Assembly: GCA_002774355.1 (NCBI GenBank)
Contig: PEYN01000018.1
Span: 91-64,090 of the forward strand
DNA: 64,000 nt
Origin: Fidelibacterota bacterium CG08_land_8_20_14_0_20_45_22
GTDB taxonomy: Bacteria > Fidelibacterota > UBA2242
Direction of reading: 5' to 3'
In this document: piece after piece, positions 1-64,000 of the stretch
Layout of the letters: each line of letters begins with the position of its first letter
How positions within the stretch are numbered: the stretch's first letter is position 1
The notes under the pieces: generated by a model
The model's database searches: none
What the model saw: the letters and a program-made list of their open reading frames with translations, nothing else
Told to the model about the DNA's origin: nothing
Program-made: the position numbers and the translations under genes

Positions 1-227
1 CGGCTAATACCCCGTTGGCGACAGGCTTCGGAAACGTTTCCAAGTGCTTTAGCCAGTTCTAGGGCGCTTAAGCGCTTCTGGGCTAATTTTCTTTCAGCTG
101 GTTCCATAAGACTTCTTCCCCGCCTGAATGTCGGGCAGGCTTTCGTTTTTCCTGCTGTTGTAACTTCGCTCCTCCCGAATAATCGGGATTCGCGGCGTTA
201 CAACAGCATAGTTTAATATAACTAGGC

Positions 228-1182
228 ATGATTCGGAAGAAGATTAACTATACACCGGTCAGCCAGGTCGATATTACCGCGGCACTTCAACCAGAAATTA
301 CGCCTAAGAGAAATGTCTTTTACATATCTTTTCCACTAGATATTTACGTTAAGGTTAACGCTTATGGCCGGACTGTCAAATCAGTGATTGCTGGTAAAAG
401 GAAAATGTTTTTCAGCAAAGAGCCTTATCCCTACGAAGAAGATGCCTGGATTGTTAAAATCTCAGCCGAATCTTTGACGACTCTACCCGATGGTGAGCAG
501 CTTGTTGCGATCAATTTTAATTCGGGCGAGGCGGGGTTGCTAAATTTGCAGGTTGTTCCCAAAAGAAAACCGGCTGAGCTAACAATTACTGCTCCGGATG
601 TCAATCACGGCAATTCGGTGCTGTTTTTATTACCGGATGGTAAAAAAATGCTCGTAGATTGTGGCAAGGCTTTTATCCGCGATAGCGTGATTATTCCTTT
701 ATTAAAGAAAAATGGCGTTTCTCACCTGGATTACCTTATCCTTAGTCATTACCATGAAGACCATGATAGCGGGGATCGAGGACAGACAATCCGTGAAAAA
801 TTCAAAGTTGATAATTTCAGGGACTACCGCGATTTTAAAGCCGGAGATGAATTTGAAATCGGCGGCGTTCATTACCGGAAATCAAATCACAGCTATCGAA
901 ATGCCTGGAGAAATATTAACAGATTTTGCCTTGTTTCAGAATTATCCAAACCCGTTTAATCCTATGACAACCATTGTCTATTCAATTGCGGTCGAGAGTG
1001 TTGTAAAACTGCAGATTTATGACTTGCTTGGCAGGGAGGTAAAAACACTGGTAAACCAAAGGATGCCATCTGGTAAGCATATTGTTAATTTCAACGCCAA
1101 GGAATTGAAGTCAGGGATTTACTTTTATAAAATCAAAGCTGGCGATTTTGAACAGATGAAAAGGATGATACTGATTAAATAG
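228..1182 (+). pseudogene. Disrupted gene: ComEC-like metallo-beta-lactamase-fold N-terminal part (ORF 228..959) joined out of frame to a T9SS (Por) C-terminal sorting domain (ORF 712..1182)
   Basis: ORF 228..959 has LLPDGKKMLVDCG and LILSHYHEDH (HxHxDH) motifs of the beta-lactamase fold but lacks the downstream His/Asp motifs. The overlapping +1 frame ends with YPNPFNP...SGIYFYKIKAGDFEQMKRMILIK, a typical T9SS CTD. Confidence 0.45.
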
Positions 1183-1394
1183 CCCGAATTTGACTCACAA
1201 AAGATTGTCGAATTAAACATCGTTTCTCTGAAAAATTAATAGTAGGGTAAATCGGACCATATTTCAAACCCCAAATTTATACCTTTGGATCAATGTGCTT
1301 TTATTTTGATTTCGTAACGACTATATTTTCGGCAATTGTTTTGGTTTTTCTCGTTGTTAGATATTCATGATCAGTCAATCAGGAGGAATGAAGA

Positions 1395-3209
1395 ATGTTT
1401 AAAAACCACCCCAAAGGTTTAGCGGTTGCTTTCTTTGCCAACATGGGCGAGCGCTTCGGCTTTTATACGATGATGGCAATTCTGGTGTTGTTTCTTCAGT
1501 CCAAATATGGTCTGGACGAAAATACTGCCGGAAGTATTTACAGCTGGTTTTACTTTGCCATCTACGCCCTAGCGTTGTTTGGAGGCATTATCGCTGATTC
1601 TACCAAGAAATACAAAACGGTGATACTGTTCGGACAGATCGTTATGTTTGCCGGTTATCTGTTAATTGCAATCCCCGATTTGTCGCTTACCGTGACACTC
1701 ATCGGCCTGTTCACCATCGCTTTCGGTAATGGTCTGTTCAAAGGCAATCTGCAAGCCGTAGTCGGACAAATGTATGATAATGAAAAATATTCCAAAGTCC
1801 GCGATTCGGCCTATATGCTGTTCTACATGGGAATCAATGTTGGCGCTTTCTTTGCCCCTTTCGCGGCGACCGGTATCAGAAACTGGTGGCTGAAGTCCAA
1901 CAATTTACTACATGACGGTAGTTTGCCGGCCATTTGTCACCAGTTTATTAATGGTACTTTGAAAGATTCCGGTGAGTTGCAAACCATGGCAAACAGGGTA
2001 AGTCTGAGCGGTCCTGTGACAGATCTTTCTGCCTTTGCTCATAACTATCTCGAGGTATTCTCCACGGGGTACAATTTTGCTTTTGGGATCGCCGCCATTG
2101 CGATGATCATCTCACTGGTGGTTTATATCATCTTTAACCGATATTTACCCAGTAAAGAAAAGGCCACGGCCGGAAGCGATTCAAAAGTTTCGTTGGCAGG
2201 TAAACCGCTGGCGATAATTAGTGCCCTTGTAGCTGGTGCAGTTGTGGCTTATCTGATCAGTTTGGTGAAAGACATCGCTACTGGCGCCGCGATCGGGCTG
2301 TTCGTTACCTTCGTGACCTGGATTTTACTGATCTCAAAAAAAGAAGAAAAATCGCGGGTCATGGTGCTCTTGTTGGTGTTCTTTGTAGTCATATTTTTCT
2401 GGATGTCCTTCCATCAGAACGGACTGACGCTGACTTTCTTCGCCCGCGACTATACCGTCAAGACCGTCGATCCATATACCTATATGTTTTTCACACTGCC
2501 AAATATTTTGTCATTGATCGCCTTTTTAATCGGATTGGTTTTAATCTTGGGGCGAAAAAACGCCCGAAATGTGCGTTTTACGGGAGTGGGATTTTTAGTC
2601 GTCAGCGCCGCGGTTATTTATTATCTGTTCAAACAGGGAGAAGCGCAGAATCCAATCGCGCCGGAGATTTTCCAATCGTTCAATCCGCTTTTCATCGTTT
2701 CACTCACCTTCGTTGTGATGGGACTATTTTCCTGGCTGAATAAAAAAGGCAAGGAACCTTCCACTCCCCGCAAAATCAGCTATGGTATGGTGATCGCGGC
2801 GCTGGGATTCCTGGTACTTCTGATTGGCTCGCTGAACCTGGTTTCTCCTCACGAATTAAAACTCATTGATGAAACCGGTGCGATTAAGTTCAGTCAGGTT
2901 CCCGACTCATCGCGGATTATGCCCTACTGGCTGATTTCATCCTACCTAATTCTCACGATCGCGGAATTGTTTCTCAGTCCGATGGGACTCTCCTTTGTAT
3001 CCAAGGTGGCTCCGGATCGTTTCCAGGGTCTCATGCAGGGCGGCTGGTTATTGGCTACCGCAGTCGGCAATAAACTGCTGTTCGTAGGCAGCACTTTCTG
3101 GGGTGTTCTCGAACTCTGGCAGTTGTGGTCGATTTTTGTCATCTCATGTCTGTTCTCGGCGGTTTTTATCTTTTCGATAATGAAGCGGTTAGAGCGTGTC
3201 ACAAACTAA
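1395..3209 (+). CDS. Proton-dependent oligopeptide transporter (POT/PTR2 family MFS)
   Basis: N-terminal FANMGERFGFY signature (the ExxERFxYY motif of POT/PTR2 transporters); multiple predicted TM segments; 604 aa. Confidence 0.88.
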   Translation: MFKNHPKGLAVAFFANMGERFGFYTMMAILVLFLQSKYGLDENTAGSIYSWFYFAIYALALFGGIIADSTKKYKTVILFGQIVMFAGYLLIAIPDLSLTVTLIGLFTIAFGNGLFKGNLQAVVGQMYDNEKYSKVRDSAYMLFYMGINVGAFFAPFAATGIRNWWLKSNNLLHDGSLPAICHQFINGTLKDSGELQTMANRVSLSGPVTDLSAFAHNYLEVFSTGYNFAFGIAAIAMIISLVVYIIFNRYLPSKEKATAGSDSKVSLAGKPLAIISALVAGAVVAYLISLVKDIATGAAIGLFVTFVTWILLISKKEEKSRVMVLLLVFFVVIFFWMSFHQNGLTLTFFARDYTVKTVDPYTYMFFTLPNILSLIAFLIGLVLILGRKNARNVRFTGVGFLVVSAAVIYYLFKQGEAQNPIAPEIFQSFNPLFIVSLTFVVMGLFSWLNKKGKEPSTPRKISYGMVIAALGFLVLLIGSLNLVSPHELKLIDETGAIKFSQVPDSSRIMPYWLISSYLILTIAELFLSPMGLSFVSKVAPDRFQGLMQGGWLLATAVGNKLLFVGSTFWGVLELWQLWSIFVISCLFSAVFIFSIMKRLERVTN

Positions 3210-3469
3210 TTGTTTCCATCGAACATGTCAGCCTCGCGGGAGTCGGTGATTTCTTCGAAGCTGGTCATGTTTAAGCAAATTTGATTGGGTTTGTCTGCCA
3301 TTAATGGTTTGATTAGGATGAATCTGGTTGTCGGTAACCAGTGAATGGGTTGGCCGGAAAATGCCGACATTGACAAATCGTGCAGAAAATTAACGAAACA
3401 TTTGACGCTTTTCCATGATGAGATGTGTCAAAGTGTACGGATTTTTAAAATGTAGTTAAGGATCAATCG

Positions 3470-4666
3470 ATGAAGAAAAAGATATTAATCGGTATTGGTA
3501 TTGTTTTGGTGGCATTATTGGGTTGGCGTTTAGTCAATTTGTTTTCCGGAGCCAACAAGCAGAAATTGGTCCGAATGGCGCGACTGCCGGTAGCCGTTGA
3601 GGTGGATAGCGTTCGATTTGCGCCCATCGTGGAAGTTCGGGAATTGACAGGAACAGTTTTTCCCGATTATCAATACGTTGTTTCACCCAAAGTTGCCGGT
3701 CGGTTAATTGAGATTCGAAAACGGATCGGCGACAAAGTCAAAGCAGGAGAAATCATTGCCCGAATCGACAATGCCGAATATCAGCAGGGCGTTTTGGAAG
3801 CGGAAGCTAATTTGCGCATTGCCGAATCTTCATTAAGCGAATCCCGCTCGAATTTTAATTTGGCAAAACAGGAAAAAGACCGCGTGGAGTCTCTTCAGAT
3901 AAAAGGCATTGCATCGTCCAGCGAATTAGATGCCGCGGTGTCGAATTATTCCGCGCAGAAATCGCGTTTCGATTTGGCACGGGCTCAGGTGGAACAACGT
4001 CAAGCGGCATTAAAATCTGCCAAGATTCGTTTGAGTTACACAACGCTGATCGCTTCTCAGCCCGGTCTTATTGGTGAACGTTATATTGATGAGGGCGCAC
4101 TCCTGTCGGCGAATTCTGCCGTTGTGTCGGTTGTTGGCATTGACCGCGTAATCGTTCGGACGACGGTGATCGAACGAGATTACGGAAAAATTAATTCCGG
4201 TCAATCGGCAAAAGTATCGGTAGATGCATTTCCAAATAAGGCGTTTTGGGGTAAAGTAACCCGCATTGCGCCTATGTTGCAAGAAGCCTCCCGCGTTGCC
4301 CAGATGGAAGTAGAAGTGGCTAACCAGACGCATGAACTAAAGCCTGGAATGTTTGCCCGCGTTGAGGTCATCACGGCGGAAAAAGCGAATACGCAAGTCG
4401 TGCCGAGTAAAGCATTAGTGACTTCCAACGGAGGAGTCGGTATTTTCGTGGTTCCAGAATCAACAACCGTTGCTCGATATTATTCCGTGACGACCGGAAT
4501 CGTGACGTCGGAATACACGGAGATTGTTGCGCCGATTCTTACTGGGCGCGTCATTACATTGGGTCAGCATTTGCTTGAAGATGGCAGTTTGGTGATTCTT
4601 CCCCAAATGAAACCAATTGAAATATCAGCGCCTGATTCTTTGCAAATTGGGGAAAAATCGAAATGA
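3470..4666 (+). CDS. RND efflux periplasmic adaptor subunit (membrane fusion protein, HlyD family)
   Basis: N-terminal TM anchor, coiled-coil rich middle, beta-barrel C-terminus; 4-bp overlap with the downstream RND pump gene. Confidence 0.85.
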   Translation: MKKKILIGIGIVLVALLGWRLVNLFSGANKQKLVRMARLPVAVEVDSVRFAPIVEVRELTGTVFPDYQYVVSPKVAGRLIEIRKRIGDKVKAGEIIARIDNAEYQQGVLEAEANLRIAESSLSESRSNFNLAKQEKDRVESLQIKGIASSSELDAAVSNYSAQKSRFDLARAQVEQRQAALKSAKIRLSYTTLIASQPGLIGERYIDEGALLSANSAVVSVVGIDRVIVRTTVIERDYGKINSGQSAKVSVDAFPNKAFWGKVTRIAPMLQEASRVAQMEVEVANQTHELKPGMFARVEVITAEKANTQVVPSKALVTSNGGVGIFVVPESTTVARYYSVTTGIVTSEYTEIVAPILTGRVITLGQHLLEDGSLVILPQMKPIEISAPDSLQIGEKSK

Positions 4667-7600
4667 ATATCGCCGCCGGACCAATTAAACGACCTATTTT
4701 AACCACAATCATTTATCTTATTGTCATTACGCTCGGATTGGTGTCATTTAGCCGGTTATCCATCGATCTGATGCCGGAAATCAGTTATCCGACGATTACG
4801 GTCATCACGAGTTATGGAAATGTAGGACCGCAGGAAATGGAAGAATCCATCTCTCGCCCGATCGAGGAGGCGCTGGCGGCGGTGCAGGGCGTCGATGAAA
4901 TTACCTCGACCTCCACCGAAGGACGAAGCGTCGTGCGGGTTTCATTCAACTGGGGGACAGATTTGGATGTCGCGGCGAACGATGTCCGCGACCGTATCGA
5001 CCGAGTAATGAGTCGGCTTCCCGAAGATATTGATCGTCCGATGATCCGAAAGTTTGATGTGTCGGCTTTTCCGATCATGAATATTGGCGTTTCTGGTAGC
5101 CTAAGTCCGCTAGAGTTGCGGCGAATCGTCGAAGATCAAGTCAAATATCGGCTGGAAAAAGCACCGGGCGTTGCATCGGTCGATATTCGCGGTGGACTCT
5201 ACCGGGAAATCCATGTTGACTTACATTCTGCAAAAATGAAGGCTCTGAACATTTCACCGGAATCTGTTCTGAACGCGCTGAAAAGTGAAAATCGGAACGT
5301 TCCCGCTGGTTTGTATGAGAAGGGAAATCTCGACGTGCTTGTCCGAACACAGGGTGAATATTCTAGTCTTGACGAAATCCGAAATACGGTGATTACCGCA
5401 CGAAACGGTGTGCCGATTCAAATTCGCGATGTCGCCGATGTGATCGATTCATGGGAAGAAGTTTTACAAATGGTACGTATTGATGGCAAACCGGGGCTTC
5501 GTATTGCTGTCAACAAGCAGTCTGGCGCAAATACGGTAAAAGTCGCCGATGCGGTGAAACTGGAAATGGTACGCATTAACCGCGATATTCCACAGATTCG
5601 ACTTATTCCGATAATGGACACCTCACAACGTACATTAAAAATTCGATCAGCAGTGTCGGCAATTCGGCGCTCATCGGCGGCATTTTAGCGGTTCTGATTC
5701 TTTTTCTGTTCTTGCGAAATGTCTCCAGTACGCTGATTATATCAACGGCGATTCCGATTTCAATTATTGCTACCTTCGGACTGATGTACTTCGGTGGATT
5801 CACGTTGAATACGATTACTTTCGGCGGGCTGGCGCTTGGGATTGGTATGCTCGTTGACTCTGCGATTGTCGTTCTCGAAAATATTTATCGCCACCGGGAG
5901 TCTGGCGCTTCATACCAACAGAGTGCGATGGATGGGGCGGTGGAAGTATGGTCGGCAATTCTTGCCAGTACGCTGACGACGATCGTTGTATTTCTTCCTG
6001 TCGTTTTTATTCGCGGCGTTTCCGGAATTATGTTTCAGCAAATGGCGTATGTTATCACTTTTTCTCTGCTGTGTTCGCTCATTGTTTCCGTGACGCTAAT
6101 TCCAATGCTATCGTCGCGCTTTCTCAAATTTCAGAGATCGGAACATTATCAGGACGAAAATGCTCTGCATCGGCTCTATTCATGGAGTGAAGACGCTTTC
6201 CGGCGAGTGGAGCAAAATTACTCAAGGATACTTCGGTGGGCTCTCGGTCATAAACGAACAGTTCTGATCGTGACGTTGGGACTTTTCATTTTGGCGGTGA
6301 TTCTGGTGCGGTTTATCGGCGTCGAGTTAATGCCGACTGCTGATGAAGGACAAGTTCAGGTCAGCCTGGAAATGGCCGTAGGAACCCGGTTGGAACTTAT
6401 CGATCAAGCGACTAAAGCTGTCGAAGATGTTATTTCAAAGCAAGTACTAGAAGCCATATCCGTTTTATCAAATATTGGCGGTGGCGGCTATGGTTCTTCC
6501 GGAGGACACATGTCTGATATCCGGATTCAACTGGTTTCTCGTGATAAGCGGAAACGGAGTAGCGAACAAATAGCAAACGACCTGCGAAAATCGCTTATTG
6601 GACTACCGGGTGTCACGATTCGGACGAGAGCCGGCCAGGGACTCTTTATATTGAGAATGGGAACTTCTTCGGGAAATGTGGTCGATGTCGAAATCCGTGG
6701 ATACGATCTGGAAACGGCACAGAAACTTGCACAAGGCGCCGATGAAGTTATTCGAAAAGTTCCAGGCGTCACCGATACCAAAATCAGCCGCGAGGAAGGA
6801 AGTCCGGAGCAGGTCATTCAGATCGATCGTGAGAAAGCGGCAGATTTAGGACTTGGTGTAACGCGAATTGGCGATGCGCTTCAAACGGCAGTCGGCGGGA
6901 CGCAGGCATCTTATTATCGCGAAGGCGGAAAGCAGTACAAAATTCTTGTGCGCCTCAGCGAAGAGGACCGAAAAGATTTGGATGAATTGCTGGATTTGTC
7001 TGTTTTGAACAGTCGGGGTTATCCCGTTGCCTTGCGAAATGTTGCTACGGTGATTCATCAGGAAGGGCCGGTTTCTATTGAACGCAAGAACCAAGAACGA
7101 ATCATCACCATCGGAACAAATTTCACCGGCAGAGATATGGGATCGGTCATTGGCGACATCCGTGAACAACTGCGCACTTTACCAATACCAAAAGACTTTC
7201 TGATCCAGTTTGGCGGCGATTACGAGGAACAGCAAAAAGCTTTCAAGGAATTGTTGGTTGGCATGGTGCTTGCCATTTTTCTGGTGTATATGGTTATGGC
7301 GGGGCAATTCGAGTCGTTTGTCGATCCGTTGGTCGTTCTCTTTTCGATTCCAATGGCAATCATTGGCGTTACACTGACGATGATTCTCACCAATACAATT
7401 TTTTCCATGCAGGCATTTATTGGTAGTATCATGCTCGCCGGAATCGTTGTCAACAATGCGATTCTTCTTGTCGATTATACGAATCAATTGCGCCGACAGG
7501 ACGGGATGGATTTGACCGATGCTGTTCAGACGGCCGGAAGTCGTCGCCTGCGACCGATTTTGATGACAACGTTGACAACGGTTTTAGGTTTATTACCGCT

Positions 7601-7757
7601 ATCGTTTGGTTTAGGTGAAGGCGGCGAAACACAGGCTCCGCTCGCTCGCGTCGTGATTGGCGGTTTACTTAGCTCGACGCTCATCACATTGGTACTGGTT
7701 CCGGTTATCTATTCTGTTTTCGAGCAACGGCTGAGAATCCGAAAGGAGCGCGGTTAG
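4663..7757 (+). pseudogene. RND efflux permease (AcrB/CzcA family) split by a single-nucleotide frameshift near 5629-5630 (fragments 4663..5688 and 5712..7757)
   Basis: ORF 4663..5688 encodes the AcrB N-terminal domain up to ...IPIMDTSQ. The frame of 5712..7757 read backwards gives YIKNSISSVGNSALIGGILAVLILFLFLRNVSSTLII, the conserved AcrB continuation. The two frames meet at 5626-5631 with two extra bases (cg). Confidence 0.8.
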
Positions 7758-9251
7758 ATGCGCTATAAAAATAAAAGAACGTTGCAACGAAAAATTCTCC
7801 TCTGTCTAATAATGGGAGGAATATCTGCGCTGGCGTCTGAACCGGAACTGGCAGATACACTGCGAATCGGTTTACAAGACGCGATTTTACTTGGGTTGAA
7901 AAACAATCCGACAGTGGCGGTTAAGCGACTGGAACCGAAAATCATGGAAACATACGTAAAAGAGCAAAAAGGTTTTTTTGATCCTGCGCTCGAAATTTCT
8001 GGAACACAAAGTCAAAATAAATCACAACGTCTGTTGGGAACGCGCCCGACACCCGTAGAACTTCAGGATAACCGCTCTAATTATTCTTTACAAATTTCGG
8101 AGATATTACCAACAGGAACAGCAGTAACAGCTTCAACCGGAATGACGGGTGCTTTGTCGAATTTGTACACCGACCAATTTTCCGGTACTATTGGCTTAAC
8201 CGTGACGCAACCGCTATTAAAAGGTTTTGGGTTTGGCGTCAATCTTGCCTCGCTTTGAAAAGCAAAAATTGATCTGAATATCTCGCAATCCGAATTAAAG
8301 GGCTTTGCGGAATCTATCGTCGCGGATATTGAAACGAGTTACTGGGAGTTGTATTTGACCGGCCAAGAGATCGCGATTCAGCGGAATTCGCTTGAACTGG
8401 CGGAACGTCAATTATCGGAATCGCTGGAACGCATCAAGGTTGGAAAACTCCCGGAAATTGAATTAGCCGCTGTCGAAGCGGAACTCGCCGCTCGGAAAAG
8501 CGCATTGATTGATGTTCAGAGCCGTCACGAGCAAGCGCGTTTGCGGATTATGTATCTACTGAATCCGGGGAAAGAGATGTCATGGTCACAACAATTTCAA
8601 CCAATTGATCAGCCTTTTTTGCCGAACGATACGTTGGCGTCAGTGACGATTCACGAACAGATTGGACTGAAATATCGACCGGATTTGGAGCAGGCTCGGC
8701 TTAATCTTCAGAAAGGTGATCTGGAAGTCAGGCGGACGCGAAACGGTTTGTTGCCTCAACTGGATTTTTTCGTCACGTTGGGAAAAACGACCTACGCCAA
8801 ATCATTCGATAAAGCCTATCCTGACGTGAATTCTCCATACTATCAGGCGAGCGCCGGACTGACGCTGGAAATTCCTGTGGCAAACCGGACGGCATCGGCG
8901 CAACACACCCGCGCGCGTCTCTCCCGCGAACAGCAATCGCTTGCCTTTCAAAATATGGAAAAATTAGCGCAGGTTGAGATTCGTTCCGCATACGCCGAGG
9001 TTATCCGCACCCGACAACAGATCGAAGCAACTCGAATGACCCGTGAACTGCAGGAAAAGAAACTTGCCGCAGAGTTGGAAAAATTCCGCGTGGGTAAATC
9101 GACCAACATTCTTGTCCTGCAGGCACAAAATGATTTCACTTCCAGCCAACTTAGCGAGGCGCGGACAATGGTTGCCTATCTGACCGCACTTGTCAATCTC
9201 TATGTTTCCGAAGGCGCCTTGCTGGAACGTCGAGGAATTGAGACTTTTTAG
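7758..9251 (+). pseudogene. TolC-like outer membrane efflux factor interrupted by an in-frame TGA at 8256-8258 (fragments 7758..8258 and 8349..9251 are in the same frame)
   Basis: Both ORFs are in frame 0. Translation across the stop gives ...GFGFGVNLASL*KAKIDLNISQSELKGFAESIVADIETSYWELYLTG..., a continuous outer-membrane-factor sequence; no other stop lies between the fragments. Confidence 0.7.
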
Positions 9252-9351
9252 AAATAGCGGTTCTGAGGGGTGGAACATGAGAATAGCATGTAAGCTATTA
9301 TCTTCATCTGTCTATGCTTTCACTGAAAACCATTTCTTGATAATCCGGCGG

Positions 9352-9381
9352 TTTGTGGGTAATTTTCGTGCCGTATTTTTG
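9352..9381 (+). promoter_or_regulatory. Candidate Bacteroidota-type sigma-A promoter upstream of ppdK (TTTG -33 element, TAtTTTTG -7 element)
   Basis: TTTG at 9352-9355 and TATTTTTG at 9374-9381 with 18 nt spacing, about 30 nt upstream of the ppdK ATG; matches the TTTG-N19-TAnnTTTG architecture of Bacteroidota promoters. Confidence 0.3.
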
Positions 9382-9411
9382 AAATGATGAATCGATAATA
9401 AAGAGGAACTT

Positions 9412-12153
9412 ATGACAAGAGAAAAATCGAAAATTGAAAAGTTCGTGTATTCATTCGGTGGCAGAAAAGCCGATGGAAACGAAAGCATGAAAAACCTACT
9501 GGGCGGCAAAGGCGCCAACTTAGCAGAAATGGCCGGACACCCCGACCTGCAACTTCCCGTTCCGCCGGGGTTTACCATCACGACGGAAGTCTGCACCTAT
9601 TACTATCAACACAAGAAAAAATATCCCGAGTCTCTCTATGAAGAAGTCAATAAAGCGTTGGCTAAAGTCGAGAAGATCATGGGAAGAAAATTCGGCGATG
9701 AGAAAAATCCACTGCTGGTTTCCGTTCGTTCCGGCGCGCGCAAATCCATGCCAGGAATGATGGAAACCGTCCTGAATGTAGGTCTGACCGAAAAAACGAT
9801 TCCCGGCTTGATCAAACAGAGTGGTAGTGAGCGCTTTGTTTATGACGCATATCGCCGCCTGATCATGATGTACTCCGATGTGGTCATGGAAAAAGCCGAA
9901 GGCATCGAACCGAAAGACGACGAAGGCATTCGCAGACAACTCGAACGCATCATGGACGTAAAGAAAAAAGCCAAAGGTTATACTTCTGACACCGAATTAA
10001 CCGCGGAAGAATTGAAAGATCTCTGCAAAGAATTTAAGAAGACCATTAAAAAAGTTCTTGGCAAAGAATTTCCGGACGATCCGATGAAGCAACTCTGGGG
10101 CGGAATCGGCGCTGTTTTCGCTTCATGGAACGGCAAACGCGCCATCAGTTACCGCCGCATTGAAAATATTCCGGACGAATGGGGAACAGCCGTGACCGTT
10201 CAAACGATGGTTTTTGGAAATATGGGTGAAGATTGCGCCACCGGCGTTGCCTTCAGTCGAAATCCCGGAAGCGGCGAGAACGGATTCTATGGCGAGTATC
10301 TCATCAATGCTCAAGGCGAAGATGTCGTCGCAGGAATTCGCACGCCCGCGCCGATCAACCAGTATTCCAAATCCGAACATAACAAAGAATTGGTCACACT
10401 GGAAAAGGGAATGCCCAAACTCTACAAAGAATTGAACGAATATCGCACGCGCCTTGAAAGTCATTACCACGACATGCAGGATGTTGAGTTCACGATCGAA
10501 AATAATCGCCTGTTCATGCTGCAGTGCCGCGTCGGAAAGCGCAACGGTCCAGCGGCCGTTCGCATGGCGATGGATATGCTGGCAGAGAAATTGATCACAA
10601 AAGAAGACGCCGTTCTGCGCGTTTCGCCAGCACAGTTGGACGAACTGCTTCATCCGATCATTGATCCGAAAGCGGAAGCCAAACTTGCCGTTGTGGCTAA
10701 GGGTTTGCCCGCAGGTCCCGGCGCCGGTTGCGGTCAGATCGTTTTCAATTCGGCGGATGCGGTTGCATGGGCGGCTAAAGGCAAGAAGGTTATCCTCGTT
10801 CGCGAAGAGACCAATCCGGAAGACGTCGATGGCATGAGAGCTTCGCAGGCGATTTTGACGGCGCGCGGCGGAATGACTAGCCATGCGGCACTCGTCGCTC
10901 GTGGCTGGGGAAAATGCTGTATCGTCGGTTGCGGCGCACTGCATGTCGATTATGCGAAGCGGACGCTGTCGGTAAATGGCAAGACATTTAGTGAAGGCGA
11001 TTTTGTCACGTTGAACGGCACAAAGGGTTACGTTTACGAAGGCCAACTGCCAATGATCGACGCCACCGAGAATCCGATCCTGATCAAATTCCTGAAACTC
11101 TGTGATTCGATCCGGAAACTGGGCGTCCGAACCAACGCCGACACGCCTGCCGACGCTAAACGCGCCCGCGCATTCGGCGCCGAAGGCATTGGATTGTTCC
11201 GCACCGAACACATGTTTTATGGTGAAGGAAGCGACGCGCCATTGTTCGCATTGCGCAAGATGATCGTATCGAATACGCTCGAAGAACGTCAAAAAGCGCT
11301 GAACGAACTCTATCCGTATGTTAAAAAGGATATCAAGGCAACCATCGAAGCAATGGACGGTTATCCCGTCGTGATTCGTTTGCTCGATCCGCCTCTGCAT
11401 GAGTTCGTTCCGAGAAAGAAAGAAAAACTCGAACAATTGGCTAAAGACCTCGGCATCACGCTGAAAGAACTGGAAAAGCGCGCCGATGATCTGCATGAAT
11501 CGAATCCGATGATGGGACATCGCGGCGTTCGTCTCGGCGTGACTTATCCGGAGGTCTCGAAGATGCAAATTCGCGCGATTTTCGAGTCGGCGGCGGAATT
11601 GACAAAGGAAGGTAAAAAACCGTATCCTGAAATCATGGTTCCGGTCGTCGGACTTACCAAAGAACTCGAGAATCAGAAAACAATTGTCGACGAAGTCTAT
11701 CAAGAAACGCTGAAAAAATATGGTTTAAAGAAGATTAAATACATGTACGGAACGATGATCGAAATTCCGCGCGCCTGCTTGGTTGCCGGAGAACTTGCTG
11801 AAGTCGCGCAATTCTTCTCTTACGGAACGAATGATCTGACGCAGATGGGTTTCGGCTTTTCGCGCGATGACATCGGCGGATTTGTGCCGGATTATATCGA
11901 GAAGAAAATCCTGCCCGAAGATCCGTTCCAGTCGATCGACCAGGAAGGAATCGGCGAATTGATCCAGATCGGCATCGAGCGCGGTCGTAAGGCTCGTCCT
12001 GAACTCGAAATTGGTATTTGCGGTGAACACGGCGGCGAACCGAGATCGGTCAAGTTCTGTCACAAGGTCGGCATGGATTACGTTTCATGCTCGCCTTTCC
12101 GCGTTCCGATTGCGCGTCTCGCCGCGGCTCAAGCCGTTGTCGAGCAGAAATAG
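9412..12153 (+). CDS. ppdK: Pyruvate, phosphate dikinase
   Basis: 913 aa; N-terminal ATP-grasp, central phospho-His domain (GGMTSHAALVARGWG) and C-terminal PEP-utilizing TIM barrel, all in canonical order. Confidence 0.95.
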   Translation: MTREKSKIEKFVYSFGGRKADGNESMKNLLGGKGANLAEMAGHPDLQLPVPPGFTITTEVCTYYYQHKKKYPESLYEEVNKALAKVEKIMGRKFGDEKNPLLVSVRSGARKSMPGMMETVLNVGLTEKTIPGLIKQSGSERFVYDAYRRLIMMYSDVVMEKAEGIEPKDDEGIRRQLERIMDVKKKAKGYTSDTELTAEELKDLCKEFKKTIKKVLGKEFPDDPMKQLWGGIGAVFASWNGKRAISYRRIENIPDEWGTAVTVQTMVFGNMGEDCATGVAFSRNPGSGENGFYGEYLINAQGEDVVAGIRTPAPINQYSKSEHNKELVTLEKGMPKLYKELNEYRTRLESHYHDMQDVEFTIENNRLFMLQCRVGKRNGPAAVRMAMDMLAEKLITKEDAVLRVSPAQLDELLHPIIDPKAEAKLAVVAKGLPAGPGAGCGQIVFNSADAVAWAAKGKKVILVREETNPEDVDGMRASQAILTARGGMTSHAALVARGWGKCCIVGCGALHVDYAKRTLSVNGKTFSEGDFVTLNGTKGYVYEGQLPMIDATENPILIKFLKLCDSIRKLGVRTNADTPADAKRARAFGAEGIGLFRTEHMFYGEGSDAPLFALRKMIVSNTLEERQKALNELYPYVKKDIKATIEAMDGYPVVIRLLDPPLHEFVPRKKEKLEQLAKDLGITLKELEKRADDLHESNPMMGHRGVRLGVTYPEVSKMQIRAIFESAAELTKEGKKPYPEIMVPVVGLTKELENQKTIVDEVYQETLKKYGLKKIKYMYGTMIEIPRACLVAGELAEVAQFFSYGTNDLTQMGFGFSRDDIGGFVPDYIEKKILPEDPFQSIDQEGIGELIQIGIERGRKARPELEIGICGEHGGEPRSVKFCHKVGMDYVSCSPFRVPIARLAAAQAVVEQK

Positions 12154-12177
12154 ACAGATAGTTTAAACTGAAAATAG

Positions 12178-12210
12178 AAGAGGCTGGAATTCTCCAGCCT
12201 CTTTGGTTTT
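12178..12210 (+). terminator. Rho-independent terminator after ppdK
   Basis: GAGGCTGGA-attc-TCCAGCCTC perfect 9-bp stem followed by TTTGGTTTT, 25 nt after the ppdK stop. Confidence 0.65.
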
Positions 12211-12318
12211 CAGGGCATCTTTAAACAATATTTCGCCTTGACCCCAATAAATGTTTAGACATTTTTACGGGTGGTACCTAAATTTCGTTCGCGTTAAGTA
12301 TAATTAATCGGAGTACAC

Positions 12319-13575
12319 ATGTTTTACCGCGACATCGAGAAAGAACTGGAGACCTACATTGACTGCAAGCAGGCAATCTTCATTTTAGGCGCAAGGCAGG
12401 TAGGAAAAACAACTCTGATAAAACGGATGATGACAAATTTTCCCGAGTCCAATCGATACTATTTTGATTTGGAAAAAATGTCAGATAAAAAGGTATTTGA
12501 GGGTGGCGTCCAAAACCTGCTCTCGTTTTTGGAATTTCACGGCTTAGATCTCAAAACCAGGAACTACATTTTTGTCGATGAAATCCAGTATCTGAAAGAT
12601 TTTTCCAATCTTTTGAAACTGTTGGTCGATTACCATTCGGATTCCATCAAATTATTCCTGAGCGGTTCATCGTCCGTACAAATCCAAACGGGTTTTCAGG
12701 ATTCGCTTGCCGGCAGGAAGTATATTTTTAACCTCTTTCCTCTTACATTTCGTGAATTTCTGTTATTTAGAGGCAAAGACCATCTCTATGAAAAATTGAA
12801 TCGTCATTTTTTTGATTGGAAGGAAGATGAATTACGATTTGGTCGTGACGAGTTGTTGCCGCTTCTCTATGAATTTCTGTTGTTTGGCGGCTATCCTGAA
12901 GTCGCCAAAATTGACCAGTTCGATCGGAAAGTCAAATATCTGACGGAAATCGTCAACGCATATATCGTGAAAGATATTCGCACGATGTTTACGATCGAAA
13001 AAATTGATAAGTTCAACCACCTGGTTAGGTATCTTGCGGCAAACATCGCCAATCTACTCTCTATTCATAGCCTTGCTACTGAGGTCGGGATTTATCATGA
13101 AACGATCCTGAATTATCTCAACATTTTGGAAGAATCATTTATCGTCAAACGCATCCCGCCGTTTTTTCAAAATAAGAGTACTGAATTGAAAAAATCGAGT
13201 AAACTCTTTTTCATCGACAATGGCATTCGCAACGCCGTTCTCGAAAATTTTCAAAAACCGGAATTCAGGACAGACACCGGAGCGCTTGCCGAAAATTTTG
13301 CGTTTTCACAACTTTACAAGACTCAACCCGCATCTTCGTCTCTCCATTTTTGGAGAACCCGCGCGAAAAATGAAATTGACTTTGTTCTGAATCGACAGGG
13401 CGAACTTCTTCCCATCGAAATAAAGTCAAAAATTCAGAAACAGCAAAAAATTCTCAGCCAGATAAACTTATTCCGTAAGGAATACCAATGTCCGGCAGGT
13501 TATATTGTGAGCATCAGGGATGAATTCTCCACCCAGAACGATATTCGCGTATTACCCGCCTATTTGCTGACATGA
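12319..13575 (+). CDS. AAA-domain ATPase with C-terminal DUF4143 domain
   Basis: Walker A GARQVGKTTL near the N-terminus, DEIQ Walker B-like motif; overall architecture of the AAA_14/DUF4143 family. 418 aa. Confidence 0.8.
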   Translation: MFYRDIEKELETYIDCKQAIFILGARQVGKTTLIKRMMTNFPESNRYYFDLEKMSDKKVFEGGVQNLLSFLEFHGLDLKTRNYIFVDEIQYLKDFSNLLKLLVDYHSDSIKLFLSGSSSVQIQTGFQDSLAGRKYIFNLFPLTFREFLLFRGKDHLYEKLNRHFFDWKEDELRFGRDELLPLLYEFLLFGGYPEVAKIDQFDRKVKYLTEIVNAYIVKDIRTMFTIEKIDKFNHLVRYLAANIANLLSIHSLATEVGIYHETILNYLNILEESFIVKRIPPFFQNKSTELKKSSKLFFIDNGIRNAVLENFQKPEFRTDTGALAENFAFSQLYKTQPASSSLHFWRTRAKNEIDFVLNRQGELLPIEIKSKIQKQQKILSQINLFRKEYQCPAGYIVSIRDEFSTQNDIRVLPAYLLT

Positions 13576-13613
13576 AAATGCTGTAGCCAGCGTTGCTCCA
13601 CGTTGAAATAACC

Positions 13614-16600
13614 TCAGTACTCTCCCCAGTTCAGCGCCTTGAGATTTTCCGGTTTGATCCGCGTCAGCGCCTCGACGAACCGCATCGCGATCTGGCGGTT
13701 GGTGATGAGCATAACGTTGTAATCGACCGCGGCGCGTCGAACGAGATAACCGTTGGTGAGCTCTTTTTCCTGATAATTCTTGGGAATATTGATGACGAGA
13801 TCGATTTTTCGCTCCTTGATAAAGGTAACTGCGTTCGGTTCTTTTTTCTCGAGCGGCCAGTAGAGCGATTCGACGGAAATATCGTTCGCTTCGAGAAATT
13901 TTGCCGTGCCGGTAGTGGCGAATAGTTTGACGTTCATATCTCTCAGTGCGCGAATCGATTCCAGCAGTTCCGCTTTCGATTCGATCGGGCCGGTTGATAG
14001 CAGAACCGTTTTGATCGGCAGGCGATAGCCAACGGAGATCAGCGCTTTGAGAAAAGCTTCGTCGAAATCGTCGCCAAGGCAGGCGACTTCACCTGTCGAG
14101 GCCATCTCAACGCCAAGAGTCGGATCGGCGCCCTGTAATCGTGTGAAGGAAAACTGTGGCGCTTTGACGCCGACGTAATTCAGTTCAAACGGCGAAAGCG
14201 AACTCTTGGCAACGGGAATCCGCATGAGGATTTTCGTGGCGCAGTCGATGAAATTATCCTTCAGCACTTTGGAGATGAATGGAAAACTGCGCGAGGCGCG
14301 GAGGTTGCATTCGATGACCTTGACCTCGTTCTTTTTCGCGAGGAACTGAATATTGAACGGCCCGTTGATGTTTAAAGATTTAGCGATCTTTTCGGTGATA
14401 ATGCGGATGCGCCGGACGGTTTCCATGTAGGTCCTCTGCGGCGGTAAAACCAGTGTAGCGTCACCCGAATGAACGCCGGCGTTTTCGACATGCTCGGAAA
14501 TCGCGTAGCGGACGATTTCTCCATTCTGTGCCACGGCGTCGATCTCGATCTCCTTCGCATTTTCTAAATATTTACTGATGACGGTCGGATATTCCGGGGA
14601 AATTTTCACTGCGCGCTGAAGATATTGAACCAGTTCTTCGTCATTGGAAGCGACCGCCATTGCCGCGCCGCTTAACACATAGGAAGGGCGAATTAGTACC
14701 GGATAACCATGCTCGGCGGCGAACGCCTTAGACTCGTCGATCGATGTCAACTCTTTCCATGTTGGTTGATCGACGCCCAGATTGTCAAGCAGATCGGAAA
14801 ATTTACGGCGATTTTCGGCTCGGTCGATGCTTTCCGGCGATGTTCCGAGGATGCGGACGTTGTTACGATAAAGTTTCATTGCCAGATTGTTCGGGATTTG
14901 TCCGCCCATCGAAACGATCACGCCGAGCGACCTGAATGAATCATAGATTTCTATCACGTTCTCAAAATTGATCTCGTCGAAGATCAGGTAATCGAATTCG
15001 TCATAGTCGGTGCTGACAGTCTCCGGATTATAATTCAGCATGATCGTGTTGTAACCCAATTTCCGGAGCGTCTGCCCGGCATTCACGCAAGACCAGTCGA
15101 ATTCGACAGAACTGCCGATCCGGTAGGCGCCCGAACCGAGAATGATGACGGTGTTGGGATTTGGATAAGCCGCGTCGTCCTTAACAGCGTTGTAAGTGAG
15201 ATAAAGGTAGTTCGTCTGGGCGGGAAATTCCGCCGCCAGCGTATCGATCTGACGAATGAACGGTCGGAGATTCCATTGTTTTCTGAGTTGGGAAATTTCC
15301 GCTTCTGTCTTGTCGATTGCTAAAGCGATTTGTTTGTCGGAAAAGCCGTGCTTTTTGGCCGATTCCAAAAGTTCTCTTGAAATGGATTTAGTTCGCGACT
15401 CGATCAATTGTTTTTCGATTTCGACGACATTCTGGATTTTATAGAGAAACCATTCGTTGATGTGCGTCCAATGGTGAATTTCCGAAACGGTTTTCCCAAT
15501 TTCCAGAGCTTTAGCGACGGCAAAGATGCGCTCTTCTGTCGGTTCCCGGAGTTCCTTTTCGAGGTTGTCGAATTCGATGTCGTTGCCGACCAGCCCGTTG
15601 GCGCCGATTTCCAGCATCCGCAGACCTTTCTGCAATGCTTCTTCGAATTTTCGTCCGATGGCCATCACTTCGCCGACCGATTTCATTCCGGAACCGATTT
15701 GTCGCGAGACTTTCCGAAATTTTTTCAAATCCCAGCGCGGAATTTTGACAACGACATAATCCAGCGCAGGTTCAAAAAACGCCGTCGTCGTTTTCGTCAC
15801 GTTATTTGGCAATTCGTGCAATCCAAAACCGAGTGCGAGTTTCGCTGCAATGTAAGCGATTGGATAGGCGGTGGCTTTCGATGCGAGAGCCGAACTTCGC
15901 GATAGCCGGGCGTTAACCTCGATGACGCGATAATCTTCCGATTTTGGATCGAGAGCGTACTGGATATTGCATTCGCCGACGATTCCCAGATGGCGGATCA
16001 CGCGGATTGCGATTTCGCGGAGTTTATGATATTCGGTGTTGGAAAGTGTCTGACTGGGCGCAACGACGATGCTTTCGCCTGTGTGAATTCCCATCGGATC
16101 GAGATTTTCCATATTGCAAATCGTGATGCTGTTTCCGAGCCTGTCGCACATCACTTCATATTCGATCTCTTTCCAGCCCTTAAGGTATTCTTCGATCAGA
16201 ATCTGCGGTGCATAGAGAAGCGCTTTTTGTGCTTTGTCGTTCAGTTCCTTTCGGTTTCGGCAGACGCCTGATCCGAGTCCGCCCAGCGCGTAGGCGATGC
16301 GAACCATCACCGGAAAACCGATTTTATCAGCGAATTTCTCGGCGTCTTCAACGGTCGTAGCAGTATGACTGCGCGCCGTTTTCACGTCGATCTCATTCAG
16401 CCGGTCGATGAAGAGCCGTCGATCTTCCGTATCAATGATCGCCTGGATCGGCGTTCCCAGAACCTTCACGTCATATTTCTGTAAAATTTCGAGGTGATGC
16501 AATTCCAAGCCCGTATTCAGCGCGGTTTGCCCGCCGAAGCCGAGCAAGATGCCGTCCGGGCGTGTTTTTTGGATAACTTTCTCGACGAATTCGGAATTGA

Positions 16601-16808
16601 CCGGCAGGAAATAGACTTCGTCGGCAAGGTTTTCGGAAGTCTGGATCGTCGCAATGTTTGGATTGACGAGAATTGTATAAACGCCTTCGGCTTTTAGTGC
16701 TTTGATCGCCTGACTGCCGGAGTAATCGAATTCGCCCGCTTCGCCGATTTTTAAGGCGGCACTACCGAGGATAAGAACTTTCTTGATCATGATGCACCTT
16801 TTAACCAC
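13614..16808 (-). CDS. carB: Carbamoyl-phosphate synthase large subunit
   Basis: 1064 aa with two ATP-grasp repeats and MGS-like C-terminus; N-terminus MIKKVLILGSAALKIGEAGEFDYSGSQA is canonical CarB. Confidence 0.95.
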   Translation of the reverse strand: MVKRCIMIKKVLILGSAALKIGEAGEFDYSGSQAIKALKAEGVYTILVNPNIATIQTSENLADEVYFLPVNSEFVEKVIQKTRPDGILLGFGGQTALNTGLELHHLEILQKYDVKVLGTPIQAIIDTEDRRLFIDRLNEIDVKTARSHTATTVEDAEKFADKIGFPVMVRIAYALGGLGSGVCRNRKELNDKAQKALLYAPQILIEEYLKGWKEIEYEVMCDRLGNSITICNMENLDPMGIHTGESIVVAPSQTLSNTEYHKLREIAIRVIRHLGIVGECNIQYALDPKSEDYRVIEVNARLSRSSALASKATAYPIAYIAAKLALGFGLHELPNNVTKTTTAFFEPALDYVVVKIPRWDLKKFRKVSRQIGSGMKSVGEVMAIGRKFEEALQKGLRMLEIGANGLVGNDIEFDNLEKELREPTEERIFAVAKALEIGKTVSEIHHWTHINEWFLYKIQNVVEIEKQLIESRTKSISRELLESAKKHGFSDKQIALAIDKTEAEISQLRKQWNLRPFIRQIDTLAAEFPAQTNYLYLTYNAVKDDAAYPNPNTVIILGSGAYRIGSSVEFDWSCVNAGQTLRKLGYNTIMLNYNPETVSTDYDEFDYLIFDEINFENVIEIYDSFRSLGVIVSMGGQIPNNLAMKLYRNNVRILGTSPESIDRAENRRKFSDLLDNLGVDQPTWKELTSIDESKAFAAEHGYPVLIRPSYVLSGAAMAVASNDEELVQYLQRAVKISPEYPTVISKYLENAKEIEIDAVAQNGEIVRYAISEHVENAGVHSGDATLVLPPQRTYMETVRRIRIITEKIAKSLNINGPFNIQFLAKKNEVKVIECNLRASRSFPFISKVLKDNFIDCATKILMRIPVAKSSLSPFELNYVGVKAPQFSFTRLQGADPTLGVEMASTGEVACLGDDFDEAFLKALISVGYRLPIKTVLLSTGPIESKAELLESIRALRDMNVKLFATTGTAKFLEANDISVESLYWPLEKKEPNAVTFIKERKIDLVINIPKNYQEKELTNGYLVRRAAVDYNVMLITNRQIAMRFVEALTRIKPENLKALNWGEY

Positions 16809-16967
16809 AAATGAACACGAATACGCACGAATAAAAGATATTCAGAATTAATTTTGTTCATTCTCATTTGCTGACTTTGTAAAAACCCTTTTTGTCGCTT
16901 TGTGTTTTTTCACGGGCGAAAATCATATATTTCTAATCATTCGCGTTTATTCGTGTCCATTCGGGGT

Positions 16968-18032
16968 TCACTTAATTAATTCCAAAAAGCGATCGAACAA
17001 AAATCGTGTATCGACAGGACCGGGAGAACCTTCCGGGTGAAACTGTACGCTCAGGTATTTACCGGAACGATGGATGATTCCTTCATTTGTTTGGTCGTTC
17101 AAGTTGCTGAACCAAGCCTGCCAATCGCGTGGAAGAGTCTCTTTTTCTACAGCGTAGCCGTGATTTTGCGACGTAATATAACAACGACCCGAAAGATGAT
17201 CGATAACCGGCTGGTTTTGTCCGCGGTGACCATATTTCAGTTTGAACGTTTTTGCGCCGGCGGCGAGCGCCATGATCTGATGTCCCAGACAAATGCCGAA
17301 TGTCGGAATGTTATGGTCGAATGCGAATTTCGCCGAGCGGATTGTTTCGGCGTACATAGTGGGATCGCCGGGACCGTTTGAAATTAAAATCGCGTCGAAA
17401 TCGTACGCTGAAATGTCGGTATTCCACGGAAGCGCCAGTATCTCGAATCCATGATTAATCAGGTTAGAGAAAATGCTCCGCTTGGCGCCGCAGTCGATTA
17501 AAGCGATTCGCTTGTTCCCTTTGCCCAGAATTTCGGATTCCTTCCGGCTGACCTCCGAGACTAGATTGTGCTGATTTGGATCGTAAAATTCTATATCGTC
17601 GTTGATAAAGATCTTGCCAAGCATCGTGCCTTTATTCCGAAGAATCTGCGTTAGCGTGCGCGTGTCGATTCCGGTGATCGCCGGGACTTTTTGTGCGATA
17701 AGCCAATCTGAGAGACTTTGCTTGGAATGCCAGTGGCTGAACGATTCTGAATAATCAGCGACGACGAGACCGCGCACCTGAATTTGATTGCTTTCAAAAT
17801 CGGGATTCGGGAAATCCGGATATGCTGAAATCGGGGCGCCGTAATTACCCGCGAGCGGATAGGTCAGTGTAAGAATTTCACCAAAATACGACGGATCAGT
17901 AAGGGCTTCCGGGTAACCGGTCATACCGGTATTGAAGACGACTTCGCCGGCGGACGACGCAGGAAAGCCAAAAGAAAATCCGTGAAAAACGCTTCCATCT
18001 TCGAGAATTAGACGAGCCGGTTGATAAGACAT
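16968..18032 (-). CDS. carA: Carbamoyl-phosphate synthase small subunit (glutamine amidotransferase)
   Basis: 354 aa; CarA N-domain plus class I GATase (GICLGHQ catalytic Cys motif); immediately upstream of carB on the same strand. Confidence 0.95.
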   Translation of the reverse strand: MSYQPARLILEDGSVFHGFSFGFPASSAGEVVFNTGMTGYPEALTDPSYFGEILTLTYPLAGNYGAPISAYPDFPNPDFESNQIQVRGLVVADYSESFSHWHSKQSLSDWLIAQKVPAITGIDTRTLTQILRNKGTMLGKIFINDDIEFYDPNQHNLVSEVSRKESEILGKGNKRIALIDCGAKRSIFSNLINHGFEILALPWNTDISAYDFDAILISNGPGDPTMYAETIRSAKFAFDHNIPTFGICLGHQIMALAAGAKTFKLKYGHRGQNQPVIDHLSGRCYITSQNHGYAVEKETLPRDWQAWFSNLNDQTNEGIIHRSGKYLSVQFHPEGSPGPVDTRFLFDRFLELIK

Positions 18033-18253
18033 CAGTAAATCTGCTCCCGCTTTAGTTTTCGGCGGGGTTTAAGAACTGTTTTCAACATCCTGAGCCATAA
18101 TATAAATCCAGGATGCAAATTTTTTGAGCATTTTTTTGGCATTTATGGCAATTATTTCATGGATTTGTTTTTTCTAAAGATGTCGGTAAATCCAACGCAA
18201 ATAAGATTCTTTTGAAAAAGGGTAAAAGGCGTGAAAAAGACATTTCAAATCAA

Positions 18254-18345
18254 GTGGTGATAATTTTTGCACATCGCCTACCGTCATCATCATCCATACT
18301 ATCGCGACTTTTCAACCGGTTTTCCGATCTGCCGTAACGTGGACA
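18254..18345 (+). repeat. Copy A of a dispersed ~90-bp repeat (second copy at 23578..23670)
   Basis: Approximately 85% identity with 23578..23670 over about 90 nt (shared cores GCCTACCGTCAT, TGCGACTTTTCAACCGGTTT, CTGCCGTA); same orientation relative to the downstream plus-strand gene. Confidence 0.6.
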
Positions 18346-18470
18346 AATTTAAAGCGGGTTGTTTGATTTTCGAACCAGCCCCTGAGAAGAAAAATGTTCA
18401 ATTCTGTGAGATTGATAACATCTTCTCGTCAAAATGTTGCTAAATTATAGTAGTCTTAAACGGAGGAGTT

Positions 18471-19265
18471 ATGAATAAATTGTTAAAAATGCCCTTTTTA
18501 GTTGCACTGATTTTTGCGACCACCCTTTTTGCTCAAGTCCCTGATCTCATTCTCCAGAAAGAAATTACGTTGGAATATAACGTTTATCTTGACAGCATGG
18601 AAACTGAGTTTCTAAAGTTATTGCCGGGAGTCGACGACGCTCAAACCATGAAAGCCCACATGGGACTGGCCATTATCCAGGCCGCTCGTACCTATGTTAA
18701 TGGCGACACTCTGGTCAATGATCTTGAATATTTAATGGAAAAAATGAGTGACAATATTATCTTGGGAGTTAATCAAACCATCACAGATATTTTTCCGGTG
18801 TTCGATGCCGGTAATCCGAATGCATTTGTACTGAACCTGACTGAATTCTTCGAATCTGGTACTTATCCGGCCTATCGTGATTCAATCGATGAATGGTTGA
18901 CTAACAATAGCATGCTGGCAGATGAAATGGGTGAGGCTATCGACTACTTTGGAGAAAAAACCAGCCCGCTGATGGAAGCCTTTGGAGATCACTGGAGCAC
19001 CGTCTATGATAGCACTGCTGACTTTGAATTTAAAGTCCAGATAGTGGGCTCCAAATATGAAGACACCTTGTTTGTTTTTTCCCGAACGTTTTTCGATCGG
19101 CAAAAAATGATCGCTACACTCGGCGAGACCATGGCCAAGACCCTTGACAGCGGATTTACCCAGATTCTTGATTCGCTGAATAATAACAGCACCGCCATTG
19201 ATCCGGGAGTCACAGTCGTTCAGGAAGGACTCGATTCATTAAGCGCTTTGATCGACAGCATTTAG
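18471..19265 (+). CDS. Hypothetical secreted protein (signal peptide); possibly the N-terminal part of the downstream ORF
   Basis: N-terminal signal peptide MNKLLKMPFLVALIFATTLFA. Same frame as ORF 19317..20771 and separated from it only by one TAG (19263-19265) and 17 open codons. Confidence 0.45.
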   Translation: MNKLLKMPFLVALIFATTLFAQVPDLILQKEITLEYNVYLDSMETEFLKLLPGVDDAQTMKAHMGLAIIQAARTYVNGDTLVNDLEYLMEKMSDNIILGVNQTITDIFPVFDAGNPNAFVLNLTEFFESGTYPAYRDSIDEWLTNNSMLADEMGEAIDYFGEKTSPLMEAFGDHWSTVYDSTADFEFKVQIVGSKYEDTLFVFSRTFFDRQKMIATLGETMAKTLDSGFTQILDSLNNNSTAIDPGVTVVQEGLDSLSALIDSI

Positions 19266-19316
19266 GTATTACTCTGGAATCAACCGTTTGCTCCATTTGA
19301 ATTCGAACTGGCGTGG

Positions 19317-20771
19317 ATGGATTCGCTCCAAAAAGGCATTGCCGAAATCGACGCCCTTTTGGGCGGTAAAACCTATCCAATCGGACCTGAGGCGGAAAAT
19401 AAAGTCATTCGGCCCAGAGGCATCATCGAGAGCTTGGCACACCATGACGGACCGATGGGTGTCTACAAGGATTACTATCGCGGCGGAGAGCAATCGACTT
19501 ACACCTTTTATAATACTTTCCCGAACGGCTTGACTGCCGACATGTATGCCATGATCGCTTCCGATATTATTCTGAATGCCAATGACACAAGAGAACAATT
19601 TGAGACCAAGCTACATGCCTATCAAACGGCGCTGGCGCTTAAAGAATCTTCGCCACTTACCCCCCTGACACCCGACGAACATTTTGGTCTGGCGCTGACC
19701 CTGCTATACGATTTATTGAACGATGAAGAATATTTCGGTAACATCAAGTCGGTCATGAAAATGATCTCCGACGGACGGATCGACAGCCTGCTCGCCACCT
19801 ATGAATGGAGCGATTTCGACGTGCAGGATCAGATTGACGTTATCCGCTATCATGTCGATCAGTATATCGGAAGTCCTGATATAACGAATTATGTGGTTTT
19901 GGTCAAAACTTATGATGATGGTCTGGATTCCTATGTTCTGGGTAAAGACAGTGAATTTTCAATTAATTATCTGACCGTCTCTCAGGTCTACCTCGCAACT
20001 GAGGCGATTGAACAGGCGTGTAAAGCCATGTCAATGATGGCCGATGCATTGACAAGTTTATACAACGAACTCGACCAGATGTTTATTCTGGATCTCGATC
20101 CTGAGTATTTGGATTTCTCTAATGTACAAGGCCCAATGGATATGATCAATATATTGGAACAATCCAATCCGGATTTTATGACTGTCACTCCTTATGGTAT
20201 TGGAAAATTTCATGAAATAGGTGACTGGTTGGAAGACACGTTCGAGAATTTCGGAATATTCTTTGATAATCTGAATGATCTGTTCGTCGCCATGGAACCC
20301 TATCAGGATGACTTTGATATGAATGCCGAAAATATGCAATTTATGTCCGCAATGTCGGCTGACATGGCGTGGAGTCTGTATGAAGATTTTGCAACTCCGG
20401 ATTCTACGGTAATGATCGATGGTGAGCGGGTCAATATATCGGCTTGGTTCGACAATCCGCCGACCAGTTTCCTAACAATGATGAAGAATTTCTTCATGGG
20501 CACCGACAGTACGTTGGGAGGCATGTTCCCAGACCGCTTTAAGGTCGGCATAGCCAAGAGAGACCAGATTTTACCGACTGAGTTCAAACTCTACCCGATA
20601 TATCCGAACCCGTTCAATCCGATGACGAATATCGAATTCGATCTGCCGCAGGAATCCGTCGTGAAATTATCCATTGTTGATTTGCAAGGCCGTACGGTCG
20701 AACAACTCGTAAACAACCGGATGGCGGCTGGCCGGATCACTTATAGAATTCTTTGCAAAACCTCTTCATAA
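19317..20771 (+). CDS. T9SS cargo protein (unknown function) whose C-terminal sorting domain is truncated by an IS insertion
   Basis: C-terminus YPIYPNPFNPMTNIEFDLPQESVVKLSIVDLQGRTVEQLVNNRMAAGRITY is the first two thirds of a T9SS CTD. The reading frame then runs into the IS left end and stops at 20769-20771. Confidence 0.6.
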   Translation: MDSLQKGIAEIDALLGGKTYPIGPEAENKVIRPRGIIESLAHHDGPMGVYKDYYRGGEQSTYTFYNTFPNGLTADMYAMIASDIILNANDTREQFETKLHAYQTALALKESSPLTPLTPDEHFGLALTLLYDLLNDEEYFGNIKSVMKMISDGRIDSLLATYEWSDFDVQDQIDVIRYHVDQYIGSPDITNYVVLVKTYDDGLDSYVLGKDSEFSINYLTVSQVYLATEAIEQACKAMSMMADALTSLYNELDQMFILDLDPEYLDFSNVQGPMDMINILEQSNPDFMTVTPYGIGKFHEIGDWLEDTFENFGIFFDNLNDLFVAMEPYQDDFDMNAENMQFMSAMSADMAWSLYEDFATPDSTVMIDGERVNISAWFDNPPTSFLTMMKNFFMGTDSTLGGMFPDRFKVGIAKRDQILPTEFKLYPIYPNPFNPMTNIEFDLPQESVVKLSIVDLQGRTVEQLVNNRMAAGRITYRILCKTSS

Positions 20772-22010
20772 GGACCTCAGATTTTGGTAAATTTGGGTTG
20801 TTTAAAAAAGGGAGTTGAACGTCAAATGTACCAGTTGAGTCTTGGAGATTATCAAGCCAGTCAAAATCGGATTGTTACGAAAGCGGAAATGAAATTAACA
20901 GAGATAGATAAGATCGTAAAATGGGATCGTCTTGTTGAATTAATTTCAGTAATTGATAAGACTGATAAACACATCGGAGGCCGGCCGCGAAAAGAGACTT
21001 TGATGATGGCGAAAATTCTGTTTGTGCAATATTTGTATAATCTGTCTGATCCAGAGTTAGAAGACCAGTTAAATGACCGACTCTCGTTTCAGCGATTTGC
21101 AGGAATAGGACTTGATATGAAGGTTCCGGACTACAGCACGATATGGAGATTTAAAGAGGCTTTGACAGAGCACAAACTGTTAAGCAGAATATTTGACTTA
21201 ATATTAGACGATTTGAAGTTGAGGGGGTTGATATTAAAGAAAGGGACCATAGTGGATGCGACGATCATACAGTCCTACAATCGCCCATTGAGTGAGAAAA
21301 AAAGAGAGGAACTACAAAAGAATCCAACCCAAACTTCAGGGATCGACATGGATGCCAGATCGACGAAAAAGAACGGGAAATATCATTATGGATATAAGGG
21401 ACATATTGGAACGGATGTGAAAAGCAAGTTGATCCGGCGGGCGTCTTTGACATCAGCCAATGTTCACGACAGTCAGGAAATGGGAGATTTAATCAGCGGT
21501 GACGAGCAATCTGTATTTGGAGATAAGGCATATTTCAGTGACAAGGGTAAACGTGACTTTCGAAGAAAAGGGATTTATTATGGAATCCTGAACAAAGGAA
21601 AACGAGGACATAAATTGTCGGAGAAACAGATCAGACAGAATAAACGACACTCGTCGATCCGGTCGCAGGTTGAGCATCCATTCGCATATATGAAACGCAT
21701 CCTGAATTACGAATGTGCGAGGGCTCGGAATCTGGCGAGGAATGAGTTGAGGTTCATGATGAATTGCATCGTCTATAATCTATTACGAGGCAGTTATTTG
21801 ATTAAAATGGCGGCTTAGTTGGACAGGTACGTCCCGAAGGTGAAATCCTTCAGAAAGCAGGTAAAAATGATAGAAATTGACAAGGGAAAATGCTAAAAAC
21901 TGTATCGACTGGACAGTATCTGGGATCATTCGGGCTAGAAATGACCACCGAAATTTTAAAATTGTGAAAATATTGACCATGAAGTAAAAGGGACGGTTTT
22001 TCAAAGTACT
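20746..22010 (+). mobile_element. IS5-family insertion sequence (~1265 bp) with imperfect terminal inverted repeats and 6-bp target duplication CTTATA
   Basis: CTTATA at 20740-20745 and 22011-22016. Left end GAATTCTTTGCAAAACC pairs with the reverse complement of the right end AGTACTTTGAAAAACC. Excising the element plus one duplicate restores the frame of the interrupted CTD. Confidence 0.75.
20826..21818 (+). CDS. IS5-family DDE transposase
   Basis: Begins MYQLSLGDYQ like IS5 Tnp (MSHQLTFADSE). N-terminal DUF772-type region (RPRKETLMMAKILFVQYLYNLSDPELEDQLNDRLSFQRFAGI), DDE domain with GTIVDATII and GYKGHIGTD. The ORF call 20784 is probably 42 nt too long. Confidence 0.85.
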   Translation: MYQLSLGDYQASQNRIVTKAEMKLTEIDKIVKWDRLVELISVIDKTDKHIGGRPRKETLMMAKILFVQYLYNLSDPELEDQLNDRLSFQRFAGIGLDMKVPDYSTIWRFKEALTEHKLLSRIFDLILDDLKLRGLILKKGTIVDATIIQSYNRPLSEKKREELQKNPTQTSGIDMDARSTKKNGKYHYGYKGHIGTDVKSKLIRRASLTSANVHDSQEMGDLISGDEQSVFGDKAYFSDKGKRDFRRKGIYYGILNKGKRGHKLSEKQIRQNKRHSSIRSQVEHPFAYMKRILNYECARARNLARNELRFMMNCIVYNLLRGSYLIKMAA

Positions 22011-22111
22011 CTTATACATGGAACGCTTCTCGTTATCCCTCCGGAATATATTTTGCCACGGTGGAAATTAATGGTCATCAGACTATCCGGAAGATGACAC
22101 TGCTTAAATAG
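21983..22111 (+). other. Displaced 3' remnant of the IS-interrupted T9SS C-terminal domain
   Basis: The frame after the IS encodes ...YTWNASRYPSGIYFATVEINGHQTIRKMTLLK*, the missing last third of the CTD (compare GKHIVNFNAKELKSGIYFYKIKAG...KRMILIK at 1080-1182). Confidence 0.7.
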
Positions 22112-22119
22112 GAACGGGA

Positions 22120-23568
22120 TTGCACTTAATCCGCATGTTTTATGTGGGGGAAAGCCGAAAACTTTTCCCCACTTTTTTTACGGTTCTATTAATCAGCGCG
22201 CCAGTTTTCGCCGGCCAATGGTACGAGTCGATTTACAGCCTGATGGGCTTTCCGCAAATTAATCAGAGTGTGTCTTCCGAGTCATACTATCATGAAAAAT
22301 ACATTTCCTTTTCGACTGGTTACGATGACGTATATCGCAAAAAAATCTATGGCAAAACAACCCTGACGCTGGCTGAGCAAAGTAATAGGGTGCAATTCGG
22401 ATTGCCCTGGCAAATAGGAAAGACCCGTCATCTTTTCACGGGTGAATTAGCCGAAGATTTCTTGTATTTCAATAATCTTAATGACGAGACCAGCCTTATC
22501 AGCCGGTGCCGGATCGCGAATACCAGAATAGACGCCCGCTGGATTATTTCACGAGGATCCAGTATCTTCAGCCTGGGTACCGAGTACAGTCAGAGCAACA
22601 TGCCCTTCACGATAAACATAAAATCCTTTCCCGAGTCCGAAGACTCCCAAACCAATAAGTATTTCTTTGACTTGCTCGAACCGACTTTCGGAAGGGAATT
22701 GGGCAGTACTCTGAGTCTGAAAAATACCGGTTTTTCCTTTTGGGCTTCGACCAGGTTGAATAGGCGCTGGCGTATCGGCGTTTCGATGCATTATGCGGGT
22801 TTCGATTCTGACTGGCGGATTAACTATATCAATTCAGGTCAAAATGGGAAACGGCGGATAGATATTCCTATGAACGGATTCGATAAGGTTTATCGCTTTT
22901 CTTTACTCCCAAATCAATCTTTGCTAAAAGATATATCAATTACATTTTTCAGGGATAATATCGATTATTTTATCGATAATAACCGTCCTAATATTACTGA
23001 TCTGAAAACTCTCGGCCAGGGAGATATTGGTCGCTCCGGTTCTGCTATCAATATTAATATCGAAAAACAGAAATGGAAAATATCCGGCGGTCTGTCGATT
23101 GCTAATTACGATCTCGATTCATTTTTGCGTACACCAGTCCTTGGATATTATTTATTTTTTCCGATTTCCCATTCGGCTGAATTTAATTTTTCACACGGAC
23201 GGTCCTTCAGCCAGCAGATTGGTTTCGATAACAACTTCGACTTCCGGAATATCAATATCCGAGCTGGTTCAGTTTATACCCACGCTCTTTACGATTTCTG
23301 GATTAAAGGAACAGCCGACCTGATGCTTGGCCTTGAATCTACCCCACTCGATTACCCGTTCAAATACAGTCTACATTTGCTGGATTTACACGCGGAAATG
23401 GAATGGCGTAAAGGTCCGTTTGGATTGACCTATAATTTCCAACAATTAATCCCAATCGGCCGGCGCCTGGACGACAGTCCGATCCGGTTTACCAAGAAAA
23501 CTCCGGGAGTGGAATATACAAATCATGGCGGACAACAGCATCAGATCAATCTCGGATATTATTTTTAA
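22120..23568 (+). CDS. Hypothetical outer-membrane beta-barrel protein
   Basis: Signal-peptide-like N-terminus (TVLLISAPVFAGQ), alternating hydrophobic patterns, C-terminal ...INLGYYF ending in an aromatic residue as in OMP barrels; no recognisable enzymatic motif. Confidence 0.4.
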   Translation: MHLIRMFYVGESRKLFPTFFTVLLISAPVFAGQWYESIYSLMGFPQINQSVSSESYYHEKYISFSTGYDDVYRKKIYGKTTLTLAEQSNRVQFGLPWQIGKTRHLFTGELAEDFLYFNNLNDETSLISRCRIANTRIDARWIISRGSSIFSLGTEYSQSNMPFTINIKSFPESEDSQTNKYFFDLLEPTFGRELGSTLSLKNTGFSFWASTRLNRRWRIGVSMHYAGFDSDWRINYINSGQNGKRRIDIPMNGFDKVYRFSLLPNQSLLKDISITFFRDNIDYFIDNNRPNITDLKTLGQGDIGRSGSAININIEKQKWKISGGLSIANYDLDSFLRTPVLGYYLFFPISHSAEFNFSHGRSFSQQIGFDNNFDFRNINIRAGSVYTHALYDFWIKGTADLMLGLESTPLDYPFKYSLHLLDLHAEMEWRKGPFGLTYNFQQLIPIGRRLDDSPIRFTKKTPGVEYTNHGGQQHQINLGYYF

Positions 23569-23577
23569 CCGCCTGAT

Positions 23578-23670
23578 TTTTTATGCACAATTGCCTACCG
23601 TCATTATCATCCGTCCTATTGCGACTTTTCAACCGGTTTCTGGCTCTGCCGTAGCGCGGAATGATTTGGC
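23578..23670 (+). repeat. Copy B of the dispersed ~90-bp repeat (first copy at 18254..18345)
   Basis: See copy A; lies 30-120 nt upstream of the RluA-family gene start. Confidence 0.6.
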
Positions 23671-23701
23671 ATTTCCGCCGAATTGCCGGAAATTAGCCAT
23701 T

Positions 23702-24382
23702 ATGAAAAATCAACCGAATCCATCGTTAAAAATCATCTATGAGGACAATCATTTGCTGGTTGTCGACAAACCGGCGGGAACTCTGATGCAGGGCGATCAA
23801 ACCGGTGATATTACACTTTTGGAGATTGCCAGAAGTTACATCAAAGAGAAATATCAAAAACCCGGCGATGTTTTCCTCGGGCTCGTCCATCGCATCGACA
23901 GACCGGCGTCCGGAGTGGTCGTTTTTGCCAGAACTTCCAAAGCCGCCGCGCGCCTGACTGTGCAATTTCAGACGAAGCAAGTGACGAAAATTTACCGCGT
24001 TCTCGTCGAAGGAAAAATTCCCGACTCCGGAACATGGAAGGACGACATTCTGCGTGACAACGTGACGAGCAGAATTGTGAAAAGCGGCAAGGGGCAACCT
24101 GCGGAGTTGCATTTTCGGCGACTGAATTACGAAAACGGCTACTCACTCGCCGAGGTTGAAATTGTCACCGGGCGACATCATCAGATTCGCGTTCAGTTCG
24201 CGCATCGCGGATTTCCGGTATTCGGCGATCTTCGTTACGGTTCAAAAACCAAATTCAATGACGGTACCGCCATCGCGCTTCATTCCTATTTGTTGTCGTT
24301 CAATCATCCGACGAAAAACGAGCGAATGACGTTTGTCAGCGAGCCGGACGCCTCGTGGGGACTTTACATCAATTTGAGATGA
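23702..24382 (+). CDS. RluA-family pseudouridine synthase
   Basis: DKPAG...HRIDRPASG catalytic motif (HRLD-type with Asp). About 226 aa from the internal Met MKNQPN; the longer ORF call 23525 would overlap the upstream gene and the repeat. Confidence 0.85.
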   Translation: MKNQPNPSLKIIYEDNHLLVVDKPAGTLMQGDQTGDITLLEIARSYIKEKYQKPGDVFLGLVHRIDRPASGVVVFARTSKAAARLTVQFQTKQVTKIYRVLVEGKIPDSGTWKDDILRDNVTSRIVKSGKGQPAELHFRRLNYENGYSLAEVEIVTGRHHQIRVQFAHRGFPVFGDLRYGSKTKFNDGTAIALHSYLLSFNHPTKNERMTFVSEPDASWGLYINLR

Positions 24383-25359
24383 GCGACATGTCGTTCCCGA
24401 AAAACAGCGTCCAGATTGCCGGGATTAAAAGCCTTTCTGAAGCAAAAATGCTGATGGATTGCGACGTCGATTTTCTCGGATTTCCGCTGAAATTAGCCGT
24501 TCATCGGGAAGATATTCCGTCCGAAAAAGTCGCCGAAATTATTCAAAATCTGAAAATCGCCGATCAGTCTATTTTGATTACGTACTTAGATCGCGCCGAA
24601 GGGATTCTCGATCTGGCAGATTTTCTCGGCTTGTCGATTGTCCAGATTCACGGAATGATTACGATACCGGAACTCGTCAAGATAAAACAACAGCGTCCGC
24701 GACTTCGCCTCATTAAAAGCCTGATCGTCAAAACGGGTTTGACCGAATTATCCATCGATGTCGAACGTTTCTCGTCGCTGGTCGATGCGTTTATTCTTGA
24801 TTCGTACGATCCGAAAACCGGCGCCAGCGGCGCGACCGGCAGAACTCATGATTGGAACATCAGCCGGAAGTTGGTTGAATTTTCGCCCGAACCGGTGATT
24901 CTCGCCGGCGGACTGAATTCCGGAAACGTCCGGAAAGCCATTCTGGATGTTAGACCGGCGGCGGTCGATGCGCACACAGGCGTCGAAGATTCAAACGGCG
25001 ATAAAGTGCGGCAACTGGTGGAAAAATTCGTTTCGGAGGCGCGAGATGCTTTTCGACTGGTAAATTTGAAAGAGGAAAACGCCAATTCCATCGAAATTCC
25101 GATCGACGGAACGCTAGACCTACATACTTTCCAGCCGCGCGAAGTGAAAGAATTGTTGGCTGATTATCTTTCCGAATGTCGTCGGCGCGGCATTTTTCAG
25201 GTTCGGATCATTCACGGCAAAGGAACCGGCGCTCTTAGGGAAACTGTTCATCATTTTTTAGAGAAAATGCCATCGGAAGTCGATTCTTACCGACTTTCGG
25301 ATGAAACAGGCGGCGGTTGGGGTGCAACGGTCGTCACTTTAAAGGAAATAGATTTGTAA
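24379..25359 (+). CDS. Fusion protein: phosphoribosylanthranilate isomerase (TrpF) domain plus C-terminal Smr domain
   Basis: The N-terminal ~210 aa are PRAI-like (VQIAGIKSL...DFLGF...ILAGGLNSGNV). The C-terminal ~85 aa are LDLHTFQPREVKELLADYLSECRRRGIFQVRIIHGKGTGALRETVHHFLE, the LDLHG...HGKG Smr signature. ATGA overlap with the rluA-family stop. Confidence 0.75.
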   Translation: MSDMSFPKNSVQIAGIKSLSEAKMLMDCDVDFLGFPLKLAVHREDIPSEKVAEIIQNLKIADQSILITYLDRAEGILDLADFLGLSIVQIHGMITIPELVKIKQQRPRLRLIKSLIVKTGLTELSIDVERFSSLVDAFILDSYDPKTGASGATGRTHDWNISRKLVEFSPEPVILAGGLNSGNVRKAILDVRPAAVDAHTGVEDSNGDKVRQLVEKFVSEARDAFRLVNLKEENANSIEIPIDGTLDLHTFQPREVKELLADYLSECRRRGIFQVRIIHGKGTGALRETVHHFLEKMPSEVDSYRLSDETGGGWGATVVTLKEIDL

Positions 25360-25373
25360 AAATAATAAATTTT

Positions 25374-25397
25374 CGGACAAATCGGCTGTCCGTTTTT
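25374..25397 (+). terminator. Rho-independent terminator after the TrpF-Smr gene, upstream of glmS
   Basis: CGGACA-aatcggc-TGTCCG followed by TTTTT. Confidence 0.55.
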
Positions 25398-25423
25398 GCA
25401 CTCTTTTATAGGAGCAAACTGAT

Positions 25424-27223
25424 ATGTGTGGAATCATCGCTTACATTGGCAATCGTCCGGCATTGACGATTCTTTTAGATGGGTTGAAAAAGTTGGAGTA
25501 TCGCGGTTACGACAGTTCGGGCTTTTCTGTCATTACCGGAACTGATATGGTGACGGTCAAGCGCCAAGGCAGAATTTTGGAACTGGAAAAAGCCGTTGAT
25601 TCCAGCGTCACTGATAGTCGGATCGGAATTGCTCATACGCGCTGGGCGACTCACGGCGAGCCGAATGAAGTCAACGCGCATCCGCATCTTTCCTGCGACC
25701 GGTCGATTGCCATTGTTCATAACGGCATTATCGAGAATTATTCGGTTTTAAAAGAGGTGCTGATGCGGGAAGGGCACAAATTCGCATCGGAAACTGATTC
25801 GGAAGTAATTGTGCATCTGATTGAGAAATTCTATCGTGGAAATCTGGAATCTGCCGTTGCGGCGGCTCTGGAAAATGTCGAAGGAACCTATGGCCTTGCT
25901 GTTCTTCACCGTTTGGAAAATAAAATTGTCGTTGCCCGGAAAGGCTCGCCAATGGTCATCGGTTTAGGTCAGGACGAGACGATTGTGGCGTCGGACGCCG
26001 TTGCGATTGTCGAACATACTAAAAAGGTGGTCTATTTGAACGACAACGAAATCGCCACCGTCACAGAAGCGGAATGTGTCATTCGAAAATTGGACGGAAG
26101 CACGATCACGCCCGAAGTTCAGGAAATCCGATGGACGGCCGGTCAGATTGAGAAAAGAGGCTTCAAGCACTTCATGCTCAAGGAAATCTACGAGCAACCG
26201 GAAGCTATTCTGAACACGCTTCGAGGTCGGATCAAGGATGGCCAGATCAAACTTTCTTTATCAGTCGATTTCGGAAGAGTTAAACGAATTCTTCTCACTG
26301 CCTGCGGAACTAGCTGGCATTCGGCTCTTATTGGGAAATTTTACTTTGAAAAATATTCGGGCATTCCAGCGGAAGTTGATTATGCTTCCGAATTTCGCTA
26401 TCGGCAAGGCATTATTGATGAGAATGTTCTCGTCGTCGTTATCTCGCAATCGGGAGAAACAGCGGACACGTTAGCGGCTCTCCGCAAGGCCAAATCCGCT
26501 GGCGCACAGGTCATCGGAATTGTGAATGCTGTCGGCTCGACGATCGCCCGCGAAGTGACTTCCGGAATTTATCTTCATGCCGGACCTGAAATCGGCGTCG
26601 CCAGCACAAAGGCGTTTGTTTGTCAGACGATGGCACTGTTGCTGTTAAGTCTCCGGTTTCGGCAGGAAAAAAGTCTGCCAGTCTCGGATGCGCTCATCAA
26701 AAATTTGACTCAAATTCCGGCGCAGGTTAGGGAAATTCTCAACAGTGCATCACAAATTGCGAAAATTGCTTCGGATTACTTGCAAAAGACAAATGCACTT
26801 TATCTCGGACGGGGCATCAATTTTCCCGTTGCACTTGAAGGAGCGTTAAAGTTAAAGGAGATTTCCTACATTCACGCCGAAGGATATCCCGCGGCAGAAA
26901 TGAAACACGGGCCGATTGCGCTGATCGACGAAAATATGCCGGTTATATTTTTAGCGACAAATGGTCAAGTTTTCGATAAAGTCCTGTCGAATATGCAGGA
27001 AGTCAAGGCTCGTCACGGTATAATTCTGACTGTCACAGATTGTGAGAATAAACTGATCAGCGCTTTGTCAAACCATATTTTTTATGTTCCGAAGACAGAT
27101 GAGGATTTATCGCCTTTGCTCAATGCTATACCGTTACAACTGCTGGCATACGAAATTGCCGATCAAAAAGGTTTGAATGTCGATAAGCCGCGCAATTTGG
27201 CAAAATCGGTCACGGTTGAATAA
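25424..27223 (+). CDS. glmS: Glutamine--fructose-6-phosphate aminotransferase (isomerizing)
   Basis: MCGIIAYIG N-terminal nucleophile Cys, two SIS domains, 599 aa. Confidence 0.95.
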   Translation: MCGIIAYIGNRPALTILLDGLKKLEYRGYDSSGFSVITGTDMVTVKRQGRILELEKAVDSSVTDSRIGIAHTRWATHGEPNEVNAHPHLSCDRSIAIVHNGIIENYSVLKEVLMREGHKFASETDSEVIVHLIEKFYRGNLESAVAAALENVEGTYGLAVLHRLENKIVVARKGSPMVIGLGQDETIVASDAVAIVEHTKKVVYLNDNEIATVTEAECVIRKLDGSTITPEVQEIRWTAGQIEKRGFKHFMLKEIYEQPEAILNTLRGRIKDGQIKLSLSVDFGRVKRILLTACGTSWHSALIGKFYFEKYSGIPAEVDYASEFRYRQGIIDENVLVVVISQSGETADTLAALRKAKSAGAQVIGIVNAVGSTIAREVTSGIYLHAGPEIGVASTKAFVCQTMALLLLSLRFRQEKSLPVSDALIKNLTQIPAQVREILNSASQIAKIASDYLQKTNALYLGRGINFPVALEGALKLKEISYIHAEGYPAAEMKHGPIALIDENMPVIFLATNGQVFDKVLSNMQEVKARHGIILTVTDCENKLISALSNHIFYVPKTDEDLSPLLNAIPLQLLAYEIADQKGLNVDKPRNLAKSVTVE

Positions 27224-27234
27224 TCCGGAAACCG

Positions 27235-28449
27235 CTAATATTTTACAATACTCGCCGCAACAATATTTGCCACCAGTGACCGGAGCCGAATGGCGCTGCT
27301 GTTTGGTATATGAACGGCGTTCGTCAGCAAAATGACGATCGTTTCGGTTTTGGGATCGACGCAGATCGATGTGCCGGTAAAGCCGGTGTGACCGAATGTT
27401 CCTTCGGGAAACAGATCGCCGAGATTCGAGTTGTATGCAGAGTTCACATCCCATCCGAGTCCGCGTCCAGCGAAGGCGAGATCTGAATAAACCGATGTCA
27501 TTGCTTGAACGGTCAGCGGCGAAAAAATACGCGTTCCGCCGTAGGTTCCGCCATTTAATAGCATTTGGCAGAAGATTGCCAGATCGTCGATGGTTGAAAA
27601 GAGTCCGGCATTTCCGGATTTTCCGTCCATGAGTTGAGCGAGCGGATCATGAACGAATCCTCTCAACGGTTTTCCATTGATGACTTCCGTCGGCGCGATG
27701 CGTGGCTGGAATTTTTCCGGCGGGCAGAACAGGGTGCTTTTCATGCCAAGTGGCGTAAAAATGCGTTCCTGCGAAAATTCATCAATCGTTTTACCAGAAA
27801 TTCTGTGAACAATCTCAGCAAGCGTGATGAATCCGAGACAACTGTAATCAAAGACCTTTCCGGGCGGATTCTGTTTCTTGATTGTCGCGATAGTTTGAAC
27901 AAGCTGGTCGGGGCATGGCGAGCCAAATTTTTCTTTCAATGCGTTTGCATTAGTATAAGGCGGTAAACCGGAGGTATGCGTCAATAAATGGTAAACCCGG
28001 ATGGGTTCGTCTTTCTTTCCGACGGAATCGATAAAGTCGGTATATTCAGGAATGTACAGTTTCACCGGGTCTGCGAGACGTATTTTCCCTTCCTCAACAA
28101 GAAGCATAACGGAGGAAGCTGTTGCAACCGGTTTTGTGCAGGAAGCCATGTCAAATATTTTATCTTCGGTCATTTTTTCAACGGTTGGTGTCAGTTGGGC
28201 GTTGCCGTATGCTTTTCGATATGCGATGTAACCTTTTCGTGCGATGAGCAACGTGGCGCCGGGGATTTTTCCATCCGATATATGTTGTTGAATCACTGCA
28301 TCGACGCGCTGGAGTTTTTCAAGATCGAATCCGGCGTTCTGTGCTTGACCGCTTAAGAGATGATCGCCTGCAACTAATATCTGTCCGAAAATGAGTGTCA
28401 GGCTAAATAGTCCGATTAGCAATTTTTTGATTGCCTGCTTTTGATTCAT
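27235..28449 (-). CDS. Serine hydrolase, beta-lactamase / penicillin-binding protein family (PF00144-like)
   Basis: Signal peptide; SxxK active site motif ASCTK; class C beta-lactamase-like fold length (404 aa). Confidence 0.8.
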   Translation of the reverse strand: MNQKQAIKKLLIGLFSLTLIFGQILVAGDHLLSGQAQNAGFDLEKLQRVDAVIQQHISDGKIPGATLLIARKGYIAYRKAYGNAQLTPTVEKMTEDKIFDMASCTKPVATASSVMLLVEEGKIRLADPVKLYIPEYTDFIDSVGKKDEPIRVYHLLTHTSGLPPYTNANALKEKFGSPCPDQLVQTIATIKKQNPPGKVFDYSCLGFITLAEIVHRISGKTIDEFSQERIFTPLGMKSTLFCPPEKFQPRIAPTEVINGKPLRGFVHDPLAQLMDGKSGNAGLFSTIDDLAIFCQMLLNGGTYGGTRIFSPLTVQAMTSVYSDLAFAGRGLGWDVNSAYNSNLGDLFPEGTFGHTGFTGTSICVDPKTETIVILLTNAVHIPNSSAIRLRSLVANIVAASIVKY

Positions 28450-28456
28450 GATGACC

Positions 28457-29086
28457 TCATTTTGAAATTTGATCGATGGGAATATCTAAATTGGGTTTGT
28501 TTTCATAACCTTGATAGTCGAAGTGCCACCATTCGCTTGACAAACCGGTGAACCCATGCGCTTCCATTGCGTCTTCCAGAATTTGTCGGTGCTTTAGCGC
28601 TGACTCAGGAAGATTTTGGTAACTTCGACTGGCTTTTTCGGTGAAATCGTCAAATGGTGTCGGCATATCGATAGAATCTCCATCGATAGTAATTAGCGTT
28701 ACATCTACCGCATAACCTCTGTTGTGGCGGGAACCGGTTTTCGGATCGGCAACGAAGTTGGGATTCGGAAAAATTTCCCACATGCGCCGCTGAACAGAAA
28801 GCGGACGATATCCGTCATAGACTTTCAGTTTGTAGCCATTTGTTTTTAAATCTGCCTGAACTTCATTCAGTGCAATTGCGGCCTCCCGAACTAAAAAACA
28901 GCGATTTGACGGATAAAGAACCTGTCTGACAAAATTATTTGTCGTTGCGTAACGAATGTCTAATTCAATATCGGGGATGATCGTCTTAAGTTCTACAAGT
29001 TCGGTTTGAGCGTTGGTCAAACAGGCAAGAAGCAGAATGATCAGTCCAGTTGGAATGACAATGATCGATCGGAAACGTTTCATCAT
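28457..29086 (-). CDS. D-alanyl-D-alanine dipeptidase (M15D, VanX/DdpX family)
   Basis: Signal peptide; YDGYRP...SRHNRGYAVDV...EWWHFD zinc-binding motifs of VanX-type dipeptidases. Confidence 0.85.
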   Translation of the reverse strand: MMKRFRSIIVIPTGLIILLLACLTNAQTELVELKTIIPDIELDIRYATTNNFVRQVLYPSNRCFLVREAAIALNEVQADLKTNGYKLKVYDGYRPLSVQRRMWEIFPNPNFVADPKTGSRHNRGYAVDVTLITIDGDSIDMPTPFDDFTEKASRSYQNLPESALKHRQILEDAMEAHGFTGLSSEWWHFDYQGYENKPNLDIPIDQISK

Positions 29087-29310
29087 TTACTCCTTTTGAA
29101 AATTTCTACGGTATCAAGATTACATCGTTATCTTAATTGAATCGGAAGAATGAAACAAATGAAAAACTCAGTGGTAAAAGTGAGGCGCGTTTCCGATGGG
29201 CTTGAGAAACCATTTGTTTTTTTCAAGTAATCTGTTATCTTCGGACAAGAATTTAGATTGAAATCACGATCGCTTCAGGACGAACGAAAAGAAATATTTG
29301 GACAATTGAG

Positions 29311-29853
29311 ATGAGCATTACAAAAAAAACAGCGAAGCGGATAATCCGTCAATCTTCTCTTTACGAGTTGAAAGGTGAAAAACTAAAACGCGACAGGAAG
29401 TACCTGCTCCTTTGTTTGCCGTTTGCCCCAGATGAATTTCAAATCGCACAGCGGATGCTTTTCTCGTTTATCATCAATAATGCATTTTTCATTAAAGTCT
29501 GCGTTTATCAATCCTTTTTTCCCGTCCTGAAGAATATCGACCTTTCTCTGTTTTTTCCGATCCTCAACTCGGATTTGGATGAATCCCGCCTGCCATTTGG
29601 CCACCTGGCTCAGGATGTTTTTCAATATGAATATTCGGCGGCGGTGGATTTATCATCCGATCCGAATCCGACCAACGCGTATCTGGTTTACAACTGCGGA
29701 GCGGCGATGCGAATCGGATTTCATTCCTCCGCCACAGCCTCGATCTTCAATCTGTTGATCAAAAAAAATAAAGATATAATTGAGCCCAGCTATCAGCGCA
29801 TCAAGTCACTTTTAGACGACCAGATTCGGATTCTTTCCGGAGAAACGAAATGA
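29311..29853 (+). CDS. Hypothetical protein; possible N-terminal fragment of a GT9 (heptosyltransferase-like) glycosyltransferase
   Basis: The segment DLSSDPNPTNAYLVYNCGAAMRIGFHSS resembles the YDLAIDL...RIGF region of GT9 N-domains, but the 180-aa ORF lacks the C-terminal half. Confidence 0.3.
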   Translation: MSITKKTAKRIIRQSSLYELKGEKLKRDRKYLLLCLPFAPDEFQIAQRMLFSFIINNAFFIKVCVYQSFFPVLKNIDLSLFFPILNSDLDESRLPFGHLAQDVFQYEYSAAVDLSSDPNPTNAYLVYNCGAAMRIGFHSSATASIFNLLIKKNKDIIEPSYQRIKSLLDDQIRILSGETK

Positions 29854-29920
29854 AAAAATATACCTTGACGGATAGGATATCGAGGATTATATTAATCGCC
29901 ACTTTTGAAGAGGAGTTAGT

Positions 29921-30334
29921 ATGGAAGATTTAGTTTGTCCCGAATGTAACCATCCACTTAAAGAAGAGGATTTGAAAAAATCGCTCATCTGCCCGCATTG
30001 CAAGACCAATCTTCGCGATCCAAAATACCTCGATTTTCTCGAACTCCTAGTGTTCCATGACATTGTAGAAGACATCGATTTTTTCGATATGAGCTTGTAT
30101 GGCGAGGAAATGCTTAAAAGCGAGCGAGAAGACTACGATGAACCTGACATCGATCCATCTAAGTTCGAGAAGCGGAAAGAAGTCTGGGATGAATTTGAAG
30201 ACGACACTGAACTCAATGAGAGCCTCTCCGAAGAAGCCGAAGCGGAGGATCCGTGGAAACTCTTTGGCAACGATAATCTTCCCAATGAGGATGAGTGGGA
30301 TGAAGAAAATTCCGGTGAAGGTTCTAAATACTAA
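29921..30334 (+). CDS. Hypothetical zinc-ribbon protein with strongly acidic C-terminal tail
   Basis: CPECN...CPHCKTNL N-terminal zinc ribbon; the C-terminal 70 aa are rich in D/E. Confidence 0.4.
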   Translation: MEDLVCPECNHPLKEEDLKKSLICPHCKTNLRDPKYLDFLELLVFHDIVEDIDFFDMSLYGEEMLKSEREDYDEPDIDPSKFEKRKEVWDEFEDDTELNESLSEEAEAEDPWKLFGNDNLPNEDEWDEENSGEGSKY

Positions 30335-30360
30335 TTATTGAAACAGTTAGGATAATTATC

Positions 30361-30678
30361 ATGGAACAGAAAAAAGCGCCTCAGCAATTAAACATCGAAA
30401 TCCCCGAATCTAAAGCCGAAGGGAATTACAGCAATTTTACCGTGATTTCGCATTCGCCGGCGGAATTCGTTCTGGATTTTGCCCGCTTGATGCCCGGAGC
30501 CCCCAAAGCGATCGTTCAGAGCCGAATCATCATGACGCCTATTCACGCTAAGACATTGCTATTTACGCTTCAGGAAAATATTTCCAAATTCGAATCGAAA
30601 TTCGGCGAGATTATTTTACCGGATAAGGAATCACAGCCCAGTTTCCCACCGGTTTCTTCCAATTCGCTTCCCAATTGA
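30361..30678 (+). CDS. DUF3467-family protein
   Basis: YSNFTVISHSPAEFVLDFARLMPG...SRIIMTPIHAKTLLFTLQENISKFESKFGEI matches the DUF3467 pattern. Confidence 0.55.
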   Translation: MEQKKAPQQLNIEIPESKAEGNYSNFTVISHSPAEFVLDFARLMPGAPKAIVQSRIIMTPIHAKTLLFTLQENISKFESKFGEIILPDKESQPSFPPVSSNSLPN

Positions 30679-30699
30679 AAATCAGGTTGATCCGGTTGA

Positions 30700-30775
30700 A
30701 TAGGTAGATTGGGCTTGTCCGCCACCGGCGGATTGATTAGGTTGATTAGGTTGATTAGGTTAATTAAGTAGATTA
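30700..30775. repeat. Short tandem repeat, 9-bp unit GTTGATTAG (about 4 imperfect copies) in a convergent intergenic region
   Basis: ggattgattaggttgattaggttgattaggttaattaagtagattaa read directly from the sequence. Confidence 0.5.
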
Positions 30776-30848
30776 AACCTGTCAGCGCTTGGTTGATTGG
30801 TTATACAATGCCACGCTGACTTGATGCCTAAATACCTTTTGACGCCGT

Positions 30849-32849
30849 CTATCGCAAATATCTGCGGAAATACTCATAAATCTTTTGATATAAATCGATA
30901 GTAGTCTCATCAGCCTCGAGATGCAGATTTTTCCACGGATAAAAAATAAAATCGACGCGTTTCCGCGCATCCGTCATTTTTTCCGCAAGAGTCACCGTTG
31001 GTAAAAGCGCTTCAATACTGCTTTCGGCACCTTGAATAAATAATAAATGTCCGGTAAGATTCGGATAAGAATCCAGTCTTTTTAATGCTTTTTCGGTATC
31101 GACATGATCGAAAAGAAATGGTAAAATATCTGGCTCACAGGTTGGCATTTCTTCCTGCCATTCGGGGAGCGCTGTGATGGCAACGCCCGCTTTAAACAAT
31201 TCAGGTGCAGTGAACATCGCAACGGTTGCATCGTATCCGCCAAAGTGCGTTCCAATAATACCGGCACGATTGACGTCGGCAAAATCATATTTACTGATCT
31301 CTTTTAAAACTATTTTCATGTCGGAAATTGAATGCCCGATCGAATCGGCGTCTATTACGCGAACAGTCATCTCGACGACGATAAATTTTTGGTCGCAAAG
31401 CCATTGATTTACTAAACCGTTAATGCTCCAAGCGTCGTGGATTTTTTGGGATCGAGTCTCTTCGAAAATATTCAAGATAACCGGATATTTGGATGAAACG
31501 AGGTTTTTTTCAGGTAACCACAAATGATAATAGATTAACCTCCCGGTTTGCGGATTGCGAACGGATTTAGTCAGCGGCAATTTCAACTGATAATCTTCCA
31601 TCTCTGGCGAAATTGATTGGGTAATTCTGACCATCTTACTTTTCGGCGTAGCGTTCGACCAGAATAATTCCGGAACCTGTTGAGAACTCGAAAAAACCTC
31701 AGCGATTTTTTCTCCTGAATTGGAAGTAATGAATGAATGGACACCATTTCGGAACGTTAATTTTTCGGACTTGTCAGTTGCGGGATCGACGCTGAAGATA
31801 TGTATTTCGGTCGCGACTTCACCCGAAGTGTAAAATATCTTTTGTTTTTGGTTTTCAGCCGAATAATCGATTATATCGAATTGACCGCGTGTCAAAGCCG
31901 AGACGATACGGGATTCAACTTTGACAGTGTACAAATGATCGTATCCGTTTGCTGAAGAACCAAACAACAAGCTTTGTCCGCCATCGATCCAGAAAATTTT
32001 TCCGCCAAACGCTCCCACTCGTTTTGGGTTGGTTTCCCGATATAAAGTATCAACAACAGATTGCCGGACATCGAAACGTAAAAGATATCGCTCGCTCAGG
32101 TCTGTGGCGATTTCATCAATGGCAATGGATTGGTTGTCAAGCGCCCATTGAAAATCACGAACGATCGTTTGTGGATGGATAGGAAAACGAATATCGGCGT
32201 TTCGCAATTGACTCGTTTTTATTTGGCGAATGACTAAACAGGGCGCTTGTTTATTTTTAGCTTCGATAAATGCAATCGAATTTTCATCGGATGACCATTG
32301 AAAACGAGGAGTCTCGGCAAACAATGGATGGCTTGCAAGCGTATTGTCAACCGACAAAGCGTAGGCGAGTTGTATGATTTTTCCCGAGGAAATTTCCTGT
32401 ATCCAGATATCGGAGTCTTTTTCATAAACGATATATTTACCGGTGGGTGAAAAAGAGGGGTGTGATGCAGATGGAATCCAAATTGCCGGTTTATCGTCCC
32501 TTCGGATGCCACATTGATAAATGTCGCTCTGAAATTCAAAAATGATTGATTTTCCGTCCGGCGACCATACAAGGTTCCGGATAATATTTGTAGGTGAAAG
32601 TGAAAGATTCTTCCCAAAAGAAGTGATCCGTTGAATACCGGTTGACTCGATGTCTTTGATATAGATATCCCGAAATTGTTCACCTTTTTCGTTCCAAAGA
32701 AATGCCAACTTTGCATCGTTCGGAGACCATTTTACAGAGATTGGAACCGTTCCGTAACTCAGCGGACGCTGAAAAATAAAAGGCAAATCAATCAGTTCAG
32801 CCGCCTGAACTGAAAAAACCACCGCGAAAAACAGAAATAGTTTCTTCAT
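30849..32849 (-). CDS. S9-family (prolyl oligopeptidase / DPP-like) protein with N-terminal beta-propeller; catalytic Ser and Asp apparently substituted
   Basis: Signal peptide, TolB-like propeller repeats (WSPDGK...), C-terminal alpha/beta-hydrolase domain. The nucleophile elbow reads GIIGTHFGGYDA where GxSxGG is expected (Ser to His). The HGxxD region reads IQGAESSI. Confidence 0.7.
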   Translation of the reverse strand: MKKLFLFFAVVFSVQAAELIDLPFIFQRPLSYGTVPISVKWSPNDAKLAFLWNEKGEQFRDIYIKDIESTGIQRITSFGKNLSLSPTNIIRNLVWSPDGKSIIFEFQSDIYQCGIRRDDKPAIWIPSASHPSFSPTGKYIVYEKDSDIWIQEISSGKIIQLAYALSVDNTLASHPLFAETPRFQWSSDENSIAFIEAKNKQAPCLVIRQIKTSQLRNADIRFPIHPQTIVRDFQWALDNQSIAIDEIATDLSERYLLRFDVRQSVVDTLYRETNPKRVGAFGGKIFWIDGGQSLLFGSSANGYDHLYTVKVESRIVSALTRGQFDIIDYSAENQKQKIFYTSGEVATEIHIFSVDPATDKSEKLTFRNGVHSFITSNSGEKIAEVFSSSQQVPELFWSNATPKSKMVRITQSISPEMEDYQLKLPLTKSVRNPQTGRLIYYHLWLPEKNLVSSKYPVILNIFEETRSQKIHDAWSINGLVNQWLCDQKFIVVEMTVRVIDADSIGHSISDMKIVLKEISKYDFADVNRAGIIGTHFGGYDATVAMFTAPELFKAGVAITALPEWQEEMPTCEPDILPFLFDHVDTEKALKRLDSYPNLTGHLLFIQGAESSIEALLPTVTLAEKMTDARKRVDFIFYPWKNLHLEADETTIDLYQKIYEYFRRYLR

Positions 32850-32918
32850 ATAATCCCTCGAAATGAAATCAAGGTTAAAATCGATTGGAGATTGACGATT
32901 GTCGTTGCCAACATTTGC

Positions 32919-33650
32919 TCATACTTGTTTTTCCAGTAGAAAAATTTTATTTGCGTGGAAGAATCGCAAAACCCACCATGAATCGACGATTTTCATGCCG
33001 GATTCGCTCACCTCGTTTTCCCAGTCTTTGGTAGTTGCCATTGTCATTTTTCTCGGACGCGAAGAGAGTTTTTGATTCAGTCGGTGAAGTGAAGATTCCA
33101 GATAGACGGAAATAACCACCCAACGTTTGGTCACGCGATATAGTTCTGAGAGGGTAGAAAGCCGCTCGGCGCTAGTTTTGAAATGCTGAAGTAGGCGAAA
33201 GTTAAAAACGACGTCGAATTCGTTTTTTCTAAAAGGCGTTGCATTGACATCCGAGACGACGACGCGCGTCGAACCGCGATGCAGTTTTTGCTGATATTCC
33301 AGTGCATAGAGATTCAGATCGCCATTTGTCACGGAAAAGTCGTTTTTTAGAAAAAGTTCCGTAAAACGACCATATCCAGTTGGAATGTCCAGAAGCGTCT
33401 GGTTTGCAGATCTGAGATGATTTAATATCCGGTTGACGATTCGTTTTTCCCGCCAGCTGACCCATCGTTGGTCGAGATTTTTGTACCGGTTTATGGAGTA
33501 TTTTTCCACCGATTCGACGCTTTTCCACGTGATCGAATATCGCTTGGGTTTGTCTGTTTGGTTAATTTTGCTCAAAATATTTTTCTCGTTTTCCTTTTTC
33601 CGACGAACGATTTTACGGTCTTCTCGAATAAATGTCAACCCATTTTCCAT
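32919..33650 (-). CDS. Class I SAM-dependent methyltransferase
   Basis: Motif I LDIPTGYGRF, acidic motif II (VVSDVNA), motif post-II FDVVFNFRLLQH. Confidence 0.6.
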   Translation of the reverse strand: MENGLTFIREDRKIVRRKKENEKNILSKINQTDKPKRYSITWKSVESVEKYSINRYKNLDQRWVSWREKRIVNRILNHLRSANQTLLDIPTGYGRFTELFLKNDFSVTNGDLNLYALEYQQKLHRGSTRVVVSDVNATPFRKNEFDVVFNFRLLQHFKTSAERLSTLSELYRVTKRWVVISVYLESSLHRLNQKLSSRPRKMTMATTKDWENEVSESGMKIVDSWWVLRFFHANKIFLLEKQV

Positions 33651-33734
33651 TGGAGGGAAAAGACTTGGCGTTAAAACAAAGAAGAGGCGATTGATTGAAT
33701 CGTCTCTCTTTGTGCAATTTTTGGATTGTGAAAC

Positions 33735-34406
33735 TTAATTCGTCTTGATCTTGAAAATAATCGGAATGGAAATATAGACGCCAATATTCTGATCTCTTTG
33801 TTGCGCCGGTTTGAACTTCGTTTTCTTAATCGCGGCGCAGGCGGCTTCGTCGAGTCCCGTGTTCGGAACGCCTTTGAGAACTACGGTTTCCACTACAATT
33901 CCAAATTCATTGATGAATGCCTGAACAATTACGGTGCCTTCAATTCCAGCTTCTTGAGCGATTTCCGGATAAATGACGTTCGCTTGAATCGCGGCAAATC
34001 CACCGAGCGGTTCCGGAGCTTTTTCGTAAGGAATGAACCGAATTCGTGGCCCGGAGGATTCCTCGTGTTGTTCCGGTGGCGGAGGCGGGGCTTCCCATGC
34101 CTGATAATCGCTCAGGTCGGTCGTTTCATCGATCGTAATATCTTCGGAAAAGTCTTCTCTTTCTGATTCGATTGGGATTGCCGGACGCGTCGGAGCGGCG
34201 GCTTGATCGATTTTCTGTTCAATGATCGGTACATCGGTGGTTTCCATGACGAATTCCAATTTTTTAATAGCAACCGCCGATTCCTGAAATCTCGGGAAAG
34301 CAACAAGTGTTACGATCGTCAATAACAGAGCGCCGACCATTCCAACTCTGAGGATAAAATTGTATCGTAGTTTTAAACTTTTTTCCGGATTGACTCTAAC
34401 AATCAT
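33735..34406 (-). CDS. tonB: Energy transducer TonB
   Basis: N-terminal TM anchor, Pro-rich linker (APPPPPEQ), C-terminal TonB domain; downstream of exbB-exbD-exbD. Confidence 0.8.
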   Translation of the reverse strand: MIVRVNPEKSLKLRYNFILRVGMVGALLLTIVTLVAFPRFQESAVAIKKLEFVMETTDVPIIEQKIDQAAAPTRPAIPIESEREDFSEDITIDETTDLSDYQAWEAPPPPPEQHEESSGPRIRFIPYEKAPEPLGGFAAIQANVIYPEIAQEAGIEGTVIVQAFINEFGIVVETVVLKGVPNTGLDEAACAAIKKTKFKPAQQRDQNIGVYISIPIIFKIKTN

Positions 34407-34417
34407 TTTAACTCTCC

Positions 34418-34825
34418 TTAAATTGCTCTATCGGCTGAGTAATTGACTTTTAAAGCATCCGCTAATCTTAGCTCCTTATGCACTTTGTGGATCCTTTCCA
34501 TCGTGACTTGAGCGTCGGATCGAATCGCAACCGTTAATTGAGGATCGGCTGTACGTTTTTCGTAAAAGATTGTCCGAATAGAATTGATTTCTATCAATTT
34601 TCCATCTACGGATAATAAGCCTTCTTTAGAGATCCAGAGAGTGGAAACGTGTGTATCAGAACCGAGTTTTTCGATCTGTCTGGCAACAGGCAGAACGATG
34701 TTTAATCCTTCGTAATCTCTCATCGTTGTAGCCGACATGAAAAAGAAGAGAAGCATGAAGACGATATCCGGCAACGATGTTTGAGGAATAGTCATCTTAG
34801 CTTTTGTTTTTCTAATTAATTTCAT
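34418..34825 (-). CDS. exbD: Biopolymer transport protein ExbD/TolR
   Basis: Single N-terminal TM with conserved Asp (DIVFMLLFFFM), ~135 aa. Confidence 0.8.
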   Translation of the reverse strand: MKLIRKTKAKMTIPQTSLPDIVFMLLFFFMSATTMRDYEGLNIVLPVARQIEKLGSDTHVSTLWISKEGLLSVDGKLIEINSIRTIFYEKRTADPQLTVAIRSDAQVTMERIHKVHKELRLADALKVNYSADRAI

Positions 34826-34836
34826 CGAACATATTC

Positions 34837-35232
34837 CTATTCTGCGATTGAAATCCTTCGGGCGTCTGCCATTTTCAACTGATCCAGAACTTTGATATAG
34901 ACACTGTACTTGGTTAATGGATGAGATTTGACGGAGATGATCATTTTCGGATTTAAGGAAGTCAACGCTTTAACTGAATTTTTGATATCAGAAATCTCAA
35001 TCTCTCTATTGTTCAAGAGAACTTTTCCACGAGGATCGATGACCAAATTCGTAATATTCTTCTTGGCAACTTCTATAGTGCCGCCTTCCGGCGGTAAAAT
35101 GATGCCAAGTCCTTTCTCTGTATCCATCGTCGATGTAGCCATAAAGAAGAGAAGAAGAAGAAATGCAATGTCTGCCTGAGAGACGGTCGGTATATCGGCA
35201 TCGGGGATTTTTTTCTTTTTGATGAGGGCCAT
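34837..35232 (-). CDS. exbD: Biopolymer transport protein ExbD/TolR (second copy)
   Basis: ADIAFLLLLFFM TM with Asp, 131 aa. Confidence 0.8.
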   Translation of the reverse strand: MALIKKKKIPDADIPTVSQADIAFLLLLFFMATSTMDTEKGLGIILPPEGGTIEVAKKNITNLVIDPRGKVLLNNREIEISDIKNSVKALTSLNPKMIISVKSHPLTKYSVYIKVLDQLKMADARRISIAE

Positions 35233-35244
35233 AGTGGACGATTC

Positions 35245-35868
35245 TTATTGTTTTGTGTTTGTATCGAGAGTTGTTTTCAGTGTTTCGAGAAAAGTAATTG
35301 AACTTTCTTCCATTTCGACGCTAATAGCATCGATACGCGACATAAAAATGTTGTAAAAGATCTGCATCGGCATGGCAACGATTAGACCGAAAATGGTGGT
35401 CAACAGGGCTTCGGCAATACCGTCGGCGACGATGGCGGGAGAAATATCGTTGGCTTTGGCGATGGAGTCGAAGGCTCCGATCATTCCGGATACCGTTCCG
35501 ACGAATCCGAACATTGGGGCAAGGGAAATGACCGTCGATAACCAGATCATTCCTTTTTCCAGAAATGCCAGTTCGACCGCACCTGTCGCTTCAAGGGCTT
35601 TTTCGACTTCGGAAATGCCTTTGTCGGCTTTTTCGAGTCCAGCGGCGAAAATTTCGGCGATAGGTCCGGATGTTTCTACGCAGACTTTTTTCGCGGCATC
35701 AACGCCATTTTCTCTTAGCGTGCTGGTTAATTTAGGGATGAATTTCTTTGTGATAATTGAGGATTTTGTCAGTGTATAAAATCTCTCAAAAGCGATCATA
35801 AAACCCCAAATTGCAAGAAGCAAAATAGGCCACATGAAATATCCGCCACGTATAAATAGTGCAACCAT
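35245..35868 (-). CDS. exbB: MotA/TolQ/ExbB proton channel protein
   Basis: Three TM segments and the conserved C-terminal region of the ExbB/TolQ family. Confidence 0.85.
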   Translation of the reverse strand: MVALFIRGGYFMWPILLLAIWGFMIAFERFYTLTKSSIITKKFIPKLTSTLRENGVDAAKKVCVETSGPIAEIFAAGLEKADKGISEVEKALEATGAVELAFLEKGMIWLSTVISLAPMFGFVGTVSGMIGAFDSIAKANDISPAIVADGIAEALLTTIFGLIVAMPMQIFYNIFMSRIDAISVEMEESSITFLETLKTTLDTNTKQ

Positions 35869-35992
35869 GAGTTTAAATCCTCCATTTCATTGTTTCAAAT
35901 TCCAAATAAATGCTTGGTATTTTAAGCCAAATTTTGATAAAAGTCAATAATCAATTCGGCAAATATTAACGGTATTTTAGGTGTGCAATTTA

Positions 35993-37594
35993 TCATTTCA
36001 AAGTCATTTTCTCGGCTTCTTTAAAATATTGTTTGGCCGCTATGACCTGATTGTCTTTCAATCTGATTGTCTTGTAATACTCGTCATAGCTCCAATAACT
36101 TTTAGATATTTCTGCTTTTAACATCATTTTAATATACTCGGCGTCCTTGTCGAGATTTGTCAGACTGACGTCAATCTTTTTATCCTTCACGGCTTGTTTG
36201 AAAGAATCCCATGTCTTCGCGCTAATTTCATATTTTTCAATGAACCAATCTTTTTGGTTTTCGGCTTGATACTGCGGATTTCTCTTGGCAAAATCTGCGC
36301 TGAATTCGAACAGTATCCGGGATGGGTGTCTGAGCAACTTGTAAGTATCACCGGTGAGATTTTGCATAAATTTCACATGGTAGTCTGGCGTAATCCCGCC
36401 GCCGCCGTAAACCGTTCTGCCGATCAGTGTTTTAAATTCCGGTCGCTGTTTGACCGTATCTTCTACCGCGAGAATAGAATCCCGGTTTTCTTCGCCGAAC
36501 GTCTCGTAATAATCGGCAATATTGCCGACGTAAGGACGTTGGATAAGTCTTCCGCTCGGTGTATAGTACCGAGCGACAGTGACTCGAATTGCTCCGCCGT
36601 CGCGAAGCGGGAATTGACGTTGCACGAGTCCTTTGCCGAAGCTGGTTTCGCCGACAACGATTCCGCGGTCAAGGTCCTGAACTGCGCCGGCTACGATTTC
36701 GCTGGCGCTTGCCGAACCTCGGTTGATTAATACGACCAGCGGAAACATGCCGTGATTTTCATCGCGTCCCGAATAGAACTCTTCGTTAGAGTTTTTTATT
36801 CTGCCTTTTGTATAGACAATCATTTGCCTTCCGGGGATGAATTTGTCGGCGATTTTCACCGCCTGATCCAGAAACCCGCCGCTGTTGCTCCGCAGATCGA
36901 AGATCAACTGTTTCATTCCCATTCTTTCGAGTTTGGTGAGCGCTTTTTCGACTTCGTCTTCGGTCGTTTCGCTGAATCGGTTCAGAAAAATGTATCCGGT
37001 GGTTTCATCCAGCATAAAAGAAGCCGAAACGCTATAAAGCGGAATTTCATCCCGAATGATAACGACGTCGAAATCTTCCGTTCCTTCGCGGCGAACGGTA
37101 ACGGTGACTTTAGATCCTTTGGGTCCGCGCAATTTTTTTACGACGTCGTCGCGCTTGATTTTATAAGCGGACTCGCCGTCGATTTTCACGAACTTATCAC
37201 CGATCGTTATACCGGCTTTTTCCGCCGGTGCGCCCGCGATGGGCGAAATAACCGTGATAAAGCCGTCGAGTACGTCAAATTCAATGCCGACGCCTTCAAA
37301 TTTTCCTGAAAAATCTTCCTGCACTTTGGACATTTGTTTCTGATCGATAAAGACCGAATGCGGATCAAGACTCTCTAACAATCCGGTATATGCGCCGTCC
37401 ATCGCTTTGTCCCAATCGGGATTTTCGACATAGTTTTCGTTCACGATGCCAATGATATCGTTTAGTATTTTTATTTTCAAATAAAGGTCACTGCCGGTGG
37501 CGCAAATAACTTTTCCCAGCGGCGAGACCACTAAAAATAGAGTCAGAACAACCAGTATGATGACCGGAACTGTAAATTTTTCACGTATTTTCAA
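35993..37594 (-). CDS. S41-family carboxyl-terminal processing peptidase
   Basis: PDZ domain (GITIGDKFVKIDG) plus S41 catalytic region LINRGSASASEIVAGAVQD with Ser/Lys dyad context. Confidence 0.85.
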   Translation of the reverse strand: MKIREKFTVPVIILVVLTLFLVVSPLGKVICATGSDLYLKIKILNDIIGIVNENYVENPDWDKAMDGAYTGLLESLDPHSVFIDQKQMSKVQEDFSGKFEGVGIEFDVLDGFITVISPIAGAPAEKAGITIGDKFVKIDGESAYKIKRDDVVKKLRGPKGSKVTVTVRREGTEDFDVVIIRDEIPLYSVSASFMLDETTGYIFLNRFSETTEDEVEKALTKLERMGMKQLIFDLRSNSGGFLDQAVKIADKFIPGRQMIVYTKGRIKNSNEEFYSGRDENHGMFPLVVLINRGSASASEIVAGAVQDLDRGIVVGETSFGKGLVQRQFPLRDGGAIRVTVARYYTPSGRLIQRPYVGNIADYYETFGEENRDSILAVEDTVKQRPEFKTLIGRTVYGGGGITPDYHVKFMQNLTGDTYKLLRHPSRILFEFSADFAKRNPQYQAENQKDWFIEKYEISAKTWDSFKQAVKDKKIDVSLTNLDKDAEYIKMMLKAEISKSYWSYDEYYKTIRLKDNQVIAAKQYFKEAEKMTLK

Positions 37595-37738
37595 TTTTTC
37601 TTCCTTCTTTAAAAAAACAATCAGATTTTAACATGCAATTGACAGAAAAACAAGTGCAACGCCGATAATTGGCATCCACCGAATTCCCAAAATGAAATCT
37701 ATCGGCTTCCGGTTAAAAAACTGCCAATGGAAAAAGTT

Positions 37739-38188
37739 TCAGAATATTGAAGAAACAATGCTGCAGACCTTTTCCAAAAACGCGCGATCTTCAGTTGTGA
37801 ACGCAGACGGAGCATGCGAGTCGATGTCCAATTCCGCGACGAATCGGCCGTTTTTGAAAACCGGAATGACGATTTCGCTCCGAACGTTGATACTGCAAGA
37901 CAGGTAATTTTCCTCTTTGGCGACATCCTGAACGACGACTGTTTCCAGTTCATCCGCCGCGCGCCCACAGATTCCTTTCCCGAATGGAATCCGAACGTGT
38001 TCGGTTGGCGCGCCAACGAACGGACCCAGAACCAATTCCTGTTTTTCATCGTTGGCCATATAAAAACCGACCCAGTTGTAATAGGAAACCGTACGGTTCA
38101 AAGTTAAACAAACCGCCGAAAGTTTTTCATCTTGCTTCATCGGTGAAGCGACGATATTTATAAATTCCTGTAGTTCTGGGAATGGCAT
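37739..38188 (-). CDS. GAF-domain free methionine-(R)-sulfoxide reductase (fRMsr/MsrC-like)
   Basis: GICGRAA motif and the surrounding YYNWVGFY...ELDIDSH pattern typical of fRMsr GAF proteins. Start placed at internal Met (MPFPELQ) to avoid overlap with the upstream acyltransferase gene. Confidence 0.7.
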   Translation of the reverse strand: MPFPELQEFINIVASPMKQDEKLSAVCLTLNRTVSYYNWVGFYMANDEKQELVLGPFVGAPTEHVRIPFGKGICGRAADELETVVVQDVAKEENYLSCSINVRSEIVIPVFKNGRFVAELDIDSHAPSAFTTEDRAFLEKVCSIVSSIF

Positions 38189-38211
38189 AAATGATCGATC
38201 TTCTGTGCGAA

Positions 38212-39549
38212 TTAAATTTTGATAAAAATCTTCCGCCGATAAAGAATCCAGACGAAAATGAACCAGATCAGAACATAACTTAGCGCCCAAAGAAGCGACG
38301 CGTTGTACGGACTCGCCCACGATTCGAAATAGTGCTGATATAGAAAAGTCTTCAGCGCCATTGGCGTTCCGTCGGCTGACGGAACCTTCCACCAAAAAAC
38401 AAGCGCACGCGCCGTCAGGCTTGATAATGCATAGACTGCGATGGCGTTCGATCCGAAAATTACGAATGGTTTCGACCATTTATGATAGCCCTTGATATCG
38501 ATCGCCCAGTAGCACATTGCCAGAAAAAGAAGCGCCATTCCTCCCATGAAAACCGTGTAAGACGGCGACCAGAGATTTTTATTGATCGGGAACCAGATTC
38601 CCATGACTTCTCCGACGACTAATCCAATGACTCCAAATACGAACAGCATGACAACTTTTTCAAGGTCGTTTTTTTTTGTTTTGAGCCAGTGAGCCGTCAG
38701 CACGCCGAACAGAACCGTCGAAATCGCCGGAATCGTACTGAGAATTCCTTCAGGATCAAAGCCAGCCGCGGGAGCGCCGCTCCACGTATGACCTTTTAGT
38801 AAAATACTGTCAACGTACCATGCCAAATTTCCCATTTTATTTCCAGTCGGGTCGTCTATCAAAGCCAGCATTCCCGCGCCGTAACCCGGAACGGGGATCA
38901 ATTTCATCGCCAACCAGTAAATGACCAAAAAGGCAACGGCAAGAATCGCTTGCCACTTGATATTCGTGTTGAGAACGATAATCGAGGCAATGGCATAAGT
39001 GACGGCGATTCGTTGTAAAACGCCAGGAATTCGCAAAGTGGACAATTTCACATCCATAATACCGGTAAAAGCCAGTAAAATAACGATGAAAGTCAGCGCA
39101 ATTTTGATATACTTTAAATATTGCTCTTTTACTTCGGTGGAGATGGAAAGTCTGGGGACGATATACAATCCCAGAAGTCCGATAATTAGCAACCCGCCTA
39201 AGACTTTGAGTTCAGGAGTTGGGATTCCGCGAAACGCGCTTAAATACAAACCGATGCCGAATAGCCACGCGGTTCGTTTAGCAATTTTCAAATAGATCGA
39301 TTTTCGAGGCGCACCGACTTCCAAGCGATTGGAGAAGGCATAGACAATTGCGACGCCGACGATAAACAGAAAAAATGGGAAGATAAAATCGGTCGGCGTC
39401 CAGCCGTGCCAATGCGCGTGACCTAATGGAGGGTAAATCTTGCCCCAGTTTCCGGGATTGTTTACCAGGATCATCCCAGCAATGGTAATTCCTCTGAAAG
39501 CGTCGAGAGAGATTAGTCTTTTCGGTTTTTCTGTCAATAATTCATCCAT
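38212..39549 (-). CDS. Acyltransferase-family membrane protein (HGSNAT-like, DUF1624/DUF5009)
   Basis: SLDAFRGITIAGMILVNNPG...W...DFIFPFFLFIVG N-terminal signature and about 11 TM segments. Confidence 0.7.
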   Translation of the reverse strand: MDELLTEKPKRLISLDAFRGITIAGMILVNNPGNWGKIYPPLGHAHWHGWTPTDFIFPFFLFIVGVAIVYAFSNRLEVGAPRKSIYLKIAKRTAWLFGIGLYLSAFRGIPTPELKVLGGLLIIGLLGLYIVPRLSISTEVKEQYLKYIKIALTFIVILLAFTGIMDVKLSTLRIPGVLQRIAVTYAIASIIVLNTNIKWQAILAVAFLVIYWLAMKLIPVPGYGAGMLALIDDPTGNKMGNLAWYVDSILLKGHTWSGAPAAGFDPEGILSTIPAISTVLFGVLTAHWLKTKKNDLEKVVMLFVFGVIGLVVGEVMGIWFPINKNLWSPSYTVFMGGMALLFLAMCYWAIDIKGYHKWSKPFVIFGSNAIAVYALSSLTARALVFWWKVPSADGTPMALKTFLYQHYFESWASPYNASLLWALSYVLIWFIFVWILYRRKIFIKI

Positions 39550-39568
39550 AAACGACTCCGATTGATTT

Positions 39569-40990
39569 TTAAAGTTTTCCGAGATTTTTCATCACGCCTT
39601 CTGCGGCGAACATACCGGTCACGGCGGAATAGACGATTCCTCGACTGTGTCCGCTTGCGTCGCCTGCAACGAAAAAGTTTCTGATGGAGGTTTCCATAAA
39701 TGGCGTAACATTGTATTTCGTGTCGTAAAATTTGATTTCCGGCGCATAAAGCAACGTGTTGTTCGAGACTAATCCAGAAATAATGGCATTTAGAACATTC
39801 AAACCTTCCATCAGATTTGTGGCGATTCGCTGAGGGAATGCCATGGCGATGTCTCCGGGCGTCGCATCCTTTAACGTTGGAACAATTGACGAACGTGAGA
39901 TTCGATCCCATGTCGAACGTCTTCCCGATAGAAAGTCGGTTAGCCGCTGAATAATCGGCTTGCCACCGCCGATTGTAGTCGCTAAGCGGGCAATATCGCG
40001 TCCGTATTTGGTGGTGTCTTCGACGGGATCAGTTAAAACAACGCGCGACAATAAGGCAAAGTTAGTATTGTCGGTTTTAGAATCCCGCCGCGCGTGACCG
40101 TTTACCAGAACGAAGTCGTCAAAATGTTCGCTGACAATATAGCCGTTGGGATTCGTGCAAAATGTTCGGACGAGATCGTCGTATGATTTGCTATAAAGCC
40201 TGAACTTGGCGTCGTACATGATTTGCCCGATTTCGTGATAGATCACGGCGGGAAATTCGACGCGAATGCCGACGTCGATCGGCCCGTAGATGGTTTGAAT
40301 ATTCAGATGCTTAGCCTGTTCTCTCAACCAGTAAGCGCCGGCGCGCCCGGGAGCGGCGATGACCGCGTCGGCGTTCAGTTTTTCATTCCCGCAGACAAGT
40401 TCAAAATGGTCATCTTTAAGTCGGATTTCATCGACTTTTAAATTTTTCCTGAACTGAATTCCACGTTCGACGAGTCGTCTGTAAAAACGTTCGATGACGA
40501 TGTGAAGTCTGTCCGTCCCGATGTGGCGTTGCCGGGCAAAGATGAATTCCACTCCGACGGCGCTTGCCTGACGAAGCAGTTTATGATATTCGCCTCCGTC
40601 TTCGCCGGAATAACCGTCTTCGACGCCGCTTTCTGTAAAAATATTATCAATCTGAAGGATCAATTTTTCAACTTCAGCGGGTGTTCGTCCGAAGCTGCCC
40701 GGCTCGCCGCCAATGCGATGCGTCAGGTTTAATTTCCCATCGGAAAATGTTCCGGCACCGCCGATTCCATAGTTCATATCGGTGCGTAGAGACGGCTCTT
40801 CGCCGCGATCGATTACCAAAACGGACAATCCGCTTCCAATCAGACGCTCCGCCGCGAATAACCCGGCAGATCCCGCTCCGATCAGAATTACATCGAAATA
40901 GTTTTGACTTTTATTCAAAGCAATCTTCCTTTTAAAAACGCGCTTCAATTTTAATGGTTTTCCGTTAAAAACCATAGGAAGAATTTTCAA
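39569..40990 (-). CDS. FAD-dependent oxidoreductase (COG2509-like)
   Basis: N-terminal Rossmann dinucleotide motif DVILIGAGSAGLFAA; 473 aa. Confidence 0.65.
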   Translation of the reverse strand: MKILPMVFNGKPLKLKRVFKRKIALNKSQNYFDVILIGAGSAGLFAAERLIGSGLSVLVIDRGEEPSLRTDMNYGIGGAGTFSDGKLNLTHRIGGEPGSFGRTPAEVEKLILQIDNIFTESGVEDGYSGEDGGEYHKLLRQASAVGVEFIFARQRHIGTDRLHIVIERFYRRLVERGIQFRKNLKVDEIRLKDDHFELVCGNEKLNADAVIAAPGRAGAYWLREQAKHLNIQTIYGPIDVGIRVEFPAVIYHEIGQIMYDAKFRLYSKSYDDLVRTFCTNPNGYIVSEHFDDFVLVNGHARRDSKTDNTNFALLSRVVLTDPVEDTTKYGRDIARLATTIGGGKPIIQRLTDFLSGRRSTWDRISRSSIVPTLKDATPGDIAMAFPQRIATNLMEGLNVLNAIISGLVSNNTLLYAPEIKFYDTKYNVTPFMETSIRNFFVAGDASGHSRGIVYSAVTGMFAAEGVMKNLGKL

Positions 40991-41112
40991 TGTGATGGTA
41001 ATCTCATACTCTTCTTGAAAAATGGTTTGTGATAATACACACAGATTCCGATTTTGGAAGATGGTAATATTACGGTAGGGATTTTGCTAATTGAAAACAA
41101 AAGGAGTAAAAA

Positions 41113-41907
41113 GTGAAAACAAAACTTATTTTTCTTATTGGCATCATATTGTTGATTTTAATGAAATGCGATAGTACTTTTGACGAAACGAAGACAGGCT
41201 CACTGATCATTCAGGCTTTCGACGCTCCATTCAAAGGAAACGTCGAGCATATTTACCTCAATATCAATTCAGTCAGTATTCACGAGGCAGAAGCCGACGA
41301 TTCGACTTCAGGCTGGACGATGGTTAGCGATAAAGACACTGTCATCGATTTTCTGACTCTGGTAAACGGTGAAATGTCAAATCTGGTGGAATCAGAACTT
41401 GAAGAAGGACACTATTCCCAAATCCGGCTAATGCTGGGCGATAGTTCGTTGATTGTGGTGGACGGCATTTCTTATGAACTTAGAGTTCCGAGTGGTTCCC
41501 AATCCGGAGTAAAACTGAATATAAATTTTGACATAGATGCGGATGAAATCACGGAACTTTATCTGGATTTCGATGCGGAAAGATCCATTAATAAACATCC
41601 CACACAGGATCGGTACTCTCTTCAGCCAACTTTTCGGGTAATCAAGAAAGTCCTTTCGGGTACGATTTCCGGAAAAGTGGCGAAGTCTGATCAAACAGCT
41701 CTTGCCAGTGCTTCGGTTTATGCCGTTTCTGGTTCCGACTCAATCACAACATTGACAAATTCTGATGGTTATTATCAGTTAGTTGTTCTTGCGGGAACTT
41801 ATGATATTTCCGCCGCGGCTGACGGATTTACGGCTGACACTTTGTATCAGTCTGTAGTCATAGAAGCCGAAGAGAATCTCACCCATCAAAATTTCATCAT
41901 GAATTAA
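41113..41907 (+). CDS. DUF4382-domain lipoprotein with C-terminal carboxypeptidase-regulatory-like (Ig-like) domain
   Basis: Signal/lipobox-like N-terminus (LLILMKCDS), DUF4382-like middle, C-terminal GTISGKV...TNSDGYYQL... Ig-like domain. Confidence 0.5.
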   Translation: MKTKLIFLIGIILLILMKCDSTFDETKTGSLIIQAFDAPFKGNVEHIYLNINSVSIHEAEADDSTSGWTMVSDKDTVIDFLTLVNGEMSNLVESELEEGHYSQIRLMLGDSSLIVVDGISYELRVPSGSQSGVKLNINFDIDADEITELYLDFDAERSINKHPTQDRYSLQPTFRVIKKVLSGTISGKVAKSDQTALASASVYAVSGSDSITTLTNSDGYYQLVVLAGTYDISAAADGFTADTLYQSVVIEAEENLTHQNFIMN

Positions 41908-41914
41908 TAATTTC

Positions 41915-41960
41915 GATACGGCGGACGGTTTCCTCCAAAAACTGTCCGCCGTATATACTA
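41915..41960 (+). terminator. Possible terminator hairpin after the DUF4382 gene (weak T tract)
   Basis: GATACGGCGGAC...GTCCGCCGTAT 11-bp stem with a 17-nt loop, followed by ATACTACTTTG. Confidence 0.3.
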
Positions 41961-42120
41961 CTTTGTGACACTCAGTTTTCGATTCAAATTAATCCGGTTT
42001 AATTTTACAGGCTTTTATATGAAAATCTAATGTAAGAATTAATGAATTGGATACGTGAGAATATATAGAAAAACTGGAAGAGTTTTTCGTTAGGGGACGA
42101 TTGTAGAGATATGGGAATTT

Positions 42121-42861
42121 TTACAATTTTGCCTGAAAGACGATAAAATACCCGTTTAATGGATGTTTCAAAGAAAAGACATTTAGCTGGTTATAGTCAT
42201 CTCCGAATACGCATTTCATCCGGTTTACTTCCATTTCACGTGAATTATCATCAAAGAAAGGAGTTATCAGATTCAGGGAATTATCAGCGATTTGTGGATA
42301 GCGTCGAGAATTGAGAATATTGCCTTCATTTTTAACTTCTGTCATGATTCTGAAACGTAATTTTACTGAAGATTTATCGACAGACCGTACTTTGCTGAAA
42401 TTATCCTGTTCAGAAAAAATACTGATTAATTGCTTGATCGCGAAAGACGATAGTTTAACCTCCTTTTCTTTCAAGCGTTCTTCTAATACCTGAAGAAATG
42501 ATTTTTGGATGAGCTCTTCTGGCGGTATAGTTTCAAAAAAGTGGCCATGTACCAAAACGACCTTTAGATAAGGAACAGCGCTTCTTTTTATTCCGCGAAT
42601 CAAGTAAAATACATCTCGTATCGGTAAGGAATCTATATCATCGCCAGCGTTTTCCATCTGAATTTTGATAGTACTGTTTTGATGTCGTATTAGTGAAGAA
42701 ATTGGTTTTTGCCCTGTTGGAATCGTTGAATTGAAAGAAGAAACGCTAAATGATTTACCGTCTTTTAGTTCAATTAATTCGCCGCCGGTGTATAAATCGT
42801 TTTGTGGAGAGATTTTAAGAGCAAAATCAGGGAAAATACCATCATTGGCGCAAGAGAACAT
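42121..42861 (-). CDS. Putative type II restriction endonuclease (PD-(D/E)xK-like), partner of the adjacent methyltransferase
   Basis: FPDFALK...ELIELKDGK resembles a PD...ExK core; lies immediately downstream of a DNA methyltransferase on the same strand; no other similarity recognised. Confidence 0.35.
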   Translation of the reverse strand: MFSCANDGIFPDFALKISPQNDLYTGGELIELKDGKSFSVSSFNSTIPTGQKPISSLIRHQNSTIKIQMENAGDDIDSLPIRDVFYLIRGIKRSAVPYLKVVLVHGHFFETIPPEELIQKSFLQVLEERLKEKEVKLSSFAIKQLISIFSEQDNFSKVRSVDKSSVKLRFRIMTEVKNEGNILNSRRYPQIADNSLNLITPFFDDNSREMEVNRMKCVFGDDYNQLNVFSLKHPLNGYFIVFQAKL

Positions 42862-42955
42862 ATCTCGTTCGTAAGGAAAATCCTGTAACTTTTGTGCGTC
42901 TAAAAATGTGACCTGTTTTGATGAATTGATTTGAAGAAATGGTAGATCGAATACA

Positions 42956-43834
42956 TTAGTTTTCGAAGAGTCCTAATACCTTTTGGGCTTTAGGCACTAA
43001 ATTACCGGAATCGTTTGCCCAGATACTACTGATGTTTTCGGAATATTTATAATCACTATAGTACTTCTGGATCGAATCGGATTCATGAATGACGGCAAGT
43101 CGATCCCGGATACAAGCGACATTTTGGGGATCTATTTCAATGCCTAAAGAATCCCGTTGGAGCTGATGTGCCACTATCAAAGATGTGCCCGTGCCAGCGA
43201 ATGGATCAAAAATGAAGTCGCCTACATTTGTTGAAGAGAGTATAATTCTTAAGAGCAATGCGATTGGCGTTTGTTGTTTATGAAATCTCTCTCCAGTCGA
43301 TAGTCGGATTGCTTCATTTCCAGCGAAATAACCGGATGTCAATTCCCGAATGTCATCCCACACGTCGGTAATAAATACTCCGTTTTCTCTAGGTAGTTTA
43401 TACTCTAATGGAAGTTCGGGATCGATTCTCAAGCGGTGGAAAGTCTTTGCGCGCTCGCCTTTTGTGGCATAAGCAATAATTTGGTAGTGCTTCCCGAATT
43501 TCGTCGTGACAGGAACCGCAGAAGTTTTTTTCTTCCAAATTATCACATTCTGCAATGTCCACCCAGTTTTCCGAAGGGATTGTAGTACAAACTCAATGTT
43601 TTTCTCTCTCTGCATAAAATAGATTGTGCCGCCCGTAGCGGTAATCTCGAAAACTGATCGACATACGGTTTGCATCATTTCCCAATAGGATTCATCAATC
43701 ATATTGTCCTGGTGAAACGCGTATTCCTTGTTTTGATTAAATGGCGGGTCCAAAAAAGTCAGATCGACATGGCGTCTTATTTCACCTGCTGAAAAAACAT
43801 CCAAACAATTTTTATTGATAATATCGTAAGACAT
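42956..43834 (-). CDS. DNA methyltransferase, beta-class (N4-cytosine or N6-adenine)
   Basis: Motif IV DPPF near the N-terminus (LTFLDPPFNQ) and motif I FDPFAGTGTS near the C-terminus: the circularly permuted beta-class order. Confidence 0.85.
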   Translation of the reverse strand: MSYDIINKNCLDVFSAGEIRRHVDLTFLDPPFNQNKEYAFHQDNMIDESYWEMMQTVCRSVFEITATGGTIYFMQREKNIEFVLQSLRKTGWTLQNVIIWKKKTSAVPVTTKFGKHYQIIAYATKGERAKTFHRLRIDPELPLEYKLPRENGVFITDVWDDIRELTSGYFAGNEAIRLSTGERFHKQQTPIALLLRIILSSTNVGDFIFDPFAGTGTSLIVAHQLQRDSLGIEIDPQNVACIRDRLAVIHESDSIQKYYSDYKYSENISSIWANDSGNLVPKAQKVLGLFEN

Positions 43835-43865
43835 CTTTTTTAATTTAATTGAAAGAACCTGCTTA

Positions 43866-44693
43866 TCAAACCAATATTTTTGCGGTTCTTAACAGAAATT
43901 CTTCCGTCAGAGCCCGGCACAGATAGCGCCGGTATTCCGCGGTCGAGCGTTGATCGGTAATCGGTCTGACCCTGCGCTCGATGCAATCGAGGATTTCAGC
44001 GGATTTTCCTTCACGATATAATTGCTCGGCTTCGTAAGCCCGGATAATCGTCGGTCCGACCGAGGCGTATGTCAGGCGGATTTCGTTGTTATCCGGCAGG
44101 TACAGACCGAGGAAAGCGACCTTCGAGAGTGAGAGCGCCTTGCGCGGCCCGATCTTGCGATATGAATATTTATAGTTCCACGGAATGTTCAGCCGGATTT
44201 CTGTGAGCAGTTCGTCCGAGCGGAGAATTGTCTTCTTCGGCCCGGTGATGAAGTCGCGAACCGGAATCTTCCGGATACCTTGCGCTGATTCGAGCGTGAG
44301 TTCGGCATCCAGCGCGTAAAAGATCGGAAGTGTGTCGCCCGCCGGAGAAGCATTAACGATATTCCCGCCGAAAGTCGCCATGTTGCGGATTGACGGCGAA
44401 GCAATCTGAGTCACTGCATCGGTCAGCGGCGGAAAAATACTTTTCGCCTGCTCGAGATAGGCGGCGTAGGTCAGACCGGCTCCGATTGTCAACTTTCCTT
44501 CGCTGAAATTTATTTGACTAAGTTCCGAAAGATGATTGATCTGAATGAATACCTGCACTCGTTTGACATTTGTGCGGGCTTGCACAAGTAAATCAGTGCC
44601 CCCGGCGATTGGTTGTGCCACGGTTTGGCTCATCAGATCGAGCACTTCCGATTTTTTAGATGGACGGTAATATTTGAGTTTTTCGTACCACAT
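43866..44693 (-). CDS. Xanthine dehydrogenase-family FAD-binding subunit (CoxM/YgfM-like)
   Basis: FAD_binding_5-type N-terminus (YYRPSKKSEVLDLM...PIAGGTDL) plus CO dehydrogenase flavoprotein C-terminal domain; 275 aa. Confidence 0.85.
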   Translation of the reverse strand: MWYEKLKYYRPSKKSEVLDLMSQTVAQPIAGGTDLLVQARTNVKRVQVFIQINHLSELSQINFSEGKLTIGAGLTYAAYLEQAKSIFPPLTDAVTQIASPSIRNMATFGGNIVNASPAGDTLPIFYALDAELTLESAQGIRKIPVRDFITGPKKTILRSDELLTEIRLNIPWNYKYSYRKIGPRKALSLSKVAFLGLYLPDNNEIRLTYASVGPTIIRAYEAEQLYREGKSAEILDCIERRVRPITDQRSTAEYRRYLCRALTEEFLLRTAKILV

Positions 44694-45117
44694 GTTTATT
44701 TAAAAGTGACGGGTGATGAGTGACGGGTAATTTATGCATATCAATTACGTAAAAATATTCTATTTCTTTTTTCAATGAATTTATTAGTCCTATCAGCATC
44801 TGTCGGATTGTGGCTACTTTTTCATCCAAAGCAGATATATTTTTGATTAACTTTAGATTATTTGCAATAATTAATAACGTTTCTAATTCGCCTAACGATC
44901 CTAACGAAATAAATAAAAACTGAATGCATTCTTTTTTAGAACTTCGTCCAGCGCCTTCGGCAATGTTGGCTGGAATGGATATTACGGGTCTGCGGATTTG
45001 TGAAGTAATCCCGCAGGTTTCTTCTTTGGAAAAATCCCGTGTTAAAGAATAAACCTCCGAACCGAGTTCCATACTTTTCTTCCAAACCTTCAGGTCTTTA
45101 TGGGATTTTATTGCCAT
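44656..45117 (-). CDS. Four-helix-bundle protein (23S rRNA intervening-sequence protein family, TIGR02436-like)
   Basis: MAIKSHKDLKVWKKSMELGSEVYSLTRDFSKEE...QIRR...SIPANIAEG is the hallmark of this family; 38-nt overlap with the downstream coxM-like start. Confidence 0.8.
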   Translation of the reverse strand: MAIKSHKDLKVWKKSMELGSEVYSLTRDFSKEETCGITSQIRRPVISIPANIAEGAGRSSKKECIQFLFISLGSLGELETLLIIANNLKLIKNISALDEKVATIRQMLIGLINSLKKEIEYFYVIDMHKLPVTHHPSLLNKHVVRKTQILPSI

Positions 45118-45143
45118 GTACTCACCCTGTCACTTGTCACTTT
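44703..45143 (-). mobile_element. Inverted-repeat-bounded small element carrying a four-helix-bundle (23S rRNA IVS-type) protein gene, inserted between the FAD and 2Fe-2S subunit genes
   Basis: AAAGTGACGGGTGATGAGTGACGGGTAA at 44703-44730 pairs with the reverse complement of 45121-45143 (AAAGTGACAAGTGACAGGGTGAG). IR-R supplies the last 9 codons of the 2Fe-2S gene. IR-L plus the coxM start supply a 29-aa tail on the 4HB ORF. Confidence 0.5.
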
Positions 45144-45563
45144 CTCCACCGCTTCAACGATCTTCTTATATCCGGTACACCGGCAGAGATTTCCCGAGAG
45201 TGCTTCTTTAATTTCAGCGACAGTCGGATGCGGATTGTGTTTCAGCAGGGCGTAAGCCGATACGACGAATCCCGGTGTGCAGAACCCGCATTGCACCGCG
45301 CCGGTTTCTTCGAAGGATTTGAAAAGTTCATTAGCATTGATGCCTTCGATTGTGGTCACTTCCCGACCGTCACATTGGCCGAGCAGAACCAGACAGGAAT
45401 TCACCGGTTTGCCATCGAGCAGAACCATACACGCGCCGCATTCGCCTTCTCCGCAACCTTCCTTCGTGCCGGTCAGCTTTAATTCACTGCGCAAATAATC
45501 GAGCAGACGCGTTGAGGGAGAGGCTTTTGAGACCCGAGCTATACCATTTACAATAATATTCAC
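45108..45563 (-). CDS. (2Fe-2S)-binding subunit of a xanthine dehydrogenase-family molybdenum hydroxylase (CoxS-like)
   Basis: Plant-type ferredoxin motif GCGEGECGACMV and second cluster motif CGFCTPGFV...CRCTGY. Start uncertain (GTG at 45563/45566 lies inside the element repeat; the ORF call to 45641 would overlap the GxxExxY gene). Confidence 0.85.
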   Translation of the reverse strand: MNIIVNGIARVSKASPSTRLLDYLRSELKLTGTKEGCGEGECGACMVLLDGKPVNSCLVLLGQCDGREVTTIEGINANELFKSFEETGAVQCGFCTPGFVVSAYALLKHNPHPTVAEIKEALSGNLCRCTGYKKIVEAVEKVTSDRVSTWQ

Positions 45564-46047
45564 CACAGAGGACACGGAGGGCACAGAGGTATTTTTATTT
45601 ATTTTCTTTACTTTAGTCATTAATAATTCGGTGAACCCCATCGATTAATTTTACTACGTTGAAATTTATCAATAATCCTAAGATTCGATTAGAAAGTTTA
45701 AGATAAGACAATAATTGGGCTGTATGAATTGGGAGAAGATTTTCGATGGCTTTTAATTCAACCGCAATTTCACCCTCAACTAATAAATCTATCCGATAAC
45801 CACAGTCTAATTTTACATCTTTATAGACCACCGGCAGATCTTTCTGAGATTCCACTTTCAAACCTAATTGCTTTAATTCATACACAAGACATGCTTCATC
45901 GGTGGATTCCAGCAAACCCGGACCCAGTGCACGATAAACATCAGTAGCCTTACCTATTATTTTCTCCGTAATCTTATTTAATTCCTCTCGTGATTTCATC
46001 TATCTATCTAATATTTTCTCTGTGCTCTCTGTGTACTCTATGGTAAA
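45561..46047 (-). mobile_element. Inverted-repeat-bounded small element carrying a GxxExxY-family gene, inserted between the Mo-binding and 2Fe-2S subunit genes
   Basis: CACCACAGAGGACACGGAGGGCACAGAGGTA at 45561-45591 pairs with the reverse complement of 46016-46047 (TTTACCATAGAGTACACAGAGAGCACAGAGAA), about 24/30 matches. IR-R encodes the last 10 aa (VHREHRENIR) of the Mo subunit gene. Confidence 0.5.
45613..45999 (-). CDS. GxxExxY-family protein (PD-(D/E)xK nuclease-like, TIGR04256/PDDEXK_3-like)
   Basis: GKATDVYRALGPGLLESTDEACLVYEL...RIDLLVEGEIAVELKA contains the GxxExxY signature and a D...E.K core; 128 aa. Confidence 0.85.
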   Translation of the reverse strand: MKSREELNKITEKIIGKATDVYRALGPGLLESTDEACLVYELKQLGLKVESQKDLPVVYKDVKLDCGYRIDLLVEGEIAVELKAIENLLPIHTAQLLSYLKLSNRILGLLINFNVVKLIDGVHRIIND

Positions 46048-48232
46048 TCATTTCCGGGGTCAAGGGAATCTCATGGAATTCGACGCCCAGCGCATTCTCG
46101 ACCGCGCCGAGATATGCCGCCGGAATGCCGACTAACGGTTGTTCGCCGACGCCCTTCGCGCCGTACGGCCCGCGCGAGTAATTTTCTTCCAGAATAATGG
46201 ATTCGATTTCCGGCGCATCTAATGTTGTCGGAATGATGTAATCCGTCAGGCTTGCTTGATTCAATCTGCCGTTTGTTGCCGTCATAACTTCCAGCGAGGC
46301 GTAACCGAGTCCCTGCAAAGAGCCGCCTTCGATCTGGCCTTCAACCAGAACCGGATTGATTGCCTTGCCGATGTCGTGCGCCGCCGTGATTTTTCCAACC
46401 GTCACTTCAAAAGTCAGCGGGTCAACAGTAACTTCCACTACTGACGCCGCCCAGGAGTAAATTGGGTAAGCGTCGCCGACAAATTTATCATCATCCCAGA
46501 CGACGTCGTCCGGCACGCGATAAACACGCGTCGCGGTGAAAATACCATTCGTTGCCAGTTTCGCTTTTTCGGCAAAATCCTTTTTGGCGGGCGTCGCTCC
46601 GACCTGCTCCATCAGATCGGTACAACATTGAAAAACCAATCCGCCGACGATCATGGTCGTGCGCGAAGCGACCGTCGGCCCGGAATTTGGCACAATGGCT
46701 GTATTCGGAATTGCCACCGTGATTCTTTCGATGGGAAGAGCCAGCGCGTCGGCGGTAATCTGACGCATGACGGTATTCATGCCTTGTCCCATTTCAACAG
46801 TGGCGATACGGATCAATAATCCGGTTTCATTTGAATAATCGACAGAGGCGGTTGCCTTGATAATTTCTTCGCCTTTGCCCGTAAAACCGCATCCGTGGAA
46901 AAACGCAGAGATACCGATGCCTTTTAAAAGTTGACCATTTCGCGGCTGATTGCGGTATTGATTATATTTTTCAACGAAATTCGTACGCTCGGCGACAACA
47001 TTCAATGCTTTTTCCAAGCCAATGGATTCTGCTAATAATTGGCCGGTCGCCGTACGGTCACCGAGGCGCAAAATATTAATTTTCCGCAGAGAATAAGGGT
47101 CGAGATCCAGGCGATAAGCGGCGTGATTCATCTGAGCTTCGATGGCGAAGAACGCCTGCGGAGCGCCGAATCCGCGAAACGCGCCCGACGGCAACAGATT
47201 TGTCGCTACGGCTTTCGACGCTAAACGGATATGATCGCATTTGTAAACTCCCGGCGAGCCCAGCGCGCCGCGCGCCAAAACTACCTGTGAGAGCGTACTG
47301 TGCGCCCCGCCATTCAATATGAAATCGATGTCCATGGCGATAATGCGACTGTTCTTATCGAAAGCGATCCGGCGAATACTTTGCGACGGATGGCGTTTGG
47401 TTGTCACGGAAATGTCCTCGCTTCGATCATAGACGATTTTGACCGGTTTGCCAGATTTCAGCGCCAGAAGCGCCGCGTGACCGGAAATCAGCGATGGATA
47501 TTCCTCCTTGCCGCCGAATGCTCCACCGGTGGTCGCCTGTTCAACGACTATATCTTCCGGGTCGAGATTTAGCACTGGTGCCAGACCTTTTTGCACGTAA
47601 AACGGGCATTGCATTGAACCGACGATCCTGATGCCATTCTTGAAAGGATAAGCAATCACGCCCTGCGTTTCTAAATAGATATGCTCCTGATAGCCGGTGC
47701 GGAAGGTTTCCTCCAGCACGAATTTGCTTTTTGCGAAAGCTTTATCCGGGTCGCCCTTGACGTAGCCGTAACTCTTGAAAATGTTGTCACTGCCGTAAAT
47801 CGGCGGAAAATTCCCGGACAGCGCGTTTTCCATCGTTGAAATCGCCGGCAAATCTTCGTATTCAATTTGAAATTGTGAAGCGATCGCGCGCAGTTCATCC
47901 TCATTTTTTCCGGCTAACAGCGCAATCGGTTCGCCGATGTAATTGACGACATCTTTCGCCAAAAAGGGTTGATCTTCGTTGAACAGGGCGACGTAATTTT
48001 CACCGGGAATGTCTTCAGCCTTGATATAAATGACGTCGGGCGGCAATTCCGGAGCGACAATCCGCAGAATCTTCGCCCGCTGACGGTTCGAGCGGATCGT
48101 TACACCAAAGAGCATATCCGGAAAATCCAGATCATTGGTATATTTTGCTGCGCCACGCATTTTATCGGCGGCATCAAACCGCACAATCGGCTGGCCGACA
48201 TATTTTAGATCCATTTTCTGTTGATCGGACAT
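46004..48232 (-). CDS. Molybdopterin-binding large subunit of a xanthine dehydrogenase / aldehyde oxidase-family hydroxylase (CoxL/XdhD-like)
   Basis: 742 aa with Ald_Xan_dh_C hammerhead and the two Mo-cofactor binding domains; follows XdhC and precedes the 2Fe-2S and FAD subunit genes. Confidence 0.9.
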   Translation of the reverse strand: MSDQQKMDLKYVGQPIVRFDAADKMRGAAKYTNDLDFPDMLFGVTIRSNRQRAKILRIVAPELPPDVIYIKAEDIPGENYVALFNEDQPFLAKDVVNYIGEPIALLAGKNEDELRAIASQFQIEYEDLPAISTMENALSGNFPPIYGSDNIFKSYGYVKGDPDKAFAKSKFVLEETFRTGYQEHIYLETQGVIAYPFKNGIRIVGSMQCPFYVQKGLAPVLNLDPEDIVVEQATTGGAFGGKEEYPSLISGHAALLALKSGKPVKIVYDRSEDISVTTKRHPSQSIRRIAFDKNSRIIAMDIDFILNGGAHSTLSQVVLARGALGSPGVYKCDHIRLASKAVATNLLPSGAFRGFGAPQAFFAIEAQMNHAAYRLDLDPYSLRKINILRLGDRTATGQLLAESIGLEKALNVVAERTNFVEKYNQYRNQPRNGQLLKGIGISAFFHGCGFTGKGEEIIKATASVDYSNETGLLIRIATVEMGQGMNTVMRQITADALALPIERITVAIPNTAIVPNSGPTVASRTTMIVGGLVFQCCTDLMEQVGATPAKKDFAEKAKLATNGIFTATRVYRVPDDVVWDDDKFVGDAYPIYSWAASVVEVTVDPLTFEVTVGKITAAHDIGKAINPVLVEGQIEGGSLQGLGYASLEVMTATNGRLNQASLTDYIIPTTLDAPEIESIILEENYSRGPYGAKGVGEQPLVGIPAAYLGAVENALGVEFHEIPLTPEMIYHRVHREHRENIR

Positions 48233-48402
48233 CGGTTACAAAGATAATCGTTTCTGGTGAATAATGGTAGAGAGAATTTTTAATTGAAAATTGGTGGCTG
48301 GAGATTGCTAATTTCAAAATTCAAATTGCAAATATTTCATTTCAAATTGGAAGAAAATACAAGTTTAGTTTTCTCCGCGACCGCTGCAGTCTCCGCGGTT
48401 AT

Positions 48403-49179
48403 CTAGGATTTCTTCCTCAATGAATCGGTTTCGGTTTTATTGATTACGCCTATCATTTCGCCCAGGATGGCTACCGCGATTTCAGCCGGTGTCTGCGCTC
48501 CGATATTCAGGCCAATCGGCGAGTAAAATTGCTCCGGAATGGCAATCTTTTCCTCAGTCAATCGCGCGCGGGTTTCTTTAACTTTATGCAGTGAACCGAT
48601 CAGGCCGATATATTCGAATGACTTTCCGCAAGTCAGCAATTGGCGCAGAACAGTGTAATCGAACTGATGATTGTAGGTCATAATCGCCGCAAAGAGATTC
48701 GACCCGGGAAAAGTTACCATCGGCAATTTTTCCAAATCGCACTGAATGAAGTCGATGGGCGCGAATTGCGGTTTGAGTTCCGATCGATTATCGTAAACCG
48801 TCACCCGAAAACCAATCTGCGGCGCCATTTTATAAAGCGCCTGCCCGCAATGGCCGCCGCCAAAAATTAACAGCGTGCGCACCGCCGGAAAATAGTCGTA
48901 AAAGAGCGTTGAACTGCCGCCGCAGGGCATACCAAGAGAATCGAGATCGTATCGTTTCAATTCCGACTTATGCGATTGGAAAATCAAGCCGGCATGGCGG
49001 ATCGCCTCTGCCTCCAGACTACCGCCGCCGACCGTGCCGAATGTTTTACCGTTTGGTAGAACCAGCATCTTGAAAGAAACCTTGCCCGGCGCCGCGCCGG
49101 AATTTTCGATGACGGTAATCAAAACGCAAGCCTGTCCAGAAGCAGTTATTTCCGTGATTTTATTAAACAGGGTGTTCAC
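48403..49179 (-). CDS. XdhC/CoxI-family molybdenum hydroxylase maturation factor
   Basis: XdhC_CoxI N-domain (ACVLITVIENSGAAPGKVSFKMLV...GTVGGGSLE) followed by the Rossmann-like XdhC_C domain (LLIFGGGHCGQAL). Confidence 0.85.
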   Translation of the reverse strand: MNTLFNKITEITASGQACVLITVIENSGAAPGKVSFKMLVLPNGKTFGTVGGGSLEAEAIRHAGLIFQSHKSELKRYDLDSLGMPCGGSSTLFYDYFPAVRTLLIFGGGHCGQALYKMAPQIGFRVTVYDNRSELKPQFAPIDFIQCDLEKLPMVTFPGSNLFAAIMTYNHQFDYTVLRQLLTCGKSFEYIGLIGSLHKVKETRARLTEEKIAIPEQFYSPIGLNIGAQTPAEIAVAILGEMIGVINKTETDSLRKKS

Positions 49180-49790
49180 TTTGTTCTCGCTTTCATTTTG
49201 GCAATTCGTTCTGCGGTGGATTGAAGTATTCCATAATCATTGGGCGTGTCCAGATCCAGCAGAATTTCTTCGTCATAAACCGTTACAAACCGCCTTTTGA
49301 ATTGATTAATGATCGTTTTAGGAGTTATGGAAGAATCGTTTTCGTCTGCCGCCAGAATTGCCGTCCGGACTTTTTCGCTGGCGAGGATCGGATGTCCGGC
49401 ACTACGATGGAACGATGGCTGGACAATGTCGGCTTTTTCTGCGGCGATTAATTTTTGGTAAACTTTAGCCGGAATCTGTGGCTGGTCGCCGAGTGCAATG
49501 AAAAAACGTAGCGTTTGAATCTGCGCGGCGCCGACTTTCACCGAAGAAAACATGCCTTTGGCGTACTGTTTATTTTCGACGAAAACCACGCGTTCGTCCC
49601 AGCGTTTCAGATTGACAATATCCTGCGCCCGAAAGCCCACCACGACGATAACCCGCTCCGACACTTCCAGCGCGGTGTCAATGACTGTTTCGACTATCGT
49701 GGATTGCCCGAAAGGCAACAACGGTTTGAAGGCGCCCATGCGGGTGGAAAGCCCGGCGGCGAGGACGACTGTATCAAACTTATTAACCAC
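49176..49790 (-). CDS. MobA/MocA-like nucleotidyltransferase (molybdenum cofactor cytidylyl/guanylyltransferase; YgfJ-like)
   Basis: VVLAAGLSTRMGAFKPLLPF N-terminal NTP-transferase motif; 204 aa; 4-bp overlap with the xdhC-like gene. Confidence 0.8.
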   Translation of the reverse strand: MVNKFDTVVLAAGLSTRMGAFKPLLPFGQSTIVETVIDTALEVSERVIVVVGFRAQDIVNLKRWDERVVFVENKQYAKGMFSSVKVGAAQIQTLRFFIALGDQPQIPAKVYQKLIAAEKADIVQPSFHRSAGHPILASEKVRTAILAADENDSSITPKTIINQFKRRFVTVYDEEILLDLDTPNDYGILQSTAERIAKMKARTK

Positions 49791-49809
49791 GAATGGACAC
49801 GAATTTACA

Positions 49810-51033
49810 CTAATACTTTTTCATACTATTGATTATTGCTTCAAGATTTGGCTCAATTGTCGGTGGAATAGCGATCTTATTTTCTATTGCATTCATATCT
49901 TTAAAACCAACGCCGGTTAAAAGGATAACGATTTTCTGCAAGGGATCGAGGTTACTTTTATCTTTCAGAAATCCCGCCCAGGCCGCGGCGGCGGCCGGTT
50001 CGACGAAAACGCCCGCATCCTGGCAGAGTTGCAACTGAGCGGCGGTAATTTCGGCATCGCTGACTTCCGTAGCCCAGCCGCTACAGGCTTGCATGAATTT
50101 GATGGCCATCCGACCATTAGCCGGCGAAGCGACTGAAATGGAATCAGCCGCGGTTGTCGCCTTGTCAATGGTCAGCATCCTTCCGGATTGATAAGCTTTC
50201 GCGATGGCATTTGAGCCGCTAGCCTGTACGCTAACGATTTGCGGGATTTTCGCAATCAGTCCGGCGACTTTCAGATCGGCAAAACCCTTATAAACTCCGG
50301 CATAAATCACGCCGTCGCCAACCGGCACGAAGACGATGTCCGGCGCGCTCCGGCCAAGTTGATTGAACATTTCGATCGAAACGGTTTTTTTACCCTCGAT
50401 GGTCAGCGGATTGAAAGCCGTGTTGCGGTTGATACCGCCGAATTGCTTTGTGTACTCGATAGACAGTCTGAAGGCGTCGTCGTAAGTGCCGCGAATCGGA
50501 ATGACTGTTGCTCCGTAAAGCACCGACTGCAGAAGTTTGGCCTTCGGCGCAGTCGCCGGAACGAAAAGGATGACATTCAGGCCGAGCGCCGCACCTGCAC
50601 AGGCCATCGCCGAACCGGCATTGCCAGTCGAGGCCAGGACAACGGTTTTCTCGTTATGGTATAAAGCCTGTGCGGCAACCAATTGCGAAGCGCGGTCTTT
50701 CAGCGAGCCGGACGGATTGGCGCCGTCATTTTTCAGGAAAAGATTCGGTAAGCCATATTGCTGGCGCAATTTTTCCGGCGCAACGAGCGGCGTATTGCCC
50801 ACCGGATAGGCGGCGGCCTCCGGCAATTGATAAACGAGAAAATCGGCCGGAGTAACCGCCGGTTTATTTTTCAGCGACGCCAAATATTCCGGATCGAGAA
50901 GGGTTTCCAGCACACCTTTTTGAAATTCGCCGGGAATCTGTTCGCATCGTGGACAAAGATAACGGATTTGGTCGGCCGGATATTCAGCCCCGCAATCGCT
51001 ACAGCGATATTTAAAATTCACAACGCACCTCAA
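49810..51033 (-). CDS. PLP-dependent fold-type II enzyme of the threonine synthase family with N-terminal zinc-ribbon
   Basis: YRCSDCG...CPRC zinc ribbon; PLP-lysine motif NPSGSLKDRAS; Gly-rich loop GVGDGV; 407 aa. Start is TTG (51033) or GTG (51021). Confidence 0.7.
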   Translation of the reverse strand: MRCVVNFKYRCSDCGAEYPADQIRYLCPRCEQIPGEFQKGVLETLLDPEYLASLKNKPAVTPADFLVYQLPEAAAYPVGNTPLVAPEKLRQQYGLPNLFLKNDGANPSGSLKDRASQLVAAQALYHNEKTVVLASTGNAGSAMACAGAALGLNVILFVPATAPKAKLLQSVLYGATVIPIRGTYDDAFRLSIEYTKQFGGINRNTAFNPLTIEGKKTVSIEMFNQLGRSAPDIVFVPVGDGVIYAGVYKGFADLKVAGLIAKIPQIVSVQASGSNAIAKAYQSGRMLTIDKATTAADSISVASPANGRMAIKFMQACSGWATEVSDAEITAAQLQLCQDAGVFVEPAAAAAWAGFLKDKSNLDPLQKIVILLTGVGFKDMNAIENKIAIPPTIEPNLEAIINSMKKY

Positions 51034-51093
51034 ACTTGTAATAAAGTCAGGGCAATTTTACGAAAAACTTGTCACAAAGTCAGGGCAATTTTT
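51033..51093. repeat. Two 28-bp direct repeats (period 33 bp) immediately upstream of the PLP enzyme gene
   Basis: AACTTGTAATAAAGTCAGGGCAATTTTA (51033-51060) and AACTTGTCACAAAGTCAGGGCAATTTTT (51066-51093), 25/28 identical. Confidence 0.55.
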
Positions 51094-51303
51094 CACCATA
51101 GATAACAAGAGGATACAGAAAATCAGTTTATTTTCGTTTATCTATCACAAGAGAGATATTTGAACGATTAAAGAGAGAATTTCACGTGATGAGAATTCGG
51201 ATTCTCCCCGCCTGAACGATGCCAGTCAGGCTGGAGTGCTCTTCGTGGTGAATTATTCAGGCGAAATAAACGCCCGGCATTGATGTTTACTCTGAACCTA
51301 TTT

Positions 51304-51642
51304 TTAATGATCGCAGGCGTTATCAGCGATCTGAAGCGTACCTTTGAGGTAGTCGTCAACCAGTTTTTCAGGGGTTTCCGCGGAAGCGCCAATGATCACC
51401 TGAATATTGTTTTCGGCAAAAAGCGCCAATGCACGTTGACCCATGCCGCCGGCGATAATCAGGTTCGCACCGCGCTCCGCCAGCCATCTGGGTAAAAGTC
51501 CCGGTTCATGTGGTGGGGAGTTGAGATCATCACGTTTGATGATTTTCTTTTCAGTATCGTTGATATCGATTAAGACGAAGCACTCGCAATGACCAAAGTG
51601 CATGGACAGTCGTCCGCCGACTAAAGGGATGGCGATTCTCAT
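51304..51642 (-). CDS. NifX/NafY-like dinitrogenase FeMo-cofactor-binding domain protein (Nitro_FeMo-Co, MTH1175-like)
   Basis: MRIAIPLVGGRLSMHFGHCECFVLID...LIIAGGMGQRA matches the PF02579 pattern; 112 aa. Confidence 0.8.
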   Translation of the reverse strand: MRIAIPLVGGRLSMHFGHCECFVLIDINDTEKKIIKRDDLNSPPHEPGLLPRWLAERGANLIIAGGMGQRALALFAENNIQVIIGASAETPEKLVDDYLKGTLQIADNACDH

Positions 51643-51786
51643 GAATTGGTTTCCTTTTTAACTAAGTTAATTTTTAGCATTTTCACTTATACAAAATACT
51701 ACAAAGAACCGGATAATTTACCGCATAATTTCGTACCACCGCCGATAAAACTGTTAAATTGACAGATTCCATGCTTTTTTATTCTT

Positions 51787-52659
51787 TTACAAATTGAGTT
51801 GTTTCCAAATTTCTTTAATATCCTGTGCGCTGTCCGCTTCGGTTTCCACGACTGCCAGCGCCTGCATTTGAGCGTCTGTCACGCCCTGATCATACCGGAT
51901 GCGTCCGATGACCCGCGCGCCGTTTTGCCGTGCTTTTTTTTCTATGCGTTCTGTCATTTTTGGATTGAGATCCCATTTATTGACGCAAACATGTGTCGGA
52001 ATACCGAAATGCCGCGTCAGCGATATTACGCGCTCCAAATCGTGTTCGCCGGAAATAGTTGGCTCAGTCACAACCAGCACGATCATTGCACCGGTTATGG
52101 AGGCGATCACCGGACAACCGATTCCCGGTGGGCCGTCCACGATAATCAGTGAGCGCTTTTGTTCTTCGGCGATGAGGCGTGCTTGCTGGCGCACTACCGT
52201 TACTAATTTACCGGAATTTTCAGCCGCGATTCCCAGTTTGGCATGAACCATCGGACCGACGCGCGTTTCCGAGATAAACCATTTGCCGCAGACACGTTCC
52301 GGAAAGTCGATGGCTTTCACCGGGCAGGACCGGACGCAGACGCCGCACCCTTCGCAGGCAGTTGGATCAACGAAGAATTTCACTTTGCCTGAAGGTTCAT
52401 GATTCATTAGTATCGCGTCGAATCTGCAATACGCTAAACAGGCACCGCAAGCGATACAGTCTGATTGACGAATGACAGCTTCGTGGCCGCCCTTAAATTC
52501 ATGGCTCTGCTTGATTTCCGGCGAAAGCACTAAATGCATATCCGCCGCATCAACATCGCAGTCAGCGATGACCGATCGATCAGCTAAAACGGCGAATGAT
52601 GCAGTCAGGCTGGTTTTACCGGTTCCGCCTTTGCCACTGATAATAACCAATTCTTTCAT
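51787..52659 (-). CDS. MinD/Mrp-superfamily P-loop ATPase with inserted 4Fe-4S ferredoxin domain (COG1149-like)
   Basis: Deviant Walker A GKGGTGKTS at the N-terminus; two CxxCxxCxxxCP ferredoxin motifs (CIACGACLAYC, CEGCGVCVRSCP). Confidence 0.8.
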   Translation of the reverse strand: MKELVIISGKGGTGKTSLTASFAVLADRSVIADCDVDAADMHLVLSPEIKQSHEFKGGHEAVIRQSDCIACGACLAYCRFDAILMNHEPSGKVKFFVDPTACEGCGVCVRSCPVKAIDFPERVCGKWFISETRVGPMVHAKLGIAAENSGKLVTVVRQQARLIAEEQKRSLIIVDGPPGIGCPVIASITGAMIVLVVTEPTISGEHDLERVISLTRHFGIPTHVCVNKWDLNPKMTERIEKKARQNGARVIGRIRYDQGVTDAQMQALAVVETEADSAQDIKEIWKQLNL

Positions 52660-52772
52660 GAATCAACGTTCCTCTTTCAGATCACAATAACCTTGTCTCA
52701 TTTGGTTTGGATGGTGCCTGTGCCAGGTGTTATTCGTCGTCTTCTCCTTGTAGATTACTGGTTTTTCGTATC

Positions 52773-53732
52773 TCATTTTGTCGCGAACTTTCTCAGATAG
52801 AATGTGTGTCCTTGGTAATTCGTTGCCGCAAGATTGTCTTGAGCAACCAGTCGATCGACGATTTCCCAAGACGCACCTGCTCGGGAAAGAAACGCGCTAA
52901 CCGCATCTTCTCTCATTGGATGAACAGCAGTTATACTTAACAAATCTTTTTCAATATTTCCGGTGAAGGCAAAGGCGTTTCCTTCGTAGCCAATCAGATA
53001 TTCTACTCGATCGAATCTATCGGTAAAAACCTGAAACATCCGGTTGAGAGTTTCTTCATCCGGTTTTTGTACCGGCTTCTCCGCTGGCGGGCGAATAGGA
53101 ATACTTATATAAGCCTGAGCCGGTTGGATTTTATTGACAAAATCAGCCACTTCCTTCAGGCACTCGTCATTGTCGTTTATTCCTTTGACAAGCATTGTTT
53201 CGGTCGCCAATTTGCCGGTAAAATATTTTGCAAATGTCGATATTCCGTCCAAAATCATGGGTAATTGGAGGGTTTTATGGGGTCGATTGATCTTGTGCCA
53301 TGTCTTTTCCCGGACGGAATCAATTTTCACCGAAACCCAATCGGCTTTGCTGAGTTCTTCTCTCACATCTTCCCGCCAAATCAGCGAGCTGTTGGTAATC
53401 ACGCCGACGGGAACGTTCAGCATCTTTAACAAGGTAATTGCTTTGCCCAGATTAATATCCATCGTAGGCTCGCCATCCGGTACGAAGGTGAGATAATCGA
53501 CTCGTTCGGCAGTCTCTTTTGCCTTTGCTAACCGACTTTGCACGTCATGGAAAATGTCTTCAGGTTCGTAAAAAAATCGGCGTTCGCTTTGCATATGTGA
53601 GGTTCGCCCTACCTGACAGTAAACGCAGGAATAGGTGCATACTTTGGCGGGAATATTGTTGATTCCCAAACTTTTCCCCAGTCGCCGCGACGGAACGGGT
53701 CCGTAAGAATATTTGTATTCTTGAACGGTCAT
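52773..53732 (-). CDS. Radical SAM enzyme (COG0731-like, no SPASM domain)
   Basis: YGPVPSRRLGKSLGINNIPAKVCTYSCVYCQVG with the CxxxCxxC radical SAM cluster motif; 319 aa; translationally coupled with the downstream ATPase gene. Confidence 0.85.
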   Translation of the reverse strand: MTVQEYKYSYGPVPSRRLGKSLGINNIPAKVCTYSCVYCQVGRTSHMQSERRFFYEPEDIFHDVQSRLAKAKETAERVDYLTFVPDGEPTMDINLGKAITLLKMLNVPVGVITNSSLIWREDVREELSKADWVSVKIDSVREKTWHKINRPHKTLQLPMILDGISTFAKYFTGKLATETMLVKGINDNDECLKEVADFVNKIQPAQAYISIPIRPPAEKPVQKPDEETLNRMFQVFTDRFDRVEYLIGYEGNAFAFTGNIEKDLLSITAVHPMREDAVSAFLSRAGASWEIVDRLVAQDNLAATNYQGHTFYLRKFATK

Positions 53733-54583
53733 TATTTAAAATTCCCTGTATTTTTCAAACTTGTTATTTTTTTGATCAAATTTAGAAAGAGGTTGCGATA
53801 TTCGGGTAGAGCCTTTACAATCAGTTCGCCCCGGGAATAGGCTTCGGCAATCCGCCGATCATTAGGAATCTCTATGAGGATCGGAATATTTTCTGCGCTA
53901 CAGTATAAATTCACACGGTCGTCTCCAATTCCGGCGCGATTGATTATGACACCAAACGGAATTTTCATTTTCCGCACCGTTTCGACGGCAAGTTTCAGAT
54001 CGTACAATCCAAAAGGCGTCGGTTCTGTAACGAGCGCCACAAAATCCGCCCCTCTGATTGTGTTGATTACCGGGCAGGATGTTCCCGGCGGAGCGTCCAG
54101 AATGGCTGGAATTTTTCTGTTTAAACGGGCTTTGATCGCGCGGATCAACGGCGGAACCAGCGCTCCCCCAATATCAAACTGGCCGTGAATCAAAGTTATT
54201 TTATCCGCCTGAAATGTCTCGATAATTCCGATCCGGTTATCGACTTCGCGGATGGCTTTTTGCGGGCAGATTTGCGCACAACCACCGCAACCATGACACA
54301 GGTCTGGGAATATAAGAGGTTTAGCGCCAAGCGTTACAATGGCGTGAAATTCGCAAATCCGACTGCATTCATCGCATCCATCGCAGAGATTTTCATTGAC
54401 TTGTGGAATTAAAATTGTGGCAATTTCTTGCTTAAGCGGGCTACCTTTTAAAAATAATTGGTCATTTGGCTCTTCGACATCGCAATCCAAAAGTTGAATC
54501 TCACGGTCAAAGGCGCTCGCAAGATTCACGGCAACGGTTGTCTTGCCGGTTCCGCCTTTACCGGATGCGATGGCGAGAATCAT
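53732..54583 (-). CDS. MinD/Mrp-superfamily P-loop ATPase with inserted 4Fe-4S ferredoxin domain (second copy)
   Basis: MILAIASGKGGTGKTTVAVNLA Walker A; CDGCDECSRICEF and CHGCGGCAQICPQKA ferredoxin motifs. Start placed at Met32 of the ORF call, giving an ATGA overlap with the DUF89 stop. Confidence 0.8.
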   Translation of the reverse strand: MILAIASGKGGTGKTTVAVNLASAFDREIQLLDCDVEEPNDQLFLKGSPLKQEIATILIPQVNENLCDGCDECSRICEFHAIVTLGAKPLIFPDLCHGCGGCAQICPQKAIREVDNRIGIIETFQADKITLIHGQFDIGGALVPPLIRAIKARLNRKIPAILDAPPGTSCPVINTIRGADFVALVTEPTPFGLYDLKLAVETVRKMKIPFGVIINRAGIGDDRVNLYCSAENIPILIEIPNDRRIAEAYSRGELIVKALPEYRNLFLNLIKKITSLKNTGNFK

Positions 54584-55383
54584 CAGAAAGACCTCTCTTT
54601 TATACTTTCGGTGTTGGATTTCATCAGAACCTGTGTCCCGACTGGTAATCCGATATGATTCGCAATTACCGGACATTTCACTTTGAAGAGAAAATAGATA
54701 TTGCGCGGTTCATCGCTGAGTGTTTCGTAATTGCCCTGACCTTTGGCAATGATCAAGTCTGCATCCTCAAATCGCCGGATAAATTCCCGACTGCAATCAG
54801 CCAATATCGTGCCCGGCGCATCCGAGCCGTTGTCGATAATCTTGACGATTTTATCAAGCCCGACGGTTTGCGCATCAATAATTGTAGCATCGTTGATAAT
54901 CGGCGCGCCGCGAACAACCAGCGTTACCCGTTTTTCTAAAATCTGCTCAATGAGCAAGCGGTCAAAAGCGATTTCGCCGGCATTATCTGCCAAATAAAGA
55001 ATATTCTTGGCGCCGAAAATAGCCGCCCGAAATTTTTCCCAATCGCCGGCGAGTGGCTCTTGCAATGCCTGATGAACAGCGCGCATTATGTCATTTTCTG
55101 TCAGATGACCATTGACGCCAAGGTCGATAATGTTTCCGGCGATGGCGAGACGAGTAGCCATAGCTAACGAATCTTCCGCCGATTCAACCTCGGCTTTCAA
55201 TCTGGGAAATAAATCCAAAGCCAAACGGTTATGTTTTTCCTTTTCCGTCTGATATGGGTCGCGCTGTCCGGTGATTTCACGCAGACGACGATGAAAAAAT
55301 TGTCCCATAACGGGCGGAGAAATGCTCATGTTCATATCGCTGGTTTTTTTCAACACTTCCCGGAGTATTTGTTCCTGAATCAC
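54583..55383 (-). CDS. DUF89 / ARMT1-like damage-control phosphatase family protein
   Basis: Family-typical LAIAGNIIDLG and DNAGEIAFD metal-binding segments. Uses a GTG start at 55383. An in-frame N-terminal extension to about 55445 encodes YLDCVPCFVTQALDAARRV, the CxxC N-terminal motif of the family, but has no canonical start codon. Confidence 0.7.
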   Translation of the reverse strand: MIQEQILREVLKKTSDMNMSISPPVMGQFFHRRLREITGQRDPYQTEKEKHNRLALDLFPRLKAEVESAEDSLAMATRLAIAGNIIDLGVNGHLTENDIMRAVHQALQEPLAGDWEKFRAAIFGAKNILYLADNAGEIAFDRLLIEQILEKRVTLVVRGAPIINDATIIDAQTVGLDKIVKIIDNGSDAPGTILADCSREFIRRFEDADLIIAKGQGNYETLSDEPRNIYFLFKVKCPVIANHIGLPVGTQVLMKSNTESIKERSF

Positions 55384-55457
55384 CGGGTCTTCTGTAACTC
55401 GGCGCGCCGCGTCGAGAGCCTGAGTAACGAAGCAGGGAACGCAGTCAAGGTACGTTT

Positions 55458-55976
55458 TTATAATTCAATCATCCTGCGTTTGCCTTTCTTTTTAGCTGAT
55501 TTCTCGTCTACGTCATCCTGCCAGCCATCCCGGAGCGTTTCGATCCGATCGAACCTTTTTATATAAGGCTTAATATCGATCAGCGGCGTGCCATCCAGAA
55601 TATCTCCGCCGTTTATGTACAAAATGTTGCCTTTGCGCCGGACAAGTTCGACAATGCTCAATCCTATAGCATTCGGCCGGTTGGGCGCTCGTGTCGCAAA
55701 CAGGCCGCGTTCAACATCCTGAAGAAACGGTTTTACCAGAAGTTTTGCCGGTTGTGCCCGATGAAAATGATAGATCAGATAAATGTGCGAAAACCCATCC
55801 AAATCACGAAGTCCCTCGGCAAATTCTGGAAATACTTCAACTTGCGCCGAACACTCTTTTGCATAAACTGGTTGAATTGGCGTCTGATCTTCAGCAGTGT
55901 TCTCGCTGTGAATGATTCCAATCGGTTTGAATAAAATTTCAGATTCGCTCAAATTAATGTCCTTCGACATCATCAC
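55458..55976 (-). CDS. TsaA/TrmO-like (YaeB family) SAM-dependent methyltransferase-fold protein
   Basis: FKPIGIIHS...GLRDLDGFSHIYLIYHFH...GLFATRAPNRPNAIGLSIVEL matches the TsaA-like domain (UPF0066). Confidence 0.8.
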   Translation of the reverse strand: MMMSKDINLSESEILFKPIGIIHSENTAEDQTPIQPVYAKECSAQVEVFPEFAEGLRDLDGFSHIYLIYHFHRAQPAKLLVKPFLQDVERGLFATRAPNRPNAIGLSIVELVRRKGNILYINGGDILDGTPLIDIKPYIKRFDRIETLRDGWQDDVDEKSAKKKGKRRMIEL

Positions 55977-56310
55977 TTTTTAATTCGGGAAGTTTACCGG
56001 TGCGATATTGTGCAAGAGCCTCGGCTATCGTCAAATTCTCCGCTGTAAAAATTTTAATCCCGGCGGCAGAAAGTACGCTGAAAGCCTTTGGCCCGCAATT
56101 TCCGGACACCAGTGCCTGCACTCCCAAGCGCGCAATGGCTTCCGCCGATTGGACGCCAGCGCCCTGTACCGTATTCTGGCTCTGCAGATTATCAAACAAT
56201 TTGTAAGATTCGTTGTCCAAATCATAGACGAGAAATAGCGGCGCTCGACCAAACCGGTTGTCTAAAAGAGAACTCAAATCATTTCCTGATGTTGTAAAAG
56301 CAATTTTCAT
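55954..56310 (-). CDS. NifX/NafY-like FeMo-cofactor-binding domain protein (Nitro_FeMo-Co), second copy
   Basis: MKIAFTTSGNDLSSLLDNRFGRAPLFLVYDLD...ALVSGNCGPKA pattern of PF02579; 118 aa. Confidence 0.8.
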   Translation of the reverse strand: MKIAFTTSGNDLSSLLDNRFGRAPLFLVYDLDNESYKLFDNLQSQNTVQGAGVQSAEAIARLGVQALVSGNCGPKAFSVLSAAGIKIFTAENLTIAEALAQYRTGKLPELKSDDVEGH

Positions 56311-56374
56311 AAACTTTCCCCTTCTTCTCCCGATTGGGATTAAAAGCGGGTTAACATTTACGATCGTAAAGTTA

Positions 56375-57100
56375 CTAGATTTTTACCTGTTTTACGATGG
56401 CTTTCATCACCTTTTCTTTGTCGATTTCTTTAAGGCAGAAGAACCAATCGAGACATTTGATTCCTTCCTTGCCTTCCATGCGCTCTTTGGCAACGCCGCA
56501 AGAACCGGCTGTCGGAACAATGACGTCATCACCCGGGCGCCAATCCGCCGGAGTCGCTATTGAAAATGCATCCGCAGTCTGCAATGCTGTGACAACACGA
56601 AGCAACTCATCAAAATTACGTCCCAAGCTGAGCGGATAGTAAATAATCGTACGGATAATGCCTTTGGGATCGATCACGAAGACGGCGCGTACCGCTTTTG
56701 TTGGACTTTCGCCCGGCATCATCATTCCGTATTTTTTGGCAACTTCCATGGTGATATCTTCGATCAAAGGAAATTTAACCTCGACATTCTTCATGCCTTT
56801 GTATTCGATTTTTTCCTTGATGGTGCGAAGCCAGGCAATGTGGCTGTATAAACCGTCCACAGAAAGCCCAACTAATTTGCAATTCAGTTTGGCAAATTGA
56901 TCTTCCATCGAAGCAAAAGTCATGAATTCTGAGGTACAAACTGGTGTAAAATCAGCCGGATGGCTAAACAGGATTACCCAGCTTCCCAAATACTGATCCG
57001 GGAAGTTGATCTCACCCTGCGTGGTAACGGCCTTGAAAGCAGGGGCCATGTCGCCGATGCGTGGCATTGACACATTCTGATTTTCTTTGTTTATTTCCAT
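56375..57100 (-). CDS. 1-Cys peroxiredoxin (Prx6-like)
   Basis: DFTPVCTSEF peroxidatic Cys motif; 241 aa length typical of the Prx6 subfamily. Confidence 0.9.
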   Translation of the reverse strand: MEINKENQNVSMPRIGDMAPAFKAVTTQGEINFPDQYLGSWVILFSHPADFTPVCTSEFMTFASMEDQFAKLNCKLVGLSVDGLYSHIAWLRTIKEKIEYKGMKNVEVKFPLIEDITMEVAKKYGMMMPGESPTKAVRAVFVIDPKGIIRTIIYYPLSLGRNFDELLRVVTALQTADAFSIATPADWRPGDDVIVPTAGSCGVAKERMEGKEGIKCLDWFFCLKEIDKEKVMKAIVKQVKI

Positions 57101-57189
57101 ACATTTTCTCCTTTTTTATTGGTTAGAGTCGCCTAAGCCGCGCCGGTTTCAAAACCGGCACGGCTTAGTTAACAAGTGATGGTACTTGA

Positions 57190-57546
57190 TCAGGTTTCTT
57201 TTCCCTTTTCAATCGTCGCAAGTCGTTTTTTCACTTCATCGAGTTCCGATTTTAGAAAATCAGATTGGTTGATTAGGGCTTGTTTTTCCGTCTCCGGATC
57301 AGGGTTCTGGTACGGCGAGGGGTATCCGTAAGGCACGTTATATCCGCTAAACCTTTGCCAGCCCGGTAACCCGTTGCCATAAAACCCGTGCCGGAATCCA
57401 CGTCCCCAGCCGCCACGGCCCATTCCGAAACCGCGTCCTGGCACTGGATTTGCGTATCCCGGTGCTCCGTTTCCCGCGCAGAATCCGGCCGCGCGTCCGG
57501 TCATTGGGCCCATTCCCATCGGACCCGTTCGATCTCCTCTTGGCAT
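57190..57546 (-). CDS. DUF5320-family Gly/Arg-rich protein
   Basis: N-terminal MPRGDRTGPMGMGPMTGRAAGFCAGNG motif typical of DUF5320, C-terminal coiled-coil (LKSELDEVKKRLATIEKG). Confidence 0.6.
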   Translation of the reverse strand: MPRGDRTGPMGMGPMTGRAAGFCAGNGAPGYANPVPGRGFGMGRGGWGRGFRHGFYGNGLPGWQRFSGYNVPYGYPSPYQNPDPETEKQALINQSDFLKSELDEVKKRLATIEKGKET

Positions 57547-57578
57547 AGTTATGATCTCCTTTCTTATAGATTAACTAT

Positions 57579-58187
57579 TTATTGTCTTGTCATTGCCGAA
57601 CCGCAGTTCGGGCATTTTTGTTCAAAGCAGGGAATACCGCGCCGATGCGGTTCTCTTCGTCCGCATACCGGACAGACGCAATAGTCACTTGGGTCGGCGG
57701 CCTCAAGGACGCTCACGCGCCCGAACCCTTGACCCCTTCTGCCCTGACCACGATTAGCGCCTTGTCCTGTTCTGCCCGGTCTTCTTCCTTTTACTGGAAA
57801 AATTTCGTTATAAGTACCATACATTTGCCCAAACTGATAGCGCCTTCGCCCGTAACAACCCGGCATGGCGAAAACATTCCAATCGGAACGTTTGGTAAGC
57901 CAAGCCTGGATGATTTCGTCGAGATCACCTGCTACAAACGGAATAACATAGATTCCGTGAGCAATGATGGTTTCATGTAAAGGTCGGGAGATTGCTCCGC
58001 AAACCAGCACCTCAATGCCCAATTCTTTTAATCGAGCGGCTTTCATGGCTGGAGTTAAATCGATAGGTATAAATTCCTGTTCTAATGAAATGACGCGTCC
58101 ACTTTCGGTCTCAGCGATGTGAATTTGTCCCGCAGTGTCGAAGACTGGCGCTATCCGATTGTTCCAGATTGTAAAGGCTACTTTCAT
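57579..58187 (-). CDS. NifX/NafY-like FeMo-cofactor-binding domain protein with Gly/Arg-rich linker and C-terminal zinc-ribbon
   Basis: N-terminal MKVAFTIWNNRIAPVFDTAGQIHIAE...VLVCGAIS (Nitro_FeMo-Co), RG-rich segment (GRRPGRTGQGANRGQGRRGQGFGR), CVCPVCG...CPNCG ribbon. Confidence 0.75.
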   Translation of the reverse strand: MKVAFTIWNNRIAPVFDTAGQIHIAETESGRVISLEQEFIPIDLTPAMKAARLKELGIEVLVCGAISRPLHETIIAHGIYVIPFVAGDLDEIIQAWLTKRSDWNVFAMPGCYGRRRYQFGQMYGTYNEIFPVKGRRPGRTGQGANRGQGRRGQGFGRVSVLEAADPSDYCVCPVCGRREPHRRGIPCFEQKCPNCGSAMTRQ

Positions 58188-58224
58188 ATTTCACAGTTCC
58201 AATTCATAATTTCAACAATATTTA

Positions 58225-58241
58225 AAGCATTTATCATGCCA
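58225..58241 (-). promoter_or_regulatory. Candidate sigma-54 (-24/-12) promoter for the NifX-like/DUF5320/peroxiredoxin operon
   Basis: Minus strand reads TGGCATGATAAATGCTT: GG and GC spaced as in the TGGCAC-N5-TTGC consensus. Lies about 40 nt upstream of the 58187 start codon and 135 nt downstream of the sigma-54 activator gene. Confidence 0.45.
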
Positions 58242-58374
58242 GAACAAAATATCCCTACTTTTCATCGCACAACTATCTGAAATATAGCAAGTTAAAAAAC
58301 TGCTTCTTTTAAATCACTGCGATTATATAGTAGCCTTGGCGCTACTCTGTCACCCTGCGATGGTTGCAGATATG

Positions 58375-59736
58375 TTATGATTTACGATGGGAGCGGCCGT
58401 CTTTTTCCGGCAATGAAATCCCGAGTTTTTTCATGCGGCGGAATAAGGTGGTCTTGTGAATGCCAAGTTCTTTCGCCGCCGCCGCCCGATTGAAATTATT
58501 GCGTTCGAGAGCGGACTGAATAGACTGGGAGTCGAGCAAATTGTGGGCAGAGCGGATCGTAGACAAACTTGAGTTTTTTGTGTAATGTGCCGTCAGTTCT
58601 TCGGGCAGGTGAGTCAGCAGAATATAGCCCTCATTACAAAGAATGAACGAGCGTTCGATTACATTTTCCAGTTCACGGACATTGCCCGGCCAGTCATGCG
58701 CCATTAGTAACGAGAGCGCTTCGGAGGAGATGCCTTTGATTGATTTCTGCCAGAGTTGGTTGAAGCGCCGGATAAATTGCCCAGTAATCAGCGGAATATC
58801 TTCTTTCCGGTGGCGGAGCGGCGGCAGGTCGACGCGCACAACGTTTACGCGATAGTAAAGATCGTCGCGGAATGTGCCAGCCTTCATCATTTCTGTCAAA
58901 TCCTTGTTAGTAGCAACAATAATCCGCGCGTCGGCGGTTTCAGAGCGGGTCGAACCGAGTGGCTCATAGATGTGATCCTGAAGTACCCGTAGAAGTTTGA
59001 CTTGCAACGCCGGGCTGATTTCACCGATTTCGTCGAGAAACAGTGTTCCGCCTTTGGCTAATGCAAAGCGTCCCGGTTTGTCTTTGTTAGCTCCGGTAAA
59101 CGCACCCTTTTTATAACCAAACAGTTCTGATTCCAGTAATTCGTCGGGTAATGCGCCGCAATTGACCGCGATGAATGGCCCTTTACGGCGCGGACTCAAA
59201 TGATGAACCGTCCTTGCGATCAATTCCTTGCCGGTTCCGGTTTCGCCGATTATCAAGACCGTGCTCGGGCTGGCGGCAATTGCCGGAAGCACTTCAAATA
59301 TTTTTTGCATCAAGGGACTACGACTGACAATATCGCCAAAAGTCATTTTGGCATGTAGTTCCTGGCGTAAAGTTTCGATTTCGCTCAAATCCCGAAAAGT
59401 CTCAGCCCCGCCGATGATGTAACCTTCTCCATCTTTCAGTACGGCGGTCGATATACTGATGGGTATGCGGGAGCCGTCCGCCTTAATAATGTAGGCGGAT
59501 TTGCCAATGATCGGCTTGCCGGTTTTTAATGTTTTCTGTAGGGCGCAGTCGGTTCCACAGAGGCTGGAGCGAAATACTTCCGAACAGCGTTGGCCAATCG
59601 CCTCTTCTCGCGTAACCCCGGTGATTTCTTCCGCCGCTCGATTAAAAGACGAAATGCGCCAATTGGAATCTACCGTAAAGACGCCATCGGAGATGCTTTC
59701 CAGAATATTTTCGATCATTTCAGGTTTCAGCGACAT
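58375..59736 (-). CDS. Sigma-54-dependent transcriptional activator with N-terminal PAS domain (YgeV-like)
   Basis: PAS N-terminus; AAA+ sigma-54 interaction domain (GETGTGKE Walker A, GAFTGA loop, DEIGE Walker B); C-terminal Fis-type HTH. Confidence 0.9.
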
Positions 59737-59760
59737 TTCATTCCAAAGTTAACTAATTTT

Positions 59761-59903
59761 CACCACAGAGAGTATTTTGCCGCGGATTAGCGCGGATAAA
59801 TCAATAATATTTATAGACTCTTTGCTAATATATGGTGTAGAGTTTTTCGTTTTTTTTGTGTTATTGATATAAAGAGATTTTTCTCTGTGTACTCTGTGGT
59901 GAG
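59761..59903. repeat. ORF-less 143-bp MITE-like derivative of the GxxExxY-carrying element, between the sigma-54 activator and ygeW-like genes
   Basis: Termini CACCACAGAGAGTA (59761-59774) and CTCTGTGTACTCTGTGGTGAG (59884-59903) are inverted repeats. They match the termini of the 45561..46047 element (CACCACAGAG..., ...CTCTGTGTACTCTATGG). Internal palindrome CCGCGGATTAGCGCGG. Confidence 0.55.
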
Positions 59904-59913
59904 TTTAAAAACA

Positions 59914-60936
59914 TTACGGTCTTCCGCCCATCGTCAGCGCCATGACGGCTTTCGCGGTATGCAGACGGTTTTCGGCTTCGTCGTAAATGATCGCCGCTGG
60001 TCCGTCAATGACTTCATCGGCGACTTCTTTGCCGCGATCGGCGGGCAGGGCGTGCATGTATTTGACTTCTGGTGCGGCGAGTTTCATCCGGCGGGCGTCG
60101 CAAATCCAATCGGTATGTTTTTCGAGATTGGTCTTCATCTCTTTGCGACACTCTTCTTCATTTTGGTTGTACTCGTCGAATTCATAGTTGCCGAATCCGC
60201 CCCAGTTTTTCGGGATGACAATCTGAGCGCTACGGAATCCCTCATCCATGTTGTCGGTGAATGACAGTTTGCCGCCATTCAGCCGGGTGTTTTCCTGCGC
60301 CTGGGCGACATATTCCTTTTTTAATGGAAATTCTTTCGGCGCGGCGACCGTCACGTCCATACCGAAACGCGGAAAGAGCAGAATTTGCGAAAGCGGTACG
60401 GAGAGCGGTTTAGCGTGACTGGTGGCGTACGCCCAGGAAATCGTGACTTTCAAGCCATGCAAATTTTGCCCGAAATATTCCTGCATCGTCATCAAATCGG
60501 CGATTACCTGCATGGGGTGAAAAATATCATCCTGCAACGAGAGAATCGGCACGGACGAGAATTGCGCCAATTCACGTAGATATTTGTTGCCGATGCCGTA
60601 GAAGCAATTGCGGCAGGCGATGCCGTGTCCCATGCGCGAAAGCACCATGGCAGTATCCTTAGCCGATTCGCCGTGTGAAAGTTGCATTTTGTCGGGTGTC
60701 AAGTCATGGGCATGGCCGCCGAGTTGAGTCATGCCGGCTTCCATCGAATTGCGCGTGCGCGTGGATTGCTCAAAAAACATCATGAAAAGCGTCTTGTCCT
60801 GCAATAGCCGATGCGGCTCACCGAGCGCGAATTTGCGCTTGAGGTCAGCGGCAACCCCGAGCACCATATTGATTTCGTTTTTTGTCCATTCATTAAAAGT
60901 GATGAGGTGTTTCCCTCGTAAAAGAGTCTCGTTCAT
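59914..60936 (-). CDS. YgeW-family carbamoyltransferase (ATCase/OTCase superfamily; oxamate carbamoyltransferase-like)
   Basis: STRTR carbamoyl-phosphate motif; WAYATSHAKPLSVP and MHALPADRG segments closely resemble E. coli YgeW (WAYSPSYGKPLSVP, MHCLPAD). Confidence 0.85.
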   Translation of the reverse strand: MNETLLRGKHLITFNEWTKNEINMVLGVAADLKRKFALGEPHRLLQDKTLFMMFFEQSTRTRNSMEAGMTQLGGHAHDLTPDKMQLSHGESAKDTAMVLSRMGHGIACRNCFYGIGNKYLRELAQFSSVPILSLQDDIFHPMQVIADLMTMQEYFGQNLHGLKVTISWAYATSHAKPLSVPLSQILLFPRFGMDVTVAAPKEFPLKKEYVAQAQENTRLNGGKLSFTDNMDEGFRSAQIVIPKNWGGFGNYEFDEYNQNEEECRKEMKTNLEKHTDWICDARRMKLAAPEVKYMHALPADRGKEVADEVIDGPAAIIYDEAENRLHTAKAVMALTMGGRP

Positions 60937-60946
60937 ATCAAACCTT

Positions 60947-61372
60947 TCATGTTAACCGCGGAGGACGCTGAGAACGCAGAGTTTCTCCTTGATAATTGTT
61001 GACAATTCTTTTTATTCCATTTTTAAGTATGCTTGAATTGAAGTTAATCAACAACCCTACTTGTAGTTTTGAGATTTTTAAGTAATTCAGTAGTTGCGCC
61101 TGATCGATATTGGTCAGTTCGTTGACGGCTTTACACTCAACCACCAATTGGTCGTCGATAAAAAAGTCGCAACGAAAACCTTTTTCTATCACTATGTCAG
61201 CATATTTAACGGACAGATATTTTTCCTTTTCAAATTTCATTCCGGCTTCCTGCATTTCACAAGCCAGGGCGGCCTGATAAACCGATTCCAAAAACCCGGG
61301 GCCAAGATTGCGGTGAACCTTAATCGCTAAACCGATTACTGTTTCCGTCAGTTGGTTTATATCTTCAAACAT
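60947..61372 (-). CDS. GxxExxY-family protein (second copy)
   Basis: GLAIKVHRNLGPGFLESVYQAALACEM...RCDFFIDDQLVVECKA contains the GxxExxY signature; paralog of 45613..45999. Confidence 0.85.
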   Translation of the reverse strand: MFEDINQLTETVIGLAIKVHRNLGPGFLESVYQAALACEMQEAGMKFEKEKYLSVKYADIVIEKGFRCDFFIDDQLVVECKAVNELTNIDQAQLLNYLKISKLQVGLLINFNSSILKNGIKRIVNNYQGETLRSQRPPRLT

Positions 61373-61405
61373 AAAATTGCTCCGTGCCCTCTGCGTCCTC
61401 GGCGG
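60958..61405 (-). mobile_element. Second GxxExxY-carrying inverted-repeat element, inserted between the M20 peptidase and carbamoyltransferase genes
   Basis: GCGGAGGACGCTGAGAACGCAGAG (60958-60981) pairs with the reverse complement of CTCCGTGCCCTCTGCGTCCTCGGCGG (61380-61405). IR-L encodes the C-terminal tail QGETLRSQRPPRLT of the GxxExxY ORF. Confidence 0.45.
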
Positions 61406-61406
61406 T

Positions 61407-62603
61407 TTATTTCCCGCGGCTCAGATTTGCGACCAGTCCGGCGTAGAAAGCCGCGGCTTGCCAGAGGTGCTCGACCGGCGTCCATTCGTTCGGGGCGTGG
61501 GCTTGCTCCTCGAATCCCGGCCCGAAGCCGATGCACGGTATACCATGCACGCCGCGAATCGTCACACCATTGGTCGAGAAAGTCCACTTGTCGACAACCG
61601 GCTCCTTTGCGAACAGGTTGCGGTAGTTTTCAATTCCAGCCTGAACGAGAGGGTGGTCGGTTTCCAGTTTCCAGGTTGGGAAATATTTTTCCATTGGATA
61701 GACTTTTCCGGTGAATGCCTTTTCCCGGTAAACCGGCAATTCGACTTTGGCGTCAATTTTCAGTTTTTCAATGATAGCACGAATTTCCGCTAACGCTGAT
61801 TCCTTCGTCTCGCCCCAGGTCAGGCGGCGGTCGAGATAGATCGAACAATAATCTGGCACGGCACATAATGACGGACTGATAGATTTTATCTGGCTTAGCA
61901 CGACGGTGCCTTTGCCGAGAAATTCATCGAATGCCAGACGTTCGTTGAGCAGTTCAATTTCTTTTATCAGCGGTGCGATTTTGTAAACGGCGTTGTCGCC
62001 GCGTTCCGGCGCGGAGCCGTGCGCGGAAAGTCCGACGACGGAGATTTCGATTTCCATGCGTCCGCGCTGACCGCGATAAATCCGACAGCCGGTTGGTTCG
62101 GTGCTGACGGCGAAGTCGGGGCGGAGGTGGTCTTCATTGACAATATAATTCCAGCACAAGCCGTCGCAATCTTCTTCCATGACCGAACCGACGAAATAGA
62201 CAGTGCAATCTCTGGCGAGGTCGAATTCCATAATAATGCGTGCCGCCGCCAGCATAGACGCCATGCCGCCTTTCTGGTCAGCTACGCCGCGCCCCCAGAC
62301 CTTGCCGTCTTTCACATGACCATCGAACGGATCGAACTGCCACAGACTACGGTTGCCGACATCCACGGTGTCTATGTGAGCGTCGAAAGCGATTTTGACT
62401 GGACCATTGCCGAGGCGCCCGATGATGTTGCCGATGCCGTCGATGATTATTTCATCGAAGCCGATGTCTTCCATTTCCTTTTTTATTCGGCTAATTACAT
62501 TTCCCTCTTGGCCACTCAGTGAGGGAATCGAGGCAAGTTCAGCCAGGAAATTGGCTGTAGAATGATCTAAGCCTTTAGCAAGCCTTATGATTTTTGTTTT
62601 CAT
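61407..62603 (-). CDS. M20-family peptidase, YgeY-like
   Basis: Long collinear similarity to E. coli YgeY (e.g. MEEDCDGLCWNYIV, YRGQRGRMEIEI, HGSAPERGDNA, VVDKWTFSTNGV, HAPNEW). Start placed at the internal Met MKTKIIRL (62603). Confidence 0.85.
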   Translation of the reverse strand: MKTKIIRLAKGLDHSTANFLAELASIPSLSGQEGNVISRIKKEMEDIGFDEIIIDGIGNIIGRLGNGPVKIAFDAHIDTVDVGNRSLWQFDPFDGHVKDGKVWGRGVADQKGGMASMLAAARIIMEFDLARDCTVYFVGSVMEEDCDGLCWNYIVNEDHLRPDFAVSTEPTGCRIYRGQRGRMEIEISVVGLSAHGSAPERGDNAVYKIAPLIKEIELLNERLAFDEFLGKGTVVLSQIKSISPSLCAVPDYCSIYLDRRLTWGETKESALAEIRAIIEKLKIDAKVELPVYREKAFTGKVYPMEKYFPTWKLETDHPLVQAGIENYRNLFAKEPVVDKWTFSTNGVTIRGVHGIPCIGFGPGFEEQAHAPNEWTPVEHLWQAAAFYAGLVANLSRGK

Positions 62604-62649
62604 TTTGCCAGATTCCTTATTTAATCCTTTCTGCAAGGCGCAATGCTCC

Positions 62650-62904
62650 TCAATATTTTTTCCCGATGGCAAATTCCGCTCCCAGGGTCATGTATTGGTT
62701 AACGTAATTGAAATCGATCTCTTGTTCTAAAAAAGCATTCGATCCGCCGAATTGGGCGAAAAACTTTAGATTTTCCCTGCCAATTTTGAAGGTGATTGAC
62801 GGTTCATAAAACCAATAGCCCTTGCTGTTAGGTCTATTCTTGCCATTATAGTGAAAATCCGCAAACGAGACGTATGAGTTGCGCCACGAGTATGCCATTT
62901 CCAC
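62650..62904 (-). CDS. Hypothetical beta-strand-rich protein (GTG start), possibly the C-terminal part of a frameshifted outer-membrane protein
   Basis: Alternating hydrophobic pattern, C-terminal aromatic residue; separated by 5 nt and a +1 frame change from the upstream lipoprotein ORF. Confidence 0.25.
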   Translation of the reverse strand: MEMAYSWRNSYVSFADFHYNGKNRPNSKGYWFYEPSITFKIGRENLKFFAQFGGSNAFLEQEIDFNYVNQYMTLGAEFAIGKKY

Positions 62905-62909
62905 GATCC

Positions 62910-63359
62910 TTAGAGAGTAATGCCAAGATCCGATTGAATGAAAAAGCGCCGATATTTACCCTGATTAATAGAAGAACCAATCTCAAAATCATACGATTTA
63001 GTCATTCCCACGCCATAGCCGCTGAAGATTTCAAATACGAACAGCTTTTCATAAGGAAAGAATAATCCAGTTCCGATTTCTCCGTACCAATGCCTGTAAC
63101 AATCTGACTGGGCATCTTCGCTACGCTTGAAATACCCGCCATTTGCCATAAGAGCAAGGTGTTTTGAAAATGAATGGGCGGTCAATAATTCGAAGCCAAT
63201 GCCGGGGGTGGGACAGAAAGTCAAATGGGTTTCATTGGAGCTATTCAACAATGGGACGTTGCGGGTGTCGGGCGTGTAAATCGGATTACAAGAGAAGAAG
63301 ACTAATACAATACAGAATAGAACCAATTTATTCATTTTGGGAATGGTTGAATCTCCCAT
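62910..63359 (-). CDS. Hypothetical lipoprotein
   Basis: Signal peptide with lipobox-like VFFSC; no recognised domains. Confidence 0.4.
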   Translation of the reverse strand: MGDSTIPKMNKLVLFCIVLVFFSCNPIYTPDTRNVPLLNSSNETHLTFCPTPGIGFELLTAHSFSKHLALMANGGYFKRSEDAQSDCYRHWYGEIGTGLFFPYEKLFVFEIFSGYGVGMTKSYDFEIGSSINQGKYRRFFIQSDLGITL

Positions 63360-63365
63360 AAGGTT

Positions 63366-64000
63366 TTATCTAAGATTTTTCCTAAAGAACAGCAGGTGAT
63401 ATTCAAGAGCATTCGTCCAGTAGCCCCAGCTATGGGTGCCGGGTCGTTCGATATAATCATGCGGAATCTTCAGATCTAATAGTTTTTTATGCAGTAAAAC
63501 ATTGGTTTGAAATAGAAAATCATCCACGCCGCAGTCGATTAAAATCGCCTTGTTGCGCCCGACCAACCGATCAGCTAAAAATAAGGCGGAGTTACTTTCC
63601 CATCTTTGCCGATTGGTTTCATAATTGCCCAGAAGATCGGCCAGCCCGGCCCGGCGATTGCCATCGGACATCGACATAGCGCCACTCAGGCATCCGGCGC
63701 CGGCAAAGCGTTCCGGATATTTCGCCAGCAGGGTAAATGCGCCATGCCCACCCATGCTTAAACCGCACAGAAAACGTCCGGTGGAATCGGCGACCGTGCG
63801 GTAGTTATTATCAATGAATGCGACGACCTCTTTGGCAATGTAAGTTTCGTATTGCGAGTCCTTTTTCAGGGGACTGTCCACATACCAACCGGCATAGCCG
63901 CCGTCAGGACAGACGATGATGAAACCATATTTATCAGCCAGCGGTTTTAGATCCATTTTAGTTGGCCAGTCGCGATAGGAACCGCTCCTGCCGTGCAGAA
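63366..64000 (-). CDS. Esterase-family alpha/beta hydrolase (PF00756-like), 5' end beyond window
   Basis: GLSMGGHGA nucleophile elbow; the reading frame stays open to the window edge (…LHGRSGSYRDWPTKMDLKP), so the true N-terminus lies outside the window. Confidence 0.75.
   Translation of the reverse strand, partial: LHGRSGSYRDWPTKMDLKPLADKYGFIIVCPDGGYAGWYVDSPLKKDSQYETYIAKEVVAFIDNNYRTVADSTGRFLCGLSMGGHGAFTLLAKYPERFAGAGCLSGAMSMSDGNRRAGLADLLGNYETNRQRWESNSALFLADRLVGRNKAILIDCGVDDFLFQTNVLLHKKLLDLKIPHDYIERPGTHSWGYWTNALEYHLLFFRKNLR

Follow-up and report, generated by a model that had tools for sequence, protein, structure and literature searches.

Why does an open reading frame (ORF) of this uncultivated Marinimicrobia (Fidelibacterota) bacterium break off within its T9SS C-terminal sorting domain (CTD), and what gene did it once belong to? 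The ORF in question, 19317..20771, lies in the window, by which we mean the whole stretch of 64,000 nucleotides that was analysed. It ends in ...AAGRITY, followed by eight residues, RILCKTSS*, which are encoded by an insertion sequence (IS). In this study, we conclude with high confidence that an IS5-family element of 1.27 kb sits inside codon Tyr758 of a T9SS type-A cargo pseudogene which carries a second lesion besides.

The IS is bounded on both sides by imperfect inverted repeats of 17 bp which start with GA, and its ends are the same in all independent copies compared. Its length amounts to 1,266-1,268 bp, depending on the inclusion of T20744 and A20745, and its GC content is 40% as compared to 46% for the window. 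The features of the element are the following:

20744..22011, plus strand: IS5-family IS, for which the best model gives 1,268 bp; copies with no more than one mismatch occur in different flanks
20746..20762, plus strand: left inverted repeat GAATTCTTTGCAAAACC, agreeing with the right repeat at 14/17 positions
21995..22011, minus strand: right inverted repeat GAGTACTTTGAAAAACC (reverse complement), reaching one base beyond the end given in the first-pass annotation
20826..21818, plus strand: transposase gene, 330 aa from ATG, with an alternative TTG start at 20784

The imperfect repeats quoted in the first-pass annotation are indeed present, the agreement at 14 of 17 positions including the one further base at the right end. 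Concerning the family, the transposase matched the NCBIfam model NF033581 (transpos_IS5_4) with 275.9 bits (cut-off 140) over model positions 2-284 of 285, and the models for IS1182, IS982 and IS4 all remained below their own cut-offs. In the 344-aa ORF that begins at the TTG, Pfam places DUF772 at residues 66-138 and DDE_Tnp_1 (PF01609; 104.8 bits, model positions 5-200 of 200) at residues 153-333. The protein aligns over its full length with the transposases of IS5 and ISKpn26 at about 33% identity. Homologues numbered 3,272 at E<=1e-30, and among the 120 matches listed every name given by the source was 'IS5 family'. On account of the model score, the two domains, the full-length alignments and the names of the homologues, the element belongs to the IS5 family, as had been proposed before. 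Inspection and knowledge of the motifs point to D144 (VDAT), D233 (GDKAY) and E283 as the putative DDE residues in the numbering of the 330-aa protein, where R279, E283 and K290 form the R-x3-E-x6-K signature, likewise by inspection. Rfam and tRNA scans of the window returned nothing, hence no RNA feature lies in the IS or its target.

The interrupted gene is larger than the ORF that runs into the element. Its orthologues measure 785-790 aa and are colinear over the ORF from 18471 plus the next ORF. Since orthologues of about 789 aa cover the upstream ORF, the ancestral gene comprised about 789 codons and started at 18471, not at 19317, so that 19317..20771, which the first-pass annotation took for the cargo gene, is its distal part, opened at an internal Met. 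Read in this manner, the gene and its surroundings comprise:

18471..19262, plus strand: 5' part of the cargo gene, codons 1-264, with the signal peptide MNKLLKMPFLVALIFATTLFA followed by Q; orthologues are colinear
19263..19265, plus strand: premature in-frame TAG at codon 265, which is Gln in the orthologues (CAG in L043 and L058)
19266..20743, plus strand: middle stretch of the gene in the frame of 18471, from codon 266 up to the second base of codon 758; it encodes the initial ~49 CTD residues
22015..22111, plus strand: displaced 3' end of the cargo gene, consisting of the last base of codon 758, residues 759-789 TWNASRYPSGIYFATVEINGHQTIRKMTLLK and a TAG stop
22144..22180, plus strand: terminator-like hairpin with a T-run, 33 nt past the cargo stop codon

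A similar hairpin sequence is found in the same place in L043, the closest relative. By inspection, the Sec-type signal peptide is seen only in the full gene from 18471; the ORF from 19317 begins MDSLQKGIAEID and shows, again by inspection, no signal peptide. The cargo is conserved in Marinimicrobia and has no recognisable domain besides the CTD; NCBI names the orthologues 'T9SS type A sorting domain-containing protein', and a PDB sequence search with the 789-aa protein gave no match. In a searchable literature library, nothing was found on Marinimicrobia T9SS cargo or on this IS. Three short orthologues were considered as further pseudogenes and rejected, two (L061, L063) as contig-edge artefacts and one (L062) being 5'-truncated beside a contig end.

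Around codon 265 the window reads IDSI*VLLWNQPFAPFEF, where the orthologue P0003 has IDSIQVLLWNQPFAPFEF, and the reading frame past this TAG is otherwise intact. This genome uses TAG as a normal stop; the codon terminates the cargo gene itself and ends 9 of 29 long ORFs. The IS, implied earlier to be the sole lesion, is thus accompanied by a nonsense codon which replaces a conserved Gln and breaks the gene as well.

Deletion of 1,271 bp reconstructs the empty site as GGCCGGATCACTTATACATGGAACGC and gives a protein ending ...GRITYTWNASRYPSGIYFATVEINGHQTIRKMTLLK*, a full-length CTD. The restored protein scores 46.0 bits against Por_Secre_tail (PF18962; cut-off 27) over model positions 1-73 of 75, the match ending four residues before the stop, and 37.5 bits against TIGR04183 (cut-off 23). 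With 24.4 and 19.9 bits, respectively, the truncated ORF lies below both cut-offs, and only model positions 1-37 of Por_Secre_tail are covered. The restored CTD aligns gap-free with that of another CTD-bearing ORF in the window (712..1182), with the orthologues P0003-P0008 and with the uninterrupted DNA of L043. The proposal of the first-pass annotation that the IS entered a T9SS CTD whose previous sequence can be recovered exactly is borne out by these scores and alignments, as is the gap-free match to the intact CTD at 1080-1182, apart from the trivial point that its frame starts at 1081.

It might be argued that the insertion was created by the assembler, a collapsed repeat IS having been joined to unrelated flanks. 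Such chimeric paths do occur, since two metagenome contigs (L003, L005) link the left flank of the cargo gene via the IS to foreign right flanks. The two flanks in the window, however, rebuild a codon-perfect CTD without a gap against the orthologues, one contig (L006) runs from the left flank through the IS into the right flank, eight samples share the left junction, and the synteny agrees with L043 on both sides. We therefore regard an artefact as scarcely credible and the insertion as genuine.

As to the consequences, the insertion cuts the last 31 residues of the approximately 80-residue CTD off the rest of the protein. According to published work on the CTD in Porphyromonas, T9SS export is expected to fail when the CTD is truncated. 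Loss of secretion is probable, but the earlier claim that the IS abolishes it tells only half of the story, because the nonsense codon at 265 would by itself already prevent any CTD-bearing product from the native start.

How the element entered codon 758 can be read from its flanks. The motif CTTATA stands at 20740-20745 and again at 22011-22016. It had been described as a duplication of 6 bp; the repeat at both flanks is real, but other copies of the IS speak against this length. We judged the duplication from 9 distinct left and 6-7 distinct right flanks, taken from the IS and from its 92-96% variants. C22011 follows GTACT in all seven distinct right junctions, but C occupies the corresponding left position in no more than 3/8. 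Likewise, T and A precede GAATTC in 9/9 distinct left junctions, whereas position +4 of the right flank is T in only 3/6 and position +5 is A in only 4/6. Because these bases do not vary with the flank among independent copies, C22011 is assigned to the IS as its terminal nucleotide, and T20744-A20745 are most likely part of its left end. Judged by these junctions, a duplication of 3 bp (TTA) is the most likely and one of 4 bp (TTAT) possible; 5 bp are disfavoured and 6 bp excluded. The two copies would be:

20741..20743, no strand: left duplication copy TTA (4-bp alternative TTAT, 20741-20744)
22012..22014, no strand: right duplication copy TTA (4-bp alternative TTAT, 22012-22015)

The 3-bp model rests on the asymmetry between 9 left and 6 right junctions, the flank pairs being deduced and not seen on one molecule. 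ORF continuity across joined flanks was uninformative for pairing, the sites being intergenic or the flanks too short. A 5-bp duplication would also be compatible with five putative pairs (the window, L002 or L039 with L027, L051, L055 and the P0125 IS). A 5-bp TTATA is nevertheless disfavoured, as across two related ISs the left flanks end in TA in 17/17 cases and the right flanks lack TA at positions 4-5 in 7/13. A symmetric model with the IS ending in ...CTCT is disfavoured, too; in L026, a 92% variant, GTACTC is followed by A, and a T stands at left position -2 in 9/9 cases, the matching right position being T in only 3/6. L026, the sole complete variant copy, shows no duplication at all and may be a chimeric assembly. 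The targets observed are TTA(T), TTT(T) and TAA(T), of 3 or 4 bp, and do not follow YTAR. The insertion would be explained by DDE transposition with a cut and staggered join, in which a short AT-rich target, probably TTA, was duplicated. The appearance of 6 bp would then arise because the flank by chance continues with the terminal bases of the IS, C at the right end and TA at the left end.

The original account as a whole, namely an IS with a 6-bp CTTATA duplication as the single recent inactivation of a functional gene from 19317, is thereby rendered very improbable. The CTTATA repeat and the exact restoration on which it was built are real. Against it, the constant C22011 and T20744-A20745 limit the duplication to 5 bp, with 3 bp as the most likely length, the orthologues place the start at 18471, codon 265 is a premature TAG on at least eight contigs, and the ORF from 19317 is devoid of a signal peptide.

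Both lesions are widespread. Eight independent metagenome contigs carry the left junction and two carry the right one, which is far beyond chance. The 264-aa product ending at the codon-265 TAG is encoded on ten contigs (eight among those listed), and in four samples both lesions lie on the same contigs (L018-L021, which also carry the IS-truncated ORF of 484 aa). P0001, itself truncated by the IS, is the best homologue of the cargo, and identity drops to 85% with the next one. Among the homologues in the protein collection, neither an empty-site nor a single-lesion allele was found, so the heterogeneity in the population which the first-pass annotation had considered finds no counterpart there. 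The insertion appears to be common in the sampled populations instead of a heterogeneous new event. The cargo gene is thus a pseudogene with two independent lesions, the IS and a CAG-to-TAG change, both common in the sampled population.

The IS itself is multi-copy. A k-mer scan revealed no further copy in the window, yet near-identical copies occupy several other sites on metagenome contigs. An identical transposase is joined to four other left flanks (L002, L007, L008, L039) and four other right flanks (L003, L005/L027, L009, L032), giving five distinct left and five distinct right flanks with those of the window, at 99.9-100% identity of the IS DNA. Since copies differing by no more than one base occupy several other sites, the element has recently been active in the host population. 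Of the 'recent, genuine transposition' postulated before, genuine therefore stands, and recent applies to the activity of the IS; this insertion itself recurs together with the TAG in several samples. Variants at 92-96% identity are present at further sites in another population, a Ca. Neomarinimicrobiota MAG among their sources, with a full copy of 92% identity at L026:1114-2381. The flanks of the other copies were searched against the window and no empty sites were found. Scans of genome and metagenome collections with degenerate end patterns gave other hits, most of them without BLAST match to the IS and probably due to chance.

Was the cargo gene of value to its host before it was broken? 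Its dN/dS between the window and L043 is 0.08 at a dS of about 1. As this equals the values of carA (0.09) and glmS (0.08), the gene was under strong constraint until recently. The related loci L043 and L058 carry in-frame TAGs of their own, in place of W175 in both and of Y359 additionally in L058, in otherwise intact frames of 790 codons with the stop counted. Recombination was rejected as an explanation for the TAG that both share at codon 175, the local DNA identity of L043 and L058 not being raised there.

These stop codons also raise the question whether the TAG at codon 265 is tolerated by read-through, a suppressor tRNA or re-initiation, the IS being the real knock-out. The otherwise intact frames of L043 and L058 would fit, as would the low dN/dS of the cargo and the fact that the in-frame stops of the three loci are TAG in 4/4 cases, each followed by G. 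However, three different residues (Gln, Trp, Tyr) are replaced without consistent recoding, TAG is common as a genuine stop in the window, every TAG is one nucleotide change away from the ancestral codon, and a low dN/dS at dS of about 1 chiefly reflects the history before the lesions. Moreover, the adjacent genes for an AcrB-like pump and a TolC-like protein are broken as well, through a frameshift and a TGA, in keeping with general decay. Taken together, tolerance of the codon-265 TAG is quite improbable, and the codon most probably acts as an ordinary stop.

A broader reading holds that a conserved cargo has been knocked out repeatedly and recently in related groundwater Marinimicrobia, either by selected loss of a surface protein or because TAGs are tolerated or serve regulated read-through. 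The change at codon 175 would in this reading be a parallel hit after long, strong purifying selection. We consider the reading unlikely. If selected loss were true, the surface protein might have been lost, for example, as a phage receptor, and under either version the IS insertion would be an instance of an adaptive, convergent process and not of neutral decay. In the reading that we prefer, the IS takes its place among several inactivating lesions in this genome region, and insertion and decay at 18471..22111 are genuine and represent ordinary gene decay with no new mechanism.

As compared to known systems, the element resembles the IS5 group of Enterobacteriaceae (IS5, ISKpn26) in its single transposase of about 330 aa with DUF772 and DDE_Tnp_1, its length of 1.2-1.3 kb, inverted repeats of about 16-17 bp starting with G-A/G and a short AT-containing target. 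It differs in the low identity of 33% at the amino acid level, in its host, an uncultivated member of the Marinimicrobia, and in apparently two extra bases (TA) outside the left inverted repeat. IS5 generates a 4-bp duplication at YTAR (CTAA/CTAG), whereas the present targets are TTA/TTT/TAA (or TTAT/TTTT/TAAT), with 3 bp fitting best. Closer still are IS5-family elements from metagenomes, P0121/P0122 (91% aa identity; L026) and P0124 (71%; L048-L057), which share the architecture, a nearly identical inverted repeat (G/A)ATTCTTTGCAAAACC, the TA directly outside the left repeat and AT-rich targets (TAN) with flanks resembling the IS ends. The inverted repeats of the 71% relative are GGATTCTTTGCAAAACC / GAATTCTTTGCAAAACC. 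These elements differ in host and site and by 8-29% aa divergence, and no example was seen inside a T9SS CTD. A further candidate for comparison is IS1126 of Porphyromonas gingivalis, which by description is alike as a multi-copy, gene-disrupting IS5-family IS of about 1.3 kb in a T9SS-using lineage of the FCB group, but differs in its 5-bp duplication.

Interruption of genes by IS5-family elements is routine. The mechanistic import of the locus is accordingly small, and its practical value lies in annotation. In place of two or three hypothetical proteins, the annotation of 18471..22111 should show a single pseudogene with two lesions, together with a mobile element, and the IS ends and target are defined well enough for masking other copies. 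The IS breaks metagenome contigs and makes chimeric joins (L003, L005). The locus may further be of interest for the study of genome decay and of bottlenecks in populations of uncultivated bacteria of the subsurface. Several population-common lesions lie within 22 kb, and in related loci this cargo gene has been broken independently.

The insertion sequence (IS) in the T9SS type A cargo gene lies between two copies of CTTATA, at 20740-20745 and 22011-22016, which are separated by 1,265 bp. The ORF 19317..20771 reads ...LVNNRMAAGRITY and then runs into eight foreign residues (RILCKTSS*). This is the layout described in the first-pass annotation. Deletion of 1,271 bp joins ...GRITY in frame to TWNASRYPSGIYFATVEINGHQTIRKMTLLK*, and the restored gene sequence is identical whichever duplication-length model is used. 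The restored protein reaches 46.0 bits against PF18962 (cut-off 27; model positions 1-73 of 75) and 37.5 bits against TIGR04183 (cut-off 23). The unrestored ORF covers model positions 1-37 only and remains below both cut-offs (24.4 and 19.9 bits, respectively). Moreover, the restored C-terminal sorting domain (CTD) aligns gap-free with the C-terminal CTD of ORF 712..1182 and with those of orthologues, e.g. P0004 (AAGRINYTWNAARYPSGIYF). At the DNA level, the restored site aligns with the uninterrupted gene of L043, the contig of the closest relative (GGCCGGATCACTTATACATGGAACGC versus GGCCGGATTGCCTTTACGTGGAATGC).

The cargo gene had been thought to start at 19317. However, orthologues cover the ORF from 18471, where a signal peptide is found. 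The restored protein has homologues of about 785-790 aa, which NCBI names 'T9SS type A sorting domain-containing protein' (Candidatus Marinimicrobia, Neomarinimicrobiota or Fidelibacterota). The ORF 18471..19265 and the ORF beginning at 19317 share one frame, and the homologues are colinear with both. They are divided by a TAG at 19263-19265, where orthologues have Gln (window IDSI*VLLWNQPFAPFEF, homologue P0003 IDSIQVLLWNQPFAPFEF); the corresponding codon is CAG in L043 and in L058, a third homologous locus. Orthologue length, colinearity and the TAG at a Gln position therefore define an ancestral gene of 789 codons, with the IS inside codon Tyr758.

18471..22111 minus the IS, ancestral cargo gene, signal peptide at its true N-terminus, CTD at residues 710-789
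20826..21818, transposase gene, the sole protein encoded by the IS, 330 aa from ATG
22144-22172, terminator-like hairpin, 3' of the cargo stop codon

Translation from the native start would end at codon 265, giving a fragment with signal peptide and without CTD; the ORF that opens at the internal Met (19317) lacks the signal peptide and the last 31 CTD residues. Because secretion is known to depend on the CTD, either lesion singly should prevent T9SS-dependent export. The proposal that the IS abolishes cargo secretion thus covers only one of the two lesions; the TAG at codon 265 would by itself preclude a CTD-bearing product from the native start. Since the hairpin follows the stop codon, the IS probably has little polar effect on the downstream gene.

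The assignment of the element to the IS5 family was correct. Its transposase scores 275.9 bits against NCBIfam NF033581 (IS5 family transposase; cut-off 140), and IS1182, IS982, IS4 and other models all stay below their cut-offs. Its Pfam domains are DUF772 and, after it, a complete DDE_Tnp_1; inspection reveals D144, D233 and E283 with an R-x3-E-x6-K signature. Imperfect inverted repeats of 17 bp, GAATTCTTTGCAAAACC and GAGTACTTTGAAAAACC, form the termini and agree at 14 of 17 positions. These features place the element in the IS5 family. Over its full length the transposase shares about 33% identity with transposases of enterobacterial plasmids annotated as 'IS5-like element IS5 family' and 'ISKpn26 family'. 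IS5-group elements are the closest named relatives. Metagenomic relatives number thousands, and the source-given names among the 120 listed are all 'IS5 family'. The element probably has no name so far, as the database proteins closest to its transposase are anonymous sequences from metagenomes. IS5 itself generates a 4-bp YTAR duplication, from which the target of the present IS, and probably its duplication length, differ.

Ten contigs were retrieved by an exact search with the transposase, and more by scanning genome and metagenome collections for the end patterns. Besides the window's own, four left flanks (L002, L007, L008, L039) and four right flanks (L003, L005/L027, L009, L032) join IS DNA 99.9-100% identical to the window copy. 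Variants of 92-96% identity occupy further sites, one in a Ca. Neomarinimicrobiota MAG (L016). The IS is therefore multi-copy and recently active. The left flank of the 92% variant (L026:1-1114 / L040) carries several internal direct repeats, each about 100 bp long, apparent as multiple BLAST pieces between the two contigs.

These junctions do not bear out the 6-bp CTTATA target duplication initially proposed. The C after GTACT is present in 7/7 distinct right junctions and the corresponding left-flank base is C in 3/8; C22011 is therefore part of the IS, which excludes a 6-bp duplication. At the left end, T and A precede GAATTC in 9/9 distinct junctions, while right-flank positions +4 and +5 are T in 3/6 and A in 4/6, respectively. 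Most simply, the TA at 20744-20745 is thus IS-borne. The IS would then be TAGAATTC...GTACTC, 20744..22011 (1,268 bp), with a 3-bp TTA duplication, a length deduced from many junctions rather than from flanks paired on closed molecules. Under the 3-bp rule L002 or L039 can be paired with L027 (TTT), and L007 with L009 (TAA). A 4-bp duplication (TTAT, TTTT, TAAT) fits the same pairs and is considered less likely. Five base pairs are also less likely, as this length fails for the L007/L009 pair and for right flanks without TA. The element of the homologous protein P0124 (71% amino acid identity, L048-L057) has the same arrangement as the window IS, ...TAN|TAGGATTC...GAATTC|TAN... In both elements the targets often extend into bases resembling the IS ends (C-NNN-TA), and this mimicry lets a 3-bp duplication appear as a 5-7-bp repeat at several sites. 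It is seen at window 20740-20745 / 22011-22016 and in L051, L055 and L044, and may reflect a preference for targets that look like IS ends abutted to each other.

Ten independent contigs carry the 264-aa product that stops at the TAG; on 4 of them (L018-L021, four samples) the IS-truncated 484-aa ORF comes next. The left IS junction is present on 8 contigs from 8 samples. Among the homologues there was no intact or single-lesion allele; the truncated P0001 is the best match, and identity falls to 85% with the next one. Given this recurrence, both lesions look common in the sampled populations and are perhaps fixed. The transposition had been called recent. The near-identical copies elsewhere agree with recent activity of the IS, but this insertion recurs in 8 samples, together with the TAG on L018-L021. 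An assembly chimera might be suspected, as L003 and L005 join the cargo left flank via the IS to foreign right flanks; it is excluded for the window, in which the flanks on either side of the IS restore a codon-perfect CTD, and L006 covers the whole element. In L003:1845-2228 and L005:1684-1895 the cargo left flank leads through the IS into right flanks of other copies, that of L005 being the same as in L027. Either the assemblies are chimeras formed through the repeat, or the IS has mediated genuine rearrangements.

L043 is syntenic with the window (carB, carA, cargo gene, conserved ~480-aa protein, RluA-like, PRAI/Smr and GlmS genes). Between the two, the cargo gene has a dN/dS of 0.08 at a dS of about 1.0, like carA (0.09) and glmS (0.08). 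It was under strong constraint between the two lineages, and the lesions are therefore recent relative to their divergence. L043 is without the IS but is interrupted at codon 175 by a separate in-frame TAG (L043:5992-5994); the window has TGG (Trp) there. L058, from some of the same samples and in a different gene neighbourhood, has TAGs at codons 175 and 359 (2443-2445, 2995-2997), Trp and Tyr in other orthologues. No recombination tract was found around the codon-175 TAG shared by L043 and L058, and sister sequences of both lineages have Trp, so this TAG looks like a parallel mutation. Apart from the TAGs both frames are intact; the base after the TAG is G in 4/4 cases, the window's included. 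Read-through of TAG, which would make the IS the real knock-out, is disfavoured: three different amino acids have given way to TAG, TAG ordinarily serves as a stop in this genome, ending the cargo gene itself and 9/29 long ORFs in the window, and neighbouring genes have lesions of other kinds. Directly upstream of the doubly interrupted homologue, L058:553-1791 encodes an ISL3-family transposase, pointing to a second IS family active in these populations.

Further genes are broken within the window's first 22 kb, and the remainder appears intact.

4663..5688 (341 aa, ACR_tran 6-334) and 5712..7757 (681 aa, 353-1020), AcrB-like RND transporter split by a frameshift
7758-9251, TolC-like outer-membrane efflux protein (OEP), in-frame TGA at 8256-8258 giving same-frame ORFs of 166 and 300 aa
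228..959 and 712..1182, overlapping ORFs in different frames

The split calls are repeated on contigs from five samples for the AcrB-like gene and from four for the TolC-like gene. Within 228-1182, an N-terminal metallo-beta-lactamase fragment (HYHEDHD) is encoded by one ORF and an intact T9SS CTD by the other; together they look like a further cargo gene that has been degraded or rearranged. In view of these lesions, the insertion is best read as part of a build-up of inactivating mutations that is local, perhaps genome-wide, and accompanied by recent activity of the IS. It is genuine and cleanly reconstructable, and lies in a gene with two inactivating lesions. There is no mechanistic novelty; what is mildly unusual is only that one T9SS cargo gene, although strongly conserved, has recently been inactivated several times among related lineages, in part in parallel.

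The region between carA and the cargo gene is variable (L043:2262-5290, window 18033-18470): L043 additionally encodes a 204-aa protein, a 512-aa CTD protein and an FGE-sulfatase-like protein, missing in the window. The next gene after the cargo gene encodes, in every case and even in distant homologues, a protein of about 450-480 aa for which no Pfam match was found.

22120-23568 in the window, downstream gene
L043:7863-9311, the same gene in the closest relative
L058:4397-5752, in the third homologous locus
L062:1912-3306 and L063:1892-3343, in two further loci

Judged from gene order, cargo and downstream gene form a conserved pair. The C-terminal end ...NLGYYF of the window protein suggests an outer-membrane barrel. 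The predicted start of its gene overlaps the terminator-like hairpin.

Follow-up and report, generated by a model that had tools for sequence, protein, structure and literature searches.

The stretch of DNA analysed here (the window, 64 kb from Fidelibacterota bacterium CG08_land_8_20_14_0_20_45_22) contains a gene in which a barrel of the phosphoribosylanthranilate isomerase (PRAI, TrpF) type is followed by an Smr domain. The locus raises the question of whether the two domains form one protein, whether the barrel is a tryptophan-pathway enzyme, and what such a barrel would contribute to a nuclease.

One reading frame for two domains

The fusion ORF opens at ATG 24379, ends at TAA 25357-25359, and encodes 326 aa with no internal stops (Table 1). 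Public gene callers place the start at ATG 24388, 9 nt downstream, giving 323 aa (P0001), and both candidate starts lie within 6 nt of the stop codon of the upstream RluA-family gene. The linker between the domains was stop-free in the window and in 29 of 29 aligned fused homologues (alignment A1), so, as the preliminary description had held, the Smr region is in frame and is not a separate gene. That description had also read 24379-25359 as a single ORF encoding PRAI plus Smr, and on this it was right: the frame is continuous, both PF00697 and PF01713 score above their gathering cut-offs, and the gene encodes a single two-domain polypeptide. An AF2 model of the protein was confident and two-domain (mean pLDDT 90.6, pTM 0.74, the latter being no proof of a fixed contact between barrel and Smr domain). 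A terminator-like hairpin sits 15 nt past the fusion stop codon, before glmS (25424).

The NCBI record at the locus (PIS30754.1, P0390) is a 97-aa 'DNA mismatch repair protein MutS' corresponding to aa 230-326, and its start is the TTG at 25066-25068 (L230) within the linker. Two products, with the Smr part translated alone from TTG 25066 and the barrel separate or untranslated, would agree with this record, which covers only the Smr part, and with the stand-alone mini-Smr proteins described below, which start at the equivalent position. Such an arrangement is nevertheless extremely improbable, given the absence of a stop between the domains in the window or the 29 homologues, JGI, ENA and Logan calls of 323-326 aa for the gene, and strong purifying constraint on the barrel.

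Clustering at 90% identity gave at least 64 clusters of the same two-domain protein, drawn from independent assemblies, and at least 11 GTDB species representatives carry it, so the fusion is not an assembly artefact. At 50% identity it resolves into about two full-length clusters plus fragments, and even homologues only about 44% identical still have it, the two domains joined by a short linker. Phylum labels on the fused proteins, where present, were Marinimicrobia, save for one Aminicenantes MAG (L014), and the automatic names were 'Smr/MutS family protein' and 'phosphoribosylanthranilate isomerase'. The architecture had been put forward as an unusual one; since it recurs in Marinimicrobia and already carries automatic names, it is not unique to the window. 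No paper describing a PRAI-Smr fusion was found in the literature searched. Nor were papers joining 'Smr domain' with 'phosphoribosylanthranilate isomerase', or relevant reports on TrpF paralogues or TrpF-like proteins, found in that literature, where 'trpF-1' and 'trpF-2' proved to be sgRNA names. The NONU-1 and SmrB papers do not mention the architecture, which lies outside the three clades of bacterial Smr proteins that the latter lists (bioRxiv 10.1101/2021.08.16.456513).

Table 1. Features of the fusion gene and its immediate surroundings, in window coordinates
Feature	Position	Strand	Basis
RluA-family pseudouridine synthase gene	23525..24382	+	PF00849 E 4.7e-33
Fusion gene	24379..25359	+	Continuous ORF, two Pfam domains, AF2 model
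TrpF-fold (beta-alpha)8 barrel, 'Q-x-A-G' clade, aa 12-219	24412..25035	+	PF00697, Foldseek
Beta-1 motif Q12-I-A14-G15	24412..24423	+	HMMER alignment to 1lbm/1nsj (T. maritima TrpF) and 1dl3
D141, equivalent to general-acid Asp126 of TrpF, kept	24799..24801	+	Invariant in A1
G151-A-T-G154 loop (canonical TrpF: GGTG/GGSG)	24829..24840	+	Invariant in A1
L175-A-G-G-L179, beta-7 phosphate-binding loop, kept	24901..24915	+	Invariant; common to canonical TrpF
V196-D-A-H-T-G-V-E203, beta-8 phosphate-binding loop	24964..24987	+	Invariant
Variable linker, aa 226-240	25054..25098	+	Alignment A1: length varies
Smr domain, aa 246-322	25114..25344	+	PF01713
D247-L-H249, DxH catalytic motif of Smr nucleases	25117..25125	+	Invariant, fused and mini-Smr
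G280-K-G282, GxG loop, predicted RNA contact	25216..25224	+	Invariant, fused and mini-Smr
Terminator-like hairpin CGGACA-AATCGGC-TGTCCG, then TTTTT	25374..25397	+	Pattern scan, consensus match only

The barrel and its clade

PF00697 matched aa 12-219 with an E-value of 1.4e-19 (71.1 bits against a gathering cut-off of 22.7), and the top 10 Foldseek matches of the barrel were all solved TrpFs, with target-normalised TM-scores of 0.80-0.90 (best matches 5lhf, 4aaj, 1nsj and 1lbm, 0.83-0.90 on the same normalisation). All NCBIfam TrpF equivalogs scored at half their cut-offs or less; the best of them, NF002298, reached 101.8 bits against 215, and 13 more TrpF-containing NCBIfam models were also under cut-off for the fusion protein.

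In the beta-1 strand, Q12-I-A14-G15 aligned with K5-I-C7-G8 of TrpF, placing Ala14 at Cys7 and Gln12 at Lys5. Cys7 of T. maritima TrpF is said, in work by Henn-Sax et al. from 2002, to be the catalytic general base. Residue frequencies were tabulated by column for 61 fused and 109 stand-alone clade members and set against canonical relatives: at the Cys7 column, Ala occupied 100% of fused and 99% of stand-alone sequences (canonical relatives, Cys 100%); at the Lys5 column, Gln occupied 100% and 96% (canonical relatives, Lys 100%); and at the D141 column Asp was found in 100%, 99% and 100% of the fused, stand-alone and canonical sequences. The replacement of TrpF G134 by Ala within the G151-A-T-G154 loop is clade-specific, as are H199 and T200 of the beta-8 loop (N/S-S in canonical TrpF), and, besides the two beta-1 changes, the clade differs from TrpF at P36, Y69, S114, A152 and H199. 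Because the invariant residues are common to fused and stand-alone barrels, the fused barrel is under the constraint of its own clade.

The barrel is thus a TrpF fold from a separate, widespread and uncharacterised clade with fused and stand-alone members, named here 'Q-x-A-G' after its beta-1 motif, and it is probably not a tryptophan-pathway PRA isomerase. The preliminary description had called the N-terminal domain a PRAI barrel and had left the retention of the catalytic residues in question: the fold stands (PF00697, Foldseek) and the Asp is kept (D141), but the Cys is lost (A14) and the isomerase identity was not upheld. The label 'PRA isomerase' is too specific, since the changes of Cys to Ala and Lys to Gln are clade-wide and the equivalog scores are under cut-off. 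In principle, PRA isomerase chemistry in the barrel might still run on some other general base.

With TrpF (EC 5.3.1.24; T. maritima 1nsj/1lbm, P. furiosus 4aaj) the barrel shares the fold, the Asp, the beta-7 and beta-8 loops and PF00697, whereas it has Ala for Cys7, Gln for Lys5 and a fused nuclease, and the clade barrel was without trp genes nearby at the loci examined. A precedent for a TrpF fold outside the trp pathway is provided by Chlamydia, whose TrpF was recruited to folate (pterin) synthesis and acts on a different N-ribosyl-5'-phosphate substrate, although that protein is a canonical TrpF used promiscuously (PMC4161248). Folate genes showed no tie to the Q-x-A-G clade at the loci examined.

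The preliminary description had found no other trp genes nearby, and wider searches bore this out. None was detected in the 64-kb window by Pfam and NCBIfam scans of nearly all large ORFs (the carA and carB ORFs and a block at 27.2-33.7 kb were identified only via precomputed Pfam matches on homologous loci), the sole PALP enzyme in the window (49810-51033) is ThrC-like and not TrpB, and tblastn with the T. maritima and P. furiosus TrpFs matched the fusion ORF alone. Across 87 loci (about 1.2 Mb, flanks of roughly +/-10 kb), tblastn with two solved TrpFs against each locus matched only the clade gene, with no canonical trpF in the flanks, and regular expressions for TrpA/B/C/D motifs returned 0 matches in the flanks, a weak result from patterns without positive-control validation.

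A scan of GTDB gave at least 600 pattern matches, with 577 confirmed relatives of the fusion protein by barrel or Smr, and the best-scoring 69 non-fused loci among the matches listed were all stand-alone barrels. In a neighbour-joining tree of barrels, canonical K-x-C-G TrpFs lay apart from the Q-x-A-G clade, and the fused proteins fell in 8 groups (short alignment, without support values). The other partners fused to clade barrels were non-trp domains, namely a PfkB kinase, a methyltransferase, ModA/ModF-like domains and a STAS/GHKL-like C-terminus. A modABC or ModF-like gene lay near the barrel at three loci (L063, L061, L087), and apparent barrel-Mod fusions were seen in P0260 and P0280, the former of which may be a read-through gene call because of its signal-peptide-like linker. 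A YjbQ-like gene was found 3' of the barrel in Syntrophales only. Recurrent neighbours of stand-alone barrel or mini-Smr genes were ABC ATPases, response regulators, T9SS-tail proteins, TatA and GuaA; conserved neighbours were dismissed as a clue to either parent family, these being generic families and the YjbQ and Mod links too sparse.

This large clade is routinely annotated as TrpF, yet it is without the TrpF catalytic Cys and Lys and was never met beside trp genes at the loci examined, so the trp step may be credited to the wrong gene in automated reconstructions. Lineages possibly affected are Ignavibacteriota, Syntrophales, Desulfobacterota, Planctomycetota, Marinimicrobia and others.

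The Smr domain and the RluA-family neighbour

PF01713 matched the C-terminus over profile positions 1-77 of 77 (E 4e-23, 81.8 bits against a cut-off of 25.7), with LDLHTF at aa 246-251 and RIIHGKGTGALRETV at aa 276-290; the Smr domain and its motifs are therefore as first quoted, with DxH and GxG intact. Motif invariance was assessed on 29 fused (A1) and 26 mini-Smr sequences aligned. The fused Smr part was 65-76% identical, over the whole Smr region, to stand-alone Smr proteins of 90-105 aa, and it is a complete copy of this highly conserved 'mini-Smr' family. Members of the family (about 90-105 aa; Nitrospirota, Latescibacteria, Thermodesulfobacteriota and others) share PIDGxLDLHxFxP ... HGKGxG ... 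GGWGAT with the fusion but have no N-terminal domain, and at 83 loci they were not beside an RluA or barrel gene. They are named automatically as 'Smr/MutS family protein' or 'DNA-nicking Smr family endonuclease'.

Sequence matches of the Smr part in the PDB were the MutS2 Smr domains 2zqe, 4och and 8qpp, and the mini-Smr profile was nearer to MutS2-type Smr (2zqe E 2e-12, 4och 9e-12) than to SmrB/SmrA (1e-5 range). While MutS2 (B. subtilis, T. thermophilus) thus supplies the closest solved Smr domains, the fusion is without the MutS core/clamp, ABC ATPase and KOW domains, TIGR01069 (MutS2) matched it over the last 81 positions only, and B. subtilis MutS2 has DLR at the catalytic motif where the fusion has DLH. 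E. coli SmrB, a ribosome-collision mRNA endonuclease, likewise has an Smr domain with DxH and GxG, although the fused Smr sequence is nearer to the MutS2 type. In SmrB, DxH is required for mRNA cleavage, and an N-terminal hook helix with a '--xxxa' motif binds uS2 (bioRxiv 10.1101/2021.08.16.456513). The N-terminus of the fusion is instead a 225-aa barrel, with no hook helix or '--xxxa' extension.

Given the intact DxH and GxG, it is plausible that the Smr part is an RNA endonuclease. Since DNA nicking was the activity first ascribed to Smr domains, an RNA target is something we infer from SmrB, Cue2 and NONU-1. In a divergent fused lineage (P0287) the Smr motifs are kept and the conserved barrel residues of the clade are lost, a pattern consistent with the Smr domain being the indispensable effector.

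The RluA ORF opens at 23525, but its likely true start is ATG 23702, giving 226 aa as in orthologues, and TIGR00005 (rluA_subfam) scored it at 177.7 bits, slightly under the cut-off of 192.7. Its TGA stop (24380-24382) overlaps the fusion ATG 24379, confirming the ATGA coupling reported earlier, and an RluA orthologue lay directly upstream of the fusion gene in 10 of the 11 GTDB species loci listed, plus the window, at a gap of -11 to +18 nt (10 GTDB loci). RluA was missing upstream in the closest relative lineage of the window (P0004, L001-L003) and in L014, and adjoined 0 of 70 stand-alone barrel loci and 0 of 83 mini-Smr loci. Lineage-specific synteny might account for the adjacency. Conservation of the operon with RluA suggests that selection acts on the unit. 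No Rfam families or tRNAs were found in the window. PADLOC models gave no match on the fusion protein, RluA, mini-Smr or barrel fusions of about 610 aa, and a defence-system identity was rejected on this basis.

Barrel and mini-Smr genes were adjacent in none of the 70 stand-alone barrel loci, and no barrel gene lay beside a stand-alone mini-Smr gene in 83 loci (446 kb). Since the parent families were never neighbours in these 153 loci, there is no independent support for a functional link between barrel and Smr domain. One Smr gene beside a barrel gene, in Syntrophus buswellii (L044), encodes a different Smr type of 241 aa, is convergent and lies downstream of uvrA; this adjacency is probably coincidental.

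Readings of the fusion

The reading tentatively favoured, at a little short of even likelihood, is that of an RNA-directed Smr nuclease with a non-TrpF phospho-ligand barrel as its accessory module. The Smr domain would cut RNA, probably in association with the ribosome or translation, and the barrel would stand in for accessory modules such as the SmrB hook or the ATPase and KOW domains of MutS2. Binding or chemical conversion of a 5-phosphoribosyl-type ligand by the barrel may provide the nuclease with an input from metabolism or add a second step of catalysis.

A neutral fusion of two unrelated housekeeping genes that were once neighbours, in which barrel enzyme and mini-Smr nuclease each work independently and without mechanistic coupling, is somewhat unlikely. 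It would fit parents that are common single-gene families with variable and uninformative neighbourhoods and that are never adjacent elsewhere, the presence of the fusion in essentially one lineage among the GTDB matches listed, and the retention in each domain of the invariant residues of its own family. It sits less well with a fusion that has persisted, neither interrupted by a stop nor split and with its linker still short, across at least 64 clusters whose identity falls to 44%, with a degenerate barrel that in P0287 is still attached to an intact Smr domain, and with a conserved RluA operon that suggests selection on the unit. Alternatively, the protein may be a bifunctional TrpF-Smr whose barrel serves the organism as PRA isomerase with a substitute general base. 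The TrpF fold, the general-acid Asp and the phosphate-binding loops are kept, the Pfam PRAI score exceeds its gathering cut-off, databases call the clade 'phosphoribosylanthranilate isomerase', and TrpF-fold enzymes are catalytically adaptable (PMC4161248); but the catalytic Cys and the neighbouring Lys are gone clade-wide, the NCBIfam equivalog scores are at most half their cut-offs, no trp gene was found in the window or at the 87 loci (tblastn for trpF, unvalidated motifs for the rest), and the other fusion partners of the clade are unrelated to tryptophan, all of which makes this bifunctional enzyme unlikely.

The target of the nuclease could also be DNA, the protein then being a nicking endonuclease, the activity originally put forward for MutS2 Smr, with a part in repair or recombination. 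In sequence, MutS2-type Smr domains resemble the mini-Smr profile more than SmrB or SmrA do, and in Syntrophus buswellii the gene for a different Smr protein, downstream of uvrA, adjoins a stand-alone barrel gene. Set against these, the operon partner is an RNA-modifying enzyme, DxH is as in the mRNA-cleaving SmrB and unlike the DLR of B. subtilis MutS2, and ribosome rescue is the role now given to MutS2 itself (PMC10897456), so that a DNA-directed role appears very unlikely.

Going further than the favoured RNA-directed nuclease with an accessory barrel, the barrel may represent a new kind of enzyme or sensor, specific for a 5-phosphoribosyl compound and physically coupled in Marinimicrobia to the Smr ribonuclease and the pseudouridine synthase, the whole forming a metabolite-gated or two-step module for RNA surveillance or turnover. 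This more specific proposal is quite doubtful; if it were true, thousands of anaerobe genes called 'phosphoribosylanthranilate isomerase' would be misannotated members of an unrecognised family. Candidate ligands under the same proposal are pseudouridine 5'-phosphate, as a modified nucleotide, and a ribosylamine or pterin precursor. An enzyme-type TIM barrel would be a new accessory module beside the SmrB hook, MutS2 and KOW-Smr. The fusion also points to the mini-Smr family, which is unstudied and extremely conserved, and, by way of RluA, it offers the sole contextual clue so far to the process served by either orphan family, namely RNA or translation.

Gene structure and the TrpF-like barrel

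The locus is one gene with two domains, as the preliminary description had it: a PRAI barrel and an Smr domain were found in one unbroken frame at the position it gave, and the ATGA overlap that it reported with an RluA-family gene was recovered (table). Public gene callers place the start at the next ATG, 24388, giving a 323-aa protein (P0001). An AlphaFold2 model, built with an alignment of 29 homologues as input (mean pLDDT 90.6, pTM 0.74), predicted an eight-stranded barrel, followed by a long C-terminal helix (aa 211–235) and, after a short linker, by an Smr domain of alpha/beta type. The NCBI entry PIS30754.1 (P0390), named 'DNA mismatch repair protein MutS', leaves out 229 in-frame codons upstream of its start, and belongs to the cluster of the window's own fusion protein.

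Features of the fusion gene and of the surrounding window (window coordinates unless marked aa)
Feature	Position	Strand	Detail
Fusion ORF	ATG 24379 to TAA 25357–25359	+	uninterrupted, 326 aa
Stop of upstream RluA ORF (TGA)	24380–24382	+	overlaps fusion ATG as ATGA
RluA-family pseudouridine synthase, upstream ORF			PF00849, E 4.7e-33
PRAI domain (PF00697)	aa 12–219		Pfam, E 1.4e-19
Smr domain (PF01713)	aa 246–322		Pfam, E 4e-23, whole profile length covered
PIS30754.1	25066–25359		last 97 codons only; starts at internal TTG 25066
Terminator-like hairpin (predicted)	25374–25392 plus T5		3' of fusion gene
glmS, downstream gene			Pfam scan
AcrB-type transporter, two ORFs	4663–5688, 5712–7757		Pfam profile positions 6–334, 353–1020
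Outer-membrane efflux protein, two pieces	7758–8258, 8349–9251		adjoins AcrB-type transporter
IS5-type transposase	20784–21818		DDE_Tnp_1 + DUF772; just upstream of RluA-fusion operon
482-aa ORF	22120–23568		zero Pfam matches
Terminator-like hairpin	22144–22172		at annotated 5' end of 482-aa ORF
Selenium-linked molybdenum hydroxylase neighbourhood	43866–51033, 59914–62672
'23S rRNA-intervening sequence protein' ORF	44656–45117		between molybdenum hydroxylase subunits

The barrel is a member of a discrete TrpF-fold clade without the catalytic Cys and Lys (the Q-x-A-G clade). Its best Foldseek matches in the PDB were solved TrpFs (5lhf, 4aaj, 1nsj, 1lbm, 1v5x and 1dl3; TM-score 0.83–0.90, normalised to target). 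By HMMER, VQIA14GIK was aligned to VKIC7GIT of T. maritima TrpF, so that the TrpF general-base Cys is Ala, and the preceding Lys is Gln, in the barrel. That Cys is said, after work by Henn-Sax and colleagues in 2002, to be the general base in TrpF. All NCBIfam TrpF equivalogs scored far under their curated cut-offs (best 101.8 bits against 215). The identification of the N-terminal part as PRA isomerase in the preliminary description is thus supported for the fold and the PF00697 match and not for the enzyme, and of the catalytic Cys and Asp only the latter is retained, as Asp141 (Asp126 equivalent).

All but one of the best 120 homologues carry [IV]-[QH]-[IVA]-A-G at the start. In a column comparison of 61 fused, 109 stand-alone and 23 canonical K-x-C-G sequences, Gln occupies the Lys5 position in 100% of fused and 96% of stand-alone barrels, and Ala the Cys7 position in 100% and 99%, against 100% Lys and 100% Cys in the canonical group, and a neighbour-joining tree split the K-x-C-G sequences from the clade almost cleanly. 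Judged from these alignments, the replacement is clade-wide and not a one-gene quirk. The clade keeps the Asp, LAGGL, and the GxTG and beta-8 loops, and P36, Y69, S114, A152 and H199/T200 are particular to it.

Distribution, neighbours and fusion partners

The barrel clade is widespread: a pattern scan in which each GTDB species was represented by one genome gave at least 600 matches, 577 of those listed being confirmed relatives. Stand-alone members (~225 aa) were found in Ignavibacteriota, Syntrophales, Desulfobacterota, Planctomycetota, Binatia, Calditrichota, Krumholzibacteriia, Lentisphaerae and one archaeal MAG, with Syntrophus buswellii DM-2, Desulfoferrobacter suflitae and a Desulfobaculum species as cultured hosts. 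The fused form is far rarer, accounting for 11 of the best 80 loci among the GTDB matches listed (5 labelled Neomarinimicrobiota, 5 unlabelled, 1 'Aminicenantes'). As to how widespread the architecture is, which the preliminary description had suggested checking, it is recurrent: clustering at 90% identity gives no fewer than 64 clusters, and at 50% (1.84-billion-protein library) ~2 of full length together with fragments; it is largely confined to Marinimicrobia-labelled genomes and one Aminicenantes-labelled group. Two variants were seen: in P0287, a fused protein of 303 aa from a divergent lineage, the Smr motifs LDLH and HGKG are intact, and the barrel has lost its GATG, LAGGL and HTGxE loops (it reads IQISG, ILADGL and GVNFYINSQ); P0121 (106 aa) opens with MSLLKHTVQIAGIK, the barrel's first strand, passes at once into a complete mini-Smr, and looks like a fusion gene after barrel deletion, or an assembly artefact.

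When all ORFs flanking 87 loci were clustered into families, only the RluA family was specifically tied to the fusion. The two genes usually stand in an operon-like arrangement: the window and 10 of the 11 GTDB fused loci have an RluA-family gene directly upstream, with −11 to +18 nt between RluA stop and fusion start at loci with an evident ATG. Upstream RluA is absent from L014 and from L001–L003 (P0004, the window's closest relative lineage, 59% identity), the latter still having the downstream beta-lactamase/peptidase-M15 synteny in common with the window. At five Syntrophales loci (L024, L037, L039, L043, L052) an ORF just 3' of the stand-alone barrel, a lineage-specific synteny, is presumably YjbQ/UPF0047-like, going by sequence resemblance. 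In S. buswellii DM-2 (L044, 10751–11476, − strand) a 241-aa Smr gene of another type (IDLHG ... IIHGRG), downstream of uvrA, is convergent with the stand-alone barrel gene, 40 nt apart.

The absence of nearby trp genes, also noted in the preliminary description, was borne out: none turned up when almost every large ORF of the 64-kb window was scanned with Pfam or NCBIfam, and tblastn of two solved TrpFs against the 87 loci gave exactly one match per locus, always the clade gene, so no flank holds a canonical trpF. The window's single PALP enzyme was rejected as a trp gene, being ThrC-like. TrpA–D motif patterns, which carry no positive-control validation, gave zero matches in the same flanks.

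Other partners of the barrel are varied. P0243 joins an N-terminal PfkB-family sugar or nucleoside kinase to one of the few clade barrels with Cys kept (IQVCG), which hints that the clade substrate may be a kinase-made phospho-sugar or nucleotide. In P0252 the barrel is joined to a SAM methyltransferase, in P0280 to a ModF-like ABC ATPase, and in P0260, which may be a read-through gene call, to a ModA-like binding protein. In four clusters, the recurrent ~610-aa proteins P0241, P0245, P0258 and P0263, it is followed by ~390 aa that include a stretch resembling an anti-sigma antagonist (STAS) and an N-box like that of GHKL ATPases SRIVYEAMTNAIRHP; this C-terminal region has zero Pfam, NCBIfam or PADLOC matches. 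Association with molybdate transport is sparse: modA-modB-modC lies directly 3' of a stand-alone barrel gene in a Bacteroidaceae MAG (L063, 10001–13210), and at L061 (6756–10660) and L087 (6839–10672) the gene for a ModF-like double ABC ATPase is located 1.6 kb upstream of the barrel. Tryptophan synthesis is represented by none of these partners.

The Smr domain and candidate roles of the fusion

By its sequence, the Smr domain corresponds to an entire mini-Smr protein, nuclease motifs included, and is 65–76% identical to stand-alone 90–105-aa Smr proteins (3049 matches) from Nitrospirota, Latescibacteria, Thermodesulfobacteriota and others. These align across phyla at a mean column identity of 57%, with invariant PIxGxLDLHxFxP, HGKGxG and WGAT. 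The SmrB study (bioRxiv 10.1101/2021.08.16.456513) describes three bacterial clades, namely the SmrB type, which has a hook at its N-terminus, MutS2, and the KOW-Smr proteins of Bacteroidetes; the barrel-Smr architecture matches none of them and is mentioned neither there nor in the NONU-1 preprint, and no paper combining the two domain names was found in the literature searched. Public databases already list the protein under automatic names, and its sequence is therefore no novelty; the new points are the recognition of the gene as a fusion of two orphan families, and of its 'TrpF' half as a non-canonical clade. The fusion is curious and testable, although it opens up no question of long standing.

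We tentatively favour, at a little short of an even chance for the package, a protein that would not be a tryptophan-pathway isomerase, in which the Smr domain would be an effector with an RNA target, probably in a translation-linked setting, and the barrel would bind or convert a phosphorylated ribosyl-type ligand, replacing the accessory modules of other Smr proteins. Action on RNA is suggested by analogy with SmrB, Cue2 and NONU-1, and by the RluA partner; a TrpF-fold enzyme outside tryptophan synthesis, with another N-ribosyl-5'-phosphate substrate, is known from Chlamydia folate synthesis (PMC4161248). The main rival, in which two independent housekeeping genes were joined by a neutral fusion, is rather unlikely. 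A Rosetta-stone test of whether the parent families are functionally linked was negative, with no mini-Smr neighbour at 70 stand-alone barrel loci, no barrel or RluA gene at 83 mini-Smr loci (446 kb), and no conserved neighbour of either family; no RluA gene adjoins the barrel at the 70 stand-alone loci either, and the same invariant residues are common to fused and stand-alone barrels, indicating that the functional constraint proper to the clade continues to act on the fused barrel.

A true bifunctional TrpF-Smr would agree with the fold of the barrel and is improbable, canonical TrpF identity being disfavoured by the Cys-to-Ala and Lys-to-Gln replacements and the sub-cut-off NCBIfam scores. 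Direction of the Smr domain at DNA is very unlikely: MutS2-type Smr domains (2zqe, 4och) are nearer by sequence to the mini-Smr family than SmrB or SmrA, whereas the family also carries the DxH motif and GxG loop of SmrB, with DLR at the DxH position in B. subtilis MutS2, and SmrB mRNA cleavage requires DxH (bioRxiv 10.1101/2021.08.16.456513). Separate translation of the Smr part, from a start inside a frame that runs unbroken through both domains, is the least probable, and hardly credible.

Other features of the window

The split ORFs of the efflux operon (4663–9251) are frameshifts, pseudogenes or sequencing errors. L088, which comes from another assembly of the organism in the window, begins near the IS5-type transposase (position approximate), which would fit an assembly break at the repeat. 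The 482-aa ORF, kept in L088, lies directly upstream of the RluA ORF and overlaps its long version; given the hairpin at its annotated 5' end, the true start is probably further downstream. The molybdenum hydroxylase neighbourhood encodes FAD, 2Fe-2S and MoCo-binding subunits, XdhC and a MobA-like transferase, together with the ThrC-like PALP enzyme, a carbamoyltransferase and a YgeY-family hydrolase (560 bits).

Follow-up and report, generated by a model that had tools for sequence, protein, structure and literature searches.

Hairpin-bounded ORF cassettes, probable kin of 23S rRNA intervening sequences, at the gene junctions of a molybdenum hydroxylase operon

A contig of Candidatus Marinimicrobia carries, on its minus strand, an operon for a molybdenum hydroxylase in which two small ORFs lie between the protein-coding genes. 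What are these ORFs, and how did they come to be there? We analyzed 64 kb of this contig (hereafter, the window). A preliminary description had placed two independent elements at the junctions between the genes for the Mo-binding, 2Fe-2S and FAD-binding subunits, and our analysis confirms two separate cassettes, E1 with a GxxExxY gene and E2 with a four-helix-bundle (4HB) gene (Table 1); their sizes are 493 and 443 bp instead of about 487 and about 440 bp. The five ORFs of the operon are chained, a gap of 4 nt separating the Mo-subunit gene from the GxxExxY ORF and the next three junctions overlapping by 29, 10 and 38 nt. The GC content is 30–39% in the cassette ORFs versus 51–56% in the host genes. 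No Rfam family, rRNA included, was found in the window at the gathering thresholds or in the operon region at E<=1. Within the operon, a promoter scan returned 12 promoter-like sites versus 7.5±2.9 expected and a terminator scan returned no minus-strand terminator between the cistrons, both scans being uninformative for this phylum.

Table 1. Genes of the operon, cassettes and related sequences in the window.
Feature	Coordinates	Strand	Evidence or composition
Mo-binding subunit, xanthine-dehydrogenase-family hydroxylase	46004..48232	-	Pfam + NCBIfam
GxxExxY / PDDEXK_3 protein, 128 aa	45613..45999	-	TIGR04256 E=1.7e-40; PF13366
2Fe-2S subunit	45108..45641	-	Pfam + NCBIfam
4HB protein, 153 aa	44656..45117	-	PF05635 E=6.5e-33; TIGR02436 E=1.3e-33
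FAD-binding subunit	43866..44693	-	Pfam + NCBIfam
Cassette E1, 493 bp	45557..46049	-	left arm 46049..46017, GxxExxY ORF 45999..45613, right arm 45589..45557
Cassette E2, 443 bp	44702..45144	-	left arm 45144..45122 (GTGACAA GTGACAG GGTGAGT), 4HB ORF, right arm 44729..44702
Cassette E3, 456 bp	60953..61408	-	third cassette, second GxxExxY ORF (61372..60947)
E4, ORF-less hairpin, GxxExxY arm family	59760..59902	-	CACCACAGAGTACACAGAG ... CTCTGTGGTG, ~120-nt loop
Lone arm-like sequence	48370..48398	-	CCGCGGAGACTGCAGCGGTCGCGGAGAAAAC, between XdhC-like gene and Mo subunit

Each cassette consists of an ORF, encoding either a GxxExxY protein of the PD-(D/E)xK fold or a 4HB/Avd-like protein, in the loop of a stem of 20–35 bp. 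The imperfect inverted repeats said to bound each element are indeed present in E1 and E2; as arms they form long stems, being paired in the MFE fold and in the centroid fold alike. Both cassettes are thus ORFs inside stem-forming inverted repeats, the architecture of the rRNA intervening sequences (IVS) with which they had been compared. The preliminary description needs a correction here: rather than being arbitrary inverted repeats, the arms consist of short units in tandem, 8–10 nt of the CRCRGAG type in the GxxExxY cassette and 7 nt (GTGACNN) in the 4HB cassette, and the comparisons below indicate that such units are specific to the ORF family.

The E1 arms, found by an inverted-repeat search as 40 nt at 78% complementarity, have a duplex energy of -44.3 kcal/mol (z = -10.8 vs shuffles) and fit the GxxExxY family consensus TTCACC(CRCRGAG NN)n. 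The last ~13 codons of the Mo subunit (46043..46004) lie within the left arm, and the stop codon follows directly after it, in the loop. The C-terminus of this subunit had been attributed to the element, which stands, but with 10 residues; because the conserved terminus TT(C/T)ACC begins at codon 729/730, about 12–13 residues (YHRVHREHRENIR) are element-derived. Distant Mo orthologues mostly align no further than residue ~729. On the other side of the cassette, the 2Fe-2S gene had been thought to start on a GTG inside the arm; of the two predicted starts, an ATG at 45620 is more likely, which overlaps the GxxExxY stop codon (AATGACTAA) in the same arrangement in all four ORF-bearing orthologues. 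With this start, the right arm would encode an N-terminal extension. The 2Fe-2S family profile begins at residue 27. The GxxExxY protein itself scores 138 bits with TIGR04256 (cut-off 35) and 133 bits with PF13366 (cut-off 22) and keeps the predicted catalytic residues E31, D71, E81 and K83. Its signature Tyr is replaced by Asp (Y34D) and there is an H22Y change, at positions 97% and 99% conserved in the family; with near-invariant residues changed, the nuclease may be inactive here and, owing to E81K, in the orthologous operon L004.

Pairing of the E2 arms covers about 21 bp and leaves one heptamer unit as a bulge (duplex energy -26.9 kcal/mol, z = -4.0 vs shuffles). By simple local alignment they score 20, as does the best shuffle, and the arms of the orthologous 4HB cassette of L004 score 55 versus a shuffle maximum of 21. 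The encoded protein matches PDB 2GSC (XCC0516) with E=5.8e-19 and, weakly, the bAvd family PF22296. The claim that host genes now end in translated element termini holds for both the Mo and the 2Fe-2S subunits: the last ~9 codons of the 2Fe-2S gene lie in the left arm of E2, in agreement with the nine residues originally assigned to the element. The 4HB frame likewise reads through the right arm and 38 nt of the FAD gene, as had been noticed, and the resulting tail extends ~34 aa, rather than 29 aa, beyond the family profile; 4HB orthologues end at 119–127 aa. Cassette arms have evidently been absorbed into host reading frames.

Four elements (E1–E4) were found in the window, two of them with GxxExxY genes. 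The E3 ORF sits between genes for a YgeY-like M20 peptidase and a YgeW-like carbamoyltransferase; its arms (CCGCCGAGGACGCAGAGGGCACGGAG and CTCTGCGTTCTCAGCGTCCTCCGCGG) have a duplex energy of -43.9 kcal/mol (z -6.8 vs shuffles), and its product keeps all near-invariant residues, including the signature Tyr, H22, E31, D71, E81 and K83. E4 lies directly after the carbamoyltransferase stop codon; its duplex energy is -33.8 kcal/mol, whereas shuffles average -15.0 kcal/mol. For the lone arm-like sequence, no second arm was detected. Among the PADLOC defense models, the E1 and E2 proteins had no match and the E3 protein matched Cas4, weakly.

Further loci were picked by similarity to the window proteins (about 54–67% identity) and sample sub-families, not all of PF13366 and PF05635. 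Among 78 metagenomic GxxExxY loci, 68 have flanking inverted repeats that beat every shuffle and share an arm of TTCACC and tandem CRCRGAG units; the termini TTCACC...GGTGAA are common to most of these 68 loci and to the examples from cultured genomes. Cultured Bacteroides finegoldii (radA|X|FAD protein) and Sphingomonas parapaucimobilis (fabD|X|fabG) have the same arm, as do Bernardetia and a Gemmatimonadota Mo-hydroxylase operon. Tandem-heptamer arms stronger than every shuffle were found at 16 of 19 unrelated 4HB loci, some of them in hisG|hisD-type or polysaccharide operons or on plasmids of Nostoc and Calothrix, the 4HB genes of the latter two being flanked by GGGTGTG / CTACACC arrays; scans of viral contigs for 4HB yielded only 3+3 loci, likewise with heptamer arms. 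The arm families evidently occur across many bacterial phyla, and close homologues number at least 1,783 for the 4HB protein and at least 8,000 for the GxxExxY protein.

Where both neighbors are on one strand, the GxxExxY ORF is on that strand in 26 of 27 loci. The suggestion that the elements tolerate or exploit co-transcription gains support from this bias and from the chaining of the five ORFs in the window, both pointing to dependence on it; the cassettes evidently take the orientation of the host operon, and start/stop overlaps link them to host cistrons. The ORF also has a higher AT content than its flanks at 58 of 61 other GxxExxY loci, the mean difference being 8.7 points. The arm begins at a median of 12.5 nt past the upstream stop codon, the stop being inside or beyond the arm in 12 of 38 cases. 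Loop lengths are bimodal (<150 nt or 350–600 nt), and hairpins with GxxExxY arms are about equally ORF-less (25) and ORF-bearing (27); one locus (L090) has a tandem array of ORF-less hairpins adjoining a GxxExxY ORF, and one cluster contains three 4HB paralogues that are 82–89% identical.

The history of the insertions was followed in six orthologous operons, that of the window (W) and L003, L004, L005, L197 and L199, related by the host tree (W,(L003,(L004,(L005,(L197,L199))))). Among them are operons with both cassettes, with a hairpin that lacks the ORF, with an empty junction, and with one or the other of two unrelated 4HB types exchanged at a single junction. Identities between the GxxExxY ORFs agree with this tree (91%, 83%, 73–79%). 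Between W and L004, dS and dN/dS are 1.55 and 0.12 for GxxExxY, 1.65 and 0.086 for 4HB, and 1.36 and 0.094 for the host Mo gene. These comparisons show a GxxExxY cassette that has been inherited vertically with the operon under purifying selection. Long vertical inheritance at dN/dS near 0.1 is atypical of a purely selfish element and may reflect a host-level function.

At the Mo|FeS junction, L003 and L005 keep the arms and lack the GxxExxY ORF. They share the same kind of C-terminal peptide without an inserted ORF, an observation that, taken formally, contradicts the preliminary description by making the repeats native; because of the host tree and the ORF identities, these hairpins are instead deletion derivatives. 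The ORF has evidently been lost twice, with the hairpin left behind. Insertion of the ORF into a pre-existing native Mo|FeS hairpin was considered as well and rejected, since the ORF-less L005 is nested among ORF-bearing lineages and the GxxExxY identities track the host tree. All six E1-type stems have energies of -37 to -48 kcal/mol; in their alignment 77% of cells are paired versus 31–55% with the partner slid, and four stem pairs show AU<->GC compensation.

The FeS|FAD junction is empty in L003, where a native, different 2Fe-2S gene end is seen; relative to it, about 30 nt of native 3' coding sequence are replaced in the filled junction. No direct repeat indicating a target-site duplication was evident between the empty L003 and the filled W, L004 and L005 junctions, whose boundaries are blurred by the palindromic termini. 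In the sister operons L197 and L199, the Mo subunits are 92% identical but the 4HB proteins only 55%, with arm units GTGACNN versus CGTAANN. The 4HB cassette has evidently been exchanged for an unrelated type at this junction, which is empty in one lineage; the swap could be an allelic replacement by homologous recombination between related strains, not transposition.

On balance, we consider it fairly probable that E1 and E2 belong to two widespread families of hairpin-bounded ORF cassettes, kin of the 23S rRNA IVS, which are DNA-level insertions at the 3' ends of genes in operons. The cassette ORFs would be promoterless, with translational coupling within the polycistronic host message providing for their expression. 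What is recognized in mobilization would be the conserved termini together with the periodic arms, in the form of a DNA-level hairpin, a cruciform or a terminal inverted repeat; for the GxxExxY elements, the encoded nuclease itself is a candidate for the recognizing protein, and the ORF-less hairpins may be a MITE-like by-product. Because neither a transposase nor a target-site duplication nor any recent identical copies turned up, the mobility of the cassettes is deduced from distribution and turnover, not directly seen. To our knowledge, 4HB proteins have no catalytic activity, and therefore the two families cannot share a protein-based mobilization chemistry.

In this reading the foreign origin of the cassettes, their IVS architecture, their translated termini and co-transcription are retained from the preliminary description. 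Its further proposal, by analogy, was that the stems act as RNA, with RNase III cutting the polycistronic transcript, excising the cassettes as it does IVS from 23S rRNA, and imposing processing on the message; this seems doubtful to us. The stems (21–36 bp) are long enough, and precedents exist in the Coxiella IVS (428 nt, 28-bp stem, 4HB ORF, lower GC), which RNase III cuts in the stem (PMC4990558), and in Correia elements, to which RNase III can bind when they are transcribed together with Neisseria genes, either cleaving or protecting them (PMC2649163). Complementarity is also retained over dS > 1 with some compensatory changes, and most arms of the family lie just past the upstream stop codon, so that cleavage there would be harmless. 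However, sense-strand G·U mismatches are not in excess (45 vs 57, p = 0.28; 61 stems), and the conserved terminal TTCACC and family-specific units suggest recognition by a protein over mere pairing. Moreover, all arms of E1 and E2 are translated, so that ribosomes would melt the stems and cleavage would produce non-stop mRNAs; in E1, where the Mo stop codon is in the loop, a cut in the stem would sever the Mo gene from its stop. The arms must be able to form a long RNA stem and would be a potential RNase III substrate, but because they are translated and because of the position of the Mo stop codon, cleavage is probably not the main fate of the transcript in this operon.

A REPIN/RAYT-like system, which we hold to be equally unlikely, would make the GxxExxY nuclease a vertically kept mobilizer of CRCRGAG hairpins, the short ORF-less hairpins being the replicating population and the ORF-bearing copies its source or guardian. 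The similar numbers of ORF-less and ORF-bearing hairpins and the possible tandem arrays agree with this, as do the predicted PD-(D/E)xK fold with invariant catalytic residues and the long vertical inheritance under purifying selection, known also for RAYTs (PMC3116915, PMC3337134). Nevertheless, the ORF-less hairpins in the six orthologous operons are in situ deletion derivatives, not fresh insertions; RAYTs are single-copy, whereas a genome holds multiple GxxExxY genes (two within 64 kb here); and the 4HB cassettes, which have the same architecture, are given no role.

Quite improbable is a purely host-based origin, with the hairpins selected as intercistronic stem-loops that stabilize or decouple mRNA and the small ORFs being ordinary accessory genes located there by chance. 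The Mo|FeS stem is kept in all six orthologues, even after ORF loss, and the cassette ORFs are under purifying selection, but one arm sequence recurs across phyla and operons that are not related to each other, the ORFs consistently exceed their flanks in AT content, the L003 junction is empty with a different native gene end, and cassette types are swapped between sister lineages. Chance or low-complexity matches flanking simple small operon genes, which the shuffle score of the E2 arms could suggest, are refuted by the GxxExxY and 4HB locus surveys with their family-specific arms, the z-scores of -10.8, -6.8 and -4.0 for E1, E3 and E2 leaving this explanation next to no credit.

In the searchable literature on PF05635, TIGR02436, TIGR04256 and PF13366, we found no account of hairpin arms or operon insertion, and a paper of 2024 (PMC11270868) termed the 23S_rRNA_IVP domain "functionally uncharacterized". 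Both PF05635 and PF13366 are very large families listed with unknown function, which are now tied to a hairpin with periodic, family-specific arms and to a defined niche, gene 3' ends inside operons in operon orientation. Their function becomes testable: do the proteins bind or cut their own arms, and does processing of the stems take place? The cassettes also illustrate how the termini of putative mobile elements turn into C- and N-termini of essential enzymes, and peptides such as HREHRE, SVSSV and FPDSLRSPRALR at protein ends should warn annotators of translated repeat arms. More tentatively, as a possibility short of an even chance, 4HB and GxxExxY genes could both be cargo of one unrecognized class of hairpin-borne, operon-riding elements, of which the rRNA IVS are a special case; their proteins would bind or cut their own arms, and ORF-less derivatives and arms would explain much of the excess, known for long, of heptameric repeats and their short tandem relatives that follow bacterial genes (Xanthomonas GGGAATC pairs, cyanobacterial STRR), offering a possible origin for these enigmatic intergenic sequences.

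Among known systems, the 23S rRNA IVS of Leptospira and Coxiella burnetii (S23p IVS; PMC4990558) resemble the cassettes in length (about 430–490 nt), PF05635 ORF, stem of >20 bp, GC lower than in the host, and sporadic distribution with horizontal and vertical inheritance. IVS replace the tip of helix 9, 25 or 45 in a 23S (or 16S) rRNA gene, whereas E1 and E2 lie in a protein-coding operon and not in an rRNA gene; a stem encloses the ORF in both, but a PF05635/TIGR02436 ORF is present in E2 and not in E1, and a second, unrelated family (GxxExxY) uses the design here. In addition, translation of the E1 and E2 arms provides ends of host proteins, E2-type arms are tandem heptamers, and the excision by RNase III that IVS undergo is here an analogy. 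Avd, an accessory protein of diversity-generating retroelements, shares its fold family with the E2 4HB protein, as the weak bAvd matches suggest. Among the ORFs listed for 40000-50000, none stood out as reverse-transcriptase-like, the Pfam scan covering the five operon ORFs.

Correia elements (CREE/NEMIS) and bacterial MITEs (PMC2649163, PMC10969869) are likewise small, bounded by inverted repeats, located at gene junctions, co-transcribed and able to form RNA stems; the cassettes share with them inverted repeats with conserved termini and multiple copies with empty, filled and swapped states among relatives, and the ORF-less hairpins resemble MITEs. CREE have no ORF and a defined TA target duplication, whereas the cassettes carry a conserved gene, have unrelated arm sequences and showed no recognizable duplication. 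REPIN-RAYT systems (PMC3116915, PMC3337134) also tie a population of hairpin repeats to a flanked gene with long vertical persistence under purifying selection, but that gene is a single-copy Y1 (IS200/IS605-type) transposase, while here it is multi-copy and encodes a PD-(D/E)xK or 4HB protein, and the arms are tandem short repeats.

Palindromic mobile elements read in frame in host proteins exist in Rickettsia as well (RPE, cited in PMC10969869); they insert within genes and carry no ORF, whereas the arms described here replace or extend gene termini at intercistronic junctions. Finally, the heptameric SSR/STRR of Xanthomonas and Nostocales (Rehm et al. 2015, PMC4692102) are, like the E2-type arms, intergenic tandem heptamers close behind the upstream gene. 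The passages of that paper considered here take them as G-quadruplex-forming SSRs and draw no link to 4HB genes. The heptamers often form convergent pairs, 70–75 of them per Xanthomonas genome, and one GGGAATC array extends over the start of XCC0516, which is the 4HB protein in PDB 2GSC.

The Mo-hydroxylase operon, which encodes Mo-binding, 2Fe-2S and FAD subunits, contains two further small genes, each in a cassette bounded by an inverted repeat whose halves we call arms. The cassette between the Mo and 2Fe-2S genes (E1) carries a GxxExxY gene and the one between the 2Fe-2S and FAD genes (E2) a four-helix-bundle (4HB) gene. Both cassettes are co-oriented with the operon. Its five ORFs are chained by start and stop codons: the first two are 4 nt apart, and the next ones overlap by 29, 10 and 38 nt in turn. 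The GC content of the two cassette genes is 30–39%, versus 51–56% for the host genes. On folding, the inverted repeats noticed in the preliminary description formed long stems in both cassettes. The E1 arms consist of 9-nt units in tandem (CACAGAGAG CACAGAGAA) after a terminal TTTACC, and the E2 arms of tandem heptamers (GTGACAA GTGACAG GGTGAGT). The nearest genome relatives are Neomarinimicrobiota MAGs.

Genes of the operon and hairpin elements of the window (dG in kcal/mol)
Feature	Position	Strand	Evidence or description
Mo-binding subunit	48232..46004	minus	ORF and profile matches
GxxExxY protein	45999..45613	minus	TIGR04256, E=1.7e-40; PF13366 PDDEXK_3
2Fe-2S subunit	45641..45108	minus	ORF and profile matches
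Four-helix-bundle protein	45117..44656	minus	TIGR02436, E=1.3e-33; PF05635 "23S rRNA-intervening sequence protein"
FAD subunit	44693..43866	minus	ORF and profile matches
E1 arms	46049..46017 and 45589..45557	minus	~32 bp; dG -44.3; z = -10.8 vs shuffled partner
E2 arms	45144..45122 and 44729..44702	minus	~21 bp, one repeat unit bulged; dG -26.9; z = -4.0
E3	61408..60953	minus	second GxxExxY ORF, between YgeY-like and YgeW-like genes; dG -43.9; z = -6.8
E4	59902..59760	minus	ORF-less hairpin directly after carbamoyltransferase stop codon
Solitary arm of the E1 arm family	48398..48370	minus	

The search for further copies that had been proposed yielded, within the window, two additional elements with arms of the E1 family (the GxxExxY cassette E3 and the hairpin E4) and a solitary arm. 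Positions 48403–51033 and 59914–62672 hold a cluster of the purine / selenium-dependent Mo-hydroxylase type (XdhC-like, MobA-like NTP transferase, PLP-dependent threonine-synthase-like, YgeY-like M20 peptidase, YgeW-like carbamoyltransferase and sigma54 activator genes), and three of the four hairpin elements of the window fall within this metabolic neighbourhood. Immediately 3' of the FAD gene, at 42121–43834 (minus strand), lie two low-GC genes (33–44%), a DNA methyltransferase-like ORF (43834..42956) and a 246-aa ORF (42861..42121), which look like an inserted restriction-modification pair; in the orthologous operon L003 this pair is missing and the FAD gene directly precedes a lipoprotein gene homologous to window positions 41113–41907. 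At 45133–45105 (minus strand), just 5' of the 4HB ATG, the GTGACA of the E2 left arm and a TAAAAT 17 nt on agree with sigma-70-type promoter boxes in 10 of 12 positions, and GTGA-type heptamer arms generally resemble -35 boxes; this is no more than a match to a consensus.

We compared the window operon (W) with five recovered orthologous operons (L003, L004, L005, L197 and L199); the tree derived from identities of the Mo subunit is (W,(L003,(L004,(L005,(L197,L199))))). The GxxExxY ORF is present at the Mo|2Fe-2S junction of W, L004, L197 and L199, and its identities track the host tree (91% between L197 and L199, 83% between L004 and L197, 73–79% to W). Between W and L004 it has a dS of 1.55 and a dN/dS of 0.12, near the values of the host Mo gene (1.36 and 0.094). 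The cassette is therefore old, has been inherited vertically and has persisted under purifying selection. L005, which is nested among ORF-bearing lineages, and L003 have no GxxExxY ORF and retain the arms, the loops between them measuring some 50 and 110 nt. The ORF was thus lost in two independent internal deletions, each leaving a hairpin. Thus the same Mo tail without an inserted ORF, as expected of native repeats, is formally found in L003 and L005, but both are deletion derivatives. All six E1 stems have a dG of -37 to -48 kcal/mol. In an alignment registered by hand, 77% of the cells are paired, compared with 31–55% in slid controls, AU<->GC compensation occurs at four pairs, and only 4 of 500 shuffles matched the covariation score; for six related sequences this is suggestive, though not proof.

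At the 2Fe-2S|FAD junction, no cassette is present in L003. A 4HB gene of type A occurs in W, L004 and L197 (GTGACNN arms; protein identity 76–92%), and one of type B in L005 and L199 (CGTAANN arms; 81% identity between these two, 54–61% to type A). The sisters L197 and L199 (Mo identity 92%) thus differ in 4HB type, which shows that one cassette has replaced another at this single junction, through either re-insertion or recombination between strains.

The arms also serve as coding sequence of the host genes. The Mo ORF spans the entire E1 left arm and stops 4 nt ahead of the GxxExxY ATG; because the alignment with distant orthologs mostly ends at about residue 729, some 13 residues (YHRVHREHRENIR) are element-encoded, as had been proposed for a tail of 10. 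The predicted origin of the 2Fe-2S C-terminus (VTSDRVSTWQ) in the E2 left arm holds, and the cassette-free L003 ends differently (...EAVQKAAKHNIQRDK), its FAD gene beginning 2 nt on. The window 4HB ORF lacks the usual stop codon; orthologs end at 119–127 aa, and it gains about 34 aa, rather than 29, through the right arm into the start of the FAD (coxM) gene. For the 2Fe-2S gene, ATG 45620, which overlaps the GxxExxY stop codon (AATGACTAA), is a more likely start than the GTG in the arm suggested previously, at 45566/45563, because an equivalent overlap is kept in L004, L197 and L199. If so, the E1 right arm would encode an N-terminal extension (…NTSVPSVSSVV…). At about 3930–3990 of L197 and at the equivalent positions of L199 and L003, the terminus recurs in a second, incomplete copy (TTCACCGCAAGATTAA TTCACCACAG...) that lies 5' of the E1 left arm and results in longer Mo tails (…IIHRKINSPQNARRTRR); it may have been left behind when an insertion at this site was repeated or nested.

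A metagenome scan with the GxxExxY alignment recovered 80 loci. Flanking sequence was sufficient in 78 of them, and in 68 of these 78 the strongest inverted repeat spanning the ORF exceeded all 30 shuffles. The arms form one family: TTCACC followed by two to four tandem units, each made of CRCRGAG and 2–3 further nt (variants include CACGAAG, CACAAAG and CACAGAT), mirrored as ...CTCTGYGGTGAA. They were also found in a Mo-hydroxylase operon from Gemmatimonadota, with the stop codon of the upstream gene inside the arm, and in cultured Bacteroides finegoldii (radA|X|FAD-dependent protein), Sphingomonas parapaucimobilis (fabD|X|fabG-acpP-fabF) and Bernardetia (ade|X|manC). The ORF is AT-richer than its flanks in 58 of 61 loci. 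The upstream stop codon precedes the left arm in 26 loci (median 12.5 nt), lies inside it in eight and beyond it in four; with about one third inside or beyond, absorption of the arm into the host gene is recurrent. The cassette protein, too, is routinely extended over the arms by gene callers (VFTAENAESAEM…, …FPDSLRSPRALR). Loop lengths of CRCRGAG hairpins in 1.15 Mb of DNA are bimodal, with 25 below 150 nt and 27 at 350–600 nt. One locus (L090, 2583–3560) contains five near-identical ORF-less hairpins in tandem (77-nt period, 11–13-nt loops), then a GxxExxY ORF and two hairpins; no single clean arm pair encloses this ORF. Arm polarity is reversed in eight of 61 loci (e.g. L133, L161, L147, L152 and L130), with CTCTGYG…GGTGA 5' and TCACC…CRCAGAG 3' of the ORF, which there appears to lie between two adjacent hairpins, not within one.

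Outside the window lineage, 4HB arms have a 7-nt period in 16 of 19 loci (units include GTGATCA, GTGAGAG, GTGAATG, GTAACGG, CGTAATT, CGTTACA, TAGTCTG, TCGGCNN and GGGTGTG), the longest arms reaching 79 nt. These loci, from Deferribacter, Poribacteria, Nitrosophilus, Bacteroidia, phage contigs and plasmids of Nostoc punctiforme and Calothrix, are mostly within biosynthetic operons and co-oriented with them. In L168/L169 (1–2900), three 4HB paralogs (82–89% identical), each with its own GTGAATA or GTGAGAG heptamer arms, are interleaved with sugar-nucleotide genes; the cluster adjoins a YafQ-toxin-like fragment. Beside the Deferribacter cassette, a 735-aa epimerase/dehydratase gene (L166, 224–2431) has a faint LAGLIDADG_3 match between its epimerase halves and may contain an intein. 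In the plasmid collection, all 16 records with a close 4HB homolog come from cyanobacteria (Nostoc, Calothrix, Anabaena and others), the taxa from which STRR heptamer repeats were originally described.

Among 79 GxxExxY members, E31, D71, Q95, Y99 and N112 are invariant, and H22, Y34, E81 and K83 are conserved at 97–99%. The key residues are intact in the E3, L197 and L199 copies. E1 carries H22Y and Y34D and its L004 ortholog E81K, so the operon copy may be catalytically altered despite overall purifying selection. The 4HB protein matches PDB entry 2GSC (XCC0516 of Xanthomonas campestris; E=5.8e-19).

The GxxExxY ORF is on the strand of its neighbors in 26 of 27 loci where both neighbors share one strand. 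This, together with the start/stop chaining, supports the earlier idea of a selfish cassette exploiting co-transcription; the cassette ORFs would be expressed from the host message via translational coupling. It had also been suggested that RNase III processes the message at the stems. This is plausible for those many members of the family whose arm follows closely on a stop codon. Here, however, ribosomes translate both arms of E1 as well as of E2, and the Mo stop codon lies in the E1 loop; stem formation would have to compete with translation, and a cut would leave a non-stop mRNA. Excision or processing of the cassettes by RNase III seems unlikely in this operon. Mismatches in 61 stems have no sense-strand G·U bias (45 vs 57). 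Together with the conserved TTCACC terminus, this fits arms that serve protein or DNA recognition better than a purely RNA-level stem. Such arms would be recognized at the DNA level for mobilization, and the putative GxxExxY nuclease may act on the arms of its own cassette.

In the searchable literature, which does not extend to subscription journals and database family descriptions where prior notice is possible, we found neither family described as having hairpin arms or as inserted into operons. The function of PDDEXK_3 is listed as unknown (PMC3424549), and the 23S_rRNA_IVP domain was still functionally uncharacterized in 2024 (PMC11270868). According to Rehm et al. 2015 (PMC4692102), Xanthomonas has an excess of GGGAATC heptamer arrays close 3' of the upstream gene, with 70–75 convergent pairs per genome; in the supplementary table, one array is 6 nt after bccP and overlaps the XCC0516 start, and the parts consulted contain no link between the arrays and 4HB genes. 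Coxiella's 23S rRNA intervening sequence (IVS) has 428 nt, a 28-bp stem, an S23p 4HB ORF and a GC content below that of the genome; RNase III cuts this IVS within the stem, and where it came from and what it does are described as unclear (PMC4990558). E1 and E2 share with such IVSs the design of an ORF within a hairpin but lie outside rRNA: they are IVS-type hairpin cassettes of two protein families, with ORF-less, MITE-like derivatives, and can credibly be connected with the heptamer repeats between bacterial genes that have long gone unexplained.
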